DNA from: Negativicutes bacterium
GTDB lineage: Bacteria; Bacillota; Negativicutes; UBA1444
Assembly (NCBI GenBank): GCA_963665275.2
Contig: CAXXIN010000016.1
Location: forward strand, 268,395 to 332,394
Direction of reading: 5' to 3'
Length of the DNA: 64,000 nucleotides
Each line of letters starts with the position of its first letter. Position 1 is the stretch's first letter. Shown in pieces: positions 1 through 64,000 of the stretch. The notes under the pieces are model-generated. The model saw only the letters and a program-made list of their open reading frames with translations, did not search any database and was not told the DNA's origin. A program made the translations under genes and the position numbers.

Positions 1-1
1 C

Positions 2-151
2 GAAGCGGGCAGGGCCGCAGATACCGCCACTGGGGGCAAGAGTCTGTGGTCGTACAGCGGCTTGCCCTTTTCCAGCTCCAGTATTATCCTTGGGCTTATT
101 ATCTGGCAAATTGGGTTTTATCATTTTTCGATAAAACGAATGATGAAATGA
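2..151 (+). CDS. 3' end of a gene entering from the left, with a C-terminal hydrophobic segment (partial)
   Basis: Open frame from the window start to TGA at 149-151 (...SSIILGLIIWQIGFYHFSIKRMMK*), convergent with the TMEM165 gene. Confidence 0.4.
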   Translation, partial: EAGRAADTATGGKSLWSYSGLPFSSSSIILGLIIWQIGFYHFSIKRMMK

Positions 152-154
152 CGA

Positions 155-844
155 TTATTGCTTTTCACTCTGTTCTGCAGGGCAAGTTTGCTCCATGATC
201 GGCGGGGTGGAATTGCGGGCTGCCAGCCACATGGAAACAGCCAGGATGAGCAGACTGCCGATGACGATAGGCAGAGTCCAGAAGGCGGACGGTACGTATT
301 CATAGAGTCCCAATATACCAAAACAGATGAATAAAATGGCGGCGCCCCACTTCATCGTACGCTCGGGGATCTTTTTACCCAACACGATACCGAATATGAT
401 CCCTAGCCCGTCGGCGACCATCATGCCTGCGGTTGTTCCGAGCCAGACCGGGAGAATGGTATTGAATTTTGCCGCTAAAGCGATGGTCGCAAGCTGGGTT
501 TTATCCCCCATTTCCGCAATGAAAAAGGCAATGGCAACCGTCCAGAACGGGTTGAATTTGTCTTTTTCCGCTTCGTCACCCAGTTCATCGCCACGAATGG
601 TCCAGATTCCAAAAGCGATGAAGGAAATGGCTGCGCCGATTTGAATGTATGATAACGGAATAAATGCGGTCAGATAGTTGCCGACGAGGACGGCGAACAG
701 ATGATTCAGCACGGTAGCGACAAATACGCCCCACATGACGGTTTGCCAGCGAAAGCGGCAGGCGAAAGCCATGGCGAGAAGCTGGGTTTTGTCGCCCATT
801 TCGGCGAGTACGACAAAGGCAAGGGATGTCAGAAATGCGGTCAT
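155..844 (-). CDS. TMEM165/GDT1 (UPF0016) family putative Mn2+/Ca2+ transporter
   Basis: Two copies of AEMGDKTQL; AGGAGG RBS before ATG at 844 (the ORF track extends the start into the riboswitch). Confidence 0.93.
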   Translation of the reverse strand: MTAFLTSLAFVVLAEMGDKTQLLAMAFACRFRWQTVMWGVFVATVLNHLFAVLVGNYLTAFIPLSYIQIGAAISFIAFGIWTIRGDELGDEAEKDKFNPFWTVAIAFFIAEMGDKTQLATIALAAKFNTILPVWLGTTAGMMVADGLGIIFGIVLGKKIPERTMKWGAAILFICFGILGLYEYVPSAFWTLPIVIGSLLILAVSMWLAARNSTPPIMEQTCPAEQSEKQ

Positions 845-888
845 CAAAATAAGTCCTCCTTCTTCGAATAGGCAATAGTGCAGGCAAA

Positions 889-941
889 ATAAAAAGCGAG
901 ACACTTCGGCCTGACGATATTCGTCAGGCCGAAGGTCTCGC
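889..941 (-). terminator. Riboswitch expression-platform intrinsic terminator
   Basis: Minus strand GCGAGACCTTCGGCCTGACGA-ata-TCGTCAGGCCGAAGTGTCTCGC followed by TTTTTATTTT. Confidence 0.85.
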
Positions 942-1020
942 TGATTGACTTTCGCCAACGGTTCGGCCAGGCATTTCTGCCAGTATGTTGACCGGACCTT
1001 AGACAGCTACTCCCCCTCGG
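928..1020 (-). ncRNA. yybP-ykoY manganese riboswitch
   Basis: Minus strand GGGGAGTAGC...GGTCAACATACT...TTGGCGAAAG...GCGAGACC, upstream of a TMEM165 gene. Confidence 0.92.
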
Positions 1021-1034
1021 GATTAATAAATCAT

Positions 1035-1063
1035 ATTCTATTCATATTGACGACGCTTGTCAA
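1035..1063 (-). promoter_or_regulatory. SigA-type promoter for the riboswitch/TMEM165 transcript
   Basis: TTGACA-17 nt-TAGAAT on the minus strand just upstream of the aptamer. Confidence 0.75.
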
Positions 1064-1073
1064 GTAGGTCAAA

Positions 1074-2255
1074 TTATTTTTTCAACAAGTCAATTGCCGC
1101 TACCGCCATCGATGTCGCCATGATGGCAATCGCATCTTCGTCAATAGCAAAGGTTGAGCTATGTCCCGGCGAAGTTAATCCTTTTTCAGGATTGCTGCTT
1201 CCAACGTAGAAAAAGGCGCCGGGGACTTTTTCCAGATAATAAGCCATATCTTCGCCGCCCATTGAAGGATCCGGCCGTTGCGAAACCTGATCGGGTCCCC
1301 ATACGCGTTTTAGAGTATTTTCAACATGCCCGGTTATTTCAATGTTGTTGACGAGCGGCGGATAGCCGAAGTGATAGGAAAATCGATAATCAGCCCGCAT
1401 GCTGGAGGTAACACCTGCGATGACTCGCTCGATACGCTCCGGCAGGCTTTGGCGCAGCTCCGGGTCTATCGCCCTCACGGTGCCTTTCATATTGATTTCA
1501 TCCGCAATGATGTTGTAAGCATATCCGCCGTTGATCATGCCGATCGAAACAACCACCGGCTTTATCGGGTTGATTTCCCGACTGGCAATTGTCTGCAAGG
1601 CATTTACAACCTGACAGGCGACCGCTACGGCGTCCACGCCTTGATGCGGCGCCGCTCCATGGCAGCCTTTGCCGACAATGGCAATATCAATGGCGTCGAG
1701 ACAGGCCATCGCCGGACCATAGCGGACCGCTAATTTCCCTACCGGCATATCCTGCCAAACGTGAGCGCCGACGATCGCATCGACACCTTCCAGCACACCT
1801 TGCTCAATCATAGGTTTGGCGCCGCCCGGTCCTTCTTCGGCCGGCTGGAAAATGAGTTTGACTGAACCGGACAACTCTTGGCGAATTTCGCCCAGAACCA
1901 TGGCAGCTCCCAGGAGCGAGGCTGTATGCACGTCATGTCCGCAAGCATGCATGACTCCTTCATTAACGGAGGCATAAGGCAAGCCTGTTTTTTCGGTCAG
2001 GGTCAGCGCATCCATGTCTGCACGCAGAGCAACCATTTTGCCGGGTTTTCCTCCATGAATAACAGCTACGACACCGGTCTCGGCAATGCCTGTTTGGTGT
2101 TCAATGCCCAGGTCGGTCAGTACTTTGCTGACATACCGGGCGGTGTCATGCTCTTGAAATCCAATCTCCGGGTGCTGGTGGAAATGCCGACGCATCTCGA
2201 TTAGCTTGGGCTCCAGTTCTTTCACTCTTTGCTTGATCCAACTATCAGTTAGCAT
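1074..2255 (-). CDS. M20 family amidohydrolase (Acy1/HipO-like)
   Basis: RRHFHQHPE, ALRADMDAL, MHACGHD, FQPAEE and MGGED motifs. Confidence 0.93.
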   Translation of the reverse strand: MLTDSWIKQRVKELEPKLIEMRRHFHQHPEIGFQEHDTARYVSKVLTDLGIEHQTGIAETGVVAVIHGGKPGKMVALRADMDALTLTEKTGLPYASVNEGVMHACGHDVHTASLLGAAMVLGEIRQELSGSVKLIFQPAEEGPGGAKPMIEQGVLEGVDAIVGAHVWQDMPVGKLAVRYGPAMACLDAIDIAIVGKGCHGAAPHQGVDAVAVACQVVNALQTIASREINPIKPVVVSIGMINGGYAYNIIADEINMKGTVRAIDPELRQSLPERIERVIAGVTSSMRADYRFSYHFGYPPLVNNIEITGHVENTLKRVWGPDQVSQRPDPSMGGEDMAYYLEKVPGAFFYVGSSNPEKGLTSPGHSSTFAIDEDAIAIMATSMAVAAIDLLKK

Positions 2256-2282
2256 TGGCTCAGATCCTTTCTTTATTCTAAA

Positions 2283-3245
2283 TTAACCGGCAAAACTGCC
2301 AGTCAGGTGACACGCCACGAACCCGCCCTGGTTGTTAGGCAGTAACGCAGGTGCGGTCTCTTTGCAGATATCTTTGCGATACAGGCACCTGCCATAGAAA
2401 CGACAGCCTGGAGCCGGATTGATGGGGCTGGGAATATCCCCGCAGAGGATAATCCGGTTCCGGCTGACATCCAGTTTGGGAATAGGGACAGCCGATAACA
2501 GCGCCTGCGTATAAGGATGCTGCGGTCGTTCAAAAATCGTTTTATTGTCGGCCAGCTCGACGATTTTCCCCAGATACATAACGGCAATTCTTTTGCTCAT
2601 ATGCTTCACTACGCTTAAATTGTGCGAAATAAACAAATAGGTAAGTCCGAAATCGCGTTGCAAGCCGCGCAAAAGGTTCAATATCTGCGCCTGGATGCAA
2701 ACGTCCAAAGCCGACACGGGTTCATCCAATACGATGAATTCCGGATCCAGCGCCAAGGCTCTGGCCACCCCTATCCGTTGACGCCTGCCGCCATCCAGTT
2801 CATGCGGGTAGCTATTGATAAGCCTTGCCGCCAAGCCGACGGTATTCATCAGAAACAGGATTCGATCCTGAACTTGTTGCCGGGTTTGAAAAACGTTATT
2901 AACGTACAGCGGCTCGGCGATCAGCTCGAACACTGTCAGGCGCGGATTCAGTGAAGAGTAGGGATCCTGAAACACGATTTGCATTTTTTTTCGTGCTTCT
3001 TTTACCTGCGCTTTATTCAATGCCAGCACATTGACGCCGTTATACAGGACTTCCCCGCCTGTCGCCTCCAATAAGCGAATCAACAGGCGCCCTGTTGTGG
3101 ATTTGCCGCAGCCTGATTCCCCAACAAGCCCTAAAGTCTCCCCTTTGTCGATATGAAAATTTACATCATCCACCGCATGCAGAAGTCCTTTTTTTGTCGG
3201 AAAGTATTTTTTAAGGTTTTTTACTTCCATCAACTTGTCTGTCAT
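2283..3245 (-). CDS. Oligo/dipeptide ABC transporter ATP-binding subunit (OppF/DppF-like)
   Basis: GESGCGKST, LDEPVSALD, HPYT and C-terminal GCRF...CH. Confidence 0.93.
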   Translation of the reverse strand: MTDKLMEVKNLKKYFPTKKGLLHAVDDVNFHIDKGETLGLVGESGCGKSTTGRLLIRLLEATGGEVLYNGVNVLALNKAQVKEARKKMQIVFQDPYSSLNPRLTVFELIAEPLYVNNVFQTRQQVQDRILFLMNTVGLAARLINSYPHELDGGRRQRIGVARALALDPEFIVLDEPVSALDVCIQAQILNLLRGLQRDFGLTYLFISHNLSVVKHMSKRIAVMYLGKIVELADNKTIFERPQHPYTQALLSAVPIPKLDVSRNRIILCGDIPSPINPAPGCRFYGRCLYRKDICKETAPALLPNNQGGFVACHLTGSFAG

Positions 3246-3263
3246 AAAATCCTCCCGAGGTTA

Positions 3264-4226
3264 TTACTCAAACAAAAAACATGAAACATGGTGACCGGGA
3301 TCCACTTCAATCCTGCGAGGGATCGATTGCGAGCAGCGGGGCAGGGCCGCGGGACATCGTGGATGAAAGGCGCAGCCTGGCGGTAGGTTGGTCGGATCGG
3401 GCATCTGTCCCTTGATTACTTGCAGATCCTCCTGCTCCCCGTCAATATCGGGAATGGAGTTAAACAGACCGATGGTGTAAGGGTGACGCGGCTGGGTGAA
3501 CAGAGCGCGTTTGTCGGCGTACTCGACAACGTTCCCGGCGTACATAATGGCAACTTTGTCGCACGTGTCGGCAACAATTCCCAGATCGTGCGTAATCAAA
3601 AGCATAGAAGTTCCGATTCGGTCTTTAAGTTCTTGCATGAGCGCCAAAACTTGCGCTTGGATGGTAACGTCCAAAGCGGTTGTCGGCTCATCGGCAATCA
3701 GTAGGACAGGATTGCAGGCCAAAGCTATCGCAATCACCACGCGTTGTTTCATGCCGCCGCTGAACTGGTGGGGATAGTCTTTCGCTCTTTCTGCTTGAAT
3801 ATCCACCATTTCCAGCATTTTTTCGGCTTTTTCCATCGCTTGTACTTTGCCGATTTTCTCGTGAATTATGATCATTTCCGCGATTTGTTCGCCCACGGTC
3901 ATATTCGGGTTTAATGAGGTCATAGGGTCCTGAAAAATCATGGCGATTTTTTTGCCGCGGATCGCTCTGATCTCGTCAACGGATGTAAGCAGCAAATCCT
4001 GCCCCTCAAAAAGGATCTGTCCCTGGATGATTCGGCCTGGCGACTCAATAAGGCGCATAACGGCCAAAGCTGTTGTCGTTTTCCCTGCCCCTGTCTCACC
4101 AACGAATCCTAAGGTTTCACCAAAACCAAGCTCCATATTCAGATGATCGACGGCTCGAACCGTCCCATCCTCGACAGCATATTGTACAACCAGATCTTTT
4201 ATTTCCAACAAGGGTGTCTGTGTCAT
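3264..4226 (-). CDS. Oligo/dipeptide ABC transporter ATP-binding subunit (OppD/DppD-like)
   Basis: GETGAGKTT, FSGGMKQR, ADEPTTALD, GCAFHPRC. Confidence 0.93.
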   Translation of the reverse strand: MTQTPLLEIKDLVVQYAVEDGTVRAVDHLNMELGFGETLGFVGETGAGKTTTALAVMRLIESPGRIIQGQILFEGQDLLLTSVDEIRAIRGKKIAMIFQDPMTSLNPNMTVGEQIAEMIIIHEKIGKVQAMEKAEKMLEMVDIQAERAKDYPHQFSGGMKQRVVIAIALACNPVLLIADEPTTALDVTIQAQVLALMQELKDRIGTSMLLITHDLGIVADTCDKVAIMYAGNVVEYADKRALFTQPRHPYTIGLFNSIPDIDGEQEDLQVIKGQMPDPTNLPPGCAFHPRCPAALPRCSQSIPRRIEVDPGHHVSCFLFE

Positions 4227-4245
4227 AGCGAACCCCTTTCAACGC

Positions 4246-5127
4246 CTAATTTTTCAATTTCGGGTCAAGCGCATCACGCAGCCCATCACCAAGTAAGTTA
4301 AGGCCGAAAACAGTGATCATGATCGCCATGCCGGGGAAAACCGTCATAAACCAATAGTTCCGGATGAACGACCTGCCGCCGGATAACATCGCCCCCCACT
4401 CAGGGACTGGCGGCTGTATTCCCAACCCGATAAAGCTGAGGGCGGCCGCGACGATGATGGCCGTAGCGACACCCAAGGTGCTCTGGACAATCAACGGAGC
4501 TAAACAATTTGGCAGAATGTGCTTGAATATGATTCGGAGGTCACTTGAGCCAACCGCACGAGCAGCTTCCACAAATTCATAGTCGCGGATGGTCAAGACT
4601 GACGCATGAACAATTCTCGCATAGCGCGGAATCGATGAAATCCCAACTGCGATCATGAGGTTGACTAAGCCCGGCCCCAGCGCGGCGACGATGGATATCG
4701 CCAACAAAATCGAAGGGATGGATAAGAGGATATCCATGGAACGCATGATCAATTGATCCAGCTTGCCGCCATAGTAACCGGCAATCGCGCCGAGAAAGCC
4801 CCCGATAATAATGGAAATCCCGACGGAAAGAAAGCCGACCTCCAGCGAAATTCGGGCCCCATAGACTATTCGGCTAAAAATATCGCGGCCAAAATCATCG
4901 GTTCCAAACAAATGTTTAATACTAGGATATTGAAACGTCTCCTTGAGGTTTTGCTGGGCATAGGGATAGGGCGCAATAAATTCAGCAAAAATTGCAGTAA
5001 CAAACAACAAACCGATGATCACCAAACCGCACATGGCCATTTTGCTTCTTTTCAACCGACGCCACGTGACAAACAGCTGGCTTTGCTTCTTGGGGATTTT
5101 TTCAACTATATCGCTTTGAGAACTCAC
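4246..5127 (-). CDS. Peptide ABC transporter permease (OppC/DppC-like)
   Basis: HLFGTDDFGRD, EAA loop, GDGLRDALDP; start uncertain (GTG at 5127 chosen for its RBS). Confidence 0.9.
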   Translation of the reverse strand: MSSQSDIVEKIPKKQSQLFVTWRRLKRSKMAMCGLVIIGLLFVTAIFAEFIAPYPYAQQNLKETFQYPSIKHLFGTDDFGRDIFSRIVYGARISLEVGFLSVGISIIIGGFLGAIAGYYGGKLDQLIMRSMDILLSIPSILLAISIVAALGPGLVNLMIAVGISSIPRYARIVHASVLTIRDYEFVEAARAVGSSDLRIIFKHILPNCLAPLIVQSTLGVATAIIVAAALSFIGLGIQPPVPEWGAMLSGGRSFIRNYWFMTVFPGMAIMITVFGLNLLGDGLRDALDPKLKN

Positions 5128-5140
5128 CTGATTCACCCCG

Positions 5141-6071
5141 TTATTTATATTGAGATCGAATTCGCGGATTGACATACGCATACAGCAAATCGACGATGAG
5201 GTTAATCACACAGAATGCAATGGCAATGACCAAAACTCCCCCTTGAACGATGGGGAAGTCCCGCATTTTTATCGCTTCGACCATTAACCTCCCCAGCCCC
5301 GGAATCGAAAAAATCGTTTCCGTCAGAACCGCGCCACCTAACAAGCTGCCGAATTGAAGGCCGACCACCGTGATGATAGGGACCAGTGCATTGCCTAACG
5401 CATGCCGCAGAATGATGACCGACTCGGTCTGCCCTTTGGCGCGGACCGTTCGGATATAGTCCTGCCGAATCACTTCCAGCATGCTGGACCGGGTCATTCT
5501 CGCAATAATCGCCGTCGATAGACCGCCGAGAGCGATCATGGGCATGATCATTTGATCGATGCGGTCATAACCGGAAGCAGGCAACCAATTGAGCTGAACT
5601 GTAAAGAGTAGAATGAGCAATAGGCCCAGCCAGAAAATCGGCATGGAAGTTCCGATAAGCGCCAGAATCATCGCCACAGTATCAATGAGCGAATACGGTT
5701 TAATTGCAGAGATGATGCCGGCGGGAATCCCGATGACCATGGAGAAAATCACAGCCGTTGGTCGCCAATTTCATCGTGATGAAGAAGGCAGGGATTATTT
5801 CATTGAGAACCGGGCTGTTGCTGATATACGAACGTCCGATGTCTTGAAAAAGAATCAGGTTTTTCAAGAAAGTCGCGTATTGCACGATAAAGGGTTGATC
5901 CAATCCCATTTCCTGCCGCAATAGCAGGACTTGATCCGGGCTGGCCTGCGTACCCAAAATCAAGGCGGCAGGATCGCCTGGCGTCAGATAAAGCATGGTA
6001 AAAACGATGAAAGTGACTCCCAAGATAACGGGTACTAAAAAAAGAATGCGGCGAAAAACATATTTTAGCAT
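5141..6071 (-). CDS. Peptide ABC transporter permease (OppB/DppB-like), single frameshift near 5759
   Basis: N-half (PGDPA, GLDQP) and C-half (RSSMLEV, ETIFSIPGLG, DLLY) lie in different frames; removing one base rejoins them. Confidence 0.88.
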
Positions 6072-6154
6072 TAGTACCTCCAAAACATACCTAACTCACT
6101 TGCAAGAACTAAGGGGCATAGCTTGGCTACACCCCTTGGTCAATCAGATTAATA

Positions 6155-7717
6155 TTATTCGAATGAGACGTTAAACAAATTGTGGACAGCACCGGGGCTG
6201 GCTTTAAAGCCTTTGACGTTCTTTTTGGCTCCGATCACCTGTTCGCCGTTCAAAAGGGGTAGGTAGGGAAGATCAGCCATGATAATCTGCTGAATTTCCT
6301 GATAAGCTTGTTTTTTTGCATCTCCGTCATCCATTGCTTTGGCCTTAACGATGAGCGCATCAACTTTGGGGTTGGAATAGAACGCTCTGTTTCCGGCTGC
6401 ACCGAGGTTCTTGGAGTTGAATAGGGGGTCCAGGATTTGATCAGGGTCGTTGATCGAGACGGTCCAACTCATCAGGAACATGGAGTGTTCCCCTTTGCCG
6501 GTCTTCTCGAAATAAGCGCCCCATTCAAACACTTTGATCTCAATTTCAACGCCGACTTCTTTTAACATGTTCTGCATGATCTGCGCCATATCAATTCTTT
6601 CTTTGCGGTCATTGGTCCAGATTTCGAGTTTCAAGCCACTGGCATAGCCGGCTTCTTTCAAGAGCTGCCGTGCTTTTTCCGGATTGTATTCGTGCTGTTT
6701 CAGTGAATTATCGGCATAAATCAAGTTGGGGGCGACCATTCCTGTCGCTGGTTTACCGACTCCGCGCCACGCAGATTCGACGACCGACTTGGTATCGATT
6801 GCATAGGAGAAGGCCTGCCGAACCCGGATGTCATCAAAAGGTTTTTTACCGGCGTTAAAGCCCATGTATGTCACAGAGTTGTCGATTACGCGGAAAAGTT
6901 GCAGACCTTTATTATCTTCAACTCGTTTCACGTCATTGGTAGTAACATCCAGGGCGATGTCGACGCCACCGCTCTCCAGTTCAATCACCCGATTGGTTCC
7001 TTCGGGAATGATCCGAATGACAACGTCCTTAATTTTGCTTTTTTCGCCGTAATAATCATCAAAGCGAGTCAACGCGATTTGGTTGCCTCTCTTCCAGCTG
7101 ACAAACTTGTACTTGCCGGTTCCAACCGGATTTTGCCCATAGTCTTTGCCGGCACTTTTCACGGCTTTCTCATTTAACATCGACAAATTATCGGCGGAAA
7201 GAACCGCCAAAAATCCTGGATAGGGAGTTTTCAATTTGATGATAATGGTATAATCATCCACCACTTTGATGCCGCCGACATCGATATTGCTGACCAGCGA
7301 GCCAATGGAAGCGCCCGCAGGCGTAACGGCGCGCTCGAAGGTGAACTTCACATCGCTGGCTTTGAATATTTCCCCGTTGTGGAATTTGACGCCTTTTCTC
7401 AGTTTAAACTCATAAGTCAAATCATCAATTTTTTTGTAAGACTCTGCCAATGCTGGTACAATTTTGTTACTTGCTTCATCCATTACCAGTAACGTATTGT
7501 AGATTTGGCGATTAATCTGGTTGGAAAAAATATCCCGGCTTCCCTGCGGGTCTAGACTTTTGGCATCCGATCCCATCGCTACTGTAAGGATGTCCTTTGT
7601 TTTCGCAGCGTCCGGCTTGCTCCCGGACCCCCCGCAACCGGCGATGACAGCCGCACTTACTACCAGCAAGATGATGAACAAACAAGCCCTGATGATTTTA
7701 CCCATTCTTCCCAACAA
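6155..7717 (-). CDS. Peptide ABC transporter substrate-binding lipoprotein (SBP family 5, GsiB/DppA-like)
   Basis: Lipobox IAGC, SLDP, LRKGVKFHNG, PVGTG, D-RVRQA. Confidence 0.92.
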   Translation of the reverse strand: MLGRMGKIIRACLFIILLVVSAAVIAGCGGSGSKPDAAKTKDILTVAMGSDAKSLDPQGSRDIFSNQINRQIYNTLLVMDEASNKIVPALAESYKKIDDLTYEFKLRKGVKFHNGEIFKASDVKFTFERAVTPAGASIGSLVSNIDVGGIKVVDDYTIIIKLKTPYPGFLAVLSADNLSMLNEKAVKSAGKDYGQNPVGTGKYKFVSWKRGNQIALTRFDDYYGEKSKIKDVVIRIIPEGTNRVIELESGGVDIALDVTTNDVKRVEDNKGLQLFRVIDNSVTYMGFNAGKKPFDDIRVRQAFSYAIDTKSVVESAWRGVGKPATGMVAPNLIYADNSLKQHEYNPEKARQLLKEAGYASGLKLEIWTNDRKERIDMAQIMQNMLKEVGVEIEIKVFEWGAYFEKTGKGEHSMFLMSWTVSINDPDQILDPLFNSKNLGAAGNRAFYSNPKVDALIVKAKAMDDGDAKKQAYQEIQQIIMADLPYLPLLNGEQVIGAKKNVKGFKASPGAVHNLFNVSFE

Positions 7718-7978
7718 CTCCCCTTCTATATTTCAATGGCAATAACACACAAACGGGATAAAACTGAAGCAAAGTGCACACATAAATAAGTAAAAAAATG
7801 AAGCCATACGCATTAAAATGCGATGGCTTCGTGCCACCAAAACTCATGCGAAAAAAGAAAGTCATTCTCCTGAAAGAGGTTGATTTTTCTGGTAGCATGG
7901 AGTGTAGTGAATTATGACTGATTTTAGCAAAATCACCCGGCGAATGTCAATACGCCGGATCCTTGCGAGCGCTTGCTG

Positions 7979-8006
7979 TTGTCAGGATGCATCGGTATAG
8001 TATAAT
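7979..8006 (+). promoter_or_regulatory. Putative SigA promoter of the flippase gene
   Basis: TTGTCA-16 nt-TATAAT. Confidence 0.45.
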
Positions 8007-8041
8007 GTAGTGCCATTATAAAAAGGATGAGGGGTAACCGA

Positions 8042-9661
8042 ATGCCAGGCAATGAAACAACCCATAACGCACCGGAGAAATCAGGGCGGCGGTTTCTGCA
8101 AGGGGCGTTGATTCTGACTATCGCCGGTGTGGTAGTGAAAATCATCGGCAGCTTGAACTGGATATTTTTGTCATGGATTCTCGGCGGGGAAGGCATCGGC
8201 ATCTATCAGATCGCTTTTCCGCTTTATTTATTGGCGCTGAGCCTATCGGAAGCGGGGATTCCGGTCGCGGTGTCGATCCTCACGGCGGAGCGGGCCGCGC
8301 GACGCGATTTTCGGGGCGCAACGAGGGTGTTCCACCTATCTTTTCTGCTGTTGGCAGTTACCGGTCTTGTGCTGAGCCTTTTGCTGTATTTCGGGGCGGA
8401 TTGGCTGATCGATCACCGGGTGATTCGGGATGCCCGGGCCTATTACTCGATTATCGCGCTGACGCCGGCGATTTTCCTGGTGACAGTGCTGTCTAGTTTC
8501 CGTGGTTACTTGCAGGGTTGGCAGATGATGACGCCGACGGCGGTCTCGCAAATCGTCGAACAAATGTTGCGCGTTTTCACCATGCTGTTGTTTGCCCATC
8601 TGCTATTGCCGCGCGGCCTGGAGTTCGCAGCCGGCGGAGCCAGTCTGGGTGCGGCGGTCGGTGCGGTGGGGGCTTTGCTCGTGCTGATCTGGTATTACTA
8701 CCGGCTGCAGCGCAAGCTGCAACCGGAAATGCAGACTCAACAGGAGCTTCAGAGCCAGGAAGGCAGTTTGCCTCTGCTGCGCCGCATTGCATCCCTCGCG
8801 CTGCCTGTTGCCTTGTCCAGCCTGATGCTGCCGGTAGTGGCCAACCTGGACCTGTTCATTGTGCCGCTGCGGCTCGAAGTGGCAGGCTTCACGGTGGGAC
8901 AGGCTACAGAGCGGTTCGGTTATCTCACGGGGATGGCTGTGCCGCTGGTCAATCTGGCGACCATCGTAACGGCATCGCTCGCCGTCAGCCTGGTACCCGC
9001 AATTTCGCAGGCCAAATCACTGGGTCAGCTGCAGGAAGTCGCTTACCGCACAGCGGGAGCGATGCGCCTGGCGAACATCACGACGATCCCGCTCAGTGTA
9101 ATGCTGTGGATCATGGCGGAACCCGTCGTTACGATGATCTACCATGCGCCGGGGGCTGCCGGGGTTACCAAAGTAATGGCTTTCTCCATTTTTCTGCTCG
9201 GATTGCACCAAGTTACGACCGGTGTACTGCAGGGAATGGGACGTACCAGTATCCCGGTCATCAACATGGGATTGGCTGCTGGAGTAAAAGTGGTCCTGAA
9301 CTGGGTGCTGACGGCGATTCCCAGTCTCGGAATCCAGGGCGCCGCACTGGCGACGCTAGCAGATCTGGGATTGGCCGCTGCTCTGAACTTGTATTTTGTG
9401 TATCGTTATACCGGCTATTTCTTTGACTGCGGCGATCTGATGAAAAACATCGTTTCGGCTGCAGTAATGGGAGCGGTGATGCACTTCGGCTATCCTCCGG
9501 TGATGGACTTGCTGGATAATCGATTTTTGGCGGTAGGTTTCGTTTCGTTGGTAGGAGCCTTCACTTACTTGGGCGTGATGATCCTGACAGGTGGCTTGAA
9601 CCGGAGGGATTTGGCGCGGATTCCCGTGATCGGACCGAGAGTGTTCAAAGAAGTGGCGTAA
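8042..9661 (+). CDS. SpoVB/YabM-like polysaccharide biosynthesis (MOP/MurJ family) flippase
   Basis: FLQGALIL, GGEGIGIYQ, GIPVAVS, RGYLQG, PTAVSQIVEQ; many TM helices. Confidence 0.88.
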   Translation: MPGNETTHNAPEKSGRRFLQGALILTIAGVVVKIIGSLNWIFLSWILGGEGIGIYQIAFPLYLLALSLSEAGIPVAVSILTAERAARRDFRGATRVFHLSFLLLAVTGLVLSLLLYFGADWLIDHRVIRDARAYYSIIALTPAIFLVTVLSSFRGYLQGWQMMTPTAVSQIVEQMLRVFTMLLFAHLLLPRGLEFAAGGASLGAAVGAVGALLVLIWYYYRLQRKLQPEMQTQQELQSQEGSLPLLRRIASLALPVALSSLMLPVVANLDLFIVPLRLEVAGFTVGQATERFGYLTGMAVPLVNLATIVTASLAVSLVPAISQAKSLGQLQEVAYRTAGAMRLANITTIPLSVMLWIMAEPVVTMIYHAPGAAGVTKVMAFSIFLLGLHQVTTGVLQGMGRTSIPVINMGLAAGVKVVLNWVLTAIPSLGIQGAALATLADLGLAAALNLYFVYRYTGYFFDCGDLMKNIVSAAVMGAVMHFGYPPVMDLLDNRFLAVGFVSLVGAFTYLGVMILTGGLNRRDLARIPVIGPRVFKEVA

Positions 9662-9690
9662 AAAGCGCTGTACTATTTGGACTATTTGAG

Positions 9691-10896
9691 CTACATCGAT
9701 TCAAGCAGTTGCCGCGCAGCTGCGAGAACACCCTCGGCGTCCGCCGTGGGCGCACCTCCCTGCGCTTGGGTTGCAGTGCCGCCTCCCTTGCCGCCGAAGG
9801 GAGCGAAGCTTTTTTTCATCAGCTCGTTCATGGCGACTGTTGCATCCGGCGCGGCCGCGAATATGAAAGCAGTGCGCTCGCCGGTCCCGTCCGCCGCGGC
9901 CAGCAGGCAGATGCTGCCGGAAACCGCAGTGATGCGTAGAGCGAAATCCTGCAGGTCGGCCGTTCCGTAACCGGAAAACACGCGGGATATGATTCGCCTG
10001 GGACCTAGCGGTGTTGCTTCGGACAGCAGTCTCGCCGCCAGTTCCTCATGATAGGCTTTGCGGGCGACGCTCAGCTCTCGTTGGAGGGCTTCCTGTTTTT
10101 CGAGATTTTTTTCGAATGCGCGTAGCGCCGCGTCGACCGGAGTAGAAAAACGAGTGGCCAGCGCCCGGGAAATTTCGTGTTTCAGCCGATAATCTTCCAG
10201 TGCTCTAGCGCCGCAGACGAATTCCACGCGGATATTGTTCTTGCGTTTTTCCCAGCCGCGAATTTTGAGCAGCCCCACTTCGCCGGTATGGCTGGCGTGG
10301 GTGCCGCCGCAGGGGCAGCAATCGCAGTTCGCGATGGAAACCAGCCGAATTTGTTCGAATTCCGGACCGGGCTCCTTGCGCATGGAGTAGGCGCTGAGTT
10401 CGGCATTTTCAACGAATTTCGCGTCAATCAGACGATTCTCGAAAATGACGGCATTGGCGGCTGTTTCGACCGCATAGGCCTGCTCTGTCGAGAAGGCAGG
10501 TAGCGTTACGTCGATCTGGCAGGTGGCGGCTGTGAGGTGGAATCCGACATTTTCCGCCTGAAAATTGGACAGGAAAATGCCTGAGAGAATATGCTCTCCG
10601 GTATGTTGCTGCATGTGGTCAAAGCGCCGCTGCCAGTCGATCCGCCCCGTTACCGGTCCGTCGCCGGGGTCGCCGGCAGTGGTGTGGATAATTTCGCCGT
10701 CCCGCATCTGGACACTGAGGACTGCTGTTTCGCTCAGAGTCCCGGTGTCACAGGGTTGACCGCCGCCTTCCGGATAGAAGGCGGTACGGTCCAGCACGAT
10801 CGCATATTGACCGCCAGACTGCGGTGTTTTGCTGAGGATGTTCGCTGTAAATTCCCGCAGATAGGCGTCCTGGTAATATAATTTTTCAGTCTGCAC
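9691..10896 (-). CDS. Alanyl-tRNA editing protein (AlaX) with C-terminal DHHA1 domain
   Basis: FYPEGGGQ, HMQQHTGEH, CGGTH, GKGGG. Confidence 0.92.
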   Translation of the reverse strand: MQTEKLYYQDAYLREFTANILSKTPQSGGQYAIVLDRTAFYPEGGGQPCDTGTLSETAVLSVQMRDGEIIHTTAGDPGDGPVTGRIDWQRRFDHMQQHTGEHILSGIFLSNFQAENVGFHLTAATCQIDVTLPAFSTEQAYAVETAANAVIFENRLIDAKFVENAELSAYSMRKEPGPEFEQIRLVSIANCDCCPCGGTHASHTGEVGLLKIRGWEKRKNNIRVEFVCGARALEDYRLKHEISRALATRFSTPVDAALRAFEKNLEKQEALQRELSVARKAYHEELAARLLSEATPLGPRRIISRVFSGYGTADLQDFALRITAVSGSICLLAAADGTGERTAFIFAAAPDATVAMNELMKKSFAPFGGKGGGTATQAQGGAPTADAEGVLAAARQLLESM

Positions 10897-10920
10897 AGAT
10901 GTTTCCCTTGCCTTTCGCTG

Positions 10921-11418
10921 TTATTCGATCCAGGTGGACAGGATCTGGCCGAAGTACATCGTGTGATAGTCGCCGCTGGCATAGCAAGCGCTGTTCAAAG
11001 CGCCATCTAGTGCAGGCGGGTTCATCGGTTGCTTGTACACTACCTTGCACTCGTAATGCAGACCGGCTCCGCCAATCACCGGAGTGGCGATTTTGAGTCC
11101 GGGCAGTTTCACCAGCCCGGCAGCGGCGAACTTATCGAGGTCGCGACCGGACTTGCTGCCGCAGATGCCAAGCGCCTTGCCCATGTCGGTGCGTGGAACG
11201 CTGACGGTGAATTCGCCGCTGGCCTCCAGCAGACCATAGGTGAAACGGGAGGGGCGAACCAGTACGCTGAAGATTGGCTGACTCCAGATGACACCGAGGG
11301 TTCCCCAACCGATGGTCATCGTATTGTCGCGACCGCCATGGCTAACAGTGAGAAAAGCCCCTTTGGGCAAAGTTTGAATGACTTGCGGCGCGTATTGATC
11401 AAAGGCTATTTCTTTCAT
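10921..11418 (-). CDS. Flavin reductase / flavoredoxin family protein
   Basis: NTMTIGWG, VRPSRFT, CGSKSGRDLDK, HTMYFG. Confidence 0.88.
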   Translation of the reverse strand: MKEIAFDQYAPQVIQTLPKGAFLTVSHGGRDNTMTIGWGTLGVIWSQPIFSVLVRPSRFTYGLLEASGEFTVSVPRTDMGKALGICGSKSGRDLDKFAAAGLVKLPGLKIATPVIGGAGLHYECKVVYKQPMNPPALDGALNSACYASGDYHTMYFGQILSTWIE

Positions 11419-11583
11419 GCTGAAAACCTCCTAGAATTAATAATATCTGTATTGGCTTTTTTTGTGCAAAATCCTTGTTTGAATTGACTGCGAACATTTC
11501 AAGGCGCCTGTCTGCAGGCGGAAACCTAAAAAAACGCGGTGCAGCCGGAAAAACAAGTCGTCTTGTGTCGTGCAAAAAGACAC

Positions 11584-11612
11584 TTGCATTATGCCAAAGC
11601 ATACAGTATAAT
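11584..11612 (+). promoter_or_regulatory. SigA promoter of the serine operon
   Basis: TTGCAT-17 nt-TATAAT immediately upstream of the T-box leader. Confidence 0.75.
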
Positions 11613-11631
11613 CAATTATAAATTTATTCAG

Positions 11632-11861
11632 TGCAACGCGATGAACGGGATACTGCTGGTTACAGGATTTCAGAGAGCCGCCGGTTGGTGTGAGGCGGTA
11701 ATCCAGACAGACAGGTCCACCCGTGAGCGGCCGGTGATGAATCAGGACGGGGGCCGCCCGATACAGCGGACAGAGTCGGCCGAACTTCGGCAACTTGGGT
11801 GGCACCGCGGGAGAACCTCTACCTCTCGTCCCTATTATTGGGACGGGAGGTTTTTATTTTT
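11632..11861 (+). ncRNA. T-box riboswitch (Ser, specifier UCC)
   Basis: CAGAGAG and GGTGTGA stem I motifs, TCC specifier at 11716-11718, T-box AACTTGGGTGGCACCGCG at 11792-11809, terminator CCTCTCGTCCC/GGGACGGGAGG plus T run. Confidence 0.93.
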
Positions 11862-11890
11862 ACCGCAAAATATGAATTGGAGTGATGATG

Positions 11891-12988
11891 ATGTCAACAA
11901 CGGCAAAACGGGCGTACAATTTCAATGCCGGCCCTTCTGCATTGCCCTTGGCGGCATTACAGAAAGCGCAGGCGGAACTGTTGGATTTCCAGGGCGCTGG
12001 CATGTCCATCCTGGAGATGAGCCACCGCGGCAAGGAATATGAAGCGGTGCACAATCAGGCGATCGCACTGCTGCGTGAGCTGCTGGCGATTCCCGAAGAC
12101 TATGAAGTGCTGTTCCTTCAGGGCGGCGCCAGCCTGCAGTTCGCGATGGTCCCGATGAATTTTCTCCCGGCGGGAAAACGTGCTGCGTATGTGATGACCG
12201 GCGTTTGGTCGGAAAAAGCCTACGCCGAGGCAAAACAACTGGGTGAAGTCTACGAAGCGGCCAGCAGCAAGAGCGACAAGCACAACCGCATTCCCTCATT
12301 CGATGAACTGAAGGTTGACGCGGATGCGGCCTATCTGCATATTACTTCCAACAATACAATATACGGAACGCAGTGGCGGGACTTCCCCGATACCGGCGCT
12401 GTCCCGCTGATCGCCGATATGTCGAGCGATATTCTCTCCCGGCCTTTTGATGTCAGCAAGTTCAGTCTGATCTATGCCGGAGCGCAGAAGAACCTCGGAC
12501 CGGCGGGTGTCACCGTCGTCATCATTAAACGCGATTTCCTGGCCACCGCGAACCCCAACATTCCGACGATGCTCCGCTACGGCACGTTCGCCAAGGAAAA
12601 CTCGCTCTACAACACGCCGCCCACCTTCGGCATCTACCTGATGGGTCTCGTGCTGGAATGGATCAAGGAACAGGGCGGATTGGCGGCAATCACCCGGCGT
12701 AATGAAGAAAAAGCAGCCCTGATCTATGATGTCATCGATGCGAGCAATGGTTTCTACAAAGGCCATGCCGTTCCGGCAGATCGTTCGCGTATGAATATCA
12801 CCTTCCGTCTGGCAAATGAGGAACTGGAAAAGAAATTCCTGGCAGAGGCGAAGCAGGCTGGCTTCGTGGGGCTTGCGGGCCATCGTTCGGTCGGCGGCTG
12901 TCGCGCTTCGGCTTATAATGCGGTGCCGGTGGAAGCCTGCCGGGCATTGAAGGACCTGATGCTGAAATTCCAGCAAGCAAATAGCTGA
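11891..12988 (+). CDS. serC: Phosphoserine aminotransferase
   Basis: YNFNAGP, EMSHR, GGASLQF, GAQKNLGPAG (PLP lysine), GHRSVGG. Confidence 0.97.
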   Translation: MSTTAKRAYNFNAGPSALPLAALQKAQAELLDFQGAGMSILEMSHRGKEYEAVHNQAIALLRELLAIPEDYEVLFLQGGASLQFAMVPMNFLPAGKRAAYVMTGVWSEKAYAEAKQLGEVYEAASSKSDKHNRIPSFDELKVDADAAYLHITSNNTIYGTQWRDFPDTGAVPLIADMSSDILSRPFDVSKFSLIYAGAQKNLGPAGVTVVIIKRDFLATANPNIPTMLRYGTFAKENSLYNTPPTFGIYLMGLVLEWIKEQGGLAAITRRNEEKAALIYDVIDASNGFYKGHAVPADRSRMNITFRLANEELEKKFLAEAKQAGFVGLAGHRSVGGCRASAYNAVPVEACRALKDLMLKFQQANS

Positions 12989-13034
12989 GTTGGCGCATAA
13001 TAAACGAAATGATAATTTTGGAGGGAAAGACAAC

Positions 13035-14627
13035 ATGCCGAAGATACTCGTAAGCGATCCCGTGGCAAAAGCCGGGGTCGAGATTCTACAAAAGGTATAT
13101 CCTGTCGATAGCCGGCAAAAATTGACCCCGGAAGAACTCATCGCCATCATTCCTGAATATGACGCGCTGGTCGTTCGCAGCGAGACCAAGGTGACCAAGG
13201 AAGTCATCGCGGCGGCGAAAAATTTGAAGGTCATCGGCCGGGCCGGCGTCGGTGTGGACAACATCGATGTGGAGGCAGCCACTCAACGCGGAATCATCGT
13301 ACTGAACGCGCCGGAAGGCAACACCATCGCGGCTACCGAACATACGATGGCGATGATGATGGCCCTGGCCCGTAATGTGCCGCAGGCATACGCTTCCTTG
13401 CAAAATGGCCTGTGGGAGCGATCGAAATTCACCGGAGTGGAAGTCCGTGGCAAGACCTTGGGGATTCTCGGTTTGGGAAGGATCGGCAGCGGTGTCGCCA
13501 AGCGGGCGCTGGCGATGGAAATGAAAGTAGTGGTCTATGACCCATTCATCCGGGCGGAACAGGCCGAGGCGCTCGGCGTCGAAATCGCCGATCTGGACGA
13601 GATCTTTGCCCAGGCGGATTTCATCACCCTGCATTTGCCCTTGACCGCCGACACCAAGAAATTGCTCAACAAAACAGCTTTCGCCAAAATGAAAAAAGGC
13701 GTGCGTATTATTAATGTAGCCCGTGGCGGCGTGATCGACGAAGCAGATCTGGCGGCAGCGATCGAGGAGGGGATCGTGGCAGGCGCGGCGATTGATGTAT
13801 TTGAAAAAGAACCGGTCGATCCCAACAACCCGCTGCTGAAATCTCCCAAAGTCATTGCAACCCCTCATCTCGGCGCTTCCACGGCGGAAGCCCAGGTCGG
13901 CGTGGCGGTTGACGTGGCTCATGGAGTGCTGGCCGCCCTGCGGGGTGAACCGGTGACAACGGCTGTCAACATGGCGCCGATTCCGGCTCATGTAATGGAA
14001 GTCATTCGTCCTTTCTTCAACCTGGCGGAGCGGATGGGTTGTCTGTCGGCAACGCTGGCGAACGGCCGCATCCAGTCAATTGATGTGGAATTCGCCGGCA
14101 ACATCAGCGAAGTCGACACCAAAATGCTGACTGTGGCCGTGATCAAAGGTGCGCTCAGCCCCTTCCTACAGGAGTCGGTCAACTACGTGAATGCGCCGGG
14201 CCTCGCCAAGAGCCGCGGCATCAAGATCAAGGAAGTCAAGATCAAGGAGACCGACAATTTTGCCAACCTGCTCAAGGTTCGGGTGGTGACCGACAAGGAT
14301 TACTGCTGCGTGAAAGGCACGTTGTTCGGCAAAGAAGGCCGCATCGTCATGATCAACGATTACCGGGTCGACTTTGTGCCGCAAGGCTGGCTGATGATCG
14401 GACCGCATATCGACCGTCCGGGTATTATCGGCAAGGTCGGCACGTTCCTCGGCGCCAGCGGAATCAATATTGCGAGCATGCAAGTGGGCCGTTCCGAGAA
14501 AGCGGGCAACCAGATGATGGTGCTGTCAGTGGAATCCGCTATTCCGCAGACTGTTTTGGAACAGCTCAAGTCGGTCGACGGCATTCTGGGCGCCACGATG
14601 GTAAATTTCGAATCCCTGCGCATGTGA
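13035..14627 (+). CDS. serA: D-3-phosphoglycerate dehydrogenase (long form with ASB and ACT domains)
   Basis: RAGVGVDNID, GLGRIG, TPHLGAST, C-terminal DRPGIIG ACT; GGAGG RBS before ATG at 13035. Confidence 0.96.
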   Translation: MPKILVSDPVAKAGVEILQKVYPVDSRQKLTPEELIAIIPEYDALVVRSETKVTKEVIAAAKNLKVIGRAGVGVDNIDVEAATQRGIIVLNAPEGNTIAATEHTMAMMMALARNVPQAYASLQNGLWERSKFTGVEVRGKTLGILGLGRIGSGVAKRALAMEMKVVVYDPFIRAEQAEALGVEIADLDEIFAQADFITLHLPLTADTKKLLNKTAFAKMKKGVRIINVARGGVIDEADLAAAIEEGIVAGAAIDVFEKEPVDPNNPLLKSPKVIATPHLGASTAEAQVGVAVDVAHGVLAALRGEPVTTAVNMAPIPAHVMEVIRPFFNLAERMGCLSATLANGRIQSIDVEFAGNISEVDTKMLTVAVIKGALSPFLQESVNYVNAPGLAKSRGIKIKEVKIKETDNFANLLKVRVVTDKDYCCVKGTLFGKEGRIVMINDYRVDFVPQGWLMIGPHIDRPGIIGKVGTFLGASGINIASMQVGRSEKAGNQMMVLSVESAIPQTVLEQLKSVDGILGATMVNFESLRM

Positions 14628-14656
14628 TTTCGCGCAGCACTGAGGAGTAGATAACG

Positions 14657-15889
14657 ATGGCCACAGTCAAGCCTTTTCGGGCCTTGCGCCCAGCTGCGGC
14701 GAACGCAGCCGATTTCACATCCCTCCCTTATGACGTGATGGATGCCGCCGAAGCGCGGGAGATGGTCGCGCAAAAGCCGCAAAATTTTCTGCGGGTAACC
14801 CGGGCGGAAGTCGACCTGCCGCCGGAAACGGACCCCCACTCCCCGGAAGTGTACGGTCAAGCCAGGAAAAAACTGGCGGAATACAGGGCATCCGGAATAA
14901 TGAAACAGGATTCAGGCAACTGCTATTACGTATATCGTCAGCAGATGGGAAAATTCGTTCAGACCGGCATTGGCGCCGTCTGTCAGGTGGCGGAATACGA
15001 AGCGGGCATTGTCCGCAAACACGAGCTGACGCGCCCGGACAAGGAACAGGACCGTGTGGAGCACATTCTGGCAACCGGTGCGCAGACGGGGCCGGTGTTT
15101 CTCGTGTATCGCCGCAACGCGGCAATTGCGGCGCAAGTGGCGTCGGTCATGGCCAAGGAGCCAGCCTGCGATTTCACGACCGAAGACGGAATCCGCCATA
15201 CACTGTGGGTGATGGAGGATCCAGAGTCTATCTTCGCTGTTGAGCAGGCCTTCGCCGGAATGGACAGGCTGTATATCGCCGATGGTCATCATCGTGCTGC
15301 TGCGGCGGCCCGGGTGAGCCGCCTGAGTGATGGAAAAGGCGCAGGCAGTTTCCTGACTGTGCTTTTCCCTGACGATGAGGTGCATATCCTCGACTACAAC
15401 CGGGTGGTTTATGATTGGGGCAATCTGTCGCCGGAAAAATTTCTCACTGAAATTGCGCAGAAATTCATCGTCGAGCCGGCCCGCGCCAAAGGCACCGATA
15501 CGGGTAAGCCCGATCGCCTCCACGGTTTTGGCATGTATCTGGACGGGAGCTGGTATCAGCTGACGACTAAGCCCGGCAGCTTCGATCATAACAACGCCTT
15601 GGCGCGGCTCGACGTGAACATCCTGCAGAACAATCTGCTGGCCCCGGTGCTCGGCATCCAGGATCCGCGGACCGACAACCGGATCGGTTTCGTCGGCGGC
15701 ATCCGCGGGATGGGCGAACTGAAAAAACTTGTCGATTCCGGGCGGGCCGTGGTGGCATTCTCACTGTTCGCGACTTCCATCGAAGATCTGATGTCAGTGG
15801 CGGATGCGAACGAGATCATGCCGCCCAAGTCAACCTGGTTCGAACCCAAGCTGCGTGACGGGCTGCTCGTGCACCTGATTGACGGATGA
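14657..15889 (+). CDS. DUF1015 family protein
   Basis: PYDV, HELT, YIADGHHR, MPPKSTWFEPK; third gene of the serC-serA operon. Confidence 0.92.
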   Translation: MATVKPFRALRPAAANAADFTSLPYDVMDAAEAREMVAQKPQNFLRVTRAEVDLPPETDPHSPEVYGQARKKLAEYRASGIMKQDSGNCYYVYRQQMGKFVQTGIGAVCQVAEYEAGIVRKHELTRPDKEQDRVEHILATGAQTGPVFLVYRRNAAIAAQVASVMAKEPACDFTTEDGIRHTLWVMEDPESIFAVEQAFAGMDRLYIADGHHRAAAAARVSRLSDGKGAGSFLTVLFPDDEVHILDYNRVVYDWGNLSPEKFLTEIAQKFIVEPARAKGTDTGKPDRLHGFGMYLDGSWYQLTTKPGSFDHNNALARLDVNILQNNLLAPVLGIQDPRTDNRIGFVGGIRGMGELKKLVDSGRAVVAFSLFATSIEDLMSVADANEIMPPKSTWFEPKLRDGLLVHLIDG

Positions 15890-15901
15890 AATGATCCAGA
15901 A

Positions 15902-15952
15902 AGAGGCTCCGGTTTCCGCGCCGAAAATGGCAGGACCGGAGCTTCTTTTTTT
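15902..15952 (+). terminator. Intrinsic terminator of the serine operon
   Basis: AGAGGCTCCGGT...ACCGGAGCTTCT followed by a T run. Confidence 0.75.
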
Positions 15953-16093
15953 GCGGGAACTATCATATATAGAATATAGCACAAGAAAAGATGACAAAAT
16001 TATCAGTTTTATAAGCAGGAAATAAGAGTTGGAAATTGAATACAATATAATAAAACTAGAATGGAAAATGTTTGCAAAAAAAGGGGACGATTA

Positions 16094-16663
16094 ATGATGA
16101 AGAAACAGACACGCTGGGCACTCGTATCGGTATTGGCAATTTTGGCGGGAATCATGATGGGCGGGATCGCCGGGGCTGTCGGGCTGTCGGAACCTATTTT
16201 TGAATCACCGGTACTGATCACTTCGATCGGTCAGAGCGCTGACGGGCAATTGGTCAAGGTGCTCGCAGACCGCGTCGGCATCAGCTATCAATATGACTCG
16301 TTGGCGCCGGCATCTGCGGTCGGTGACTACAAGACCGCTATTTTGGTCGTGGGAGGCAGCTCCAAAGGGCTGGGAGCCGCCGGTATCAACCAGGACCAGG
16401 AAGAATCCAGAGCTAAAGCCATTATCGATGCAGCCAGATCTGCCGGAACCAAGATTTTGTTCATGCATGTGGGCGGAGATGCCCGTCGCGGGGATCTCAC
16501 CGACCGTTTCGTCACGATCACCGCACCGGCGGCCCAGTACCTGATCGTGGTCGCCGACGGGAATAAGGACAACTTCATGACCAATGCCGCCGGCGGTGCG
16601 CCGATGGATATGGCGGATACCTTGGGTGATGCGGGAAGGCTGCTGAAAGCCGCATTCAAATAA
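16094..16663 (+). CDS. Exported DUF6305-like protein
   Basis: Signal peptide; LITSIGQSAD, GGSSKGLGAAG, HVGG..RRG and ADGNKD motifs recognised by eye. Confidence 0.75.
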   Translation: MMKKQTRWALVSVLAILAGIMMGGIAGAVGLSEPIFESPVLITSIGQSADGQLVKVLADRVGISYQYDSLAPASAVGDYKTAILVVGGSSKGLGAAGINQDQEESRAKAIIDAARSAGTKILFMHVGGDARRGDLTDRFVTITAPAAQYLIVVADGNKDNFMTNAAGGAPMDMADTLGDAGRLLKAAFK

Positions 16664-16684
16664 GCGAAAAGAGGAAACGGAAGC

Positions 16685-17959
16685 ATGTCACATGAATCCT
16701 GGCTGCTGGGGCTGATGCTGGTGGCGTTTCTTGGGATGGTTTCCGGCCTGAAATGGCCGGTAGGGCTGTCACTGGCTGCAACCAGCGTCGTCGTCGCTGC
16801 CGCCGATGGTCACGGAATCCCCCTGCGCCACCTAGTGGAAGGGATGTTCGGCTATATCGATGTTTCTCTGGTCCTGATCACGGCCATGATCTTCATGAAG
16901 GTCATCGAAAAAAACGGCTTACTCGATGCCTTGACCTGTGATCTCATGTTGCGGTTCGGTCGTTCGCCGGCGATGATGTTGACGATGATGACGATTATCA
17001 TCATGTTCCCCGGAATGATCACCGGTTCCTGCACTTCTTCGGTACTCTCGACCGGTGTGTTGTTAGTGCCGGTGCTGCTGAAGATGAACATGCCGCGGGA
17101 AACAGCCGGAGCGATCGTGGCCATGGCCGCAGTCTACGGCATGATCGCGCCGCCGGTCAATATCGTGGTCATGATCATCGGCGGCGGTATTGATATGCCT
17201 TATATCGGTTTTGACTTGCCGCTTCTCTATATGACCCTGCCGCTGGCGATTTTGACAACGCTTTATCTGGGTTACGGCTATGCCCGCCGCGCTGATATGG
17301 CTTCCGTGGTCGAGGAGTTCGCCTGCCGGGAACGTGCGCCCGGCGGTTTTCTATTGTATCTGCCGCTGCTGACAGTCGTGGTTCTGATGATCGGCCCCAA
17401 GGCGCTGCCGGGCTGGTTCCCTGACCCGCGTCTACCGCTGACATTCGTGATCGGCGCTGGTCTGGCTCTCTTGTCCGGGCGAAAATTCAGCCTGCTCGAA
17501 GCCGCGCAGAATGGGGTGACGGAGATTCTATCGGTGGTCGGCATCCTCATGGGTGTTGGCATGCTGATCCAGATCATGACGCTGACCGGGATTCGCGGCG
17601 ATATCGCCGTGACCAGCCTGAGTCTGCCGCCGTATCTGCTATTGGCTGGAATCGCAATCATGCTGCCTCTGTTCGGCGGGATCTCGGTATTCGGGGCCGC
17701 CAGCGTTCTGGGCGTGCCGTTTATCCTGACAATGCTGAGTCAGAACCTCATCATCACAGCTGCAGGAATGTCGTTGATCGCCGCTATGGGCAGTTTCATG
17801 CCGCCGGTGGCGCTGACCGCCGTTATCGCAGCGCAAGTCGTTGACGAGCCGGATTATCTGAAAATCGTGAAGCCCCTGATCCTTCCGTCCCTGGTCGCTA
17901 TCGGTGTCGGGGTGCTCATGATCAAATACGCCACACAGATAGCGAGGATTGTACTATGA
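16685..17959 (+). CDS. TRAP large-permease (DctM)-like / ion-transporter superfamily membrane protein
   Basis: About 11-12 hydrophobic segments, PGMITGS, GMIAPPVN and FMPPVAL helix-break motifs. Confidence 0.78.
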   Translation: MSHESWLLGLMLVAFLGMVSGLKWPVGLSLAATSVVVAAADGHGIPLRHLVEGMFGYIDVSLVLITAMIFMKVIEKNGLLDALTCDLMLRFGRSPAMMLTMMTIIIMFPGMITGSCTSSVLSTGVLLVPVLLKMNMPRETAGAIVAMAAVYGMIAPPVNIVVMIIGGGIDMPYIGFDLPLLYMTLPLAILTTLYLGYGYARRADMASVVEEFACRERAPGGFLLYLPLLTVVVLMIGPKALPGWFPDPRLPLTFVIGAGLALLSGRKFSLLEAAQNGVTEILSVVGILMGVGMLIQIMTLTGIRGDIAVTSLSLPPYLLLAGIAIMLPLFGGISVFGAASVLGVPFILTMLSQNLIITAAGMSLIAAMGSFMPPVALTAVIAAQVVDEPDYLKIVKPLILPSLVAIGVGVLMIKYATQIARIVL

Positions 17960-17972
17960 GAGGTGCGTCGTC

Positions 17973-18119
17973 ATGATGACCATCGTGTATCGGTTGATTT
18001 TGGTGGCGGCGGTCGTATTGATCGTCCGCGGCCTCTTCCAGGAAAAAGAGCTTAAAATGCAAATCAATGCCGCCTGGGTTCTGATACCGTTTATTTTACG
18101 CGCATTGATGCTGGCGTGA
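17973..18119 (+). CDS. 48-aa two-helix membrane protein (below the ORF-track cutoff)
   Basis: GAGG RBS, MMTIVYRLILVAAVVLIVRGLFQEKELKMQINAAWVLIPFILRALMLA*, fills the gap in a tight operon. Confidence 0.75.
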   Translation: MMTIVYRLILVAAVVLIVRGLFQEKELKMQINAAWVLIPFILRALMLA

Positions 18120-18138
18120 GGGAGGGGCAGGTAGGACT

Positions 18139-19254
18139 ATGAAAGCAAGTAAGCTCACGGCAGCAGTTCTTTTGGCGCTCACGATCGGCATCGTCGCACT
18201 GGTGACGCCGGATTTTCGGCGGATGCATGAGGAAGAGCCGATCCGCAAAGGCGCCGGCGTAACTACAGTAAAACAGCTGAGTGATTATTTTGAAGGGTTG
18301 AAGGGGACCGCCGGCGATACGCAGGTTTTTGTACTCGATAGCGGCATTCCCGGCGGGACAGCGCTGTTGCTCGGTGGCACGCACCCCAATGAACCGTCGG
18401 GATTTTTGAGCGCAGTGCTGCTGATTGAAAATGCCAAGCCGACCAAGGGTCGCATGATCATCATCCCCCGCGCGAACAATAGTGGATTTTCCCACACTGA
18501 TTACACCGAGGGGGCTCCTCAGCGATTTCATCTGAAAGCCGCTTCCGGTGAGCGCTGGTTCCGGTTCGGATCCCGGGCCACCAATCCCACCGACCAATGG
18601 CCGGACCCTGATATATATGTCCATGCAGCCTCGGGCCAGAAGCTCTCCGGCTCCGAGACGCGCAACCTGAACCGGGCTTATCCGGGAAGAGCAGATGGCA
18701 CGTTGACCGAGAAAGTGGCTTTCGGCATTGTTCAGTTGATTCGCCAGGAGAAGGTCGCCATGGCGATCGACCTGCACGAAGCCTCGCCGGAATATCCGGT
18801 TATCAATGCGATCGTAGCCCATGACCGGGCCATGGATATCGCGGCGGAAGTGACGATCGGCCTGCAGATGGACGGCCTCAAGATCGGCCTGGAACCTTCG
18901 CCGAAAAGCCTGCGCGGACTGTCGCACCGCGAATGGGGCGATGCCACCGACACGTTGGCCATCCTGATGGAAACGGCCAACCCGGCGCAAGGGCGACTGC
19001 GTGGCGCTACGAACGAGCAGCTGGTGCTGACAGGCAAAGATCCGATGTATGAGCGGGCGGCAAAGCTGAACCGGCTGTTTGTTCCTTACGATGCGAAGGG
19101 GCAGCCGATTGAGTTGCGGGTGGCCCGACATGTTACAGCTGTGAACGAATTTCTGATGGTGCTGTCCAAGAAGAAACCACAGCAGGCCGTCGTTCTGGCC
19201 AAAGTTCCTTCCTATAGCGACATGGTGAAAAAAGGCATCGGACCCTACTTCTAG
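18139..19254 (+). CDS. Exported succinylglutamate desuccinylase/aspartoacylase-family (M14) zinc deacylase
   Basis: N-terminal anchor/signal, GGTHPNE (HxxE), NLNR, DLHE. Confidence 0.85.
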   Translation: MKASKLTAAVLLALTIGIVALVTPDFRRMHEEEPIRKGAGVTTVKQLSDYFEGLKGTAGDTQVFVLDSGIPGGTALLLGGTHPNEPSGFLSAVLLIENAKPTKGRMIIIPRANNSGFSHTDYTEGAPQRFHLKAASGERWFRFGSRATNPTDQWPDPDIYVHAASGQKLSGSETRNLNRAYPGRADGTLTEKVAFGIVQLIRQEKVAMAIDLHEASPEYPVINAIVAHDRAMDIAAEVTIGLQMDGLKIGLEPSPKSLRGLSHREWGDATDTLAILMETANPAQGRLRGATNEQLVLTGKDPMYERAAKLNRLFVPYDAKGQPIELRVARHVTAVNEFLMVLSKKKPQQAVVLAKVPSYSDMVKKGIGPYF

Positions 19255-19303
19255 CGGCTACCTATGAAACGTTGCAACAAAAAATTAATAGGGGAGGCAA
19301 AAA

Positions 19304-21043
19304 GTGATGCGTAAACTGAGATCCTGGCTTTCTTTGTCCCTGGTAGTGCTGTTCATGTTGTCGGTCGTCGCGACAGCGGTGGCCGGACCCTACGATCCAC
19401 CCGAAAAAAGGGATGTGATCGCCAAGAATGGGGTGGTGGCGGCCGCGCATCCCCTGGCTGCCCAAGCGGGGCTGGAGGTGTTGAAGAAAGGCGGCAACGC
19501 CTTCGACGCAGCCATTGCGACTTCGTTCATGCTGAACGTGGTTGAACCCAATGCTTCCGGCATGGGCGGCGGCGGATTCGCCGTCATCTATACAGCTAAG
19601 GACAAGAAAACCTATTTCGTTGATTACCGAGAAATGGCGCCGGCCAAAGCCCGGCCCGATTTTTATCCCGTCGATGAAAATAACAAGGTAAAGGACATGG
19701 CGACGACCGTCGGCTACTATGCGAGCGGCGTTCCCGGTCAGTTGCGCGGCGTGGAGATGCTGCACGGCAAATTTGCCACGATGCCCTGGGCGGACCTGGT
19801 CGCTCCAGCCATCAAGCAGTCGGAAGCCGGACTGCCGGTGACCAAAAACCTGAATGGCATTATCATGGACAACGTGGATCGTTTCGAGAAATTTTCCCCT
19901 TCATTGGCGACTTTCAAAGAAATCTTCTATAAAGACGGATTGCCGGTGCAGGAAGGCGACGTCGTCAAGAACGTCCTGCTGACCTCTATGCTGAAAAAAG
20001 TGGCGCAGGGCGGAGCCGATGTTTTCTATAAAGGTGAAATCGCTGACAAAATCGACGCCTTCTACGCGAAAAACGCCGACGGCTGGATCACCAAAGCCGA
20101 TCTCGCCAATTATAAAGCCAAGCTGCGTGAACCGGTCAAAGGAACCTACCGGGGTTATACGCTGATCACCTCGCCGCCTCCGTCTTCCGGCGGACTGACG
20201 GTCGTGAACATGCTCAACATTATGGAAGGGTTCGACGTGGCGAAGATGGGCCGCAGTTCGACCGATTTTCTCCATACGTTCATCGAATCGCAAAAACTGG
20301 CTTTTTCGGACCGGAATAAATTCATGGCGGATTCGGACTTCGTGAACGTTCCGATGTTCGGTATGGTGGACAAAGCCTATGCCGCTGAACGCCGGAAAAT
20401 GATCGACATGGAAAAAGCCAATAATGCAGTGAAGTTCGGTGATCCGGCGAAGTATTCCGCCGGCAGCACCACCTCGTTCTCCGTCATTGACAAGGACGGC
20501 AACATGATCACCATGACTCAGACCATCAATGATTTCTTCGGCTCCGGCGTCATCGTGGACGGAACGGGAATCCTGATGAACGATGAGATGGATGATTTCG
20601 TTGCCAACAATCCGACGCACAACAATGCACCTGCTCCCGGCAAGCGTCCGCTCAGCAGCATAACTCCGATGATCGTGCTCAAAGATGGAAAACCCTTCAT
20701 GACGCTTGGGACGCCTGGCGGGCCCCGCATCATCACAACGGTGGCAGGTATTGTGATGAATGTCATTGACTTCAAGATGGACCTGCAAAGCGCCATCCTG
20801 GACCCACGATCCCATAATCCAAACGCGCCTGTCGTGCAATTGGAAAAACCGGTGGTCGAATATAAGTTTGCCGACCACATGGATTCCTTCGTGCGGGAAC
20901 TTGAGGCGCGAGGGCATAAAGTGAACCTGCGGCCCGAACGTTCCGCCTTCTTCGGCGGCGCCCAGGGTATCATGATTCTGCCGGATGGCAGCCTCCACGG
21001 CGCAGCCGATAATCGGCGCCTCGGCCAGGCCTTCGGGTACTGA
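19304..21043 (+). CDS. ggt: Gamma-glutamyltransferase, exported
   Basis: GGNAFDAA, SGMGGG, DYRE, PPPSSGG, STTSFSV (catalytic Thr), KRPLSS, GTPGG. Confidence 0.95.
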   Translation: MMRKLRSWLSLSLVVLFMLSVVATAVAGPYDPPEKRDVIAKNGVVAAAHPLAAQAGLEVLKKGGNAFDAAIATSFMLNVVEPNASGMGGGGFAVIYTAKDKKTYFVDYREMAPAKARPDFYPVDENNKVKDMATTVGYYASGVPGQLRGVEMLHGKFATMPWADLVAPAIKQSEAGLPVTKNLNGIIMDNVDRFEKFSPSLATFKEIFYKDGLPVQEGDVVKNVLLTSMLKKVAQGGADVFYKGEIADKIDAFYAKNADGWITKADLANYKAKLREPVKGTYRGYTLITSPPPSSGGLTVVNMLNIMEGFDVAKMGRSSTDFLHTFIESQKLAFSDRNKFMADSDFVNVPMFGMVDKAYAAERRKMIDMEKANNAVKFGDPAKYSAGSTTSFSVIDKDGNMITMTQTINDFFGSGVIVDGTGILMNDEMDDFVANNPTHNNAPAPGKRPLSSITPMIVLKDGKPFMTLGTPGGPRIITTVAGIVMNVIDFKMDLQSAILDPRSHNPNAPVVQLEKPVVEYKFADHMDSFVRELEARGHKVNLRPERSAFFGGAQGIMILPDGSLHGAADNRRLGQAFGY

Positions 21044-21196
21044 ACCGGATGCTGCCAATACTCGGACTTTTGGCTGCCTGTGTGCTGATGGCGGTCGGAA
21101 ACGTCCTGGAAAACGATACGATTTTCTTGTTATCCAGTATCATGCTCCTTGTATTTGGGGTGATGTATTTCAAACGATAATTGGAATGTGACTCAT

Positions 21197-21237
21197 TCAG
21201 AAGAAGGACAGGGGCCCTCGCCCTGTCCTTCTTCTGA
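21197..21237. terminator. 17-bp perfect-stem hairpin downstream of ggt
   Basis: TCAGAAGAAGGACAGGG-7 nt-CCCTGTCCTTCTTCTGA; weak U-tail. Confidence 0.6.
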
Positions 21238-21365
21238 CAGTACTATTATTTGGATATGGGTCTTCAAAAGATAAAAGCGGGAAAATGGTGTTGTTTGCAG
21301 GAAAACTCCATTCAGCCGCAAAATATATATATGTTAGACAATATCAATTTGGAGGCGGTAATCAC

Positions 21366-22220
21366 ATGGCAATCAAAAAAGTACTCGTAATCGGGGCCGG
21401 TCAGATGGGCAGCGGTATCGCCCAGGTCATGGCGCAAGGCGGCAGGGATGTCGTCATCAGGGATATCAAGGACGAATTCGTCCAGAGAGGTATCGCCGGA
21501 ATCAATAAAAACCTGACCAAGTCCGTCGAAAAAGGCAAGCTCTCCGCTGAAGAAAAAGAAGCGATCATGAAGCGGATCTGCGGCGTCGTGGACCTTGATG
21601 CAGCGGCCTGCAACGTGGACCTAGTGGTCGAAGCCGCCGTGGAAAACCTGGTGCTGAAAAAAGAAATCTTCCAGACCCTGGACAGCTTGTGTCCGGCGCA
21701 TACGATCCTGGCCTCGAACACGTCTTCCCTACCGATTACGGTGCTGGGCTCGCTGACGAAACGTCCGGCTCAGGTCATCGGCATGCATTTCTTCAATCCG
21801 GCCCCGGTGATGAAGCTGGTGGAAGTGATCAGCGGCCTGGCTACATCGACGGAAACCTTTGAAGCCGTCAAAGAGCTGGCCGTAGGGCTGGGCAAATCCC
21901 CCGTCAACGTATCGGATGCGCCGGGATTCATCGGCAACCGGATCATGATCCCGATGATCAACGAAGCGATCTTCACGCTGGCCGAAGGAGTAGGCAGCGC
22001 GGCGGACATCGACACGGTGGCCAAGCTGGGCTTCAACCATCCGATGGGACCGCTGGAACTGTCGGATTTGATCGGCAACGACACGATCCTCTACATCATG
22101 GAAGTGCTGTATGACGGATATGGCGATACCAAATACCGTCCCTGTCCGCTGCTGAAAAAGATGGTGCAGGCCGGATATCTGGGACGCAAGAGCGGCAAGG
22201 GCTTCTACGACTACAAATAA
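21366..22220 (+). CDS. hbd: 3-hydroxybutyryl-CoA dehydrogenase
   Basis: [42 protein letters not shown]. Confidence 0.93.
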
Positions 22221-22258
22221 GCGGATAACGCAATAAACGGGAAAGGGTGTATGTGAAA

Positions 22259-23041
22259 ATGAAAACTTTCAAAAATCTACTGTTCGAAAACCAGGAAGGT
22301 ATTGGCGTCCTGACAATGAATCGACCGTCGGCTCTGAACTCTCTGAACCAGGAAACGATCAACGAGCTCGCCGAAGCATTCGGCGAAATCGGCAAGGACG
22401 CGGCTGTCAAAGTCCTGATCATCACCGGTGCGGAGAAAGCCTTTATTGCCGGCGCGGATATTAAAGAAATGCTGCCGATGTCGGCCGCTCAGGCGCAGGC
22501 TTGGTGCCTGACTGCCCAGAGCGTCTTCAATATGCTGGAAAACCTGCCTCAGCCTGTGATTGCAGCGGTCAATGGGTTCGCTCTCGGCGGTGGTTGTGAG
22601 ATGGCGATGGCCTGTGACATCCGGATCGCTTCCGAAAAAGCCAAATTCGGACAACCGGAAGTATCCTTGGGCATTATCCCGGGTTTTGCCGGCACGCAGC
22701 GTTTGCCGCGCCTGGTTGGCAAAGGGATCGCGAAGGAATTGATTTACACGGGCGATATGATCGACGCGCAGGAAGCGCTGCGGATCGGCCTCGTGAACAA
22801 GGTGACGACACCGGATGAACTGTTGCCGAGCGCCAAAGCTATGGCGCAGAAGATCATGACGCGTGGAATGTTCGCGGTGCAGATGGCGAAATCCGCCATT
22901 CATAACGGACTGAACACTGATCTTGCGACAGGCTCTGCTTATGAAGCGGCCCTCTTTGGGGTAACCTGCGCGACCGAAGACAAAAAAGAAGGAATGACTG
23001 CGTTCGTAGAAAAACGGAAACCAGTATTCCCCGGGAAATAA
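22259..23041 (+). CDS. crt: Crotonase (short-chain enoyl-CoA hydratase)
   Basis: NRP..LN, AGADI, GFALGGGCE, GQPE...G..PGF.GTQRL. Confidence 0.92.
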   Translation: MKTFKNLLFENQEGIGVLTMNRPSALNSLNQETINELAEAFGEIGKDAAVKVLIITGAEKAFIAGADIKEMLPMSAAQAQAWCLTAQSVFNMLENLPQPVIAAVNGFALGGGCEMAMACDIRIASEKAKFGQPEVSLGIIPGFAGTQRLPRLVGKGIAKELIYTGDMIDAQEALRIGLVNKVTTPDELLPSAKAMAQKIMTRGMFAVQMAKSAIHNGLNTDLATGSAYEAALFGVTCATEDKKEGMTAFVEKRKPVFPGK

Positions 23042-23058
23042 AAACCAAAAGGATTGGA

Positions 23059-23095
23059 TGCCTCTGTATGCCTGATCATACAGGGGCATTTTTTA
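23059..23095 (+). terminator. Intrinsic terminator after crt
   Basis: ATGCCTCTGTATG...CATACAGGGGCAT followed by Ts. Confidence 0.65.
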
Positions 23096-23114
23096 CCAAG
23101 GGAGGGAGAAGTCA

Positions 23115-23669
23115 GTGACAAGATTTGCGCCGCTCAAGAAAAAAGGCAGTGTTCTGGTCGTGGTCGATGTTCAGGAGAAATTGCTGCCAGCTATTCATGA
23201 ATTTGCGTCTGTGCTTGAACGATCGGTGAAGATGGTCAAGGTGGCTCAAATGTTGGAAGTGCCGATTCTGTTCACCCAACAGTATACAAAAGGTCTGGGA
23301 GGCACCCATTCGGCTTTGACCAGCTTGTTTCCAGAGTTTACCTTCGTTGAAAAAACCTCATTCAACTGTTTTGGCGAGCCGAGATTCGCGGAACGGTTGG
23401 CTGAATTGAACGCAAAAACCTTGGTCATTGTCGGGACCGAGGCCCATATTTGCGTTTGCCAGACTGCTTTGGATGCGCTGCAACGGGGTTTCGACGTTCA
23501 CGTTGTGGCGGATGCAGTGGGATCCCGTACGACGCAGAACAAAGAAATCGGCCTGGGGAGAATCCGTCAGGCTGGCGGAATCATCACAGGAACGGAGCTC
23601 ACCATTTATGAATGGATCGAACGAGCCGACTCCGAGGCTTTCCGCAAGATGCTTCCTCTATTGAAGTAA
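23115..23669 (+). CDS. Isochorismatase-family (YcaC-like) cysteine hydrolase
   Basis: VVDVQEKL, EKTSF, GTEAHICV. Confidence 0.88.
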   Translation: MTRFAPLKKKGSVLVVVDVQEKLLPAIHEFASVLERSVKMVKVAQMLEVPILFTQQYTKGLGGTHSALTSLFPEFTFVEKTSFNCFGEPRFAERLAELNAKTLVIVGTEAHICVCQTALDALQRGFDVHVVADAVGSRTTQNKEIGLGRIRQAGGIITGTELTIYEWIERADSEAFRKMLPLLK

Positions 23670-23713
23670 GGATTCCCTATCCGGTTAATCAATTTGATGA
23701 GGAGGTCAGGAAG

Positions 23714-24280
23714 ATGGAACTCCTACAAGCAATCAAAGAACGCCGGACCATTCGGAAATTCAAGTCCGACCCAGTTCCCAAGGAACTACTCGAAAAACTC
23801 ATCAAAAATTCCATGTGGGCGCCTTCGGCCATGAACATGCAACCCTGGAAGTTTTACGTTTTTACTGAGGATGCCAGACAGGGGCTGATTTCGGTTGCGG
23901 AAGGATGTCTCGATCAGCTCGATTCCAGGATGGATAAGATGTTCGACGGGCCGATGAAGAACATGATCCGCGGCTACTTCAAAGATTTCGGCGGCGCTCC
24001 GGCCATTGTGGTTGTGGTATCTTCCCTGCCGGCAGAAGCAGTGTACCAAAAGGCCAGTCTGTATGCGGCCTGCGCAGCGATGCAGAATTTATTGCTGCTG
24101 GCGCACGAAGCTGGACTTGGAACCTGCTGGATGATGGGCCCTCTATGGGTAGAGGCCGATATCATCAACTACCTGAACTGCCCGGGGTGGGGGCTTGTCG
24201 GTATCACGCCGATCGGCTGGCCGGAACAGACGCCTCCTGCTCCTCCGCGCAAAGAAGAAAACATCGAATGGCGTGATTAA
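23714..24280 (+). CDS. Nitroreductase family protein
   Basis: RRTIRKF, APSAMNMQPW, QNLLLLAHEAGLGTCW. Confidence 0.92.
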   Translation: MELLQAIKERRTIRKFKSDPVPKELLEKLIKNSMWAPSAMNMQPWKFYVFTEDARQGLISVAEGCLDQLDSRMDKMFDGPMKNMIRGYFKDFGGAPAIVVVVSSLPAEAVYQKASLYAACAAMQNLLLLAHEAGLGTCWMMGPLWVEADIINYLNCPGWGLVGITPIGWPEQTPPAPPRKEENIEWRD

Positions 24281-24289
24281 GAGATGAAA

Positions 24290-24333
24290 AAACGGGCCTG
24301 CAATGTGCTGATGCACGTTGCAGGCCCATTTTT
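24290..24333 (+). terminator. Intrinsic terminator after the nitroreductase gene
   Basis: GGGCCTGCAA...TTGCAGGCCC followed by ATTTTT. Confidence 0.7.
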
Positions 24334-24406
24334 ATCTTTTCAATAGCAGGGGCAGGGGAAAAAAGGCGTAGGCGCGAAATAAATAGTGCAGTAGCGGAGG
24401 TGCATT

Positions 24407-25138
24407 ATGCGCATTATCGTTTTAGTGATTGCGTTTTTTTTATCGATCCTGCCGATTGGCGATGCGGCGGCTGAGCGCTTCACGTTGCAGGCCGGAACGC
24501 AATGGGAGACCTATGGCTGTATCGCGGATTCTGGACAGGCTGGCCCGAACGTGTTGATCCTCGGCGGTGTTCACGGCAACGAACCTGCCGGGGCGGCAGC
24601 GGCGGAGAAGGTGTGCGGTTTTTCTCCGATCCTCGGCAAAATCGTGGTCGTTCCGCGGGTGAATCCGCTCGGCCTGAAGGAACAAGTGCGTTATTTGCCG
24701 GAAATTGGCGATATGAACCGGGTATATCCACCCCAGGGCGAGAATACGCCGGCGGAACAAATGGGTATGGAAATCATACGCCTCATGCAGCGCCAGAACA
24801 TCGCCATGCTGATTGATCTGCATGAAGCGCGGACCTTTCACCGTCTCGATGCGACTTCACTGGGGCAGACGCTCCTGTTCGCCAACAATGGCGTGAGTGC
24901 GGAACTGGCAATGGACACGGTGGATACCGTCAATCGCACAATCAGTGAAGAGGTCCGCAAATTTGCGCTAGTGGGACATCCGATCCGAAGCAGTTCCGCC
25001 TGGTATGCAGGGAAATATCTGGGGATTGCGGCGTTCACGGTGGAAACGAGCTCCCAGCAGCCTCTGGAGGACCGAGTGGAAGAGCATCTGGCCATCGTAA
25101 GGGAACTGCTCACAGAAGGCGGTTGGCTGCGGCGATGA
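24407..25138 (+). CDS. Second exported M14/succinylglutamate desuccinylase-aspartoacylase family protein
   Basis: Signal peptide, GGVHGNE, DMNR, DLHE, TVET; stop overlaps the pgsB start (ATGA). Confidence 0.85.
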   Translation: MRIIVLVIAFFLSILPIGDAAAERFTLQAGTQWETYGCIADSGQAGPNVLILGGVHGNEPAGAAAAEKVCGFSPILGKIVVVPRVNPLGLKEQVRYLPEIGDMNRVYPPQGENTPAEQMGMEIIRLMQRQNIAMLIDLHEARTFHRLDATSLGQTLLFANNGVSAELAMDTVDTVNRTISEEVRKFALVGHPIRSSSAWYAGKYLGIAAFTVETSSQQPLEDRVEEHLAIVRELLTEGGWLRR

Positions 25139-26307
25139 TTTCGGCGCTTGGAACGGCGCGGGCCGGGTTCCTGTTTTGCGTTGCCTTGTGGCTGTTATGG
25201 CTCGCCTGGCTGGCTTGGGAAAAAATGAGGCATCAGCGGAACTTGACCGCTTTACGGTTGCGGATCCATGTCAATGGCACCCGCGGCAAGTCAAGTGTGA
25301 CCCGACTGATTGCAGCCGGCCTGCGCGCCGGCGGGATTCGGACCCTGGCCAAGGTGACAGGCACCGAAGCGAAATTCATCGATCCTGATGGAACGGAGCG
25401 GGCGGTGAAGCGGCGCGGACCGGCTAACATCCGTGAGTATCTGGGGACTGCCGACGTAGCTGTTGCCTGCGGCGCCGAGGCGCTGGTCTGCGAATGCATG
25501 GCGCTGCAACCGGAACTGCAGACCTTCTGCGAACAGCGGTTGATGCGTTCCCATATCGGCGTTATCACAAACGTCCGCCATGATCATGAAGAAATCATGG
25601 GCCGGGATCTGCCTGAAATCGCCGCGACGCTCGGCAGGACGACGCCGGAGTGCGGCAGACTGGTCGCGACGGCAGAGACTGCAGCCTTGCTGCGAGTTGC
25701 CGGCGTACTGACAGGCAGCGAGGCGTTGCTGACGCTGGCGGATTCGAAGGGGGCGCCTGCGGCGCAACTGGACGGGTTTCCATTCCCTGTGGAACCGGAG
25801 AATGTGGCGCTGGCGCTGGCGGTCTGTGAACTGGCCGGTGTGGAGCGGGAGCAGGCATTGGCAGGGATGCGGGCTTCGCAGGCGGATGGGGGAAACCTGA
25901 CGGTTAGCGAGTATCGGGTGGACGACCGCATTTTTCGGTTCGTCGATGCCCTGGCCGCCAACGATCCGGATTCGACGCGCATCCTTTGGACCCGATATGT
26001 GGGTGATGGAGCGGCGGCGGGAGTATTGTTGCATGCCAGGTGCGACCGCCGGCTACGGACCCGCAAGTTGTGCGAACTACTGACGGAGCTGCATACAGGG
26101 CCGTATTACCTGACAGGAGATACGGCCTTCGCGTCGCACTGCCTGAGGAGCCATGGAGTTTCAGCCGAGCGCCTGCTTCTGCCCAGGGCGGCCAGACTGG
26201 ACGAGGTTCTGCGGATGGCGGCAGAGGTGATGCATCGCCAGGGGAGTGGCGCGCAGGCGGCACAGACCCTATTCGCGGCAGGGAACAGGAAAGGATTCGT
26301 GGTGTAG
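25135..26307 (+). CDS. pgsB: Poly-gamma-glutamate synthase (CapB/PgsB, Mur-ligase fold)
   Basis: N-terminal TM, HVNGTRGKSSVTRLIAAGL, ECMALQP, ITNVRHDH, ANDPDST. Confidence 0.92.
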   Translation: MISALGTARAGFLFCVALWLLWLAWLAWEKMRHQRNLTALRLRIHVNGTRGKSSVTRLIAAGLRAGGIRTLAKVTGTEAKFIDPDGTERAVKRRGPANIREYLGTADVAVACGAEALVCECMALQPELQTFCEQRLMRSHIGVITNVRHDHEEIMGRDLPEIAATLGRTTPECGRLVATAETAALLRVAGVLTGSEALLTLADSKGAPAAQLDGFPFPVEPENVALALAVCELAGVEREQALAGMRASQADGGNLTVSEYRVDDRIFRFVDALAANDPDSTRILWTRYVGDGAAAGVLLHARCDRRLRTRKLCELLTELHTGPYYLTGDTAFASHCLRSHGVSAERLLLPRAARLDEVLRMAAEVMHRQGSGAQAAQTLFAAGNRKGFVV

Positions 26308-26314
26308 CAAGCGC

Positions 26315-26749
26315 ATGCATTTTTTATTTATCGGGATTCTGGTCTCTTTGTTCATTACGGAAGCAACTGGATTTTCACCCGGCGGCGTGGTCGTAGCCGG
26401 TTATCTGGCGTTGTTCGCCCTGCAGCCGATGTGGCTGGGAGGCACGCTCGCGGTGGCGCTGGCGACCTGGGGATTGGTTCGGTTGCTGGGCCGCGGCCTG
26501 TTGCTCTATGGCCGTCGTCTTTTTGCCATGCATCTGCTCACAGGGATGTTGCTGGGACAGGCAGTGATGCTGGCGGGGCGGGGGATGACCCACTGGGACT
26601 GGGGAGTATCGGTCATCGGCTGGATTGTGCCGGGGCTGCTTTCACGCGATTTTGATCGTCAGGGTTTTCTGCCGACGGTTGCAACTACTGCACTGGCCGT
26701 CGTCGTTATAAGGTTGATATCCCTACTGGGGGATGGATTGTTATGGTAA
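26315..26749 (+). CDS. pgsC: Poly-gamma-glutamate biosynthesis membrane protein (CapC/PgsC)
   Basis: TGFSPGGVVVAGY, LYGRRLF, IGWIVPGL, RQG. Confidence 0.92.
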   Translation: MHFLFIGILVSLFITEATGFSPGGVVVAGYLALFALQPMWLGGTLAVALATWGLVRLLGRGLLLYGRRLFAMHLLTGMLLGQAVMLAGRGMTHWDWGVSVIGWIVPGLLSRDFDRQGFLPTVATTALAVVVIRLISLLGDGLLW

Positions 26750-27735
26750 GGCGACTGTCCCTTCTGTTGGCAGCGAACTTGGCCTTTTTCATTGTGTGTC
26801 TGATGTTTCTGCAGACTTCGCCGACGGCGCATCAGATGGAAAAACAGGCGGCAGTTGCTCTGGCGGTTCGGGCGCAGGCCGTTTTGGGTTCCCGGATCTC
26901 CGGGCCGGAATTCACGTTGATCACGACGACGCTGGCGCCGCATGAGGCCAAGCTCCTGTCGCGGCATCCCGATTTTTCGGCGGTGGTGGTGGGTTGGCTG
27001 GCTGAAGCAGGGGTTGGAAAAGGCAACCGGGTGGCGGTGAATCTGTCCGGTTCTTTTCCGGCGCTGAACATTGCCGTACTGGCTGCGATTCAGGCTGTAG
27101 GCGCGGAACCGGTCATTACCAGTTCCGTGGGAGCTTCCACATGGGGTGCGACTGATCCGGACTTCACCTGGCTCGACATGGAACGGCAACTGAGAGAGTC
27201 CGCACTCTGGCTGTGGAAGTCTGCTGCAGCCTCACCGGGCGGAGTCGGTGACCGAGGCGGTGGACTGGCCCCGGAAGGGAAGGCGCTGGCAATTGCTGCC
27301 ATAGGGCGCAATGAAGTGCCGCTCATGGAGTCTGCCGATCTGGCGGCAGGCGTTAAGCGGCGGCTTGAGTTGTACCGAGGATCATCGGGAGAATTGCCGC
27401 CGGTACTGGTGAATGTGGGCGGAAGCCATGTCGTTTTCGGCGAGTCCGGTCACCGTTCGCCGTTGCCGCAGGGACTGAATGTCGGCTATCACCCGCTGCT
27501 CGCCGCGCATGACGGATTGGCCGCAGCTTTTCTGCAATCGAACCGGCCTGTCATCCATATCCTCAATATCGCCCAATTGGCCGCCCAATACGGAATCCGG
27601 CCGGATACGCCGCCAGGGAAGAGCGGCGCGTTCCTGTCCCGACAGCTGCCATTGTGGCTGCGGATAGCGGTGGGAGTGTGGGTGATCGGCTGTTTAATGA
27701 TCCTGTGGCGTGGGCGGCCGCAAAAAGAACTTTGA
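26743..27735 (+). CDS. pgsW: Poly-gamma-glutamate system protein PgsW
   Basis: GPEFTLITTT, VAVNLSGSFPALNIA, SSVGASTWGA.DP.FTW.DME, VNVGG; N- and C-terminal TM; follows pgsC. Confidence 0.85.
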   Translation: MVRRLSLLLAANLAFFIVCLMFLQTSPTAHQMEKQAAVALAVRAQAVLGSRISGPEFTLITTTLAPHEAKLLSRHPDFSAVVVGWLAEAGVGKGNRVAVNLSGSFPALNIAVLAAIQAVGAEPVITSSVGASTWGATDPDFTWLDMERQLRESALWLWKSAAASPGGVGDRGGGLAPEGKALAIAAIGRNEVPLMESADLAAGVKRRLELYRGSSGELPPVLVNVGGSHVVFGESGHRSPLPQGLNVGYHPLLAAHDGLAAAFLQSNRPVIHILNIAQLAAQYGIRPDTPPGKSGAFLSRQLPLWLRIAVGVWVIGCLMILWRGRPQKEL

Positions 27736-27834
27736 GCTGCGACAGGAATTTGGGAATGGAAGTCAAATAGTATATACAAGAATTGTTAGCGCGAACAGAA
27801 GCGTTTGCAGAACCAGGGGAAATGGAGGGGTTGT

Positions 27835-28359
27835 ATGAAAAAGTGGTGGGGCGCCTTGTGTTTGGTCGCAGTCCTGCTGGTGGGAACCGGCTTGGCCCAG
27901 GCCCAAGCGGAACCTGTTCGCCGTGTTGAAATAGTCCGCAAACCGGGGATCGATTTTCGGCAGTTCAAATCGGTGGGGACGGATGTTGCCGTCAGTTTTC
28001 AGCCTTCCTCCAGCTGGGCGATCGACAAGGGAGATCCATACCTGGAACAACGGATTCAGGAATTGTCGCTGAAAGCGGCTAAAAATCAAGGCTGGGTGCC
28101 TATTGATAATGTGAGCGCCGATGTGAAGCTGTCGGTGAAAATATTGGACTGGGGACGCCTGCGGAACTCTCAGGGTGATAATCTGATGGAGTATGTTGCC
28201 TTTGAGCTCAAAGTATATACGAATGCCACAGAGGGTCCGGTTTTTCGCGGAACAGGCAAATACAGCCAGAACGCTCCGACGGAACCCAATCTGGAATTAG
28301 CTGGCAATGCTTATGAATCGATGCTGGAGGATCTCCTGGCGGCACTGCGCACGAATTGA
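27835..28359 (+). CDS. Exported hypothetical protein
   Basis: GGAGG RBS, signal peptide ending AQA; no family recognised. Confidence 0.7.
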   Translation: MKKWWGALCLVAVLLVGTGLAQAQAEPVRRVEIVRKPGIDFRQFKSVGTDVAVSFQPSSSWAIDKGDPYLEQRIQELSLKAAKNQGWVPIDNVSADVKLSVKILDWGRLRNSQGDNLMEYVAFELKVYTNATEGPVFRGTGKYSQNAPTEPNLELAGNAYESMLEDLLAALRTN

Positions 28360-28380
28360 GGTCAAGAAAGGCCCTCAAGT

Positions 28381-28508
28381 GATGCGAAATATGCCGCATT
28401 GCCGGCGAAAGCGTCGGCCTGCATCGAGTGCGGGGTTTGCGAGACCCGGTGCCCCTACGACCTGCGATTCGTGATCGATTGAAACAAATTGCCCAGGAAA
28501 TGGGCTAA
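28381..28508 (+). pseudogene. Orphan 4Fe-4S-binding fragment resembling the C-terminus of an aldo/keto reductase
   Basis: KYAALPAKASACIECGVCETRCPYDL, then after a 1-nt shift IRDRLKQIAQEMG*; no clear start. Confidence 0.6.
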
Positions 28509-28520
28509 GGAGGGACCAAC

Positions 28521-29384
28521 ATGGCAGATCAACTTTTTGACATAGCAATTGTCGGGGCGGGGCCGGCCGGCTTATCCGCCGCCCTGACGGCGAGGGTCCG
28601 CAACAAGACTGTCGCCCTGTTCGAACATATGGATTTCAGCCCCAAACTGCAAAAAGCCCATACGATTCACAATTATCCGGGCCTGCCGGCGACGCCTGGA
28701 AAAGACCTGATGAAACAGATCTCCGATCACGCTATGGCCAAAGGCCCGACGCTGATCAAGGAAAAAGTGACGAATATCTTTGCCGGAGATACCTTCACTC
28801 TGCTGACACCCAATGATACCTATTCGGCCAAAGCTCTTGTACTGGCCATTGGTGTGAGCAACTCGGCGATGATCACAGGCGAAAAGGAACTGGTCGGCAA
28901 GGGCGTCTGCTATTGCGCGACCTGCGACGGCATGCTGTACCGTGACAAGCCGGTGGCGGTCATTGCCTATACGGAGGAGGGTGAACATGAAGCAAACTTC
29001 CTCGGCGAAATCTGCTCTGCCGTGTATTTCATGCCGCAGTACACGACTGAATTCCAGCCATCCCAACCGACGGTGCAGGTGCTGAAGGCACGCCCGCAGG
29101 CGGTGCTGGGAACGGACGAAGTGACGGGGCTGATGACGGATGCAGGTGAATTGAAGGTGGATGGGATCTTCATTCTGCGGCAGTCCGATCCCGCAGAGAC
29201 CCTATTGCCGGAACTGGAGATGGACGGTCCGTTCGTGAAAGTGAACCGGGACCAGGCGACCAACGTTCCCGGCGTCTACGCAGCCGGCGACTGCACAGGG
29301 AAACCCTGGCAAATCGCCCGTGCGACCGGCGAAGGACTGACGGCGGTGCTCAGCGCCATCGGATATATCGACAGCAAGAAGTAG
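28521..29384 (+). CDS. Thioredoxin reductase-like NAD(P)/FAD-dependent oxidoreductase
   Basis: GAGPAG, CATCDG redox motif, TNVPGVYAAGD. Confidence 0.88.
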   Translation: MADQLFDIAIVGAGPAGLSAALTARVRNKTVALFEHMDFSPKLQKAHTIHNYPGLPATPGKDLMKQISDHAMAKGPTLIKEKVTNIFAGDTFTLLTPNDTYSAKALVLAIGVSNSAMITGEKELVGKGVCYCATCDGMLYRDKPVAVIAYTEEGEHEANFLGEICSAVYFMPQYTTEFQPSQPTVQVLKARPQAVLGTDEVTGLMTDAGELKVDGIFILRQSDPAETLLPELEMDGPFVKVNRDQATNVPGVYAAGDCTGKPWQIARATGEGLTAVLSAIGYIDSKK

Positions 29385-29533
29385 CCTCCAAACAGGCCGA
29401 AGACTTTGGAAATATAGCGCTTGGATTCTCGCGGGAATTCGGGCGCTTTGTTTTCTCAAGGCTGATTTAATGGGCTTGATCAGATATTTATGCAAAAATT
29501 GCAGCATAAAAATACATTTGTCTTTAAAACGCA

Positions 29534-29575
29534 ACATTTCGTGTTACACATTTCGTGTTACACATAATGACGTAC
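29534..29575 (+). repeat. Three tandem 14-bp units in the M20/SSS promoter region
   Basis: ACATTTCGTGTTAC, ACATTTCGTGTTAC, ACATAATGACGTAC. Confidence 0.7.
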
Positions 29576-29713
29576 ACGGTTTCTTATGGTATGATTTTAG
29601 CGTTGGGCGCGTGCTGTTGCCGGAAAATCATGAGATTTGGACAGAATTCTTCTGTAATTTGTTGAAAAACTGTAGAAATTGAAGGGCATAGGGGAAAAAT
29701 GGAGGTTTTACAC

Positions 29714-30883
29714 ATGGATCAAATCAAGGAAACTGTAGCGAAATACCAGGAATATGTGATTGCCACGCGACGGCATTTTCACATGAATCCTGAAACCAGC
29801 GGGGAAGAATTCGCAACACAACAGACCATCATGGAAGAACTTTCCAAGATTGGTCTGTCGCCGCGTAAAGCAGCCGGTACCGGTGTGATCGCCGATATTG
29901 TCGGAGCTTTGCCGGGGAAGACGGTTGCGCTGCGCGCCGACATCGATGCGTTGCCGCTGCAGGATGAAATCACTCAACCGTATCGTTCCCAGGTCGCTGG
30001 CAAATGCCACGCCTGCGGGCATGATGGACATATGGCGATGCTGCTCACAATGGCGAAGGTCTTCGTTGATTTGCAACCGGTGCTGCCGGGCAATATTCGC
30101 CTTTTGTTTCAACCGACCGAAGAGAAGTTCCCCGGCGGTGCGGAAGCTATGATTGCCGACGGCGCCATGGATGGAGTCGACTTCGTGCTGGGAACCCATG
30201 TCTGGCAGACTCTTGCCGCGGGTGTGGTAGGAATCGCATATGGCCGGATGATGGCGGCGCCGGATGAGTTCACGATCAATATCCAGGGCAAAGGCGGTCA
30301 CGGTTCAATGCCGCAGGACACAAACAGCGCATTGACTACGGGGGCGGAGATTGTCTGCATGCTCAACGCGATCGTCGCTCAAGCTGTCGATCCGATTGAA
30401 TCGGCAGTGCTTTCCATCGGCATGTTCCGTTCCGGCGAAGTTTTCAATATCATTCCGGACAGTGCGGTGATCAAGGGCACAATTCGGTCTTTTGACCAGG
30501 CGGTCAGGATGCGCGTCTGGGATCGAGTGGACCAGATCTGCAACGGCGTGTGCCAGGCGATGGGCGCAACATACACCTTGGACAAGATTTTCGGCTATCC
30601 GCCGGTCATCAATAACCCGGTGGTTGCGGCAGTTGTCGCTGAAGCTGGCCGGGAATCGACCGATCCGGCCATGGTTCAGGAAATTCGGCCCTGCATGGGC
30701 GCCGAAGATTTCTCCTATTATTTGCAGAAAGCACCCGGCATGTTTCTGTTCCTCGGCATCGGCAATCCGGCGACAGGTGCGGCATTCCCACACCACCATC
30801 CGAAGTTCGACATGGATGAGTCGGCCCTGATCACCGGCGTGGAAGTCATGGTACGGGCCGCCCTGAAGCTGAAAGCGCAATAA
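29714..30883 (+). CDS. M20 family amidohydrolase
   Basis: RRHFHMNPE, ALRADIDAL, HACGHDGH, FQPTEE, GAEDF, HHHPKF. Confidence 0.93.
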   Translation: MDQIKETVAKYQEYVIATRRHFHMNPETSGEEFATQQTIMEELSKIGLSPRKAAGTGVIADIVGALPGKTVALRADIDALPLQDEITQPYRSQVAGKCHACGHDGHMAMLLTMAKVFVDLQPVLPGNIRLLFQPTEEKFPGGAEAMIADGAMDGVDFVLGTHVWQTLAAGVVGIAYGRMMAAPDEFTINIQGKGGHGSMPQDTNSALTTGAEIVCMLNAIVAQAVDPIESAVLSIGMFRSGEVFNIIPDSAVIKGTIRSFDQAVRMRVWDRVDQICNGVCQAMGATYTLDKIFGYPPVINNPVVAAVVAEAGRESTDPAMVQEIRPCMGAEDFSYYLQKAPGMFLFLGIGNPATGAAFPHHHPKFDMDESALITGVEVMVRAALKLKAQ

Positions 30884-30922
30884 CTGCCCCAAATAGAATA
30901 AATAGCGAAAGGAGGTGTCTGT

Positions 30923-31117
30923 ATGAAACTGAACCGAGTGATCATCACCCTGATTCCGTTTATCTGGTCAGTAGGCATGGTTCCTTTTGTTAACAAGTCC
31001 AAACCTATCATTATGGGGTTGCCGTTTTTGGCATTCTGGGAAGTTGCCGGGATTTTCGTCGCGTTTGCCTGTATCGGAGCGCTATACCATCTGGATCAAC
31101 AGGACAAAAAAAAATAG
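30923..31117 (+). CDS. DUF3311-like small membrane protein (symporter accessory subunit)
   Basis: PFVN...P.IMGLPF.AFW; directly upstream of an SSS gene. Confidence 0.8.
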   Translation: MKLNRVIITLIPFIWSVGMVPFVNKSKPIIMGLPFLAFWEVAGIFVAFACIGALYHLDQQDKKK

Positions 31118-31132
31118 AAAGGAGGTAACCGC

Positions 31133-32593
31133 ATGTCTAACGAAGTCATGTCCCTGGGTATAATTTTTAGCTTTGTTTTATTTGCTACTGTGATTGGCAT
31201 GTTGCCCGGCTTGAAAGAAAAAATGAGTCTGGAAGGTTGGGCCATAGGCGGCCGCGGCTTTGGTCGTTGGCTGAGCTGGTTTATTCTGGCTGGTGAAATC
31301 TACACCGCGTTTGCGTTTTTGGGCGCCAGCGGCTGGGCCTATGCACGAGGCGGTCCTACTTTCTATATTCTCGGCTATGGCGGCTTGGCCTATATGGCAT
31401 CTTACTGGATTTTGCCTGCGGTTTCGCCGATCGGCAAAAAATTCAACCTGATGACCCAACCGGACTTTATCCAGCATCGCTACAGCGATAAATGGCTGGG
31501 CGTTGTAGTGGCCTGTATTGGCGTAGCCTTCCTGGTGCCTTATCTGCAATTGCAGCTTACGGGCCTAGGTTTGATCGTTGAAACTTGTTCCTATGGTCTG
31601 ATCGGCCGTAACGCGGCGATGATGATGGCCTTTGTCATGGTGGCGGCGTTCGTTTACCTGAGCGGCCTGAAAGGCGTCGCGACGACGGCGGTCATCAAAG
31701 ACGTCATCATGATCGTGGCGGTTGCTTTCTTTGGACTGTACCTTCCGTTCCATTATTTTGGCGGACTCGGGCCGATGTTCGAGGCGATCGATGCGGCGAA
31801 GCCTGGCTTTCTCGCACTGCCTGGCGGTACCAAAAACCTTGATGTGAGCTGGTTCATGTCGACTCTGCTGCTGACAAGCCTCGGCTTCTACATGTGGCCG
31901 CATATCTTTGCCAATAGCTTCAGCGCCAAAAATCCTGACGTGCTTCGGCACAATGCGGTATTTCTCCCCTTGTACCAGATCTGCATGCTGTTCCCGATGC
32001 TGATTGGATTCACCGCATTGATGATTCTGGTTCCTGCGTTAAAAACACCTGATATGGCGTTCATGACCATTGTACAGCAGACCCTGCCCGGCTGGGCTCT
32101 CGGTCTGGTGGGCGGCGCCGGTGCGCTGGCCTGCATGATTCCGGCCGCGGACCTTCTGCTGACGATGTCCATGCTGTTCTCCCGCAACGTAGTGGGCAAG
32201 AGCATGAATATTCATGATGACCACACCCTAATGGCGAAAATGGCCAAGCTCGTAGTGCTGGGTGCAACCGGTGTTGCGCTGGCGCTGGCGATATTCGCTC
32301 CGAGCATGCTCGTCGAGCTGCTGCTGACAGGTTACTCCGGCGTTACCCAGTTCTTCCCGATGATCGTACTGGGTCTCTTCTGGAAAAAATCCACCCGGAC
32401 AGCGGCCTGGGTTTCGCTGGTCGTTGGTGAAGCGATCGTTTTCACTCTCATCCTTGGTAAAATGGATCCGTTCGCTATCGCCGGTATGAACCTCAACGCC
32501 GGTTTCGTGGCGCTGGTTATCAACCTGATCGTATTCGTTCTCGTAAGTCTCGCGACTTTCAAAGGAACCGATTCGCAGGCTTGGAAAGCCTAA
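31133..32593 (+). CDS. Sodium:solute symporter family protein (YhjB-like)
   Basis: GEIYTAFAFLGASG, PYLQLQ, MWPH, about 13 TM. Confidence 0.9.
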   Translation: MSNEVMSLGIIFSFVLFATVIGMLPGLKEKMSLEGWAIGGRGFGRWLSWFILAGEIYTAFAFLGASGWAYARGGPTFYILGYGGLAYMASYWILPAVSPIGKKFNLMTQPDFIQHRYSDKWLGVVVACIGVAFLVPYLQLQLTGLGLIVETCSYGLIGRNAAMMMAFVMVAAFVYLSGLKGVATTAVIKDVIMIVAVAFFGLYLPFHYFGGLGPMFEAIDAAKPGFLALPGGTKNLDVSWFMSTLLLTSLGFYMWPHIFANSFSAKNPDVLRHNAVFLPLYQICMLFPMLIGFTALMILVPALKTPDMAFMTIVQQTLPGWALGLVGGAGALACMIPAADLLLTMSMLFSRNVVGKSMNIHDDHTLMAKMAKLVVLGATGVALALAIFAPSMLVELLLTGYSGVTQFFPMIVLGLFWKKSTRTAAWVSLVVGEAIVFTLILGKMDPFAIAGMNLNAGFVALVINLIVFVLVSLATFKGTDSQAWKA

Positions 32594-32623
32594 TTTAGGC
32601 GCTCCCGATAGTGAGATCCTATG

Positions 32624-32677
32624 AAAAATCACCAGTCCGGTCGGCGTCTAACCGACCAGAGCTGGTGATTTTTTTTG
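32624..32677 (+). terminator. Intrinsic terminator after the SSS gene
   Basis: AAAAATCACCAG...CTGGTGATTTTTTTT. Confidence 0.75.
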
Positions 32678-32995
32678 TTAAGTTAAATACAAGCATCCTG
32701 TAAAGATTGAGTTTAGGCATTTGAGCGATGAAGAATATTCGGTAGAAGGAGGCGGTGAAGCGGTGCTCATTTTAACGAGAAAGATTAGATTCTTGAAATT
32801 GAAGCGCGTATGTCTGCTGCTTATAGTCCTTGATTTTGCAGTTATCTCATTATATGATTGAAACCGATAAGCTACACTGCCGGCGTCTGCTGAAGCAGGA
32901 AGAAGAGGCTATATACTATGCTTTCGTGATGTTTTATATGCTTTGACTATAGTTGCCGTATTTTGACGTATGGACAGAAAAGGGGTGGCTTGGAC

Positions 32996-34405
32996 ATGAC
33001 GCTTATATCCAATCCCTGTAAGCAGAACGACAAACTGTCTTACGCAGAAATGGAGGATATCATTAAGCAGTCTTATGATGGGATATTAGTTATTGATCGC
33101 AATGCGGATGTCACCTTTGCCAATGATGCTTATTTTCGTATAACAGGTATTCGCAAGTCAGATATTATCGGTCAAAATTTTCGCGAGTTTATGAAGGATA
33201 CGCCTTATAAAAAAGCTGCCTGTCAAGAAGCGTTGGAAACAAAAAAACAAACGACTCAAACACATTATAATTTAGCGCCGGGCAAGGTAATCATGGTAAC
33301 ATCAAAGCCCATCTTTGATGCCCAAGGACAGGTACGGCTGGTTGTATCCAACTGCCGGGATATGTCGGAGTTGGTTTGTTTGCGGGAGCAATTGGAGCGC
33401 GCTCAGGAAATTGAAGAACAATACTATAAGAACATGGCGGGAGAAATTGCCGGACCTATTGCTCTGAATAGCAAAATGAAAGCGATATTCGCTGCGTCTT
33501 CAAAAGTCAGTTCTGTAGATATTACAGTGCTGATCACAGGCGAGTCGGGTGTAGGCAAAGATGTAGTTGCTCACTACATCCATAATAATAGCCCCAGAAA
33601 AGAGGCGCCCTTTGTCACCGTGAACTGCGGCGCCATTCCCGAAAATCTGCTTGAATCGGAATTTTTCGGCTATGTTGGCGGGGCTTTTACCGGAGCCGCA
33701 AAAAGCGGGAAAAAGGGCTTAATTGAAGCTGCCGATGGCGGAACGCTTTTTTTAGACGAAATCGGCGACCTGCCATTCGGACTGCAGGTGAAATTGCTAC
33801 GCGCGCTGGATACAAGTGAAATCACCCGGGTCGGGGATAACTCGCCAACACCGGTAAATATACGATTATTAGCTGCCACCAACCAAGACTTGGAACATAT
33901 GGTGAAAGAACATCGCTTTCGAGAAGACCTTTACTATCGGCTCAATGTGATCAATCTTAAAATTCCCCCGCTTAGGGAAAGACCGGAAGATATTCGTCCC
34001 CTCGGCTTATTCTTCTTGCATAAATGTAATCAGCGATATGGCCAAAATAAACGAATTAGTCCTGATGTATTAATTGTTTTGCAACGTTATAGTTGGCCAG
34101 GCAATATACGCCAATTAAAACATGTTATCGAACGTATGGTTGTTTTAAGCAATGGAGAATACCTTGAATTGTCCACGTTACCTGCCGATATCGGATTGGA
34201 GGAAGTTTTAATAAGCACTTCGGAGTATATAACCGGTGACGGTTTGATTCCGATTCCTGAAGCAGTGGAAAAAGTCGAAAAACAGATTTTAGGTTATGCA
34301 TTGAAACATTATTCCAGCAGCCGACAAATTGCTAAAGTTACAGGTATCGACCAGACTACAGTGCTGCGTAAAATAAAAAAATACGGTCTGGACCGAAATT
34401 CATAA
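32996..34405 (+). CDS. PAS-domain sigma54-dependent transcriptional activator
   Basis: PAS, GESGVGKD, ESEFFG, GAFTGA, FLDEIG, FREDLYYRL, WPGNIRQL, C-terminal HTH. Confidence 0.95.
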   Translation: MTLISNPCKQNDKLSYAEMEDIIKQSYDGILVIDRNADVTFANDAYFRITGIRKSDIIGQNFREFMKDTPYKKAACQEALETKKQTTQTHYNLAPGKVIMVTSKPIFDAQGQVRLVVSNCRDMSELVCLREQLERAQEIEEQYYKNMAGEIAGPIALNSKMKAIFAASSKVSSVDITVLITGESGVGKDVVAHYIHNNSPRKEAPFVTVNCGAIPENLLESEFFGYVGGAFTGAAKSGKKGLIEAADGGTLFLDEIGDLPFGLQVKLLRALDTSEITRVGDNSPTPVNIRLLAATNQDLEHMVKEHRFREDLYYRLNVINLKIPPLRERPEDIRPLGLFFLHKCNQRYGQNKRISPDVLIVLQRYSWPGNIRQLKHVIERMVVLSNGEYLELSTLPADIGLEEVLISTSEYITGDGLIPIPEAVEKVEKQILGYALKHYSSSRQIAKVTGIDQTTVLRKIKKYGLDRNS

Positions 34406-34420
34406 AAATATCGCCGCTCC

Positions 34421-34478
34421 GAATACTTGACAAAGCGTGGCGCAGAAAATTTTCTGCGCCACGCTTTGTCAAGTATTC
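34421..34478. repeat. Perfect 58-bp palindrome between convergent genes (likely bidirectional terminator)
   Basis: GAATACTTGACAAAGCGTGGCGCAGAAAA directly followed by its exact reverse complement. Confidence 0.85.
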
Positions 34479-34501
34479 ATAATAATATTAAAAACAACTA
34501 C

Positions 34502-35302
34502 TTACATGGCTTTTTGTTGACAAGATGTTACCAGCATATCTTGCATTGCAATCAGTGCGGCGCCGATCGCTCCCGTAAGCTGGCAGGCGGGAGCTACAAT
34601 GATGGGATGATGGATTTCCGCAGCAAGCGCACTGACAATGCCTTTGTTTTTCGCCACTCCGCCGGTCAAGACCACATCAGGGGATACTCCCACCCGAAAA
34701 GCTAAGCTGGCAACTCTTCTGGCAACCGATTGATGGATACCTGCAGCAACATTCGCAACTTTTTCACCGGAAGCCAGCCGCGAGATTACTTCTGATTCAG
34801 CAAATACGGTGCAAGTGTTGCTAATCCCGACAATTGAATCGGCCTGCTCGGACAGAGCGCCCAGCTCACTTACGTCGATTTCCAAAATCTTCGCCATTAC
34901 ATCCAGGAAGCGGCCCGTGCCGGCTGCACATTTATCGTTCATAAGGAAACTGGAGACCAGGCCGGTTGAAGTTAGCGATATCGCTTTTACATCTTGCCCG
35001 CCGATATCGATAATCGTTTTAACCGACGGAACCAAATGGTGTACGCCAAGTGCGTGACAGGAAATTTCACTGATTTGCTTGTCGGCTTGCGTGAAACTTA
35101 ATCTTCCATAGCCTGTTGCGACTGTTTTGGAAATATCACTCCAGTTTAAACCTGATTTTTCAAAGATTTCGGCCACAACTCTGGCGGGCCCTGTTGTGCC
35201 GGCGCCGCCTGTCACAACAGCACTTACCATGATTGTTTTTGATTCGTCAATAATGGCAACTTTGGATGAAGAAGAACCAATGTCGATTCCAAGTGTATAC
35301 AT
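34502..35302 (-). CDS. 2-hydroxyacyl-CoA dehydratase activator (HadI/FldI/HgdC family)
   Basis: GIDIGSSSSK, TGYGR, EISCH, DIGGQD, NDKCAAGTG, CTVFAESE, TGGVA. Confidence 0.94.
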   Translation of the reverse strand: MYTLGIDIGSSSSKVAIIDESKTIMVSAVVTGGAGTTGPARVVAEIFEKSGLNWSDISKTVATGYGRLSFTQADKQISEISCHALGVHHLVPSVKTIIDIGGQDVKAISLTSTGLVSSFLMNDKCAAGTGRFLDVMAKILEIDVSELGALSEQADSIVGISNTCTVFAESEVISRLASGEKVANVAAGIHQSVARRVASLAFRVGVSPDVVLTGGVAKNKGIVSALAAEIHHPIIVAPACQLTGAIGAALIAMQDMLVTSCQQKAM

Positions 35303-35368
35303 TTTTCGTCTCCTTTTATTGTGTTGGTTGAAATAAATACATGATTATTGGCTATCACATAATGTTAA

Positions 35369-35385
35369 AGCAATTTTCATGCCAA
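35369..35385 (-). promoter_or_regulatory. sigma54 -24/-12 promoter of the activator gene
   Basis: Minus strand TTGGCATGAAAATTGCT (GG-N10-GC). Confidence 0.8.
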
Positions 35386-35515
35386 GAAGAGTATTTTTAC
35401 ATATGGTTTTACCCCAAATAGGCGAAAATACAGTTAACTATTGAAGTTTTTCTCTCAGGTGACTTTGTTATATGCAATTATTACAGCAGAAATCACTAAA
35501 TTTGCGTTAAAATTA

Positions 35516-35621
35516 TGAGGCAAAATCCCTCAGGGCCCAAACGATTAGCGGAATTTTCATATAATTACGGCGGAAGGGAAGGTGCTGAGGCGAATTGCAT
35601 CGGGTGAGGCATAATGACTTA
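35516..35621. promoter_or_regulatory. Three candidate enhancer (UAS) sites for the sigma54 activator
   Basis: TGAGGCAAAATCCCTCA (35516), TGAGGCGAATTGCATCG (35586), TGAGGCATAATGACTTA (35605). Confidence 0.6.
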
Positions 35622-35780
35622 AACTCGTCAATTAGCATGTTGGCTTTTCGGATTTATCTCATCGGGGACTGTGTGAAGATCCTGCTGAAATCAGCTTGAA
35701 CTCCTTATTGTATAGGCTGTTTTGATCTACGTAGAAATTTAAATATTAACATTACAATGTGAAGTGTGCCGTTGATTCAA

Positions 35781-35797
35781 TTGGCACACTTTTTGCA
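35781..35797 (+). promoter_or_regulatory. sigma54 -24/-12 promoter of the dehydratase operon
   Basis: TTGGCACACTTTTTGCA (GG-N10-GC). Confidence 0.88.
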
Positions 35798-35872
35798 ATT
35801 AACTAACATTATGGCCGAAGCAAGAACAAGACTTCTTTAAAGGCCAAGAACGATGTTGGAGAGGTGTATATT

Positions 35873-37096
35873 TTGAGTGAAGAAAAACTAACGTCGAAAC
35901 AGTATCTAGCCGAGTTGTCCGCCAAACACTATCAAGATGCCATTGATGGAAAAAAGCGCGGCGAATTGGTCGCGTGGTCCTCGTCAATAGCGCCCCAGGA
36001 ACTTTGTGAAACCATGGGAATTCATGTTATTTATCCGGAAAATCACGCTGCAGCCATCGGAGCTAAAGGCGGCGCGTTGCCGCTCATCAATTTTGCGGAA
36101 GGGCGGGGATACTCTGTTGACCTGTGTTCTTACGCCCGAATCAGCCTAGCCTACAAAGATATGCAAGATTGCTGTTTCGAAAATGTTCCCTTACCGGATC
36201 TGCTTATCATTTGCAACAATATCTGTAACACGCTCGTAAAATGGTACGAAAATTTGTCGAAGGAACTGAACATACCCCTTATTTGCATTGATGTTCCGTT
36301 TAACAATGAATATGAAGTGACAGGTGAAAGAATCGATTACATTAAGGCGCAATTTGTGGAAGCCATCCGCCAATTAGAAGAAATAACAGGAAAACAATTT
36401 GATTATGATCGATTTCATGAAGTGATGGAAATTTCCAATAGAGCCGCTAAGTCATGGAATAAAGCGATGCAATTTACCAAAATTGTCCCATCCCCTTTGA
36501 ACGGATTCAATATTTTCAATTATATGGCGATGATGGTTACCAACAGGGGCCGGGAATCCTCCGTAAAGTTGTTTGATATGATCGCAGAAGAATTGGGCGA
36601 ATTGGCGAAAAATGGTCAGACGCAGTTCCCTGTGGAAGAAAAGTATCGCATTATGTGGGAAGGAATCGCTTGCTGGCCCTATCTCTCCCACAACTTTAAA
36701 ACATTTAAGCAGTATGGGATCAACATGGTTGGTTCGACGTATCCTGAAGCTTGGACGTTATTGTATGACGCCGGCGATCTTGACGGAATGGCCAGGGCGT
36801 ATGCCAGCGTTATGAACAATTGCAATTTAGCCCGAGGCATTGATTTGAGAGTAAGAATTCTCGAAGAGTGCAAATGCGATGGAGCCGTTTATCATCTGAA
36901 CCGCAGTTGCAAACTGATGGATTTCATGCAGTATCAGCTGGCCAAAGAGGTACACAAACGAACAGGTATTCCCTATGTCGTTTTTGATGGAGACCAGACG
37001 GATCCCCGCAATTTTGCCAAGGCCCAATTTGAAACCAGAATCCAGGCACTTGTAGAGACGATGGAACTTAATAAAGCTCAACGCAAACAAAACTAG
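35873..37096 (+). CDS. 2-hydroxyacyl-CoA dehydratase alpha subunit (FldB/HadB-like)
   Basis: YPENHAA, DLCSYAR, CNNICN..KWYE, WEGIACWP, HLNRSCK, DGDQTDPRNF; start GTG 35864 or TTG 35873. Confidence 0.9.
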   Translation: MSEEKLTSKQYLAELSAKHYQDAIDGKKRGELVAWSSSIAPQELCETMGIHVIYPENHAAAIGAKGGALPLINFAEGRGYSVDLCSYARISLAYKDMQDCCFENVPLPDLLIICNNICNTLVKWYENLSKELNIPLICIDVPFNNEYEVTGERIDYIKAQFVEAIRQLEEITGKQFDYDRFHEVMEISNRAAKSWNKAMQFTKIVPSPLNGFNIFNYMAMMVTNRGRESSVKLFDMIAEELGELAKNGQTQFPVEEKYRIMWEGIACWPYLSHNFKTFKQYGINMVGSTYPEAWTLLYDAGDLDGMARAYASVMNNCNLARGIDLRVRILEECKCDGAVYHLNRSCKLMDFMQYQLAKEVHKRTGIPYVVFDGDQTDPRNFAKAQFETRIQALVETMELNKAQRKQN

Positions 37097-37109
37097 GAGG
37101 TGATAAAAA

Positions 37110-38252
37110 ATGAAAGTTATTGAAAAAATCATCGAACAAATGAACGCGGTTGTCGAAAACCCAAGCCGAGTGGTGAGTGACTACAAAAAAGAAACCGGTA
37201 AAGGTGTTGTCGGGTGTTTCCCCTACTACACACCGGAAGAAATCGTCCATGCCTCCGGTATGTTGCCGATAGGCCTGTGGGGTGGCGAGACGCAGGTTGC
37301 CGAAGTACATTCAATTCTACCGGCGTTCACTTGTCCGATTATGCAATCAAATATGGAATTTGCCCTGCGGGGTTTCTATAACGAGCTGGAGGCCGTTATT
37401 ATCCCGGCTCCTTGCGATACGCTCAAGTCTGTCGGACAAGACTGGCTCTACGTTATCCCGCAAATCAAGGCAATCCTCCTAGTCTATCCCCAAATGCGAA
37501 AAATTGAAGGGGGTGTGCAATACCTCAAGAGTGAATTTATGCGTGTTAAAAAAGAAATTGAAGCTATTGTTGGAAAAGAAATTTCGGACAAAGCTCTTTC
37601 GCAAAGTATCGACATCTATAATGTGCATCGCGCAGCAATGCGCTCCTTTAGCGAAATGGCGCCATTGTATCCCGTCACTGTTACGCCAAGCATTAGACAT
37701 TTAGTGATCAAAAGCGCTTTCTTCATGGAAAAAAGCCGGCATACCACATTAGTCAACGCACTGATTCAAGAACTACAAAAGCAACCGGTCGAAAAAACGA
37801 ACTGTAAAAAAGTAATTTTGACCGGGATCATCGCGGAGCCGAATGGGTTGCTGGAGCTTTTCCAGGAAAACGGTCTTACTGTTGTGGGTGATGATCTTGC
37901 CCATGAATCCCGACTGTTTAGAACGGACGTGCCGGCCGATGGCGACCCGCTTACTCGCTTGGCACGGCAATGGTCACTCATCGAAGGCTGTTCGTTGGCT
38001 TACGATCCGGAGAAAAAACGCGGCAATATGATTATCGAACTGGCCAAAAAAACGAAAGCCGACGGTATTATTCTTTGCATGATGAAGTTTTGTGATCCAG
38101 AAGAGTTCGACTACCCAATCCTTGCTTCCGAGTTTGAACAAGCCAAAATTCCGCTGTTATATCTTGAAGTTGATCAACAAAGCCAGTCGTTGGAGCAGCT
38201 TAGGACTAGGATTCAGGCCTTTGCTGAAATGCTTGTATCTCAGCAGAAGTAG
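37110..38252 (+). CDS. 2-hydroxyacyl-CoA dehydratase beta subunit (FldC/HadC-like)
   Basis: GCFPYYTPEEI.HA.G, PCDTLK, DDLAHESR, KFCDPEEFDYP, TRIQAF.E. Confidence 0.9.
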   Translation: MKVIEKIIEQMNAVVENPSRVVSDYKKETGKGVVGCFPYYTPEEIVHASGMLPIGLWGGETQVAEVHSILPAFTCPIMQSNMEFALRGFYNELEAVIIPAPCDTLKSVGQDWLYVIPQIKAILLVYPQMRKIEGGVQYLKSEFMRVKKEIEAIVGKEISDKALSQSIDIYNVHRAAMRSFSEMAPLYPVTVTPSIRHLVIKSAFFMEKSRHTTLVNALIQELQKQPVEKTNCKKVILTGIIAEPNGLLELFQENGLTVVGDDLAHESRLFRTDVPADGDPLTRLARQWSLIEGCSLAYDPEKKRGNMIIELAKKTKADGIILCMMKFCDPEEFDYPILASEFEQAKIPLLYLEVDQQSQSLEQLRTRIQAFAEMLVSQQK

Positions 38253-38317
38253 CTTGGGGATTAAATTAATCACTATTTAAGATGTGCTCAATAAGTAAAA
38301 AAATGGAGGGACTAGTC

Positions 38318-39661
38318 ATGAATACAAATGTATGGAATGAATATAAAAAGAAAACAGTCAGCGCTGATGAGGCGGTGAAAATCGTAAAATCAGGCGACGA
38401 AGTAATCATGGGGTCTGTTGACCTCCCGACGATTGAATTAGACAAGGCGTTGGCTAAACGGCGTGATGAATTACACAATGTATATCTACGCGGCACTAGT
38501 ATTATGCATTATTCCGAAGCTCCAAAATCTGATCCCACGCATGAGCATTTTATCTTGAATGATCTGTCATTCTCCGTTGACGAAAGAAAAATGCAAGCGG
38601 ATGGTCTGGCTTTCTTTATGCCCTGCATGTTGAGCGAAATCCCGGAAATTATCCGCAGGCGTCCGGCAGATGTGCTGTTTGTCGCTGCGACTCCCATGGA
38701 TGACAAAGGTTTCTTCAATCTCAGTATTCCTGGCGTCGGCACGGCCGCGGCAATACAAACATCCAAGCGTATTGTGCTGGAAATCCATAAAACAATTCCG
38801 CACGTATATGGGCCTGAACAATATGTCCACATTTCCGACGTGGATTATGTGGTCGAAGTCGCAGAAAGCAAGCTCCCGATCTACCTGCCCAATATCGAGC
38901 CTTCAGAAATTGACAAGAAGATCGCCATGAATATCATGCCGCTCATTACGGATGGTTCTTGCCTGCAGTTAGGGGTCGGCGGCACACCGAACTATGTTGG
39001 GAAAATGATAGCCGAATCTGATCTTAAGGATTTTGGCATTCACACGGAGCTATTGGCCAGTGCCTACTTTGACATGTTCAAAGCTGGAAAAATTACCAAT
39101 GCGAAAAAAACGCTGAATAAAGGAATCAGCATTTGTACGTTCGTTCTCGGCTCCAAAGAATTATATGAATTCATCGATCACAACCCGCTTATCCAATTAT
39201 ATCCCAGTGATTATACGAACAATCATCATAACATTATGCAGAACGATAACGTGATATCGATTTGCGGCTGTATCCATATTGACATCTTAGGACAGGTATC
39301 CGCCGAATCGGTTGGCCGAAAACAGGTTTCCGGCACGGGCGGTCAGGTCGATTTTCATTACTCGGCCTATCATTCCAAAGGCGGAAAAGGAATCGTGTGT
39401 GTGCCGTCGGCTCGTTTTGACAATAAAACCAACAAATACATTTCCAACATACTGCCGGCTTTGGTTCCCGGCACATTGGTCACGACTCCCGCTTCTCTTA
39501 TCAGTTATGTTGCAACAGAAAACGGGCTTGTCGACTTGAAAGGAAAATCTACTTGGGAAAGGGCAGAAGCGTTGATCTCGATCGCACACCCTGAATGTCA
39601 GGACCAGCTTGTTGAAGAATGCAAAAAAGCCAACATTTGGCGTCGCAGCAACAAACGTTAA
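38318..39661 (+). CDS. Acetyl-CoA hydrolase/transferase (family I) CoA-transferase
   Basis: ADEAVK.VKSGD, PMDDKGFFN, CLQLGVGG, GIHTE, SGTGGQVDF, ERAEALISIAHP. Confidence 0.9.
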   Translation: MNTNVWNEYKKKTVSADEAVKIVKSGDEVIMGSVDLPTIELDKALAKRRDELHNVYLRGTSIMHYSEAPKSDPTHEHFILNDLSFSVDERKMQADGLAFFMPCMLSEIPEIIRRRPADVLFVAATPMDDKGFFNLSIPGVGTAAAIQTSKRIVLEIHKTIPHVYGPEQYVHISDVDYVVEVAESKLPIYLPNIEPSEIDKKIAMNIMPLITDGSCLQLGVGGTPNYVGKMIAESDLKDFGIHTELLASAYFDMFKAGKITNAKKTLNKGISICTFVLGSKELYEFIDHNPLIQLYPSDYTNNHHNIMQNDNVISICGCIHIDILGQVSAESVGRKQVSGTGGQVDFHYSAYHSKGGKGIVCVPSARFDNKTNKYISNILPALVPGTLVTTPASLISYVATENGLVDLKGKSTWERAEALISIAHPECQDQLVEECKKANIWRRSNKR

Positions 39662-39699
39662 TTAGTATCACATAAAAAAATTCTGGAGGTTGTATCATA

Positions 39700-40866
39700 A
39701 TGGACTTTAGAATCAATAAAAATCAGGAAATGCTTCGGCAAATGGCGCGTGACTTTGCAATGAAAGAAATTACTCCCTTTGCCGCGAAATGGGACAAGGA
39801 AGAAAGTTGTCCCATGGAAACAATTGCCAAATTACATGATATGGGATTGATGTCTATCGCGATTCCGGAGGAATATGGCGGACCTGGGTTGGACAATGTA
39901 TCGTTGTGTTTGATTATGGAGGAATTGTCCAAAGCCGATGCAGGCTTGGCTACCATTGTAATGGGGTCTGCATTACTCGGTTCCGATCCGGTTTTGATCG
40001 CCGGTACGAAGGAACAGAAAAAGTGGTGGTATGACCGTATGTTGGACGGTGCAATTGCCGCTTTTTGCCTGACAGAGCCGGAAGCCGGCACCGATGCTGG
40101 AAATATGTCCACTCGCTGCGAAAAAGACGGGGATTCTTATGTAATCAACGGAATTAAACAATTCATCTCCAATGGTCAATTCGCGAAGCAATTTTCGCTG
40201 ATGGCTACTCTAGATAAAAAAATGGGCCCCAAAGGTATGTGCGCCTTTATGATTGACAGAGATACTCCTGGGATTTCTATTAGTAAGAAGGAAGAGAAGC
40301 TGGGAATTCGCAGTAGCGCTACCAATGAAATAGTATTTGATAACGTGCGGGTTCCCGTAAAAAATCTGCTTGGCGCTGAAGGTCAGGGCATGCATATCAT
40401 CATGCAAACTTTGGACATAAGCCGCACCGGGGTAGCTGCAATGGCTACCGGAATTTGTCAGGCTTCTTTGGAAGCTGCGGTCAAGTACGCCGGCGAAAGA
40501 GTGCAGTTCGGCAAACCCATCGGCAGTTTCCAGGCCATTCAATTTATGCTGGCCGATATGGCCATGTATACAGAGACGTCAAGGTTGCTTTATTTGAAAG
40601 CAGCCAGTTTGCAAGATGCCAAACTGCCGTTCAAAATGCTTTCATCCATGGCAAAATCATGGGCAGGCGATGCTGCGGTCAAAGTATCCTGCGATGCAAT
40701 TCAAGTATTTGGCGGCTATGGCTACACTAAAGATTATCCGGTCGAAAAATACTATCGTGATGCAAAAATCATGCAAATTTACGAAGGAACAGCTCAAGTT
40801 CAAAGAATGGTCATTGGTAAAGATTTAACGAAAACTGGTTATACTCCGTTCTATGTCGAGCCATAA
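39700..40866 (+). CDS. Acyl-CoA dehydrogenase
   Basis: FCLTEPEAGTD, KLGIR, RVQFGKPI, FGGYGY, YRDAKI.QIYEGT. Confidence 0.94.
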   Translation: MDFRINKNQEMLRQMARDFAMKEITPFAAKWDKEESCPMETIAKLHDMGLMSIAIPEEYGGPGLDNVSLCLIMEELSKADAGLATIVMGSALLGSDPVLIAGTKEQKKWWYDRMLDGAIAAFCLTEPEAGTDAGNMSTRCEKDGDSYVINGIKQFISNGQFAKQFSLMATLDKKMGPKGMCAFMIDRDTPGISISKKEEKLGIRSSATNEIVFDNVRVPVKNLLGAEGQGMHIIMQTLDISRTGVAAMATGICQASLEAAVKYAGERVQFGKPIGSFQAIQFMLADMAMYTETSRLLYLKAASLQDAKLPFKMLSSMAKSWAGDAAVKVSCDAIQVFGGYGYTKDYPVEKYYRDAKIMQIYEGTAQVQRMVIGKDLTKTGYTPFYVEP

Positions 40867-41032
40867 CCGTCTTAGCGAAACGCCCCGGTTTATAGTTGAG
40901 TGATTAATCGAGTTACCCCACAGTAATGTTGTCAGCAAGTCTTATTGTATATACAGTTTGGTCTTGCTGACAATTTTGCCTTGTGCGTTACAACTTCCGC
41001 AAAGTGGCCACATTAAGGAGGAATATAATTAT

Positions 41033-42169
41033 ATGAAAAATGGAATTGGAATTGGATTTTCCATGGCAGCGGTCTGGTTCGCAACTCACTGTGGTGGAGG
41101 GTTTGCCACTGGCAATCAGGAAGTCAATTTTTTTGTGAAGTATGGCTGGTTTGCTGCGTTTTTACCAATCATTGCTATGATTCTGTTGGGCTGGGCTCAT
41201 CGGAATGCGCTTGTTTTGGCTAAAGACTATAAAACCTATAATTATAAGAGTTATGGCGATGCCTTGTTTCATCCTTATGAAAAATATTTTTCCCTCGTGT
41301 TTGAAATCGGCTTTATTTTACTGGTTGCTTGCGGCGTAAGTACTGCCATTGCCGGCGCCGGGGCCTTGTTGAAGAGCACTATTGGCTTGCCTTACGGAGT
41401 AGGCATTGTATTGGTAGGGATAATTTTATTGTTCTTGACCACATACGGCGGCGACTTGATTATTAAAGTCTTAAGTCTTAAAACATATTTTCTAATCGTT
41501 ACATTGCTGCTGCTTTGCGTGCTGGGTATGCAAATGGGAGCGTTCAGATTTACCAATGTTATCGCTACCGGAGATGCTTTCGGAAAAAGTTTTTGGGAAG
41601 CAGTTTGGTTAATGCTGATTTATGTCGGCTTTCAGGCTTTTACAGCGATGCCTATTATTTCGGTTTCGCATCGGATTAAGACAACGAAAGAGTGTAACTG
41701 GTTTATGTTTTTTGGCACGCTACTCAATGGAGCATTTTTAGTGGCAATTTGTCTTATGTTGTTAGGTTTTACCCCTGAAGTTCTGGGCGAGACGCTTCCC
41801 GTATATTATGTTTGTACACAGCTTGGCTTGCCTTGGCTAAAAGTTTTATATAGCGTAATTTTGTTTGTTGCGTTGCTCGGAACGGCCATCTCGCTAGTGT
41901 TTTCGGCAGTGGCTCGGTTTGAAGGGGCTTGGCCTGCCAGAGGTTTTTTTGAAAAGTTGCGGAGACGGCGGATTGCTATTTCGCTGATTACTATGGCAAT
42001 TTGCACTGGCATTTCTGTATTCGGCTTAACCAATATCGTGGTAAAAGGGTATGGTTCCGTTGGGTATATTGGCGTATTCTTTGTTTTAATTCCTGAGTTG
42101 ATTGTCGGCACGGTTAAAATCAGAAATAATGCCCGTCGTCGTCAGGAACAAGGAATTATAGAAGGATGA
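41033..42169 (+). CDS. YkvI-like membrane protein (putative amino-acid transporter)
   Basis: WFATHCGGGFATGNQ N-terminal motif, about 10 TM, KGYG. Confidence 0.72.
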   Translation: MKNGIGIGFSMAAVWFATHCGGGFATGNQEVNFFVKYGWFAAFLPIIAMILLGWAHRNALVLAKDYKTYNYKSYGDALFHPYEKYFSLVFEIGFILLVACGVSTAIAGAGALLKSTIGLPYGVGIVLVGIILLFLTTYGGDLIIKVLSLKTYFLIVTLLLLCVLGMQMGAFRFTNVIATGDAFGKSFWEAVWLMLIYVGFQAFTAMPIISVSHRIKTTKECNWFMFFGTLLNGAFLVAICLMLLGFTPEVLGETLPVYYVCTQLGLPWLKVLYSVILFVALLGTAISLVFSAVARFEGAWPARGFFEKLRRRRIAISLITMAICTGISVFGLTNIVVKGYGSVGYIGVFFVLIPELIVGTVKIRNNARRRQEQGIIEG

Positions 42170-42370
42170 GAAAAAACGACAATACCGACCCGGCACGGAT
42201 TAGTCGTCGTTGCCGGGCTGGTGCAAGTCACTATGTTCACGATGAGCTGGTGGCGGCTCTACCAATGCGGTAGTACATACCTTGGCGCCGGCTGAAGTTA
42301 TGAGTGTGAAGTTTGACCTGCAGGATTTTGACCAAGTTCAGTTGTCTGTGCCGGTGGCGGCGTATTGAGA

Positions 42371-42420
42371 AAAAGACCTCTGGCGTAGATGCTGCAAATC
42401 TACACCGGAGGTCTTTTTTT
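42371..42420 (+). terminator. Intrinsic terminator
   Basis: AAAAGACCTCTGG...CCGGAGGTCTTTTTTT. Confidence 0.75.
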
Positions 42421-42498
42421 GTAACAGATTCATTTTCGACATAGAGGCAGGGGATGTGTTAGACTGTTGGTGGAAAATCAAAGTGTGGAGGTGAAGAC

Positions 42499-43389
42499 AT
42501 GGAGTTGCATCAATTGCAGTATGTGGTGGAGGTTGCCAGCCAGAAAAACTTCACTCGGGCTGCGGATAAAATCAATGTTAGTCAATCCACGCTTTCCCAA
42601 CAAGTTGCTAAATTGGAAGATGAATTGGGCGTCAAATTGTTTGAACGCAATTCCCGAACCGTAGACTTGACTCAGATCGGGGAAGAATTTATCATTCAGG
42701 CGAAAATTTTGTTGGACAATCTGGAAAAATCAAAACAAATTGTCATGGAATATAAGGGGCTGATAAAGGGAACATTGCGGATTGGCGTGATCGCTTCGTT
42801 AGGCCGTATTGACTATGGTGACATGATCTCTTCATTCTATAAACAATACCCAGGCGTAAAATTTGAAATCGTGCAGGCGGGAACCTATGAATTGCTTGAA
42901 AAGCTCGCAGCAAAGACAATCGAAGTAGCTTTTGTTGTCATGCCGACGCCTGAGCAGTATCGAGACATCAATTTCCGACATTTAGCCTATGATGATTATG
43001 TTCTGGCACTCCCCCCATCACATCGCTTAGCGGGAAAAGAATCGCTTGATTTAGCAGAGGTGGCTGCAGAGAAGTTTATTTTTCATCCTGCAGCAGATCG
43101 CATGTTTTCCATTTGCATGGAGGCCTGCATCAAAGCGGGCTTTCATCCCAATATCGTATGTGAAAGCAACCACTCACCTACCTGTTTGTCGCTGATTAGT
43201 GCGGGTATGGGTATTGGTTTTTTTCCTGGGGAAAAACTTAAAGATACACCATTCCCTATTGCAATTGTTCCACTCAAACAACCGCTGAAAAAAGAGATTG
43301 TGCTGGCGTTTGGTAAGCAAGCCACGCTTTCACCAGTGGCGGCAAAGTTTCATAGCTTTGTATCAAAATGGGTGAATTCGTTGGATTAG
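42499..43389 (+). CDS. LysR family transcriptional regulator
   Basis: NFTRAA..INVSQSTLSQQV..LE.ELG..LFER. Confidence 0.95.
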   Translation: MELHQLQYVVEVASQKNFTRAADKINVSQSTLSQQVAKLEDELGVKLFERNSRTVDLTQIGEEFIIQAKILLDNLEKSKQIVMEYKGLIKGTLRIGVIASLGRIDYGDMISSFYKQYPGVKFEIVQAGTYELLEKLAAKTIEVAFVVMPTPEQYRDINFRHLAYDDYVLALPPSHRLAGKESLDLAEVAAEKFIFHPAADRMFSICMEACIKAGFHPNIVCESNHSPTCLSLISAGMGIGFFPGEKLKDTPFPIAIVPLKQPLKKEIVLAFGKQATLSPVAAKFHSFVSKWVNSLD

Positions 43390-43598
43390 CATATTTCAAA
43401 AATCATAGGTCTTGAACAAGAGGCGCACTGTTGTCTGATAAGACGGCGATGCGCCTCTTGTCATTGATGAAACCGATTGGTGGTATGGATAAGATGATTT
43501 GCGATTATTCTGTTAATAATTTAAGATTCAGATGACAAGCAGGTGAAGGGTATGGGGGCGGCTGGTTGTCACGCACGATCGTTAAAGGGGAGGGGAAA

Positions 43599-44711
43599 AT
43601 GGCAATGATAGGTGATTTTACTTTTTTTGCACCGACGAAGATTGTTTTTGGTAAGGGTTGTGTCCAGAAAAACAAAGACAGCATAACCAAGTTTGGCAAA
43701 AAGGCTTACATCATTACCTATAATATTCCGGGCAAGCATTATGCCCTGGACGATGTAAAGGCGATTTTTGACGAGGCCGGTATTGCGTACATCGTGGATA
43801 CCGATATTGAAGAAAATCCTTCGATGGAAACTGTAGAAAGAGCTGCAAACATCGGCAAAAAAGCCAAAGTTGATTTTATGGTGGGTATCGGCGGAGGGTC
43901 TCCGATCGATGCAGCGAAAGCTATTGGTGTGTTGATTCAGAATCCGGATAAATCTGCGGTCGACTTGTTTGCAGGCGAGCAACTAAAAAGTCTTCCGCTG
44001 CTGGCCATTCCCACAACTGCCGGGACGGGCGCGGAGGTTGCCCATTGGGCTGTGCTGACCAGAAACGACATTGGCACAAAACAAGCAATCAGTCCCAGGA
44101 TTTTTCCGGACATCGCCTTTGTCGATGCCGACTATCTGATGAAAATGCCCATTCGCCTGACCCGCGCGACGGCGCTCGACGCGCTGTGCCATAATATTGA
44201 ATCCTATGTGTCAACTGCCGGCAACTATTTTTCCCGATCTATTTGTGAGATTGCCTTTCGACTTTTCTCCGAATGCGTAGAGGCGATGAAGAAAGATGAT
44301 TATACCTACGAAATTCGGGAGAAGCAGATGCTGATTTCCGTAATCGGTGGGTTGGTTAATACACAGACCGGTAGTTGTCTCCCGCATGGTATGAGTTATG
44401 CGTTGACCCATAATAAAAAGATTCCTCACGGCTTGGCCTGCGCACTACTGGAAAAAGAATATCTGGCGATCTTTAAAAATACGGAAAAGATTGACAGGAT
44501 TATGACATTGACAGGCTTTAGCAGCTTAAACGAATTCGGAGCCTTTATTGACAGCCTTTTGGAGTTGAATATCAAGGTTACCGAAGAAGAAATGGAAGAG
44601 TACGCGACCGATTTCGCCGCGCAAAAGCACCGCTTTACAAGGCATCCTGAACCTGCCGGAAAAGCAGAGGTTTTGCAAATCTACCGAAATAGTTTGCTCA
44701 AGTATAACTAA
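43599..44711 (+). CDS. Iron-containing (group III) alcohol dehydrogenase
   Basis: PTKIVFG, GGGSPIDAAK, PTTAGTG.E, DALCH..ES, PHG..Y, PHG. Confidence 0.92.
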   Translation: MAMIGDFTFFAPTKIVFGKGCVQKNKDSITKFGKKAYIITYNIPGKHYALDDVKAIFDEAGIAYIVDTDIEENPSMETVERAANIGKKAKVDFMVGIGGGSPIDAAKAIGVLIQNPDKSAVDLFAGEQLKSLPLLAIPTTAGTGAEVAHWAVLTRNDIGTKQAISPRIFPDIAFVDADYLMKMPIRLTRATALDALCHNIESYVSTAGNYFSRSICEIAFRLFSECVEAMKKDDYTYEIREKQMLISVIGGLVNTQTGSCLPHGMSYALTHNKKIPHGLACALLEKEYLAIFKNTEKIDRIMTLTGFSSLNEFGAFIDSLLELNIKVTEEEMEEYATDFAAQKHRFTRHPEPAGKAEVLQIYRNSLLKYN

Positions 44712-44772
44712 TGTAATTTGAGCTGTTCGGTCCAATATAGAAGCAACAATTATGTAGAAGGGGAGAAATATT

Positions 44773-46197
44773 ATGGCAAAAGAAATCAACAAAGGACTCA
44801 CACCGGTACAACAGGAAGAATTGGATCAAGTTTTTGAAAAGGCGCGCGCCGCCGCAGCGGTGATTGCGACCTACGATCAGGCAAAAGTGGATCGCTTGTG
44901 TCAGGCGGTGGCCTGGTCGGTTGCAAACAAAAAAACATTTTCGAATCTGGTTGCGATGGGGATCGAGGAAAGTGGCTTGGGAGATCCCGTCAGTCGCATG
45001 GGGAAACGGATGAAAATCCGCGGGATTCTGCGGGACGCGCTGCGTCAAAAAAGCGTCGGAATTATCGAAGAAATTCCCGAAAAGGGTCTCGTAAAATATG
45101 GCAAGCCTGTGGGGATCATTGCGTCCATCATCCCGACCACCAACCCGGATTTAACACCGGCGGGAAATGCGGTTTACGGGATCAAAGCGCGCAATGCCCT
45201 GATATTCTCTCCACATCCCCGGTCGAAAAAGACTTCTTTTGAAACGGTGCGGCTCATGCGGGAAGCGCTTGAACGGGAAGGCGCTCCGGCCGATATCGTC
45301 CAGTGTCTGCAAAACGTCAATATTCCAATGTCTCAAGCTTTGATGGCTAGGGCTGATCTGGTATTGGCTACGGGTGGACAGCCGATGGTTCGCGCTGCTT
45401 ATTCGTCAGGTACGCCTGCTTATGGTGTGGGCGCAGGAAACTCCACCATGGTCATTGACGAGACCGCCAATATTGAGGAAGCGGCTCAAAATTCGATGCT
45501 TAGCAAGACCTCCGATTTCGGTTCCGGTTGTTCGGCGGATGGGAATCTAATTATTTCTGCCGCTATTTTTGACAAAATGGTTAAACAACTTGAAAAAGTT
45601 GGTGGTTATGTTGCTTCGGAAGCTGAAAAAGCGAAACTCAAAGTCGTTATGTGGGATGAGGAAGGGCATCGCCTAGGCGATACTGTGGCGATTGCTCCCC
45701 AAAAACTGGCTGAAATCGCCGGCTTTTCCATTCCGGCAGACCGCAAGTTTATCATCGTTTATGGGGATGGGATCGGCAAAGAATATCCTTTCTCGGGAGA
45801 AAAATTGACCACGCTCATGGCTGTTTACAAATACAACGGCGGATTCGAGAATGCCGTTAAGATGATGCAGGCGATCTATGAGGTGGGCGGTAAAGGCCAT
45901 TCCTGCGGTATTTATTCCTTTAACGAGGAACATATTCACCAGCATGCGCTTGCAGCCCCCGTTAGCCGGATCATGGTGCGCCAGCCGCAGTCCAAAGCCA
46001 ATGCCGGGGCCTTCAACAACGGTATGCCCATGACATCCAGTCTGGGTTGCGGCACCTGGGGAGGCAATATCATTTCCGAAAATATCAGTTTGAAACACTA
46101 TATGAATACGACCTGGGTTTCGGTCCCAATTCCAGAGGATAAACCGTCCGATGCAGAGCTTTTCGGCGAGTTTTTTGATCCGGACATGGAAAAATAG
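44773..46197 (+). CDS. CoA-acylating aldehyde dehydrogenase, SauS-like
   Basis: KPVG.I....PTTNP, SPHPRS, ATGG..MVRAAYSSG, SKTSDFGSGCS, FSGEKL, GHSCGI, LGCGTWG. Confidence 0.85.
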   Translation: MAKEINKGLTPVQQEELDQVFEKARAAAAVIATYDQAKVDRLCQAVAWSVANKKTFSNLVAMGIEESGLGDPVSRMGKRMKIRGILRDALRQKSVGIIEEIPEKGLVKYGKPVGIIASIIPTTNPDLTPAGNAVYGIKARNALIFSPHPRSKKTSFETVRLMREALEREGAPADIVQCLQNVNIPMSQALMARADLVLATGGQPMVRAAYSSGTPAYGVGAGNSTMVIDETANIEEAAQNSMLSKTSDFGSGCSADGNLIISAAIFDKMVKQLEKVGGYVASEAEKAKLKVVMWDEEGHRLGDTVAIAPQKLAEIAGFSIPADRKFIIVYGDGIGKEYPFSGEKLTTLMAVYKYNGGFENAVKMMQAIYEVGGKGHSCGIYSFNEEHIHQHALAAPVSRIMVRQPQSKANAGAFNNGMPMTSSLGCGTWGGNIISENISLKHYMNTTWVSVPIPEDKPSDAELFGEFFDPDMEK

Positions 46198-46309
46198 AAC
46201 ACACACCTTACTTCTATGAAAGGCGGATATCATATGTTTGAGGATATCCGTCTTTCTTTATGTGCTGACCTCAAGGTAAACAATACAAGATGAAAGAGGG
46301 GTACACACA

Positions 46310-47743
46310 ATGCCTGCGAATCATAGTGAAAGTGCTTTTGAACACATGCGAAAAAGTTTTGGTTTGCCACTGGCGATTATTGCCCTGTTGGTTGTTTGGT
46401 TCTTGCCTGCGCCTGCCGGGCTGTCATTGGTAGGGCAGCGTGCATTGGCTTTATTCGCCGGAATCTTTATTTTGTATTTAACGGAAGCGCTTCCGTTAGT
46501 TGTAACCAGCATCGCGATTGTTCCGCTGGCGGTTCTGATGGGCGTCGTTAAAGTCGGACCAGGATTGGCTCCGTTTGCAGCCTCGTCGGTTTTTTTGATG
46601 TTTGGCGCTTTTGTTTTGGCGGCGGCTATGATAAAAACCAAGCTGGCGGAGCGGATTACTTATCTCATATTGAGTATTGTCGGCAGTTCAACGCTTCAAA
46701 TTACGATTGGAATTGTACTTGCCAATACAATATTATCCTTTCTGATTCCGTCCAGCACGGCCCGGACTGCAATACTATTGCCGGTTTGTATCAGCATTAT
46801 TGCGTTATTTAAACCAGAGGGCCGAACCAAATTCGGCGCCAATTTGCTGTTGACGTTAGCTTTTACGAACGCTACGATTAGCGCCGGCATTCTGACGGCT
46901 ACCGTTCCGAATCCGGTTACGGTTGAATATATTCAAAAGGCGGGAGGTCCTGTCATTTCATACATTGAGTGGCTGAAAATTGGTTTTCCGCCTGCTGTGT
47001 TTATGACAATTTTAACGTGGGCCTTTATCCAATTCGTATACAAGCCTGAACATAAAGAAATTCCTGGCGGCGCTGCCTATGTAAAAAATAGGCTCGAAGC
47101 CATGGGAAAAATGAATTATGATGAAAAATATACCCTTGCGATCTTTACTGGTGTGGTGGTGTTGTGGGCAACCGGAACGATAACTAAAATTGATACCACT
47201 ACTGCTTGTTTGGTTGCGATAATTCCTTTGTTTTTGCCTAAAATTGGCGTCATGAGTTGGAAAGACGCTTCGCCGCATGTCAGTTATGATGTGCTGCTGA
47301 TTACTGGCGGCGGCTTGTGTTTAGGCAGCCTGCTGATGAGCAGCGGCGCTGCCAAATGGATGGCGGCAGCTGCATTTGCAGCTTTTGGCTTAAAGGGAAT
47401 GGCGGTGCTCCTGCTCCTCGTGGTGCTCATGTTTATTGTTCAATTCATGCACTTTGTCTTTGTCGGCACGACGGTTATGGCAACTGCCATGTTACCAATG
47501 GTTATCGCTCTAGGGGTTGAAGCGGGGCTGCCGCCGGCGGTGCTGGCGTTGCCAGCCGGTATGATCATCGGCGGCTATCCGATCCTGATGTTCTATTGTA
47601 CCAATCCGAACGTGCTAGTATATGGAACAGGTCAATTAACAGTTGCCGATTTTCCGCGCGTGGGCATTCCGGTTTCGATTCTGGCCTGTATCGTATACGG
47701 ACTTTGTGCGGCAACTTACTGGCGCTGGATCGGATTGTTTTAG
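46310..47743 (+). CDS. DASS/SLC13 family anion transporter
   Basis: EALP, IPSSTAR, TATVPN, TNPN; multi-TM. Confidence 0.85.
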   Translation: MPANHSESAFEHMRKSFGLPLAIIALLVVWFLPAPAGLSLVGQRALALFAGIFILYLTEALPLVVTSIAIVPLAVLMGVVKVGPGLAPFAASSVFLMFGAFVLAAAMIKTKLAERITYLILSIVGSSTLQITIGIVLANTILSFLIPSSTARTAILLPVCISIIALFKPEGRTKFGANLLLTLAFTNATISAGILTATVPNPVTVEYIQKAGGPVISYIEWLKIGFPPAVFMTILTWAFIQFVYKPEHKEIPGGAAYVKNRLEAMGKMNYDEKYTLAIFTGVVVLWATGTITKIDTTTACLVAIIPLFLPKIGVMSWKDASPHVSYDVLLITGGGLCLGSLLMSSGAAKWMAAAAFAAFGLKGMAVLLLLVVLMFIVQFMHFVFVGTTVMATAMLPMVIALGVEAGLPPAVLALPAGMIIGGYPILMFYCTNPNVLVYGTGQLTVADFPRVGIPVSILACIVYGLCAATYWRWIGLF

Positions 47744-47756
47744 CTAAAGGACGTTG

Positions 47757-47804
47757 AAAACACCAAGCATTTCCGCTATTAGCGGGCGCGCTTGGTGTTT
47801 TTTT
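47757..47804 (+). terminator. Intrinsic terminator after the DASS gene
   Basis: AAAACACCAAGC...GCTTGGTGTTTTTTT. Confidence 0.75.
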
Positions 47805-47937
47805 GATCATTGAGTTCTGCATTATTGCATTTTCCAGGGATTCATTGGGGCAGGAGCAAAAAAGTGGTACAATACTATTACATAATTTTTCTTGATAGAT
47901 ATTCTGTGGCATTTTGGCGAATTGGAGGGGCAGGGCA

Positions 47938-50418
47938 GTGGTTGGGCTGGGAAAAATTTTCGCAAAGACGCTGCGGTCAACGTTGTGTAGAGTTATCATT
48001 GCCTTTGCCGTGCTAACCATTGCCGCGATATGGGCGGTTGCCTTGTCGAGAATCGAGTACGAACACCAGGCGGATATTCGCAACACCTTGCGTGCGAGCG
48101 AAAATCTTGCTGCGGCCTTTCAGGAGCATATCCAGCTTCATTTTGACCAAATCGACGAGACGCTGTTGTTCACGAAGCGGCAGTACGAGAAACAGGGTGT
48201 CGTCACTGAAATGATTATTGAGCGGATGCAAAGCAAAATCTTCGTTCCGGCCATGAACCTGGCGATTATCGATCCGCAGGGAAATTTTCGGATGAGCCTG
48301 CTGGCGAATTCCCAAACCGTCAATGTGAGCGATCGGGAATTCTTCCAGACCCATAGAGTGAAAGACACCGGCAAGCTATATATATCGAAACCGGTTATCA
48401 ATCGATTTACCGGCAAGCCCGCTTTTCATTTGAGCCGGCGGATCAATCGGCCGGATGGCAGTTTTGACGGAGTCGTGGTCTGCGGGATAGATCCCCAATA
48501 TTTTTCGGATTTTTACCGCGAGATGAAACTCGGATACAGTTATTCTGTCACTATCATCGGAATGGATGGCGTGGTTCGCGTGCGTCAGACTGCAAGTGGC
48601 ATGGAGTCGGGACAGGATGTGTCGGCTTCCTCGAATTTTCGTCAGATGCAGGAAGCCCATTCAGGCTCTTACCTCAGCACTTCGGTTGTCGACTACCAAC
48701 CGCGACTCTTCAGTTATCACCACATGGAACGATATCCGCTGATCGTGCAGGTATCTGTTCTTGAGACAGAAGCGCTGGCGGACTTTCGGGAACGCGAAGT
48801 GAAATATTTCCGGACCGCCGTATTTACCAGCGTGATCATTCTTTTGTTTTATGGCCTGTTGGTCTTTATGATCTTGAAACGAGAGCAACTTGCAGAAGTC
48901 CGACGTGAAAGCGAAGAACGTTTTGCCGGCGCTTTCGGCCATGCGCCGATCGGTATGGCGCTCATCTCCATTGAAAGGCGTTGGCTCAAGGTGAATGAGT
49001 GTCTGTGCCGGCTGCTCGGTTATGAGGAGTCGGAGCTTCTGGGCCGATCAGTCCTGGAGGTGACGCATCCAGATGACGTGAATGTCAATACAGAACTTCG
49101 GCTGCGGATGCTGGCCGACGAAATCGAAACCTACCGTGTGGAGAAGCGGTATTGCCATAAATCGGGCTTCGCAATTCCTTGCGTGCTGACGACATCACTA
49201 ATACGGGATATACAAAAGCATCCGTTATATTTCGTTATCCAGGTGGAAGATGCCACCGCACGGATACAAGCGGAACAAAGGTCTATGTTGGAGAAAAAAC
49301 GCTTGCAGGCCATTCTTCAGATAGCACAGATGGAAACAACCTCGGAAAAAGAATTGCTGGACCAGGCGCTGACTGCCATTATCGAGCTGTCGGTGAGTCA
49401 ATTCGGCTATATCTATTATTATAGTGAAGAAACGCAAGAGTTTACGCTGCATGCTTGGTCGCAGGGGGTGATGGAAGCCTGCACCATGCCGAATCAACCC
49501 ACACGGTATCAACTCGACAAGACCGGATTGTGGGGAGAAGCTGTGCGTCAACGTCAGCCGATCGTTGACAATGATTTTGCAATGCCGGATCTTCTGAAGA
49601 AAGGATATCCGCAAGGTCACGCGCCGCTGAAACGCTTTATGACGGCTCCGGTGTTCATTGACGGCAAAATAGTGGCCGTTGCCGGAGTGGCCAACAAGAA
49701 GGAAGCCTATACGGACCTGGATGTAAGCCAGTTGACGCTGATGATGGACTCGCTGTGGAATATCATTGAGCGTAGGCATGCGGAAGAAGCACTGCGGGAA
49801 GCAAATGAGACCTTGGACCATAAGGTAAAAGAGCGCACACAGGAACTGGACACCGCGAATGAAAAACTGACGGAGCAGAATGAAGAACTGGAAGCGCTGA
49901 ACGAAGAACTGCATCGACTGACACTGGCGGACGGGTTGACGGGCATCGCCAACCGGCGCTATTTTGACGAATATCTTGAACGGGCCTGGCGGACCGGGCA
50001 GCGGCAGCAAAAACCCCTGTCACTTATCATGGCTGATATCGATTTTTTCAAGCTCTATAATGATACCTATGGGCATCAGAGCGGCGACGACTGCCTGAAA
50101 ACCGTTGCCGGCGTATTGGCAAAAAGCATCAAACGCGGCACGGACCTTGCGGCCCGTTACGGGGGTGAAGAGTTCGCCATTGTGTTGCCGGATACGGATT
50201 TGGCCGGAGCGGTGATTGTCGCCGAAAAAATCAGGAAACGGGTGGCGGACACGCAGATCGAAAACCGCGAAGCGCCTGGCCACTGGGTGACAATCAGTCT
50301 CGGCGCGGCATCCCTGCTGCCATCCGGCAGCGAATCGCCTTCCTCCTTGATCGCACTAGCGGATGCGGCCATGTATAAGGCGAAAAATGCGGGACGCAAC
50401 CGCGTGATGAGCAGCTAA
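47938..50418 (+). CDS. Membrane diguanylate cyclase (Cache-like sensor, PAS, GAF, GGDEF)
   Basis: Two TM flanking a sensor, HPDD PAS, GAF (GLWGEA..QR), [15 protein letters not shown]-site, GGEEF. Confidence 0.93.
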
Positions 50419-51629
50419 TTGGCGGCGTATTCCTCGGTGTATAGCAGTGGAATCACGGCATATACGGCGGCGCAATTGACCAGCTCTTTTTTCCAGGTCC
50501 GTTCGTTGGGAGCGTGGGCCTGATCTTCGTGACCCGGACCGAACCCGATGCAGGGGATGCCGTAGCGGCCCATGATGGATACCCCATTCGTGGAGAATGT
50601 CCATTTATCGACGATCGGGTTTATCTTGAACAACTTCTTATAGGACTCGACCGTTGCCTGGCAAATTGGATGATCTTCTTCAATCAACCAGGTTGGGAAG
50701 TAACACTCCGTCGGATAAGCCAACTGCGTATAGGAGGGCCGTGCATATTGATACAGGGCGACCTCCGCCTGGGCGGCTTTTACCGAGGGCAGATTTTTGA
50801 TCTGCTGCAGGGCATATTCGCCACTTTCACCGACCGTCAAACGCCTGTCGATGGAAATCCAGCAACTGTCAGCTACGGCGCAGCGAGACGGTGAAGTATG
50901 AAAAATCTCTGAAACGGTCAGACTGCCCTTGCCCAAAAAAGCATGGTCAAGCAAATTCTCATGCAACGCCTTCAGCTCAGTCAGGATGCCGGCCATTTTA
51001 TAGATCGCATTGTCGCCGCGCTCCGGCGCCGATCCGTGACAACTCAGCCCTTTGGTCGTCACCTTGATTTCCATGCGCCCTCTGTGGCCGCGGGTGATTT
51101 TGCCGTCGGTGGGTTCGGTCAGCACCACGAATTCGGGTTTTAACTTATCTTCGTTCAGGATGTATTGCCAGCAAAGTCCGTCACAGTCTTCTTCCTGGAC
51201 CGAACCGACAACCACCAGCGTGTAGTCGCCTTCGAGCTGAAGATCTTTGATGATTTTGCCTGCATACACCATGGAGGCCATGCCGCCTTCCTGATCGCTG
51301 GCGCCCAGGCCGATGATGCTGTCGGAATCTTCGTGTCCCTGATAGGGATCATAGCTCCAGTTACCTGCGCTGCCGACGCCCACGGTATCGATATGCGCGT
51401 CCATGGCGATCACATGCTTCCCATGACCGATGGAGCCGAGAATGTTACCCATAGGGTCGATTTCGATTTTATCGAAGCCGACTTTTTCCATTTCTGCTTT
51501 GATGCGGCGGATGACGCCTTCCTCGTGTGTGCTTTCGCTGGGAATGGCAATCATATCCCGCAGGAACTTACTCATCTCCGGTTCATATTTTCGGGCCAGT
51601 TCCACCACTTTTTCAAAATCGATTTGCAA
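50415..51629 (-). CDS. ygeY: YgeY-family M20 hydrolase
   Basis: [58 protein letters not shown]; TTG start with GGAGG RBS. Confidence 0.88.
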
Positions 51630-51773
51630 AGCTTCCGCCTCCTGTATGCAATAAATATGGTAAATGGTAACACGTGCACTGAAATAAAACAATGAACAGG
51701 GATGACTTGGTATTTTGGATAAGAAAGTGTAAAATCAGCAAAAAATAGTGAGTTGCAGGGTCGATTTTGATGG

Positions 51774-51802
51774 TTGACAGGTGTTTTTGAGACTGATACA
51801 AT
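51774..51802 (+). promoter_or_regulatory. SigA promoter of the amino-acid ABC operon
   Basis: TTGACA-17 nt-TACAAT. Confidence 0.8.
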
Positions 51803-51814
51803 ACGAACAGGTTA

Positions 51815-51908
51815 TCAAAAAGGCCTTTTAAGCAAAATATACCGCATTAAGACAAAGATGTCTCGTGATTATCGCCAAGGGGCGGCTATCATCAGACGTC
51901 TTTTTTTT
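51815..51908 (+). promoter_or_regulatory. 5' leader attenuator with candidate ANTAR-binding hairpin overlapping a terminator
   Basis: AGAC-AAAGAT-GTCT hexaloop hairpin (51850-51863) forms part of the 5' arm of terminator AAAGATGTCT...AGACGTCTTT-T run. Confidence 0.65.
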
Positions 51909-51934
51909 ATAAAAAAATATTTGGAGGTAAAACC

Positions 51935-52741
51935 ATGAACAAGAAAAACCTTTCGCTCTTATTAATGATTTCCGTTCTGCTGGTGACCCTGCTCGCAGGC
52001 TGTGGACAGGACAAGAAAGCCGCTGCGCCGGGCGCCGCCGCCAAGCCGGAAGCTGAAAAGACCTACATTATTGCCTGTGACGCCAAATACGCGCCATTTT
52101 CATTTGAAGAGAACGGCAAATACAAAGGAATTGACGTGGAACTGATCGCCGCGATTGCGAAAGCCGAAGGCTTCAAATACGAGTTGAAACCGATGGACTT
52201 CAGCGGCATTATTCCTGCGATCAAGGCCGGTCAGATTGACGGCTCGATTGCCGGGATGAACATCACGAAGAAACGGCAGGAATCGATCGATTTTTCCGAT
52301 GGGTATATCAAGTCCGGTTCCTCCATCGTTGTGAATATCAAGAATACCGATGTCAAAACGTTGGATGATCTGAAAGGCAAAACCGCGGCTGTCAAGAAAG
52401 GAACCACCGGTGCTATTTTCGCCGAAGAGAACCAGAAAAAATATGATCTGAAAATCAGCTATTATGATGATTCTCCTTCCATGTTCCAGGCCGTGAAAAA
52501 TGGCAACGCGGACTTCCTGGTCGAAGATTACCCGGTAATTTCCTATCAGATCAAAGTTTCCCCCGAGAAAAACTTCCGGGTGGCTGTGCCTGAAATCGAA
52601 GCGGCGCCTTTCAATGGATTCGCCGTTGATAAAGGGAAAAACCAAAAATTGCTGGCCATGTTTAATTCAGGTCTCAAGAAACTGAAAGATAATGGCGAAT
52701 ATGCCAAAATCGTCGGGCAGTATCTACCTCTGGATAAATAA
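51935..52741 (+). CDS. Polar amino-acid ABC transporter substrate-binding lipoprotein (GlnH-like)
   Basis: LAGC lipobox, YAPFSF, GIDVEL, IT..RQ..IDFS, VKKGT. Confidence 0.92.
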   Translation: MNKKNLSLLLMISVLLVTLLAGCGQDKKAAAPGAAAKPEAEKTYIIACDAKYAPFSFEENGKYKGIDVELIAAIAKAEGFKYELKPMDFSGIIPAIKAGQIDGSIAGMNITKKRQESIDFSDGYIKSGSSIVVNIKNTDVKTLDDLKGKTAAVKKGTTGAIFAEENQKKYDLKISYYDDSPSMFQAVKNGNADFLVEDYPVISYQIKVSPEKNFRVAVPEIEAAPFNGFAVDKGKNQKLLAMFNSGLKKLKDNGEYAKIVGQYLPLDK

Positions 52742-52870
52742 AAATTCTATAGTTGGCATCGGCATCTGTGCAGTAAGTCAAACGTCCGACACGCGGTATG
52801 ATGCAGGCGGTAGGGCGTGAGATTTACTGCATTTTCAGTTGCAGTGCTAGGGTAGGAGGGTTCTTGCGCC

Positions 52871-53542
52871 ATGTATTACTTTGAGTTGTTTCAGGAATGT
52901 CTGCCCAGTTTACTCAGTGGCTTATATTTAACGATTGTGATGGCGGTCGCCTCGATATTTTTCGCGTTCCTGATCGGAGTGATCCTCGGACTCTTCAGTA
53001 TCAGCAGTAGCCAAACTTTGCGTTCCATTTCCACCGTCTATATTTATGCGGTGCGCGGGGTACCGCTAATGATTCTGGCCCTATTCCTGTACTTCGGGGT
53101 CAGTGCGATCCTGGGAATTCGATTTAACCCTGTGGTGGCGGCCATTATTTCTCTGACCATCAATGCCAGCGCTTATATGGCGGAAATTTTCCGTGGCGGC
53201 ATACAGGCGATAGATATCGGACAATCCGAAGCTGCCCGTAGTCTGGGCATGAGCTATTTGAAAACCATGCACAAGGTGATCCTGCCACAGGCGATCAAAA
53301 TCATGATCCCGGCTTTTTTGAACCAATTCATTACCACACTCAAAGACACTTCCATTCTGTCGGTTATCAGCGTCAGGGAATTGACATTGAACGGACAGAT
53401 CATCATTGCCCGGAATTATTTGCCATTTGAGGTATATTCTTATGTGGCGGTGATGTATCTTGTCATTATCACAGGACTGTCATTACTCACCAAGAAGCTG
53501 GAAAGGAAGTTGAGTTATGATAATCACAGCAAACGACATTAG
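52871..53542 (+). CDS. Polar amino-acid ABC transporter permease
   Basis: RGVP, AYMAEIFRGGI, GQSEAARSLG, LKDTS. Confidence 0.93.
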   Translation: MYYFELFQECLPSLLSGLYLTIVMAVASIFFAFLIGVILGLFSISSSQTLRSISTVYIYAVRGVPLMILALFLYFGVSAILGIRFNPVVAAIISLTINASAYMAEIFRGGIQAIDIGQSEAARSLGMSYLKTMHKVILPQAIKIMIPAFLNQFITTLKDTSILSVISVRELTLNGQIIIARNYLPFEVYSYVAVMYLVIITGLSLLTKKLERKLSYDNHSKRH

Positions 53543-54255
53543 AAAAAGCTTCGGTCATCTGGAAGTGTTGAAGGGGATTTCTCTGGAAGTGACAGAAGGT
53601 GAGGTACTGTGCATTATTGGGCCCTCCGGGTCAGGTAAAAGCACACTGCTGCGCTGTCTGAACCGGCTGGAAGAGATACAGTCCGGCAGCATCACGGTGA
53701 TCGGTGAAAATATTGTAAATGCAAAAAACATCAACAAGCTGCGCGAAAAACATCGGCATGGTGTTCCAATCCTTTAATCTGTTTCCCAATTACACGGTGA
53801 TGCAGAATATGATGCTGGCGCCGCTGGAATTAAAGAAGATGAACCGCAAAGAAGCTGAAGAAACGGCAGTGGCCTTGCTGCGAAAGGTTGGCCTGGAGGA
53901 TAAAAAGGATGTCTATCCGCATACCCTGTCCGGGGGGCAGAAACAACGGGTGGCGATTGCCCGGGCGTTGCAGATGAATCCGAAGATCATGCTGTTCGAT
54001 GAACCGACCTCGGCTCTCGACCCTGAAATGGTGGGGGAAGTCCTGAAGGTCATGAAAGACTTGGCGCTGGAAGGGATGACGATGGTCATCGTTACGCACG
54101 AGATGGGGTTCGCCCGGGATGTGGCGGACCGGGTCATTTTCATGGACGATGGGTACATCGTCGAAGAAGGTACGGCCCAGGAACTGTTCACCGCCCCGAA
54201 AAGCAGCCGCTGCAATGATTTCCTGTCCAAGGTGCTCAGCGCACGGGCCAATTGA
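53517..54255 (+). CDS. Polar amino-acid ABC ATPase (GlnQ-like), frameshift in the A-run near 53748
   Basis: GPSGSGKST in one frame; [14 protein letters not shown] and [10 protein letters not shown] in another. Confidence 0.9.
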
Positions 54256-54456
54256 GTAGAAAGAGGGGAATTGTCAGTCGCCGACTTGGTAGTGTGAAGT
54301 TATTAGAAGAAGATAATTATAATTGAGGGCCGCGGCGGAATATTAATTTCAACGCGGCTTTTGCAATTTTATTATCGGGGCAGGAATGCGGCGGCTGTCG
54401 GCGAATGAGTAGAAGAGAAAATGGGAACTGGCACGGCCCTAAGGAGGATGCAGTCA

Positions 54457-55148
54457 TTGGATAGTGTGGCGGAACCGGTCAGTGGGAAAGAAGGCGCCCG
54501 GTTGGTTGTGGAGCAGGGAAGCCCATTCATTCAGGGGACCTTTTTTGATCTGAATAACGAAAAAACCATTATTGGACGGGTGACCGCTTCATTTCATCCG
54601 GATATTGGGTTCGATAGTTTGCTGATTTCCCGCCAACATTGCTGTATAGAGAGACAGGATCAGGCTTATCTGATTGCGGAGTTGGGCAGTAAGCATGGTA
54701 CGTTGGTGAACGGCAGGCGGCTCGATGCTTTCAGCCGGCTGGTTTTGGAGGATAATGACACAATTGATCTGGCCGATGGTGTGATTCGATTGCGCTTTTT
54801 GGTTTTGTTAGATTTGGATAATACCATGGATTGGGGGACTTTTCCGCCGGCAACGACCTTCATTGTGGACTTGGATAAAAGAGTGTTGCGCATTCACGAA
54901 ACAGAGATTCCACTAGCGGGTAAGGAATGGCGTTTGCTGGAAGTGCTGTACCACCATCGGAACAAACTGGTTCCGTATGAGATGATTCGCACCGAAGTCT
55001 GGTCCGAACGGCGTCTGATCGCAAGCGATATTCGGATGTCGGCATGGATGAAATCAATGTGTTGCTGCATCGTCTACGCTGCAAACTTGGCGTGTATGGG
55101 AAATTCCTGGTAACTCGCCGCGGGCAGGGCTACATTTTGGAAGTATAA
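54457..55148 (+). CDS. FHA-domain plus OmpR-type winged-helix regulator, frameshift near 55030
   Basis: FHA motifs IGR, ISRQH, SKHGTLVNG; wHTH KEWRLL...EVW, continued in another frame as EINVLLHRLRCKLG...TRRGQGYILEV*. Confidence 0.82.
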
Positions 55149-55152
55149 CTTT

Positions 55153-55211
55153 ATTTGTAATGGATTTATAAGGAAGCCGCAATTTTTTTCACCTCCGTGT
55201 TTTTCTATAAT
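55153..55211 (+). promoter_or_regulatory. 11-bp direct repeat and -10 box upstream of the beta-lactamase gene
   Basis: ATTTGTAATGG ATTTATAAGGA; TATAAT at 55206-55211 with no good -35. Confidence 0.45.
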
Positions 55212-55243
55212 GGAGACGTACCTAAACGGAAGGAGTGGAAGAA

Positions 55244-56043
55244 ATGAGGAAGTTTCTGATGGCGTTACTGATAATGGGGGCGATCCAGTGGTCGACCATG
55301 GCTGGAGCGACTGCAGCGACGGTGATCCGAGAGGATTTCAGCCGCTACTTTGACGGGTTGACGGCACGTTTGTCTTATATGAGCCTGCTACGGATACCTA
55401 TAGAATTTATAACGAAGAGCAGAGTAACAAAAGATTGTCACCCTGCTCAAGCTTTAAGATTTTCAATTCATTGATCGGACTGGAAACAGGGGTTCTTGAC
55501 CGGAACGACACGTTGACCATGATGCCATGGGATGGAACTCACTATGATATTGCCGGATGGAATCGTGATCATACGCTTGCTTCGGCTACACGGGAATCGG
55601 TGGTGTGGTATTTTCAAGCACTTGCGAGGCGTATCGGGGCGGAGAGGATGCAGCTTTATCTGGACCGGATCGGCTATGGAAACCGGGATATTTCCGGCGG
55701 ACTAACGCGGTTTTGGCTGCGCTCCTCCTTGCAAATTTCTGCTATGGAGCAAGTTGATGTGCTGAAGAGGCTGTATGCCGGAGAATTGCCGTTTTCTGCG
55801 GAGTCGCGGGCGATTGTTCTGCAAAACATCACGCTAGCCAATGAAAATGGAATCAAGTTCATGGGCAAGACCGGATCCGGGTATCAGGATGGAAAATGGA
55901 TTTTTGGCTGGTTTGTCGGCTACATTGAAACACAGGGAAAAGTTTATGTCTTTGCAACAAATGTGGAAGGCGCAGATGAAGCGAGCGGCATCAAAGCGCG
56001 CGAGATCACGCGGCGGATTGCTAAAGAGCTGGGGTTGTTGTGA
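55244..56043 (+). CDS. blaOXA: Class D beta-lactamase-like penicillin-binding protein, frameshift near 55358
   Basis: Signal peptide; PCSSFK (SxxK), SVVW (SxV), YGN, FWL, KTG, GWFVG. Confidence 0.82.
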
Positions 56044-56063
56044 AACAAAAGAGAGGAGAACCG

Positions 56064-57194
56064 ATGATGACTAAAATTAATGTGGGGATTTTGTTTGGCG
56101 GGAAATCGACGGAGCATGAGGTTTCGTTGCAATCCGCCAAGAATGTTTTGGATGCGATTGATCGCGAAAAGTACAACGTAACGTTGATCGGGATCGATAA
56201 AGGAGGTCGCTGGTATCTGAATGACCAGTCTCACTTTCTACTGAACAGCCATGACCCCAAACGGATTGCTTTGAATAAAGGCGATAAAGATGTGGTGCTG
56301 GTTCCTGGTGACGAGAGCCGGGAACTATTGTGTTTGGGCGGCGGCTACGCCGGCGGCAAATTGGATGTTATTTTCCCCGTATTGCACGGGGCGTTCGGCG
56401 AAGACGGTACGATGCAGGGGTTGCTGAAGCTGGTGGATATTCCGTTTGTAGGCGCAGGCGTTCTGGGGTCGGCGGTCGCCATGGATAAGGGACGTCGCCA
56501 AGCGGCTGCTCAGGGATGCGGGAGTGCCGATTGCGAAGTTTCAGGTTTTTCAACGTTGGGAGCGGGAGAAAATCAATTTTCAGGCAATCGTACGGGATTT
56601 GGGCTTGCCGTTGTTTATCAAACCGGCCAACGCCGGTTCGTCGGTCGGGGTGAGCAAGGTGGAAAATGAAGCGCAGTTTGCAGTGGCAATCGATGAAGCC
56701 TTTTCGTTTGATCGCAAAATTTTGATTGAAGAGTGCATGGTTGGGCGGGAAGTGGAATGCGCAGTTTTGGGGAATGAGCGGCCGATTGCTTCGGCAGTGG
56801 GTGAAATCATTGCGCAACAGGACTTTTATTCCTATGAGGGGGGGGGGGGGGGGGGGGGGGGGCCAAGTATATCGATGAAAACGGTGCGCTGTTGAAAATC
56901 CCGGCGGAGTTGTCCGGGGAAGCGATCGCATCAATTCAGGAACAGGCGATCAAGGCATATCAGGTTCTATGCTGTGAAGGGATGGCCCGGGTGGACTTTT
57001 TCCTCACACCGGATAATGTGGCTGTGGTCAATGAGATCAATACGATCCCCGGTTTTACCAAGATCAGCATGTATCCGAAGTTGTGGGAGATCAGCGGAAT
57101 ATCTTATCCGGAACTGATTGACCGTCTAATTCAATTGGCATTGGAACGGCATAACGAGGAACTGAAATTGCAAACCTCTTATGAAAAAAGCTGA
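56064..57194 (+). CDS. ddl: D-alanine--D-alanine ligase (DdlA-type), frameshifts near 56490 and at the G-run 56838-56862
   Basis: [35 protein letters not shown](AKY), [20 protein letters not shown]. Confidence 0.9.
56838..56862 (+). repeat. G25 homopolymer inside ddl
   Basis: TATGA-(G)25-CCAAGTAT where GAG GCC AAG TAT is expected. Confidence 0.9.
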
Positions 57195-57221
57195 TTAAAA
57201 AAGATTGGAGATGGCTCGAAT

Positions 57222-58101
57222 TTGAAAAAGTTGTTATTGCTAGTGATGGTGTTGAGTTGGTGTCTTAATTCGGCGGCTTTCGCTGAACCGGCAATCGAAA
57301 AAGAGCGCGTGAAGGTGCCGTTGGAAACGGACGGGAAAGCGTATTTGCTTGATGCCATGATCTATAAACCGGAGGGCGCCGGCCCGTTCCCCGCAATGGT
57401 GATGACGCATGGCACTTCCCGCCTGGTCGCGGACAGGCTCAAGACGACGGCGGACACCTACTACGTGAGGCAAGCCGAAACGTTCGCCAAACTTGGCATG
57501 GCGGTGATTTTCGTAGTGCGTCGGGGCTTTGGCATTTCGGACGGCCCCTATAATGAAAGCTTTCAATATCCGAATGGCGCCCGCAACTATACGCGAGCGG
57601 GGCTGGAGGCGGCGAAGGACCTCGGCGCGGCGATCCGTTATTTCCAGGACAAGCCGTATGTTGATAAAAACCGGGTAGTTTTGCTGGGACAGTCGACTGG
57701 CGGACACAGTGTTACCGCTGCGGGTTCCTTGAATTTTCCCGGCGTGATCGGCGTGATCAATTTTGCCGGCGGCCGGGGCTCTTCGGCGCCTGATGTGGTC
57801 AGAGACGAAGCCAACCTGGTTGATTCCTACGGAACCTAACGGGAAGACCTTCCGTGTTCCGACTCTATGGTTGTATTCAGAGAATGATCACTACTTCCGG
57901 CCGGCACTGGCGCAGCAATTTTTGGCGGCATTCCAGGCCGGTGGAGGCGCAGTGGAATTTGTCGCCCTGCCACCTTACGGAGAGGATGGGCACTCAAGTT
58001 TCGTGAGGGCCAAAAATAATTGGTATGCGCCGGTGGTGGACTTCCTGAAAAAACTCGGCGCTGTCGCCGAAACGGGCGCTTCTTTGGGCAGGGCTGCATA
58101 A
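57222..58101 (+). CDS. Exported dienelactone-hydrolase-type alpha/beta hydrolase, frameshift near 57836
   Basis: Signal peptide, GPFP..V.THG, RRGFG.SDG, GQSTGG nucleophile, SENDH, EDGH. Confidence 0.82.
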
Positions 58102-58106
58102 GGGGC

Positions 58107-58719
58107 TTATATTGTCTTGCGGGCGGCCAGCGCCCACAGATAGAGGGAAGCGACTGATCCGTAGGGTGAATAGCGTTTCCGATAGCGCTCGAACTGAGTT
58201 CGGGTCAGTTTGTTCAGACCATACAGGCTCATCATGCCCCGCCGGATGGCGAGGTCGCCCCAACTGACGACATCCGGCCGCTCGAGCGAAAAGATCAGCA
58301 GCATCTCGGCGGTCCAGACCCCAACACCGTTCAGGGCGGATAGCCGCTCAATGATCTCGTTGTCAGACAGAACAGGAAATTCGTGTATATTGAGTTCGTT
58401 TTGCAGTGCGGCCTCACCGACTCCCTTGATATAGAGGGTTTTACGCATAGAGAGGCCGCATTGCTGTATCTCGGCGGCATCGGCACGGGCGATGCCTGCG
58501 CGGCGTGATCCCGCCGCACTGCAACTGCAGGCGGCCCCAGACCGTAGCGGCAGCTTTGGTGGCGATCTGCTGGCCGACGATGCTGTGGATGAGGGCGGCG
58601 AAATGGTCGGGCATGACTTCCCGTTCAATTGGACCGATGCTCTCAATAGCCAGCGCCAGTTTTTTATCTTTTTTCTTCAGATGTTCGATCTCTGTCGATC
58701 CATAGTTAAAGAATGGCAC
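58107..58719 (-). CDS. alkA: DNA-3-methyladenine glycosylase II (HhH-GPD), frameshift near 58500
   Basis: SIVGQQI, GVGVWTAEMLLIF, GDLAIR, SPYGSVASLYLW; GTG start with GGAGG RBS. Confidence 0.85.
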
Positions 58720-59298
58720 GGGTCGCCTCCGTTGCTGCGGATTTTGCCAGCGATTTCTGTTGCCGGTATTCGCTGGGTGTGATGCCGAACTTCTTTTGAA
58801 ACAGGCGTAAAAACTCGATAAACTGCCGAATCCACTGACCAGTGCGACGTTCAACACAGGCATGTCGGGGATGGCCAGGCAAGCCTCGGCATTCGCCAAA
58901 CGCAACCGGTTCTGGTATTCGGTAGGCGTCATGCCATATTCCTGCTGGAACAGCCGCGTCAAGTGGTGAGGACTGACGGGGATATGTTTCAACTGCGCCG
59001 CGAGTTTTTCGCGGTCCGAATAATCCGTGTCGTAAATCGCCTTGATTTTCGAGAGCAGTTCCCGCGTCGGGGCATAATCCAGCAGATCGGGACGACAGCG
59101 TTTGCAGGGACGCATGCCGAACGCGAAAGCACCGGCCGCTTCGTCAAAGAACTCGACATTCTCCCGCAGAGGAGTTTTGGACTTACAGGACGGCCGGCAG
59201 AAAATGCCGGTCGTTTTCACGCCATAGAAAAACTGTCCATCATAGGTTGGATCACAATGAACAACGGCATCCCATTTTTCGGTGTCCGTTAGCGTCAT
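58706..59298 (-). CDS. adaA: AdaA-type methylphosphotriester methyltransferase / AraC regulator, frameshift near 58795
   Basis: GVKTTGIFCRPSC, RPCKRC, AraC HTH; the natural end FKKKFGITPSEYR...* needs one added A. Confidence 0.87.
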
Positions 59299-59774
59299 GA
59301 GTTATGCACGCTCCCTTGTTTTTCGAGAGCCAACAGCTGCTCTTTGGCACTCAGGCCGCCCCGGTAGCCGACCAGCTTCCGATTGGAACCGATGACCCGA
59401 TGACAGGGAATGAAGAGCGGCAGAGGGTTTTTATTGTTGGCGAGACCGACAGCGCGGGCTGCATCAGGATTGCCGAGGGAAGAGGCGACTTCGCGGTAAC
59501 TGCGGGTTTCTCCATAAGGAATGGCGCATAGCGCATCCCAGACCCGCCGCATGTATTCAGTACCGACTGGCGCGAGGGGAAGGTTGAACTCTCGGAGTTG
59601 CCCGGCGAAATAGAGCTGCAGCTGATGCCCCGCTTCCTTCAGCAATTTCGTTTCCTGCATGAGCGCTTCCGTCGGGACAGGTTCGCCTTCAAAGAACAGA
59701 TGGGTAACGGTCTTGTTGTTTTCGACGATTCCGAGAGAACCGATGGGGGTCTGATAAAAAAAGAGCGATTTCAT
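59295..59774 (-). CDS. ogt: Methylated-DNA--protein-cysteine methyltransferase
   Basis: IPYGET.SY, ARAVG, IPCHRV, GYRGG. Confidence 0.94.
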   Translation of the reverse strand: MKSLFFYQTPIGSLGIVENNKTVTHLFFEGEPVPTEALMQETKLLKEAGHQLQLYFAGQLREFNLPLAPVGTEYMRRVWDALCAIPYGETRSYREVASSLGNPDAARAVGLANNKNPLPLFIPCHRVIGSNRKLVGYRGGLSAKEQLLALEKQGSVHNS

Positions 59775-60258
59775 TTTTTGCGTTTTCTCCCCTCTATCTG
59801 ATATCTGATTTGGTGGCACGAAGATTTCGCACTCTCAGTTTATCAAAAGGGTAAGAAGCTGTCGTGCTGTTTTTTGACACGAAATTCGTGAGTCGGCGTT
59901 GATGGGAATTTGTTCTGGGCGTTGGCAGAAGAAGAACTGCCGCACTGTTGGGTGAGAAGGAGACCACGTTTGGGATAATGTTGCAAAAATATTGCATATA
60001 TGTTCAAAAAATATATAATTTAGTAGCCTATGAATTGGGGTGTTGCAAGTGAGGGTATACATTTGAAACAAGAGGAGTTTAAGCTATCTCGAGTTAAGGG
60101 GTTTTGTGTGATGAACATGAACTCATTGGATTTTGAAAAATGAATGATTTTAAATGTTTTTAACAGATATAAGCGGATGAAGTGCTTTGATTTAAGATGG
60201 ACACACCTGCGCTGCGAAACGTGCGAGAAAGTACTATTAGGAAAGAGGAGAGAGGTCT

Positions 60259-62380
60259 TTGATGGGGAGCGATCAAGAGGCGCGAGAAACAGTCAATCGT
60301 ATCAAAGCTGAGTTTGCTGACCTTAGTCAGGAGCTGGTGCGAAAAAATGAGTTGCTTGAACGGCAAAATTTTGAATTAAAGAGCGAAGTTGCATTTCGAA
60401 TAGAGGCGGAGAAAACGTTGCGGGAGAGCCAGTCTATCTATGTTGCATTGACGCAGAATTCAACAGATGGCATCATCCTTCGTGACGATGCCGGAATCAT
60501 TACATATGTAAATTGTGTTTTTGCCAAAATGATACAAGCGGATGAGCCATCGGAACTGTTGGGCCATTTGTATATGGACTATGTGCATCCCGATGACCGC
60601 GAAGAATATCTTCGTCGTTTTGCGTCAGTCACCTCCGGGATTCAGGCGCCCAAGTGGGAACATCGGTTGATGGGTTTTCAAGGTAGAGTCATCTATGTGG
60701 AATCGACCAGCGTACCAATTTCCGCAGACGGTCGTTTTATTAGCATGAGCATTTTTCAGGATATTACCGACCGCAAACGTGCTACACAGTTGGAGAAGGA
60801 AAAAGGGGAGCTTTTGCGCACACTAATCGAAACGATCCCCGACATGGTTTGGCTGAAAAATCCGGAGGGTGTTTACCTAAGCTGTAACAGGATGTTTGAG
60901 AGGTTCTTCGGGGCCTGCGAAGGCGACATCGTTGGAAAAACCGACTATGATTTTGTAGAGGCCGAGTTGGCGGGTTTCTTTCGGGAAAACGACCGAAAAG
61001 CCATAGCGACGGGTAAGTCCGTCATTAATGAAGAGGAAGTCTCGCTTGCCGAGGATGGGCGTCACATGAATTTGGAAACAATCAAAACGCCCATGTTCGC
61101 TGCAGGCGGGACACTCATCGGCGTGCTGGGCGTAGCTCGTGACATCACCGGGCATAAACGGATGGAAGAAGCATTGCGGAAAAGTGAAGCCAGATTCAGA
61201 CAGCTTGTCACAACACTCCCTCTTCCATTGGCTATTATCAATAATGAAGGAATGCATACTTTTATTAATGATAAGTTTGTGCAGGTTTTTGGATACAACT
61301 ACGATGACTTGCCATCACGAGAAAAATGGCGGGAATTAGCTTTTCCCGATCAGAATTACAGGAGCCTGGTGGCGGAGACCTGGGCCGCAGAGGTTGAGAG
61401 TGCGACGAAAGCAAAGCAAGAGATCGGACCGATTGAATACGATATCACCTGCAAAAACGGAGCGGTGCGTTCTGTAATGGTTTCCGGCATCGTTACAAGT
61501 GATGAAGTGCTCGCGACCTTTATCGATATAACGGACCGTCGTCGGCATGAACAAACGATGAAAGCTTCCTACGAACGACGAAGAATAAATGAGCTGATGA
61601 TATAAACTGATTCGGCAAGGCCCGTCTTCCAATCATACGGTATATGAAAGCGCCCGCATCATGGGCGCCAATATGATGATGCCATTCAGTTGCTTTCTGA
61701 TTATGATCGATGAATATCAGGAAAAGCCAAGAGCCTATTGGCAGGATCATTTGAATGAATATCGACTGTTAACGGATTCCCTGCTGGATGCATTGGAAGA
61801 GGCCAATAGGGTTTCGTGGGAAGGGTCCGAGGGGATTGGTTTGCTATGCTTTGAGCCGGGTGACTCTGAAATCACCAAAGACGCTCAAAAAAGCATGGCG
61901 GAAGAATTGCGTACTAAAATTGCCGGGAAGGTTCCGGCGGTCACGGTTTCCATCGGTATCGCCGAATTCGGCGCCAATATTGCGGACATACGGACCTATT
62001 ACCGGCAGGCGGAGAGCGCCGTCGGCGCTGGCCGCAAAGTGTGGCCGCAATTGAAGACGTATCATTATTTGGACATGGGCGTTTTTCAGCTGCTGTCGTG
62101 CTTTACCGATGAAGTTCAAATCACGGCATACATTGAACGCACTTTGGGAAAGTTGTTAACTTATGATAAGAAAAAGGGCGGCGCCTATCTGGCTACCCTG
62201 GAGATCATTCTAATGAGCGACAATCTCAAAGACGGTGCGGATAAACTATCTATCCACTATCAAACCATGATGTTCCGCAAGCGGCGGTTAGAGACAATCC
62301 TCGGTATTTCCTTCGATGATTTTCAATCGCGACTGACAATATCGACTGCTTTGCAAATGTTGAAACTTCGCAAACCCTAA
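60259..62380 (+). CDS. Multi-PAS sensor fused to a CdaR/PucR-type C-terminal regulator, frameshift near 61600
   Basis: Three PAS/PAC repeats in 60259-61605; VSIGI, YLDMGVFQLL, TLE and LSIHYQTMMFRKRRLE PucR HTH in 61661-62380. Confidence 0.8.
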
Positions 62381-62388
62381 TAGGTAAA

Positions 62389-62406
62389 TTGTTGCTACGA
62401 CTACAA
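62389..62406. promoter_or_regulatory. Candidate PucR/CdaR-type operator
   Basis: TTGT-N10-ACAA directly downstream of the regulator gene. Confidence 0.4.
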
Positions 62407-62607
62407 GTCCGGTTTTTATCATCAGATGATAGAAAACGGTCTTCTTCTTTGTAAGTAATTATTCAAGAAACCGAATAGGCAATCGATGGAAAACGATTTA
62501 AGATATAGAAGTAATGGTTGAATAATGGATTTGCCGGAACAGCCAAAAAATATTGTTGAGTCTTGATTCAATGGAAATGGTAACGAAAGCGTGGAAAGAA
62601 AAAGCGG

Positions 62608-62910
62608 ATGATTCAGGTAGTGACGGTCACGACAAAGCAGATTCAAGTGCTCCTGTCCGGAGGTATTTACGCGGAGGAGGCACGAGCGATCCGGGAAAGC
62701 CTGATCAGGTATATCGACAGCGGACATCAATTCATTTCCATTGATCTTTCGGAAGTTGACTATATCGATGGTAACGGGCTGGGAGCGTTGGTTTCCATTC
62801 ACAAGCGAGCCATGGAGAAGAGGGGCCATGTAGCAGTAAAAGGGTTGCATGGAAATATAAAAGAGTTGTTTGAATTGGCCCAAATGAACAAAGTGTTGGA
62901 CATCAGATAG
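62608..62910 (+). CDS. STAS domain protein (anti-sigma factor antagonist-like)
   Basis: LSG, IDLSEVDYIDGNGLGALV, IKELFEL. Confidence 0.88.
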   Translation: MIQVVTVTTKQIQVLLSGGIYAEEARAIRESLIRYIDSGHQFISIDLSEVDYIDGNGLGALVSIHKRAMEKRGHVAVKGLHGNIKELFELAQMNKVLDIR

Positions 62911-62942
62911 AGTTATCAAATAAAGATGAAGGCGGGGATGAA

Positions 62943-64000
62943 ATGAAACTGAAGGTTGGCATGAAAATTGGCGGTGGTTTCGGACTGATCATTCTATTTC
63001 TTATAATTATTGTTGGATATTCGTTTTTTTCGCTAAGAGAAATCAAAGAAAGCATCGTTGGCGCTCAACAGGCAAACGAACGGACCGCGATGTCGGATGA
63101 TGCGAAGTATGCCTTTAACGATATAACATCGACTATACGCAACTACGTCGCATATGGCGATGAGAAAAACATTGGCGAGATATCCAAAAAGTTTGAAGCT
63201 CTTCTGAGCCTTGAAAAGAAGCTGCAGGATGTCGCCCGATCGGAAAAAAAGGCGCAGGTCCAGAGTGTCATCGATGAGACTGGCAAATATCGGGATTTGG
63301 CAAACGAATTTTTACCGCATGTCACCGCGTACCATCGGGAACTGGTGGCAGGCAATCTGGTCAAAGCACTGGAAACTAAAACAATTATGCTTGAGAAAGC
63401 AAAAAATGTGGGTCCTATTGCACAAAAACTGCAAACAACGTTTGAGGGGGCTTCGCAAGAAAACAGTAAAGTTGCAGAAGCCAACAGTAAAAAAAGCCTT
63501 GATGTTGCAAGCAGTACGATTAGAACCTCGACTATTTTGGGCGCCGTGGCTTTGATTTTCGGAATTATGATTGCGGTATTTCTCACCCGCAGTATCACCC
63601 GCCCCCTCATTGCGGCTACCAACCACGTGGGAGTCATGGCGCAGGGGGATTATTCCAATGACGTACCTGAAGCCTTTCTCGCAAGGGGTGATGAATTCGG
63701 TGTTATGGCGAAAGCGTTTGATAATTTGACCACAACCATGCGGGAGACGATCAAGCATATTATACAGTCCTCCGAACAGGTTGCCGCCTCGTCTGAAGAA
63801 TTGACTGCAGGCGCACAGCAGTCGGCGGACGCATCGAACAATATCGCGATCTCCATCACACAGGTTGCGCAGGGTAGCGAAAAAACAGGTGTCCGCCGTC
63901 AACGAAACATCAGCCATCGTGCAGGAAATTTCCGCAACCATGGAGGAAATGTCCGCCACGGCTGCCGAGATGGCTACGATGTCCGAACAGACGGCTAGCG
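62943..64000 (+). CDS. Methyl-accepting chemotaxis protein (partial, frameshift near 63885)
   Basis: Two TM, HAMP (ITRPL...DEFG), QVAASSEELTA methylation helices; runs off the window. Confidence 0.9.

Follow-up and report, generated by a model that had tools for sequence, protein, structure and literature searches.

A PgsA-less poly-gamma-glutamate locus with a candidate turnover-and-uptake module in a Negativicutes bacterium

The locus lies in a 64-kb stretch of DNA from an anaerobic Negativicutes bacterium (the window, to which all positions refer), and consists of nine genes in two modules on the plus strand at 16094–27735 (Table 1). Module A is composed of the genes for a DUF6305 protein, a DctM-like permease, a 48-aa hairpin peptide, an M14 protein (M14A) and GGT, and module B of the genes for a second M14 protein (M14B), PgsB, PgsC and a TIGR04332 protein, here called PgsW. 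The gene positions and strand given in an earlier note on this DNA were confirmed by the ORFs and by family scores, which are reported as bits against the curated cut-offs of Pfam and NCBIfam. DUF6305, M14A, GGT and M14B each carry one N-terminal hydrophobic segment according to the hydropathy scan.

Table 1. Features of the locus and its borders, with positions in the 64-kb window.
Feature	Position	Strand	Evidence
GC-rich hairpin, then T-run, 3′ of DUF1015 gene	15905..15952	+	read directly from sequence
DUF6305 protein, 189 aa, signal peptide	16094..16663	+	PF19823 151.4 bits (cut-off 25)
DctM-like (ion-transporter superfamily) permease, 424 aa	16685..17959	+	PF06808 39.1 bits (cut-off 23.8)
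48-aa two-TM peptide	17973..18119	+	ORF; no family
M14A, 371 aa, AstE/AspA-type	18139..19254	+	AstE_AspA_cat 30.3 bits (cut-off 25)
GGT, exported	19304..21043	+	TIGR00066 499.6 bits (cut-off 357.85)
Four intervening genes: hbd, crt, isochorismatase-like, nitroreductase	21285..24280	+	profile matches
Terminator-like hairpin, 15-bp stem, 10 GC pairs, T-run	24294..24327	+	terminator scan
M14B, 243 aa, AstE/AspA/Csd4-like	24407..25138	+	AstE_AspA_cat 62.4 (cut-off 25); Peptidase_M99 34.3 bits
PgsB, ligase subunit	25123..26307	+	TIGR04012 295.9 bits (cut-off 222.7)
PgsC, membrane subunit	about 26315..26749	+	PF14102 101.7 bits (cut-off 27)
TIGR04332 'poly-gamma-glutamate system protein' (PgsW)	26743..27735	+	TIGR04332 238.6 bits (cut-off 100)
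orf184, exported, no family	27805..28359	+	family searches, hydropathy

The hairpin 3′ of the DUF1015 gene is likely a terminator and the upstream limit of operon A, and at this position the consensus terminator scan gave a match on the minus strand only (15926–15907). A GGGGA-type ribosome-binding site precedes the DUF6305 start codon (ATG at 16094). The four genes in the 3364-bp gap between GGT and M14B are outside the module, because they are missing at that position in the contiguous nine-gene arrays of loci L011–L014, in which transporter and synthase genes stand together; the second hairpin separates these inserted genes from operon B. Downstream, orf184 is lineage-specific, located 3′ of PgsW in two close relatives only (L098 and L099) and without a match in loci L005–L084. 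The window also encodes Opp, M20 peptidases and hydroxyglutarate-pathway genes.

In operon B, the 3′ end of M14B overlaps the start of pgsB, which is a TTG codon at 25123 or, alternatively, an in-frame ATG four codons on. PgsB has an N-terminal hydrophobic segment and passed the equivalog cut-off of TIGR04012, while PgsC, with four hydrophobic segments by hydropathy, scored 95.3 bits with TIGR04011, slightly below the cut-off of 96.45. PgsW is bounded by a TM helix at either end, and its middle part, presumably extracytoplasmic, is a Rossmann-like domain (model pLDDT 91.1); no Pfam family and, by structure comparison of the model, no specific structural relative were found for the protein. The TIGR04332 gene is directly 3′ of pgsC, and the order PgsB-PgsC-TIGR04332 was identical in 44 loci. 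No match to PgsA/CapA (PGA_cap, PF09587) was obtained among 20 window proteins, and the single genome-wide match above the cut-off was unlinked, on contig C15; the family is also above cut-off in 7 of 14 control genomes. Operon B is thus PgsA-less, and the earlier claim of a difference from Bacillus holds in this respect.

The Bacillus subtilis system (pgsBCAE/pgdS/ggt) likewise has PgsB and PgsC homologues and a hydrolase gene beside the synthase genes, as pgdS adjoins the pgs operon. However, PgdS is an NlpC/P60 enzyme, whereas the adjacent hydrolases here are AstE/AspA-like M14 proteins, TIGR04332 takes the place of the PgsA/PGA_cap gene, and a dedicated transporter with DUF6305 is encoded. 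The GGT gene is linked here but unlinked in Bacillus. Neither DUF6305 nor TIGR04332 was matched in the B. subtilis control genome. In B. anthracis capBCADE, too, a GGT-family gene lies near those of a PgsB/PgsC-type synthase, and CapE, a small membrane peptide, is encoded, but the GGT of the present locus is canonical rather than CapD-like and CapA is absent. In Fusobacterium nucleatum SB042, the only PgsB in total was located within a cluster of the present type (L068). Production of PGA by F. nucleatum is attributed to Candela 2009 in two papers (PMC3815933, PMC4497714), which by analogy supports PGA as the putative product of operon B.

GGT matches its family over the full length; the catalytic residue is Thr389, the N-terminal nucleophile of the small subunit, and the small-subunit alignments begin at T389. 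The protein scored 394 bits with E. coli GGT and 367 bits with Bacillus GGT, against 165 bits with the PGA transpeptidase CapD (3g9k), so its closest similarity is not to CapD. Alignment with the E. coli enzyme left a gap of nine residues at the loop bearing the E. coli Tyr, whereas the alignment with B. licheniformis GGT was ungapped; the lid loop is thus absent, and the short form was found in 75 of 77 cluster GGTs. According to one paper (PMC9073855), B. subtilis GGT has no lid loop and is a PGA hydrolase, and the loop sorts donors by size. This secreted enzyme, similarly lid-loop-less, digests PGA from the amino end.

The best PDB sequence matches of M14A were 2qj8, DoeB (6twm) and AstE/AspA entries, and M14B matched 2qj8 and Csd4 (4wcm). 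M14A, a predicted hydrolase that appears to be exported or membrane-anchored, represents a distinct subfamily that is strongly conserved, its mean column identity across phyla being 65%. Residues H82, E85, H213, R175, N176, N178, R179 and E278 were invariant in 23 M14A sequences, as were H56, E59, H139, R95, N104, R105 and E213 in 13 M14B sequences. Both proteins retain the full carboxypeptidase site, i.e. HxxE...H, an Asn-Arg pair and a Glu, which we take from general M14 enzymology to be the zinc ligands, carboxylate clamp and catalytic base, respectively. These elements are common to AstE, AspA, DoeB and Csd4, which are M14-clan deacylases and a gamma-D-Glu carboxypeptidase; unlike these, M14A and M14B have export signals, and their genes accompany those of a PGA synthase. 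The PghP-type Gamma_PGA_hydro family (presumably PF05908) gave no match to either protein at E-values up to 0.01. As the earlier note had proposed, GGT, M14A and M14B look fit for gamma-glutamyl substrates, their presumed specificities being read from retained catalytic residues, the missing lid loop and the PDB matches.

The PF06808 match covers nearly the full length of the permease, for which a crude scan indicated ten hydrophobic segments and alignment A3 a mean column identity of 62%. The 48-aa peptide has two hydrophobic segments and no Pfam or NCBIfam match, DctQ included, and its residues Y6, A34, P39 and R43 were invariant in 21 aligned copies, which had been selected at 47–49 aa; it is proposed to be the small subunit of the permease. 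As in TRAP transporters (DctP-DctQ-DctM), a large DctM-related permease is encoded together with a small membrane protein and a soluble protein that is exported. However, the permease is a distant DctM relative (39 bits), scoring far below the cut-offs of the NCBIfam TRAP models (TIGR00786, 21.7 against 268.45; TIGR02123, 27.6 against 320.65), the small partner has two helices where DctQ has four, and the soluble partner is a single-domain DUF6305 protein (PF19823 as sole match), not a two-lobed DctP or TAXI protein.

Synteny was surveyed in the 80 nearest DUF6305 loci, 33 of which had flanks of 8 kb or more in either direction. Beside DUF6305, the DctM-like permease was encoded in 77 of the 80 loci, the 48-aa peptide in 67, M14A in 70, GGT in 71, PgsB in 44 and M14B in 36, and in the full-flank subset the corresponding numbers were 33, 32, 33, 32 and 26 for the first five. 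The same gene set recurs beside DUF6305 in nine phyla, as judged from record titles and tree labels, so the arrangement is far beyond chance. Cultured carriers include Fusibacter paucivorans, C. tetanomorphum and Oscillibacter valericigenes. The Pgs genes were within 10 kb of DUF6305 in 45 of the 80 loci, and in the 35 remaining carriers TIGR04332 was found elsewhere in the genome in 29 (16/16 and 13/19, above cut-off). In total, 74 of the 80 carriers have TIGR04332, with one additional fragment; it was not found in five carrier genomes, all fragmented MAGs of unknown completeness, and none of the 14 control genomes had a match above the cut-off.

In a sample of 301 genomes of the same phylum, 37 contained DUF6305, 20 PgsW, and 18 both. 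All 18 carriers of the transporter-type DUF6305 subfamily had TIGR04332, and the two genomes with PgsW only were a case where a contig begins inside M14A and one with PgsW on a 7-kb contig. The 19 genomes with DUF6305 only carried another subfamily, with no permease, M14 or GGT gene nearby. Seven genomes had PgsB without PgsW (Bacillus-type), with DUF6305 in one of them, of the kinase-linked type. In a sample of 151 Spirochaetota genomes, DUF6305 was absent from 14 of the 15 genomes with PgsW, and the five DUF6305-less loci inspected were all bare pgsB-pgsC-TIGR04332 clusters; these share the synthase core of operon B, but M14B and the whole module A are missing within about 8 kb.

Module A therefore appears to depend on module B and not vice versa, which suggests that A acts on the product of B. 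The functional link between A and B claimed in the earlier note is borne out by PgsB/C/W inside 26 of the 33 full-flank loci, by TIGR04332 in the further genomes and by DUF6305 in 18 of the 20 PgsW genomes of the phylum. Its expectation that DUF6305 would follow pgsBCW proved right for the transporter-linked subfamily and wrong for the family as a whole, as the sister subfamily occurs in histidine kinase-response regulator units in 18 of 19 PgsW-less genomes. The notion of two mutually required halves has to be given up, since B stands without A in 14 of the 15 PgsW genomes of the Spirochaetota sample and A is accessory; the synthesis-and-salvage reading of the locus is supported in part, by the A-B link, the PgsA-less operon B and the apparent fit of the enzymes to gamma-glutamyl substrates.

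No published description of this module was found in the literature. The locus is read here, with a probability of roughly 0.55, as a PgsA-less PGA system with a dedicated extracytoplasmic turnover-and-uptake module, and on this basis we infer a biochemical role for every gene product. PgsB, PgsC and the doubly membrane-anchored TIGR04332 protein would join glutamate into a gamma-glutamyl polymer and extrude it, and M14B, translationally coupled to pgsB, may trim or release chains at the synthase. Outside the cell, this polymer would be processed by the products of operon A: GGT, lacking the lid loop, would take gamma-glutamyl units off the amino end and M14A carboxy-terminal glutamate, a role suggested because the known AstE/AspA relatives cut N-succinyl-Glu and N-acetyl-Asp. 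DUF6305 would bind the freed glutamate or gamma-Glu-Glu and pass the ligand to a minimal TRAP-like importer in which the DctM-like permease is paired with the 48-aa hairpin; what is transported, and in which direction, is presumed here. The exported cutting enzymes and the transporter thus probably trim the polymer and retake its glutamate, as they are almost confined to genomes with the PgsA-less synthase. The net effect could be a reclaimable external glutamate store or coat, in an organism which also has hydroxyglutarate-pathway genes.

Module A might instead build or fix the polymer, with a CapD-like GGT attaching PGA to the envelope, the M14 proteins setting chain length and the transporter supplying glutamate to PgsB. 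The coupling of M14B to pgsB and the contiguity of transporter and synthase in L011–L014 are consistent with this, a glutamate importer fits supply as well as salvage, and the GGT-family protein CapD anchors PGA in B. anthracis according to one paper (PMC4497714). We nevertheless regard this as unlikely, because the GGT is much closer to the hydrolytic enzymes of E. coli and Bacillus than to CapD, and the 14 genomes with bare PgsBCW indicate that A is dispensable for synthesis as such; moreover, for F. nucleatum the source text available describes production of PGA and reports no anchoring. Scavenging of foreign gamma-glutamyl compounds (glutathione, PGA of others, folyl-polyglutamates), with module A near pgsBCW only via shared regulation of glutamate metabolism, would agree with the many gamma-glutamyl or N-acyl-Glu compounds on which GGT and M14 deacylases act, with the Opp, M20 peptidase and hydroxyglutarate-pathway genes in the same window, and with the unlinked position of A and B in some genomes. 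A scavenger would, however, be expected without the synthase too, yet TIGR04332 accompanies nearly all carriers of the 80-locus survey and every transporter-type carrier of the phylum, where only 20 of 301 genomes have it, and we consider such a role very unlikely. That the product is a short gamma-glutamyl oligomer or an envelope decoration, cycling in the periplasm or wall as buffer, osmolyte or signal, seems extremely improbable: PgsB is above its equivalog cut-off, and F. nucleatum, with its sole PgsB locus of this type, is cited as a PGA producer. Even so, some features would agree with it: chains may be handled differently where TIGR04332, a protein with no known structural relative, stands in for PgsA; three hydrolases of exo type encoded next to the synthase would limit chain length; and PgsC falls slightly below its equivalog cut-off.

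DUF6305 itself could be an enzyme, such as an SGNH-like esterase/amidase or other hydrolase that modifies or cuts the polymer by means of its invariant Ser, Lys, His and Arg residues, with a permease working without a binding protein. The match spans profile positions 1–154 of 154 of PF19823, and the model (pLDDT 88.5) is a single alpha/beta domain of 150 aa with a flavodoxin/Rossmann-like fold, without the two-lobed form of binding proteins. Its invariant residues S48, S89, S90, K91, H125, R131 and R132 map, in the model, to loops along the sheet's C-terminal edge, and the SGNH proteins PatB (Z 8.5) and CJ0610C (Z 8.0) were among the tied top structural matches. In Rectinema (L139), a second DUF6305 gene accompanies GGT and M14 genes next to PgsBCW where no permease is encoded, which links DUF6305 to the enzymes no less than to transport. 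All the same, no structural match rises above generic Rossmann folds, and three proteins (P0132, P0134 and P0127) carry one to three DUF6305 domains joined to the permease, although these fusions are rare, on one contig each, and could be gene-calling artefacts; in P0133, DUF6305 is fused to an SBP_bac_1 domain. In 18 of 19 loci, the sister-subfamily DUF6305 gene opens the kinase-regulator unit, a position typical of ligand-binding accessories. An enzymatic role is hence judged quite unlikely, and on the strength of the permease fusions and kinase-regulator units DUF6305 is proposed to be the extracytoplasmic solute receptor of the permease.

It is possible, although we put this forward tentatively, that DUF6305 represents a hitherto unrecognised type of extracytoplasmic solute receptor, small and with a single domain, partnered with a minimal TRAP-like importer and, in the sister subfamily, with membrane-embedded-sensor kinases beside peptide ABC transporters. 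On this view, the nine genes would form an external bank of glutamate, charged at the expense of ATP and reclaimable, that has spread through anaerobes of different phyla, gut Oscillospiraceae and Fusobacterium among them. The sensor part of the four sister-subfamily kinases examined had 4–6 predicted TM helices and no large outer domain. The three tandem DUF6305 domains of P0127, joined by flexible acidic linkers ahead of the permease, resemble the fused or tandem substrate-binding domains of the ABC importers GlnPQ and OpuA, but the partner of DUF6305 is a secondary transporter and not an ABC system, and such fusions are rare. In monoderms DUF6305 is apparently a tethered lipoprotein, as a lipobox-like Cys followed by a long linker was counted by a crude regex in 37 of 42 monoderm copies, compared with 4 of 13 copies in Negativicutes.

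All genes that the earlier note had listed for the + strand at 16.0–27.8 kb were recovered as ORFs and, except for the 48-aa peptide, by Pfam and NCBIfam scans of the window's proteins, i.e. module A (DUF6305, a DctM-like permease, a 48-aa two-helix peptide, M14A and GGT) and module B (M14B, PgsB, PgsC and the TIGR04332 protein, here called PgsW). The NCBIfam TRAP models scored far under their cut-offs with the permease. According to a crude hydropathy scan, DUF6305, M14A, GGT and M14B each contain one N-terminal hydrophobic segment, the 48-aa peptide two, PgsC four, and PgsW one at each end. Genes within A and within B either overlap or are spaced by 13–49 bases. Between the modules, hbd, crt and genes for an isochorismatase-like protein and a nitroreductase were identified in the Pfam and NCBIfam scans, followed by a strong terminator-like hairpin; since another hairpin with a T-run lies 5′ of the DUF6305 gene, A and B form two transcription units in this genome. 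The serC-serA-DUF1015 genes directly upstream of module A are found likewise in three close relatives (L006, L008, L009), and DUF1015 is thus kept beside the serine-synthesis genes.

Features of the window (scores in bits, curated cut-offs in brackets)
Feature	Position	Strand	Match
serC-serA-DUF1015	11882-15889		
DUF6305	16094-16663	+	PF19823 151.4 (25)
Permease, distant DctM relative	16685-17959	+	PF06808 39.1 (23.8)
48-aa ORF	17973-18119	+	no family match in Pfam or NCBIfam
M14A, AstE/AspA-type M14-clan protein	18139-19254	+	30.3
GGT, canonical	19304-21043	+	TIGR00066 499.6 (357.85)
hbd and crt	21285-23041		
Terminator-like hairpin	24294-24327		
M14B, smaller AstE/AspA/Csd4-like protein	24407-25138	+	AstE_AspA_cat 62.4; Peptidase_M99 34.3
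PgsB	25123-26307	+	TIGR04012 295.9 (222.7)
PgsC	about 26315-26749	+	PF14102 101.7; TIGR04011 95.3, slightly below cut-off (96.45)
PgsW, "poly-gamma-glutamate system protein"	26743-27735	+	TIGR04332 238.6 (100)
orf184	27805-28359		
Sigma-54 activator	32963-34405		
Hydroxyglutarate-pathway genes	34502-40866		
ORF, 403 aa	40958-42169		
Gene fragments	53719-56669		
ORF, 351 aa	62943-63998		

DUF6305 relatives were aligned and one genome per species was scanned, resulting in 396 relatives, from which the best 80 loci were kept. The six-frame ORFs of these 80 were searched with the window's proteins, and the 33 loci with at least 8 kb on both sides were considered as a subset.

Genes beside DUF6305 in the best 80 of 396 loci and in the full-flank subset
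Gene	Best loci	Full-flank loci
DctM-like permease	77/80	33/33
48-aa peptide	67/80	32/33
M14A	70/80	33/33
GGT	71/80	32/33
M14B	36/80	16/33
PgsB	44/80	26/33
PgsC	45/80	26/33
PgsW	44/80	26/33

Loci L011–L014 comprised all nine genes in uninterrupted arrays. A Pgs gene was located in the fetched flank at 45 of the best 80 loci. For the other 35 carriers, whole-genome searches placed TIGR04332 above the cut-off in 16 of 16 and 13 of 19 genomes, with one further fragment; it was not found in five of these 19, all five being fragmented and possibly incomplete MAGs, and the same search matched none of 14 control genomes. In total, 74 of the 80 carriers (best 80 of 396) had TIGR04332 or adjacent Pgs genes. 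On the basis of record titles and tree labels, carriers include Bacillota (among them Negativicutes, Oscillospiraceae, Fusibacter and C. tetanomorphum), Fusobacteriota, Spirochaetota, Pseudomonadota, Acidobacteriota, Actinomycetota, Thermodesulfobacteriota, Bacteroidota and Atribacterota.

From the window's own phylum, 301 genomes were sampled evenly; DUF6305 was present in 37, TIGR04332 above its cut-off in 20, and PgsB above its cut-off in 26. DUF6305 and PgsW occurred together in 18 genomes, PgsW alone in two and DUF6305 alone in 19, and PgsB was found with PgsW in 19 genomes and without it in seven. The latter seven had the highest PgsB scores (426–576 bits), from which we take them to be Bacillus-type. 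DUF6305 occurred in just one of these, as a copy of the kinase-linked subfamily. The two genomes with PgsW alone appear to result from breaks in the assemblies: the contig of G262 starts within M14A and continues M14B-PgsB-PgsC-PgsW, with a PgsW near-identical to that of L030, a locus with the full array, and the PgsW of G315 is on a 7-kb contig. A permease orthologue was absent from both assemblies. Among 151 genomes of Spirochaetota, the phylum of the Rectinema locus, TIGR04332 exceeded the cut-off in 15 and DUF6305 was found in Rectinema only. Of the 14 loci without DUF6305, five were retrieved, and all had bare PgsB-PgsC-PgsW among unrelated neighbours.

The dependency is thus one-sided, as the synthase core can stand alone and module A is all but confined to genomes that have the core, which is as expected if A acts on the product of B. 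The same confinement argues against module A being a general scavenger, and the core occurring without A (14 of 15 PgsW genomes in the Spirochaetota sample had no DUF6305) argues against A being needed for synthesis. The earlier note had proposed that B builds and trims a gamma-glutamyl polymer or oligomer, and that A depolymerises it and re-imports the product. As one system, the modules hold together from the side of A, which nearly always comes with B, but the core of B also occurs without A. Coupling through the DUF6305 profile applies to the transporter-type copies, which track PgsW, but the family itself is broader, with its 19 DUF6305-only genomes. We infer the biochemical roles of all module genes from synteny, co-occurrence, the asymmetry, fusions and enzyme features, and on these the proposal of synthesis and salvage stands in outline, with two corrections needed.

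Phyla were mixed together in both the DUF6305 and the PgsW tree, which suggests that the module has spread horizontally. In both trees Varibaculum (Actinomycetota) had a Tissierellia row as its sister, and the DUF6305 tree placed Propionivibrio and Holophagaceae among spirochaete rows. The two trees agreed only in part, with the Desulfovibrionaceae and Propionivibrio rows on long branches and placed differently, and their congruence was taken as weak support. Rectinema has, besides a full module A in L044, a second, permease-less set in L139 (genome G004, contig C108) with M14A-like, GGT, DUF6305, M14-like, PgsB, PgsC and PgsW genes.

Each of the 19 DUF6305-only genomes in the own-phylum sample had one copy, and all 19 loci (L101–L119) were fetched. 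Permease, M14 and GGT genes were absent near DUF6305 in all 19. In 18, DUF6305 came first, with histidine kinase and response regulator genes directly behind it on the same strand, and in 15 there were Opp/Dpp-type ABC genes within 6 kb. In the four kinases examined, the N-terminal part consisted of 4–6 TM helices by prediction, with no sizeable outer domain. Besides a quick tree, a careful tree of 100 DUF6305 sequences placed 81 transporter-linked copies on one side of a branch with UFBoot/SH-aLRT support of 94/93, where some clustering is expected because 80 were chosen by their likeness to the query.

A search among longer proteins revealed DUF6305 fused to the permease in P0132 (572 aa) and, in the same order, in P0134 (668 aa). 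P0127 (987 aa) begins with a signal peptide, after which come three nearly identical DUF6305 domains with acidic linkers and then a complete permease. The junctions would fit a permease N-terminus on the outside, and as each permease fusion was recorded on a single contig only, gene-calling errors are possible. In P0133 an SBP_bac_1 binding protein was fused to DUF6305, and tandems of two or three DUF6305 domains were among the set P0121, P0122, P0126, P0128 and P0133; P0131, a Mur-ligase fragment with DUF6305, is a possible artefact. A lipobox-like Cys with a long linker was counted in 37/42 monoderm, 4/13 Negativicutes and 8/20 other diderm DUF6305 copies, by a crude regular expression on stop-to-stop ORFs with some matches upstream of the true start. 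A lipobox Cys mostly in monoderm copies is the pattern known for solute-binding proteins.

The AlphaFold model of DUF6305 (pLDDT 88.5) is one flavodoxin/Rossmann-like domain, with the invariant motifs TSxGQSAD, GGSSKGLGAAG and HxGGxxRRG in loops after strands according to alignment and model. Foldseek and VIA-align searches returned generic Rossmann/flavodoxin matches only (best TM 0.45; best Z 9.1, rmsd 3.3 over 140 residues), and a function derived from the fold was dropped as the matches were generic. We take DUF6305 to be a ligand-binding accessory outside the cytoplasm that serves polytopic membrane proteins; it may alternatively be an enzyme. A literature search for DUF6305 gave no match.

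The window GGT was closest to that of E. coli (394 bits) and to Bacillus GGTs; a CapD-like identity was rejected on scores, CapD being far off at 165 bits. Its small subunit starts at Thr389. In alignment with E. coli GGT, a 9-residue gap falls exactly at the Tyr-bearing loop, which we take to be the lid loop, and with B. licheniformis GGT the alignment is gapless at this position. Among 77 GGT ORFs linked to the clusters, 75 had a distance of 57–60 residues between the catalytic Thr and PLSS (60 in the window GGT), and the other two lacked the motif; in E. coli GGT the corresponding distance would be about 69, judging from the 9-residue gap. B. subtilis GGT is described as a poly-gamma-glutamate (PGA) hydrolase without the lid loop, which affects donor selection by size (PMC9073855), and as taking units off the N-terminal side of PGA (PMC4497714).

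M14A was highly conserved (65% mean column identity over 23 sequences), with H82, E85, H213, R175, N176, N178, R179 and E278 invariant; in 13 M14B sequences H56, E59, H139, R95, N104, R105 and E213 were invariant. The best PDB sequence matches of both were 2qj8, DoeB and AstE/AspA entries, and for M14B also H. pylori Csd4. M14B was also considered as PghP-like, with no PghP-type match among the Pfam matches listed. Since only the alpha-amino group on the acyl portion distinguishes gamma-Glu-Glu from N-succinyl-glutamate, the substrate of AstE, a carboxy-terminal exo-gamma-glutamyl hydrolase would be the natural reading of M14A.

In the Pfam scan, neither Pgs locus of the window genome contained a PGA_cap (PgsA) gene; one unlinked match was found elsewhere in the genome, and the family also matches 7 of 14 control genomes. 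In the TIGR04332 model (pLDDT 91.1) two terminal helices enclose a Rossmann-like domain, and in the sequence both helices are flanked by positive residues on the side predicted to be cytoplasmic. Foldseek and VIA-align returned only generic Rossmann/flavodoxin matches for the model (TM < 0.21; best Z 8.0, rmsd 2.7 over 114 residues), and the ESM Atlas its own family only. Comparison of the DUF6305 and TIGR04332 profiles was weak (probability 16%, E 0.0015), and no homology is claimed. PDB sequence searches with the permease and with PgsB gave no matches. The sole PgsB above the cut-off in F. nucleatum SB042 is situated in cluster L068, and PGA production by F. nucleatum is attributed to Candela 2009 by both PMC3815933 and PMC4497714. 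Literature searches found the name PgsW in no paper, nothing relevant on PgsW or TIGR04332, no work joining pgsB with a TRAP transporter, and on PGA genes outside Bacillus only Bacillus work and reviews.

The order PgsB-PgsC-PgsW-orf184-TrxR-like is common to the window and two close relatives (L098, L099), the only ones with orf184, an exported protein without a family match, after PgsW. A second M14B-PgsB-PgsC-PgsW set lies at about 9306–12767 on the 17.7-kb contig C11 of the window's own genome (L122), with PgsW split over two reading frames and truncated neighbours (MCP, aldo-keto reductase, Pyr_redox_2); the damage could stem from decay, from an error in assembly or from a contig of mixed strains.

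To our knowledge, PGA is known almost exclusively from Bacillus and a few others. The present clusters suggest that many anaerobes combine PGA-type synthesis with turnover as part of the module, among them, going by record titles, gut Oscillospiraceae, Fusobacterium, Negativicutes, relatives of Treponema, Holophagaceae and Propionivibrio. PGA synthesis and degradation as such are already known, and the module points to a solute receptor of a possibly new kind that serves both secondary transporters and sensor kinases. Hypotheses on roles are hereby provided for four families to which no function is assigned (DUF6305, TIGR04332 and two M14 subfamilies), and the enzymes are candidate exo-acting PGA hydrolases of practical use in tailoring PGA.

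The hydroxyglutarate-pathway genes of the window (HgdC, HgdA/B, CoA-transferase, acyl-CoA dehydrogenase), beside which the sigma-54 activator is located, fit together with hbd and crt a glutamate-fermenting organism, and suggest this metabolism here. The two long ORFs of 403 and 351 aa had no Pfam match at E up to 1e-6. The gene fragments in a row, i.e. ABC_tran (178 aa), PBP transpeptidase (202 aa) and the N-terminal part of Ddl (209 aa), may be frameshifts or pseudogenes.

Follow-up and report, generated by a model that had tools for sequence, protein, structure and literature searches.

The window analyzed here, a stretch of 64,000 nucleotides from a Negativicutes bacterium, contains four genes on the same strand: an FHA-winged-helix regulator, a class D (OXA-like) beta-lactamase-like gene, a D-alanine--D-alanine ligase gene (ddl) and a gene for a secreted hydrolase, with a repeat-containing operator and a promoter between the first two (Table 1). 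The regulator starts at a TTG codon, preceded by the ribosome-binding site AAGGAGG (54441-54447, 9 nt before the start). The interval singled out in the preliminary description runs from this TTG (54457) to the stop codon of the hydrolase gene (58101), and its calls for the three genes that follow the regulator are confirmed at the domain level by Pfam.

Table 1. Positions of the genes and regulatory elements within the window
Feature	Position	Strand	Description	Basis
FHA-winged-helix (OmpR/PhoB-type) regulator gene	54457..55148	+	230 aa without the assembly error	Pfam, alignment, AF2
Operator, three 11-bp-phased direct repeats	55155..55189	+	TTGTAAT / TTATAAG / CGCAATT, then T-tract	PWM, locus comparison
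-10 hexamer of the beta-lactamase promoter	55206..55211	+	TATAAT; no good -35	Sequence
Secreted class D (OXA-like) beta-lactamase-like gene	55244..56043	+	266 aa from the ATG at 55244	Pfam, NCBIfam, PDB neighbours
Accessory D-alanine--D-alanine ligase gene, DdlA type	56064..57194	+	368 aa; 20 nt past the OXA stop codon	Pfam, NCBIfam
Secreted alpha/beta hydrolase gene	57222..58101	+	292 aa; GQSTGG nucleophile elbow; signal peptide	Weak Pfam and NCBIfam matches

As read in the window, all four genes are frameshifted, as is every gene between 53.5 and 59.3 kb, which could be taken to mean that the locus is a decayed remnant with four pseudogenes. The frameshifts, however, strike unrelated genes on both strands, and contigs from three public runs (X21 from one study, X22 and X23 from a second), which may include the source sample of the assembly, cover positions 53400-59400 without a single substitution relative to the window while reading differently at seven single-base indels (53746, 55032, 55361, 56489, 57838, 58495 and 58793) and at a 23-base G-run, for a total of 30 gap letters. 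In these contigs the regulator gene has one base more after 55032 and the OXA-like gene one more after 55361; in ddl the window has a surplus base at 56489 and 23 surplus G within 56838-56862, and in the hydrolase gene a surplus base at 57838. The indels at 55361, 56489 and 58793 are also seen, where covered, in a separate wastewater metagenome run (X1), and in a 94%-identical metagenome contig (L131) the regulator, OXA-like, ddl and hydrolase genes are all open. Since the public contigs lack the frameshifts and L131 carries four intact genes, the breaks are assembly errors and the organism's four genes, on this sequence comparison, are intact. The pseudogene reading is refuted by the run contigs unless these come from a strain other than that of the assembly, and we regard it as extremely unlikely.

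The regulator and its class D partner

The preliminary description of the regulator as an OmpR-type DNA-binding domain fused to an FHA domain in place of a receiver domain, with no histidine kinase nearby, is borne out. In the numbering of an intact orthologue (G006), the FHA domain spans residues ~15-117 and the winged helix ~135-230, with a disordered linker between them (~120-132); a near-identical intact form of the window protein (P0004) is likewise 230 aa long in the alignment. The FHA domain (PF00498) scores 54.2 bits in the window protein, against a cut-off of 20.7, and 50-64 bits in five orthologues. The winged helix (Trans_reg_C, PF00486) is recovered from the window in two pieces of 24.7 and 20.1 bits, each below the cut-off of 26.2 only because the gene is split, and reaches 40.9-48.6 bits in intact orthologues (40.9 in the one from the same genus). 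The AF2 model comprises two confident domains joined by a disordered stretch at 120-132, the second of which (135-228) has the strand-helix-helix-helix-hairpin order of a winged-helix fold; the nearest sequences to it among PDB profile matches are PcoR, ArlR, SaeR and PhoB. Pfam finds neither a Response_reg nor a BTAD domain in the window protein or its orthologues, and a scan of the ORFs from 47.9 to 64.0 kb found no histidine kinase. With neither a receiver domain nor a nearby partner kinase, the protein is not a two-component response regulator.

The FHA domain retains the features expected of a phosphothreonine reader. The residues GR...SR.H...GSKHGT.LN are invariant in an alignment of 18 sequences (A1), and the Gly-Arg, Ser-x-x-His and Ser/Thr-Asn loops, which we take to be the phosphothreonine contacts, are 88-100% conserved among 90 representatives of 50%-identity clusters. 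A single Thr in the linker, within the motif [DE]-x-T-[LIM]-[DE]-[LFI], is aligned in 79 of these 90 representatives, and about seven of the 11 without it have a shifted copy of the motif. The nearest folds, known by their entry titles alone, are GarA bound to PknB, OdhI, and the DgcB FHA domain with its own phosphopeptide. A structure prediction of the regulator homodimer returned a score of 0.00, which weighs neither for nor against self-association.

The OXA-like protein has a signal peptide, a PF00905 domain (119.6 bits) and the motifs SSFK, SVV, YGN, FWL and KTG, which correspond to the S-x-x-K, S-x-V, Y-G-N, W (in FWL) and K-T-G motifs of the class D active site. Across 33 OXA proteins of the module, YGN, FWL and KTG are each present in all, SxFK in 32 (the exception being a truncated ORF) and SVV in 32 (the exception having T at the middle position).

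Distribution of the pair and its operator

We surveyed 401 Negativicutes genomes from 110 genera, and matches to the regulator profile were found in 42 genomes and 17 genera, once per genome except in G063, whose copy of the gene lies in two adjacent pieces. A class D-like gene lies directly adjacent on the same strand in 28 of the 40 loci that were fetched, with the regulator first in 13 and the OXA gene first in 15. When two further genomes (G000 and G148) are included by their coordinates, 30 of the 42 are linked, 11 are unlinked and one regulator is at a contig edge; related genomes among these are not independent samples. Some of the 11 unlinked genomes have an OXA gene elsewhere, lacking the operator. 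The pair is also found in one genome of Caldalkalibacillus (Bacilli) and in all six metagenome contigs that could be assessed, and a search for relatives with a 10-row subset of the alignment recovered five full-length relatives in genome contigs and eight in metagenome contigs. The FHA-winged-helix regulator and the class D-like gene are therefore a conserved, co-oriented pair, which occurs in many anaerobic bacteria of soil and wastewater, whereas the remaining flanking genes vary and are unrelated between lineages. Because the regulator tree does not follow the host families, this two-gene cassette appears to move between lineages. Of the synteny proposed in the preliminary description, the linkage of regulator and beta-lactamase holds (30/42); that of ddl (0/40) and of the hydrolase (1/40) does not. 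The proposal that the wiring is other than BlaR/BlaI or VanRS agrees with the surroundings of the pair, as no BlaR1/BlaI, VanRS or histidine kinase gene is found beside the window locus.

The operator begins 6 nt past the stop codon of the regulator. An 11-bp direct repeat had been proposed at this position from the window alone, where it is weak (TTGTAAT at 55155 against TTATAAG at 55166) and where a repeat search does not report it; what the comparison of loci reveals is a conserved operator of three units in 11-bp phase, with the consensus unit TGT(A/C)A, ~90 nt ahead of the beta-lactamase start codon, and in most linked loci the best site found with a position weight matrix (PWM) precedes the OXA start by 86-109 nt. 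The operators of PhoB/OmpR-family regulators are direct repeats in 11-bp phase that replace the -35 element, and the third unit here falls on the -35 position. The TATAAT reported earlier as a -10 box is present, with TAnAAT-like hexamers at the same offset in other loci; a scan for consensus promoters misses it, the -35 being poor.

The window operator scores 41.3 bits and is the only site of at least 20 bits among the 7.9 million positions of its own 4-Mb genome, in which the second-best site scores 18.3 bits. As the PWM was trained on linked loci, the window operator among them, independent support for the operator comes only from held-out sites and from this genome-wide uniqueness. Held-out sites in L022, L095/L096, L132, L133 and L134 score 24-37 bits and all lie before the OXA gene or directly after the regulator. 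No operator of at least 20 bits precedes the unlinked OXA genes of regulator-bearing genomes (8 loci) or the OXA genes of genomes without the regulator (12 loci), and the maximum in these two sets is 18.1 bits.

A proposed kinase-switched module and its alternatives

We consider it somewhat probable that these elements form a module in which the FHA-winged-helix regulator binds the repeats and activates the class D gene under the control of a kinase. In this model, a cytoplasmic one-component regulator (FHA, flexible linker, winged helix) would bind the three 11-bp-phased TGT(A/C)A repeats, which sit directly upstream of the -35 position and overlap it, in a promoter whose -10 is good and whose -35 is poor, and would thereby activate the gene for a secreted class D beta-lactamase. 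The FHA domain would stand in for the receiver domain of a response regulator: a Hanks-type Ser/Thr kinase, most plausibly a PASTA kinase, would phosphorylate the Thr of the linker motif, and the FHA domain of a second protomer would bind this phosphothreonine, or an intramolecular contact would be released. Head-to-tail oligomerization of the regulator on the repeats could then follow, in the manner of PhoB-type regulators once their aspartate is phosphorylated. Existing routes in Firmicutes are BlaR1-BlaI and those that employ sigma factors or two-component systems. It is a more tentative proposition, for which we would claim slightly less than an even chance, that there is a third route of beta-lactamase induction in this phylum, in which the PASTA kinase senses cell-wall damage and acts on the linker Thr, the regulator self-associates through its FHA domain and the class D gene is switched on, with beta-lactams as presumed inducers.

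The wiring to a kinase is suggested indirectly. Kinase and phosphatase genes are absent from all 28 OXA-linked loci. One regulator, that of G031, lies next to a gene cluster encoding FHA, PP2C and Ser/Thr kinase proteins, and the zinc-ribbon kinase of this cluster belongs to the only kinase family that adjoins a regulator; it is present in 19 of the 401 genomes and was rejected as a common partner as only two of the 30 OXA-linked genomes carry it. With no linked kinase, and with the zinc-ribbon family so rare, the PASTA kinase is a candidate chosen by elimination. PASTA kinases are near-universal and report damage to the cell wall, and the genome studied here encodes one. Three features point towards kinase wiring: the conserved phosphothreonine-binding residues of the FHA domain, the linker Thr motif and the kinase/PP2C locus of G031.

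The same absence of linked kinases and phosphatases would be expected if the FHA domain were instead a constitutive oligomerization domain or made phospho-independent contacts, with the regulator answering some other signal or acting as a constitutive activator; such contacts are known for GarA, to judge from the title of a reference listed in PMC4601284. This reading, which is rather unlikely in our estimation, is difficult to reconcile with the strong conservation of the phosphothreonine-contacting residues across 90 diverged representatives, and with the retention of a single Thr in 79 of them within a linker that is otherwise unconserved and disordered. The direction of control is a separate matter, as a regulator bound to the same repeats might act as a repressor, shielding the -35 region until released by a signal. 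The coincidence of the third repeat with the -35 position would suit a repressor, and BlaI, the classical regulator of Firmicute beta-lactamases, is one; in G180, a genome of the same class, a BlaI gene adjoins a class D gene (in the order BlaI, BlaR1, hydrolase, class D). The promoter nevertheless has a near-consensus -10 and no usable -35, and the repeats run upstream and do not cover the -10 or +1, which is the layout of promoters activated by PhoB/OmpR. We therefore infer activation, and judge repression to be quite unlikely.

The nature of the product must also be considered. In the NCBIfam class D model, the G006 orthologue scores 232 bits and the 202-aa piece from the window 214.6, short of the cut-off of 250, and the window-type enzyme scores higher on the BlaR1 sensor model (286 bits, cut-off 400). 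MecR1/BlaR1 sensor domains are also close PDB neighbours, at 180 bits against 195-206 for the Gram-positive class D enzymes. Hydrolytic activity is thus not to be taken as assured from sequence, and the protein might be a periplasmic trap or sensor that binds beta-lactams and turns them over slowly, like the sensor domain of BlaR1/MecR1 or like YbxI, a low-activity class D protein of Bacillus. A resistance enzyme appears the better description: the protein has only a cleavable signal peptide and lacks a membrane or protease domain that could relay a signal, the subclade in which the OXA gene comes first (G022 type) exceeds the class D cut-off at 266.6 bits, and among solved structures the protein is closest to the Bacillus enzymes BAT-2 (206 bits), BSU-2 and BPU-1. 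A trap or sensor is accordingly rather unlikely.

Knowledge of inducible beta-lactamases comes from a few sensor systems, to which a reader of Ser/Thr phosphorylation would, if the kinase-switched model is true, add a new input. PASTA kinases have long been known to have a role in beta-lactam tolerance; this role is mechanistically vague, and the model would tie it to a defined promoter. It would also provide a compact natural case of an OmpR/PhoB DNA-binding domain driven by phosphorylation of threonine, not aspartate, in effect a 'response regulator' with its receiver domain swapped for a phosphothreonine reader. As the module is small (one regulator, one operator, one enzyme gene), its operator unique in the genome and its carriers include culturable non-pathogens with complete genomes, the idea is directly testable. 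One culturable, non-pathogenic carrier is Sporomusa acidovorans DSM 3132 (locus L020/L066).

Comparison with known systems and the downstream genes

The PhoB/OmpR response regulators share their DNA-binding domain with the regulator described here, and the layout of their operators, with 11-bp direct repeats at -35, is matched in the linked loci; the difference lies in its lack of a receiver domain and of a partner histidine kinase. GarA/OdhI and DgcB, by entry title the closest FHA folds, offer a precedent for the proposed switch, since a phosphothreonine in the protein's own tail docks on the FHA domain in cis (GarA, OdhI) or from the neighbouring protomer (DgcB). Their phospho-sites are in the tail and they act by inhibiting enzymes or through a GGDEF cyclase, whereas here the putative site is in the interdomain linker and the predicted output is DNA binding. 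EmbR of Mycobacterium tuberculosis is likewise a single protein with both an OmpR-type winged helix and an FHA domain, and the latter is a neighbour of the regulator's FHA domain in both sequence and fold. EmbR is, however, a SARP of 388 aa with an N-terminal winged helix, a central BTAD/TPR region and a C-terminal FHA domain, while the present regulator has the FHA domain first, no BTAD, ~230 aa, Firmicute hosts and a beta-lactamase target. According to PMC4601284, EmbR is activated through FHA-dependent phosphorylation by the Hanks kinase PknH and controls an operon concerned with the cell envelope and drug tolerance.

BlaR1-BlaI also regulates a Firmicute beta-lactamase gene, but it consists of a membrane sensor-protease and a repressor, and both are absent from the window locus and from the 28 linked loci. 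Pfam finds no Peptidase_M56 or Penicillinase_R at the locus, in contrast to locus L124, which has a BlaR1-type arrangement. Nine genomes contain ORFs of BlaR1 length (of which only that of G180 was checked with Pfam), none of them among the 42 with the FHA regulator. The nearest solved relatives of the OXA-like protein include, besides BPU-1, BSU-2/YbxI and BAT-2, the Gram-positive class D enzymes CDD-1/2, and PMC6299217 describes the CDD enzymes as inducible. In the literature we found no FHA-type regulator for Gram-positive class D beta-lactamases and no description of an FHA-winged-helix regulator paired with a beta-lactamase; the pairing points to an undescribed way of switching on beta-lactam resistance.

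The ddl and hydrolase genes are lineage-specific passengers of the operon rather than conserved members of the module. Homologues of the hydrolase occur only in L013, L129 and L131 (one fetched locus and two metagenome contigs of the same lineage), and an intact ddl only in L131. Given the short gaps of 20 nt between OXA and ddl and 27 nt between ddl and the hydrolase gene, this second D-Ala-D-Ala ligase and the secreted hydrolase most likely share the OXA transcript in this organism. The Pfam matches of the hydrolase are weak (S33 29.1, S15 26.8 and S9 26.1 bits, and also DLH), as are those to NCBIfam, and a phmmer comparison (E<=1e-3) detects no relationship between it and the hydrolase encoded in the BlaR1-type operon of G180. 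The ligase matches Dala_Dala_lig_N (126.1 bits) and Dala_Dala_lig_C (115.5 and 105.4 bits). A Van-type reading was dropped, as the best NCBIfam model for each of its three pieces is the Ddl model NF002525 (201, 145 and 137 bits), which outscores all the Van models; VanH/X/R/S were not found among the neighbours of the window locus. Elsewhere in the same genome, a second Ddl domain is encoded within an 844-aa ORF on contig C4.

A four-gene locus and its assembly errors

Four genes lie in a row on the plus strand between 54.4 and 58.1 kb (Pfam and ORF scan; see the table), and the preliminary description placed their span, 54457..58101, correctly, since the regulator starts at a TTG 9 nt 3' of AAGGAGG and the last position is the end of the hydrolase stop codon. 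Pfam also bore out its gene identities (an FHA-winged-helix protein, an OXA-like protein resembling class D beta-lactamases, a D-Ala-D-Ala ligase and a hydrolase), and its remark that no histidine kinase is nearby agrees with our scan, which found none among the ORFs from 47.9 to 64 kb. The intergenic gaps are 20 nt (OXA-ddl) and 27 nt (ddl-hydrolase). Neighbouring genes encode a GGDEF protein, an M20 peptidase, an amino-acid ABC transporter, a STAS protein and a chemoreceptor, together with a PAS/PucR regulator and an Ada/AlkA/Ogt methylation-damage repair operon that is convergent with the hydrolase gene.

Features of the locus, in window positions
Feature	Position	Strand	Details
Amino-acid ABC ATPase gene	53517-54255		
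Regulator	54457..55148	+	gene 1 of 4; FHA (54.2 bits), then OmpR/PhoB-type winged helix (Trans_reg_C)
Operator	55155-55189	+	6 bases past the regulator stop codon; 41.3 bits
-10 hexamer TATAAT	55206-55211	+	
OXA-like gene	ATG 55244	+	gene 2 of 4; PF00905, 119.6 bits; size of a class D beta-lactamase
ddl, D-Ala-D-Ala ligase		+	gene 3 of 4; N domain 126.1 bits, C domain 115.5 + 105.4 bits
25-G run in ddl	56838-56862		
Alpha/beta hydrolase gene	stop 58101	+	gene 4 of 4; signal peptide; weak family matches only
Single-base indels against public contigs	53746, 55032, 55361, 56489, 57838, 58495, 58793		
Ada/AlkA/Ogt repair operon	58107-59819	-	Ada (Zn-binding domain + AraC HTH), AlkA (HhH-GPD), Ogt
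Ada/AlkA gene	58107-59298	-	
PAS-domain and PucR-type HTH ORFs	60259-62380		448 aa and 239 aa, 55 nt apart

All genes between 53.5 and 59.3 kb are frameshifted as read in the window, and these frameshifts are assembly errors. Contigs from the public sequencing runs X21 (one study) and X22 and X23 (another study), which may include the assembly's own source, span 53400-59400 with no substitutions relative to the window and differ from it by exactly seven single-base indels and the length of the G-run, 30 gap letters in all. Three of the indels are also seen in X1, a run from a separate wastewater metagenome, where it covers them. The G-run is an artefact because it is 23 bases longer than in the public contigs; the only other homopolymer of at least 12 bases in the 4-Mb assembly, a 22-C run at C7:97290-97311, is probably one too. 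On L131, a metagenome contig with 94% DNA identity to the window, all four reading frames are open (regulator; OXA, 269 aa; hydrolase, 292 aa; ddl, 376 aa when counted from its first start codon), and the ddl product carries a stretch of 13 residues (not shown) at the position of the G-run. Protein analyses used the intact natural orthologues G006, P0004 and L131. With these errors discounted, the observation that opened this analysis is real.

This contig end is error-rich (7 indels within 6 kb), and the indels at 53746, 58495 and 58793 disrupt the ABC ATPase and Ada/AlkA genes. The PAS and PucR ORFs may likewise be one gene broken by another assembly error; at locus L091 PAS, receiver-like and PucR HTH domains are united in one 807-aa protein, which adjoins the regulator.

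Conservation of the regulator-OXA pair and its operator

The preliminary description had the regulator heading an operon of OXA, ddl and hydrolase genes. Our synteny survey upheld the linkage of regulator and OXA but not that of the other two genes: the conserved unit is the regulator, the operator and the class D beta-lactamase gene, and ddl and the hydrolase are local additions. Homologues that carry a name in public sources are those of Anaeroselena and Sporomusa. In a sample of 401 genomes of the class, a regulator profile matched 42, in 17 of 110 genera, once per genome except in G063, where the gene is in two adjacent pieces. When about 7 kb on either side was examined for 40 regulator loci, a same-strand class D-like gene directly adjoined the regulator in 28, with the regulator first in 13 and OXA first in 15. 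Counting in G148 (C353, with a regulator fragment at 1-282 and OXA at 421-1218) and the genome of the window itself, 30 of the 42 genomes are linked, 11 are unlinked and one, with its regulator at a contig edge, is not assessable. The linked genomes cover seven families; related genomes are not independent, so these counts overstate the statistical weight. By comparison, ddl was found at none of the 40 loci and the hydrolase at one (G006, where a GDPD gene replaces ddl), and the remaining flanking genes vary by lineage (e.g. arginase, NUDIX, HD, DAHP synthase, MFS).

The pair also occurs in Caldalkalibacillus mannanilyticus (Bacilli) and is absent from Brevibacillus fluminis. Among eight metagenome contigs with full-length relatives of the regulator, OXA adjoins in six and the other two stop just past the operator. 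In a tree of 43 regulators, from which L100 (split gene) and L080 (contig edge) were excluded, arrangement labels cluster (7 changes versus 20.7 in shuffles) and three OXA-linked clades are well supported. Both arrangement types include members of families f25 and f32, so the cassette is not simply tracking host phylogeny.

Three direct repeats in 11-bp phase lie 5' of the OXA start codon in both gene arrangements (triplets such as TGTAA/TGTAA/GCTAT, GTTAG/GTTAG/GTTAT, TATCA/TATCA/CGTCA and TGTCA/AATCA/TGTCA), followed by a T-tract and, ~15-22 nt further on, a TAnAAT hexamer. The 11-bp repeat and -10 box of the preliminary description thus survive as this conserved block and the TATAAT, the repeat itself being imperfect in the window DNA alone and unreported by a repeat search. 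A 35-nt weight matrix built from the upstream sites of linked loci finds its best match, from 220 nt of free choice, 86-109 nt 5' of the OXA start in most loci. The window's operator, which belongs to the training set, is the sole site of at least 20 bits in 7.9 million genome positions (runner-up 18.3), and held-out sites at Caldalkalibacillus (32.0 bits), L095/L096 (25.4), L132 (25.4), L133 (37.3) and L134 (24.1) all fall at the expected place. Three comparison sets gave no site of at least 20 bits, their maximum being 18.1: the surroundings of 8 OXA genes that are unlinked although the genome carries the regulator, those of 12 OXA genes whose genomes lack it, and 13 loci with the regulator only, among them the contig-edge L080 and L021 from the Bacilli. 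A consensus scan missed the OXA promoter because its -35 is poor. Promoters activated by PhoB/OmpR-type proteins have this layout: a good -10, no -35, and direct repeats in phase across the place of the -35.

The regulator and its candidate kinase

The regulator belongs to a small family, with 141 proteins at E<=1e-30 among 1.84 billion cluster representatives. An AF2 model from an 18-row alignment (mean pLDDT 83) has a confident FHA sandwich at 15-117 and a confident winged helix at 135-230, joined by a disordered linker at 120-132 (pLDDT <50). Sequence and fold comparisons place the FHA half nearest to GarA (including its complex with PknB), OdhI, DgcB with its own phosphopeptide, FhaA and the EmbR FHA domain, and the C-terminal half to PcoR, ArlR, SaeR and PhoB; no solved chain spans both halves. 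Across 90 full-length two-domain proteins of up to 300 aa, taken from the best 150 matches, the FHA signature residues G38, R39, S56, R57, H59, S76, G79, T80 and N83 (profile numbering) are 88-100% conserved. A linker threonine, in the motif [DE]-x-T-[LIMV]-[DE]-[LFIY], is aligned in 79 of the 90 and displaced by a few residues in about 7 of the other 11; the rest of the linker is unconserved. Disordered, followed by a hydrophobic +3 residue and lying beside the FHA domain, this threonine would be the expected site for a kinase, then read by the FHA domain.

The proposal that the locus is wired to Ser/Thr kinase signalling, rather than to BlaR/BlaI or VanRS, is well motivated but unproven. The genome encodes three Hanks kinases, none of them near the window: a PASTA kinase on C18 and two zinc-ribbon kinases on C16, at 144 and 150 kb. 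In G031 (L014:3859-9927) the regulator lies directly 5' of an FHA, PP2C, trypsin-FHA, PP2C and zinc-ribbon kinase cluster, and a similar cluster lies at C16:138.5-145.7 kb, ~177 kb upstream of the window locus. This kinase occurs, however, in 19 of 401 genomes (all 13 of family f1, plus G031, G032, G084, G094, G109 and G316) and just 2 of these belong to the 30 that are OXA-linked, so this type cannot be the shared partner and was rejected in that role. By elimination, and given the known role of PASTA kinases in cell-wall stress, treated in part of a review (PMC4601284), the PASTA kinase is the candidate partner. The G031 cluster comprises a zinc-ribbon FHA protein, two PP2C phosphatases, a trypsin-FHA protein, DUF5684 and the zinc-ribbon Ser/Thr kinase.

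No description of an FHA-winged-helix regulator of a beta-lactamase was found in the full-text literature searched, whose coverage leaves out subscription journals. EmbR and FHA switches are treated in sections of PMC4601284, and inducible CDD enzymes and BPU-1 in sections of PMC6299217. The module would join an EmbR-like logic to a PhoB-like operator in the control of a beta-lactamase gene.

Enzymes of the locus and other regulator contexts

The OXA-like protein has a cleavable signal peptide, with a lipobox-like N-terminus in the OXA-first clade of families f7 and f11. Of 33 OXA proteins of the module, 32 retain S-x-F-K (the other ORF is truncated), 32 retain S-V-V (the exception has T at the middle position), and all have Y-G-N, F-W-L and K-T-G. 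Among solved structures, the OXA-like protein is closest to BAT-2, BSU-2/YbxI and BPU-1, followed by the sensor domains of MecR1 and BlaR1. Against a cut-off of 250, the NCBIfam class D model scores the window type at 232 and the G022 type at 266.6. The sensor region of the BlaR1 model scores the window type at 286. Beta-lactamase activity is likely but not assured. The ligase, by its sequence, classes as an ordinary Ddl: each of the three pieces of the frameshifted gene has NF002525 as its best NCBIfam model (201, 145 and 137 bits), ahead of all Van models. The genome encodes a further Ddl domain at C4:137957-138559, within an 844-aa ORF that may be a Mur ligase fusion, which makes the ligase of the locus a second copy.

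Of the 401 genomes, 77 carry class D-like genes. ORFs of 602-618 aa with a class D-like domain at their end are found in nine genomes, and these nine do not overlap with the 42 that have the FHA regulator. In G180, the one of the nine for which BlaR1 identity was established by Pfam, BlaI, BlaR1 (609 aa, Peptidase_M56), an S9/DLH-like hydrolase and a class D gene follow in order (L124, C1:2026800-2037600).

Regulators with no OXA gene beside them adjoin SbmA/BacA-type ABC transporters (L079, L087, L091), a MacB-type (MacB/FtsX) ABC pump (L097) or an MBL-fold hydrolase (L015, L076), which are plausible antibiotic or envelope functions. In family f12 (L017:6200-6515, L085, L086), four 11-bp-phased TGTAA/TGTCA repeats and a TATAAT precede a ~52-codon ORF for a small hydrophobic membrane protein and then the regulator, which here seems to control this small membrane peptide and itself rather than OXA.
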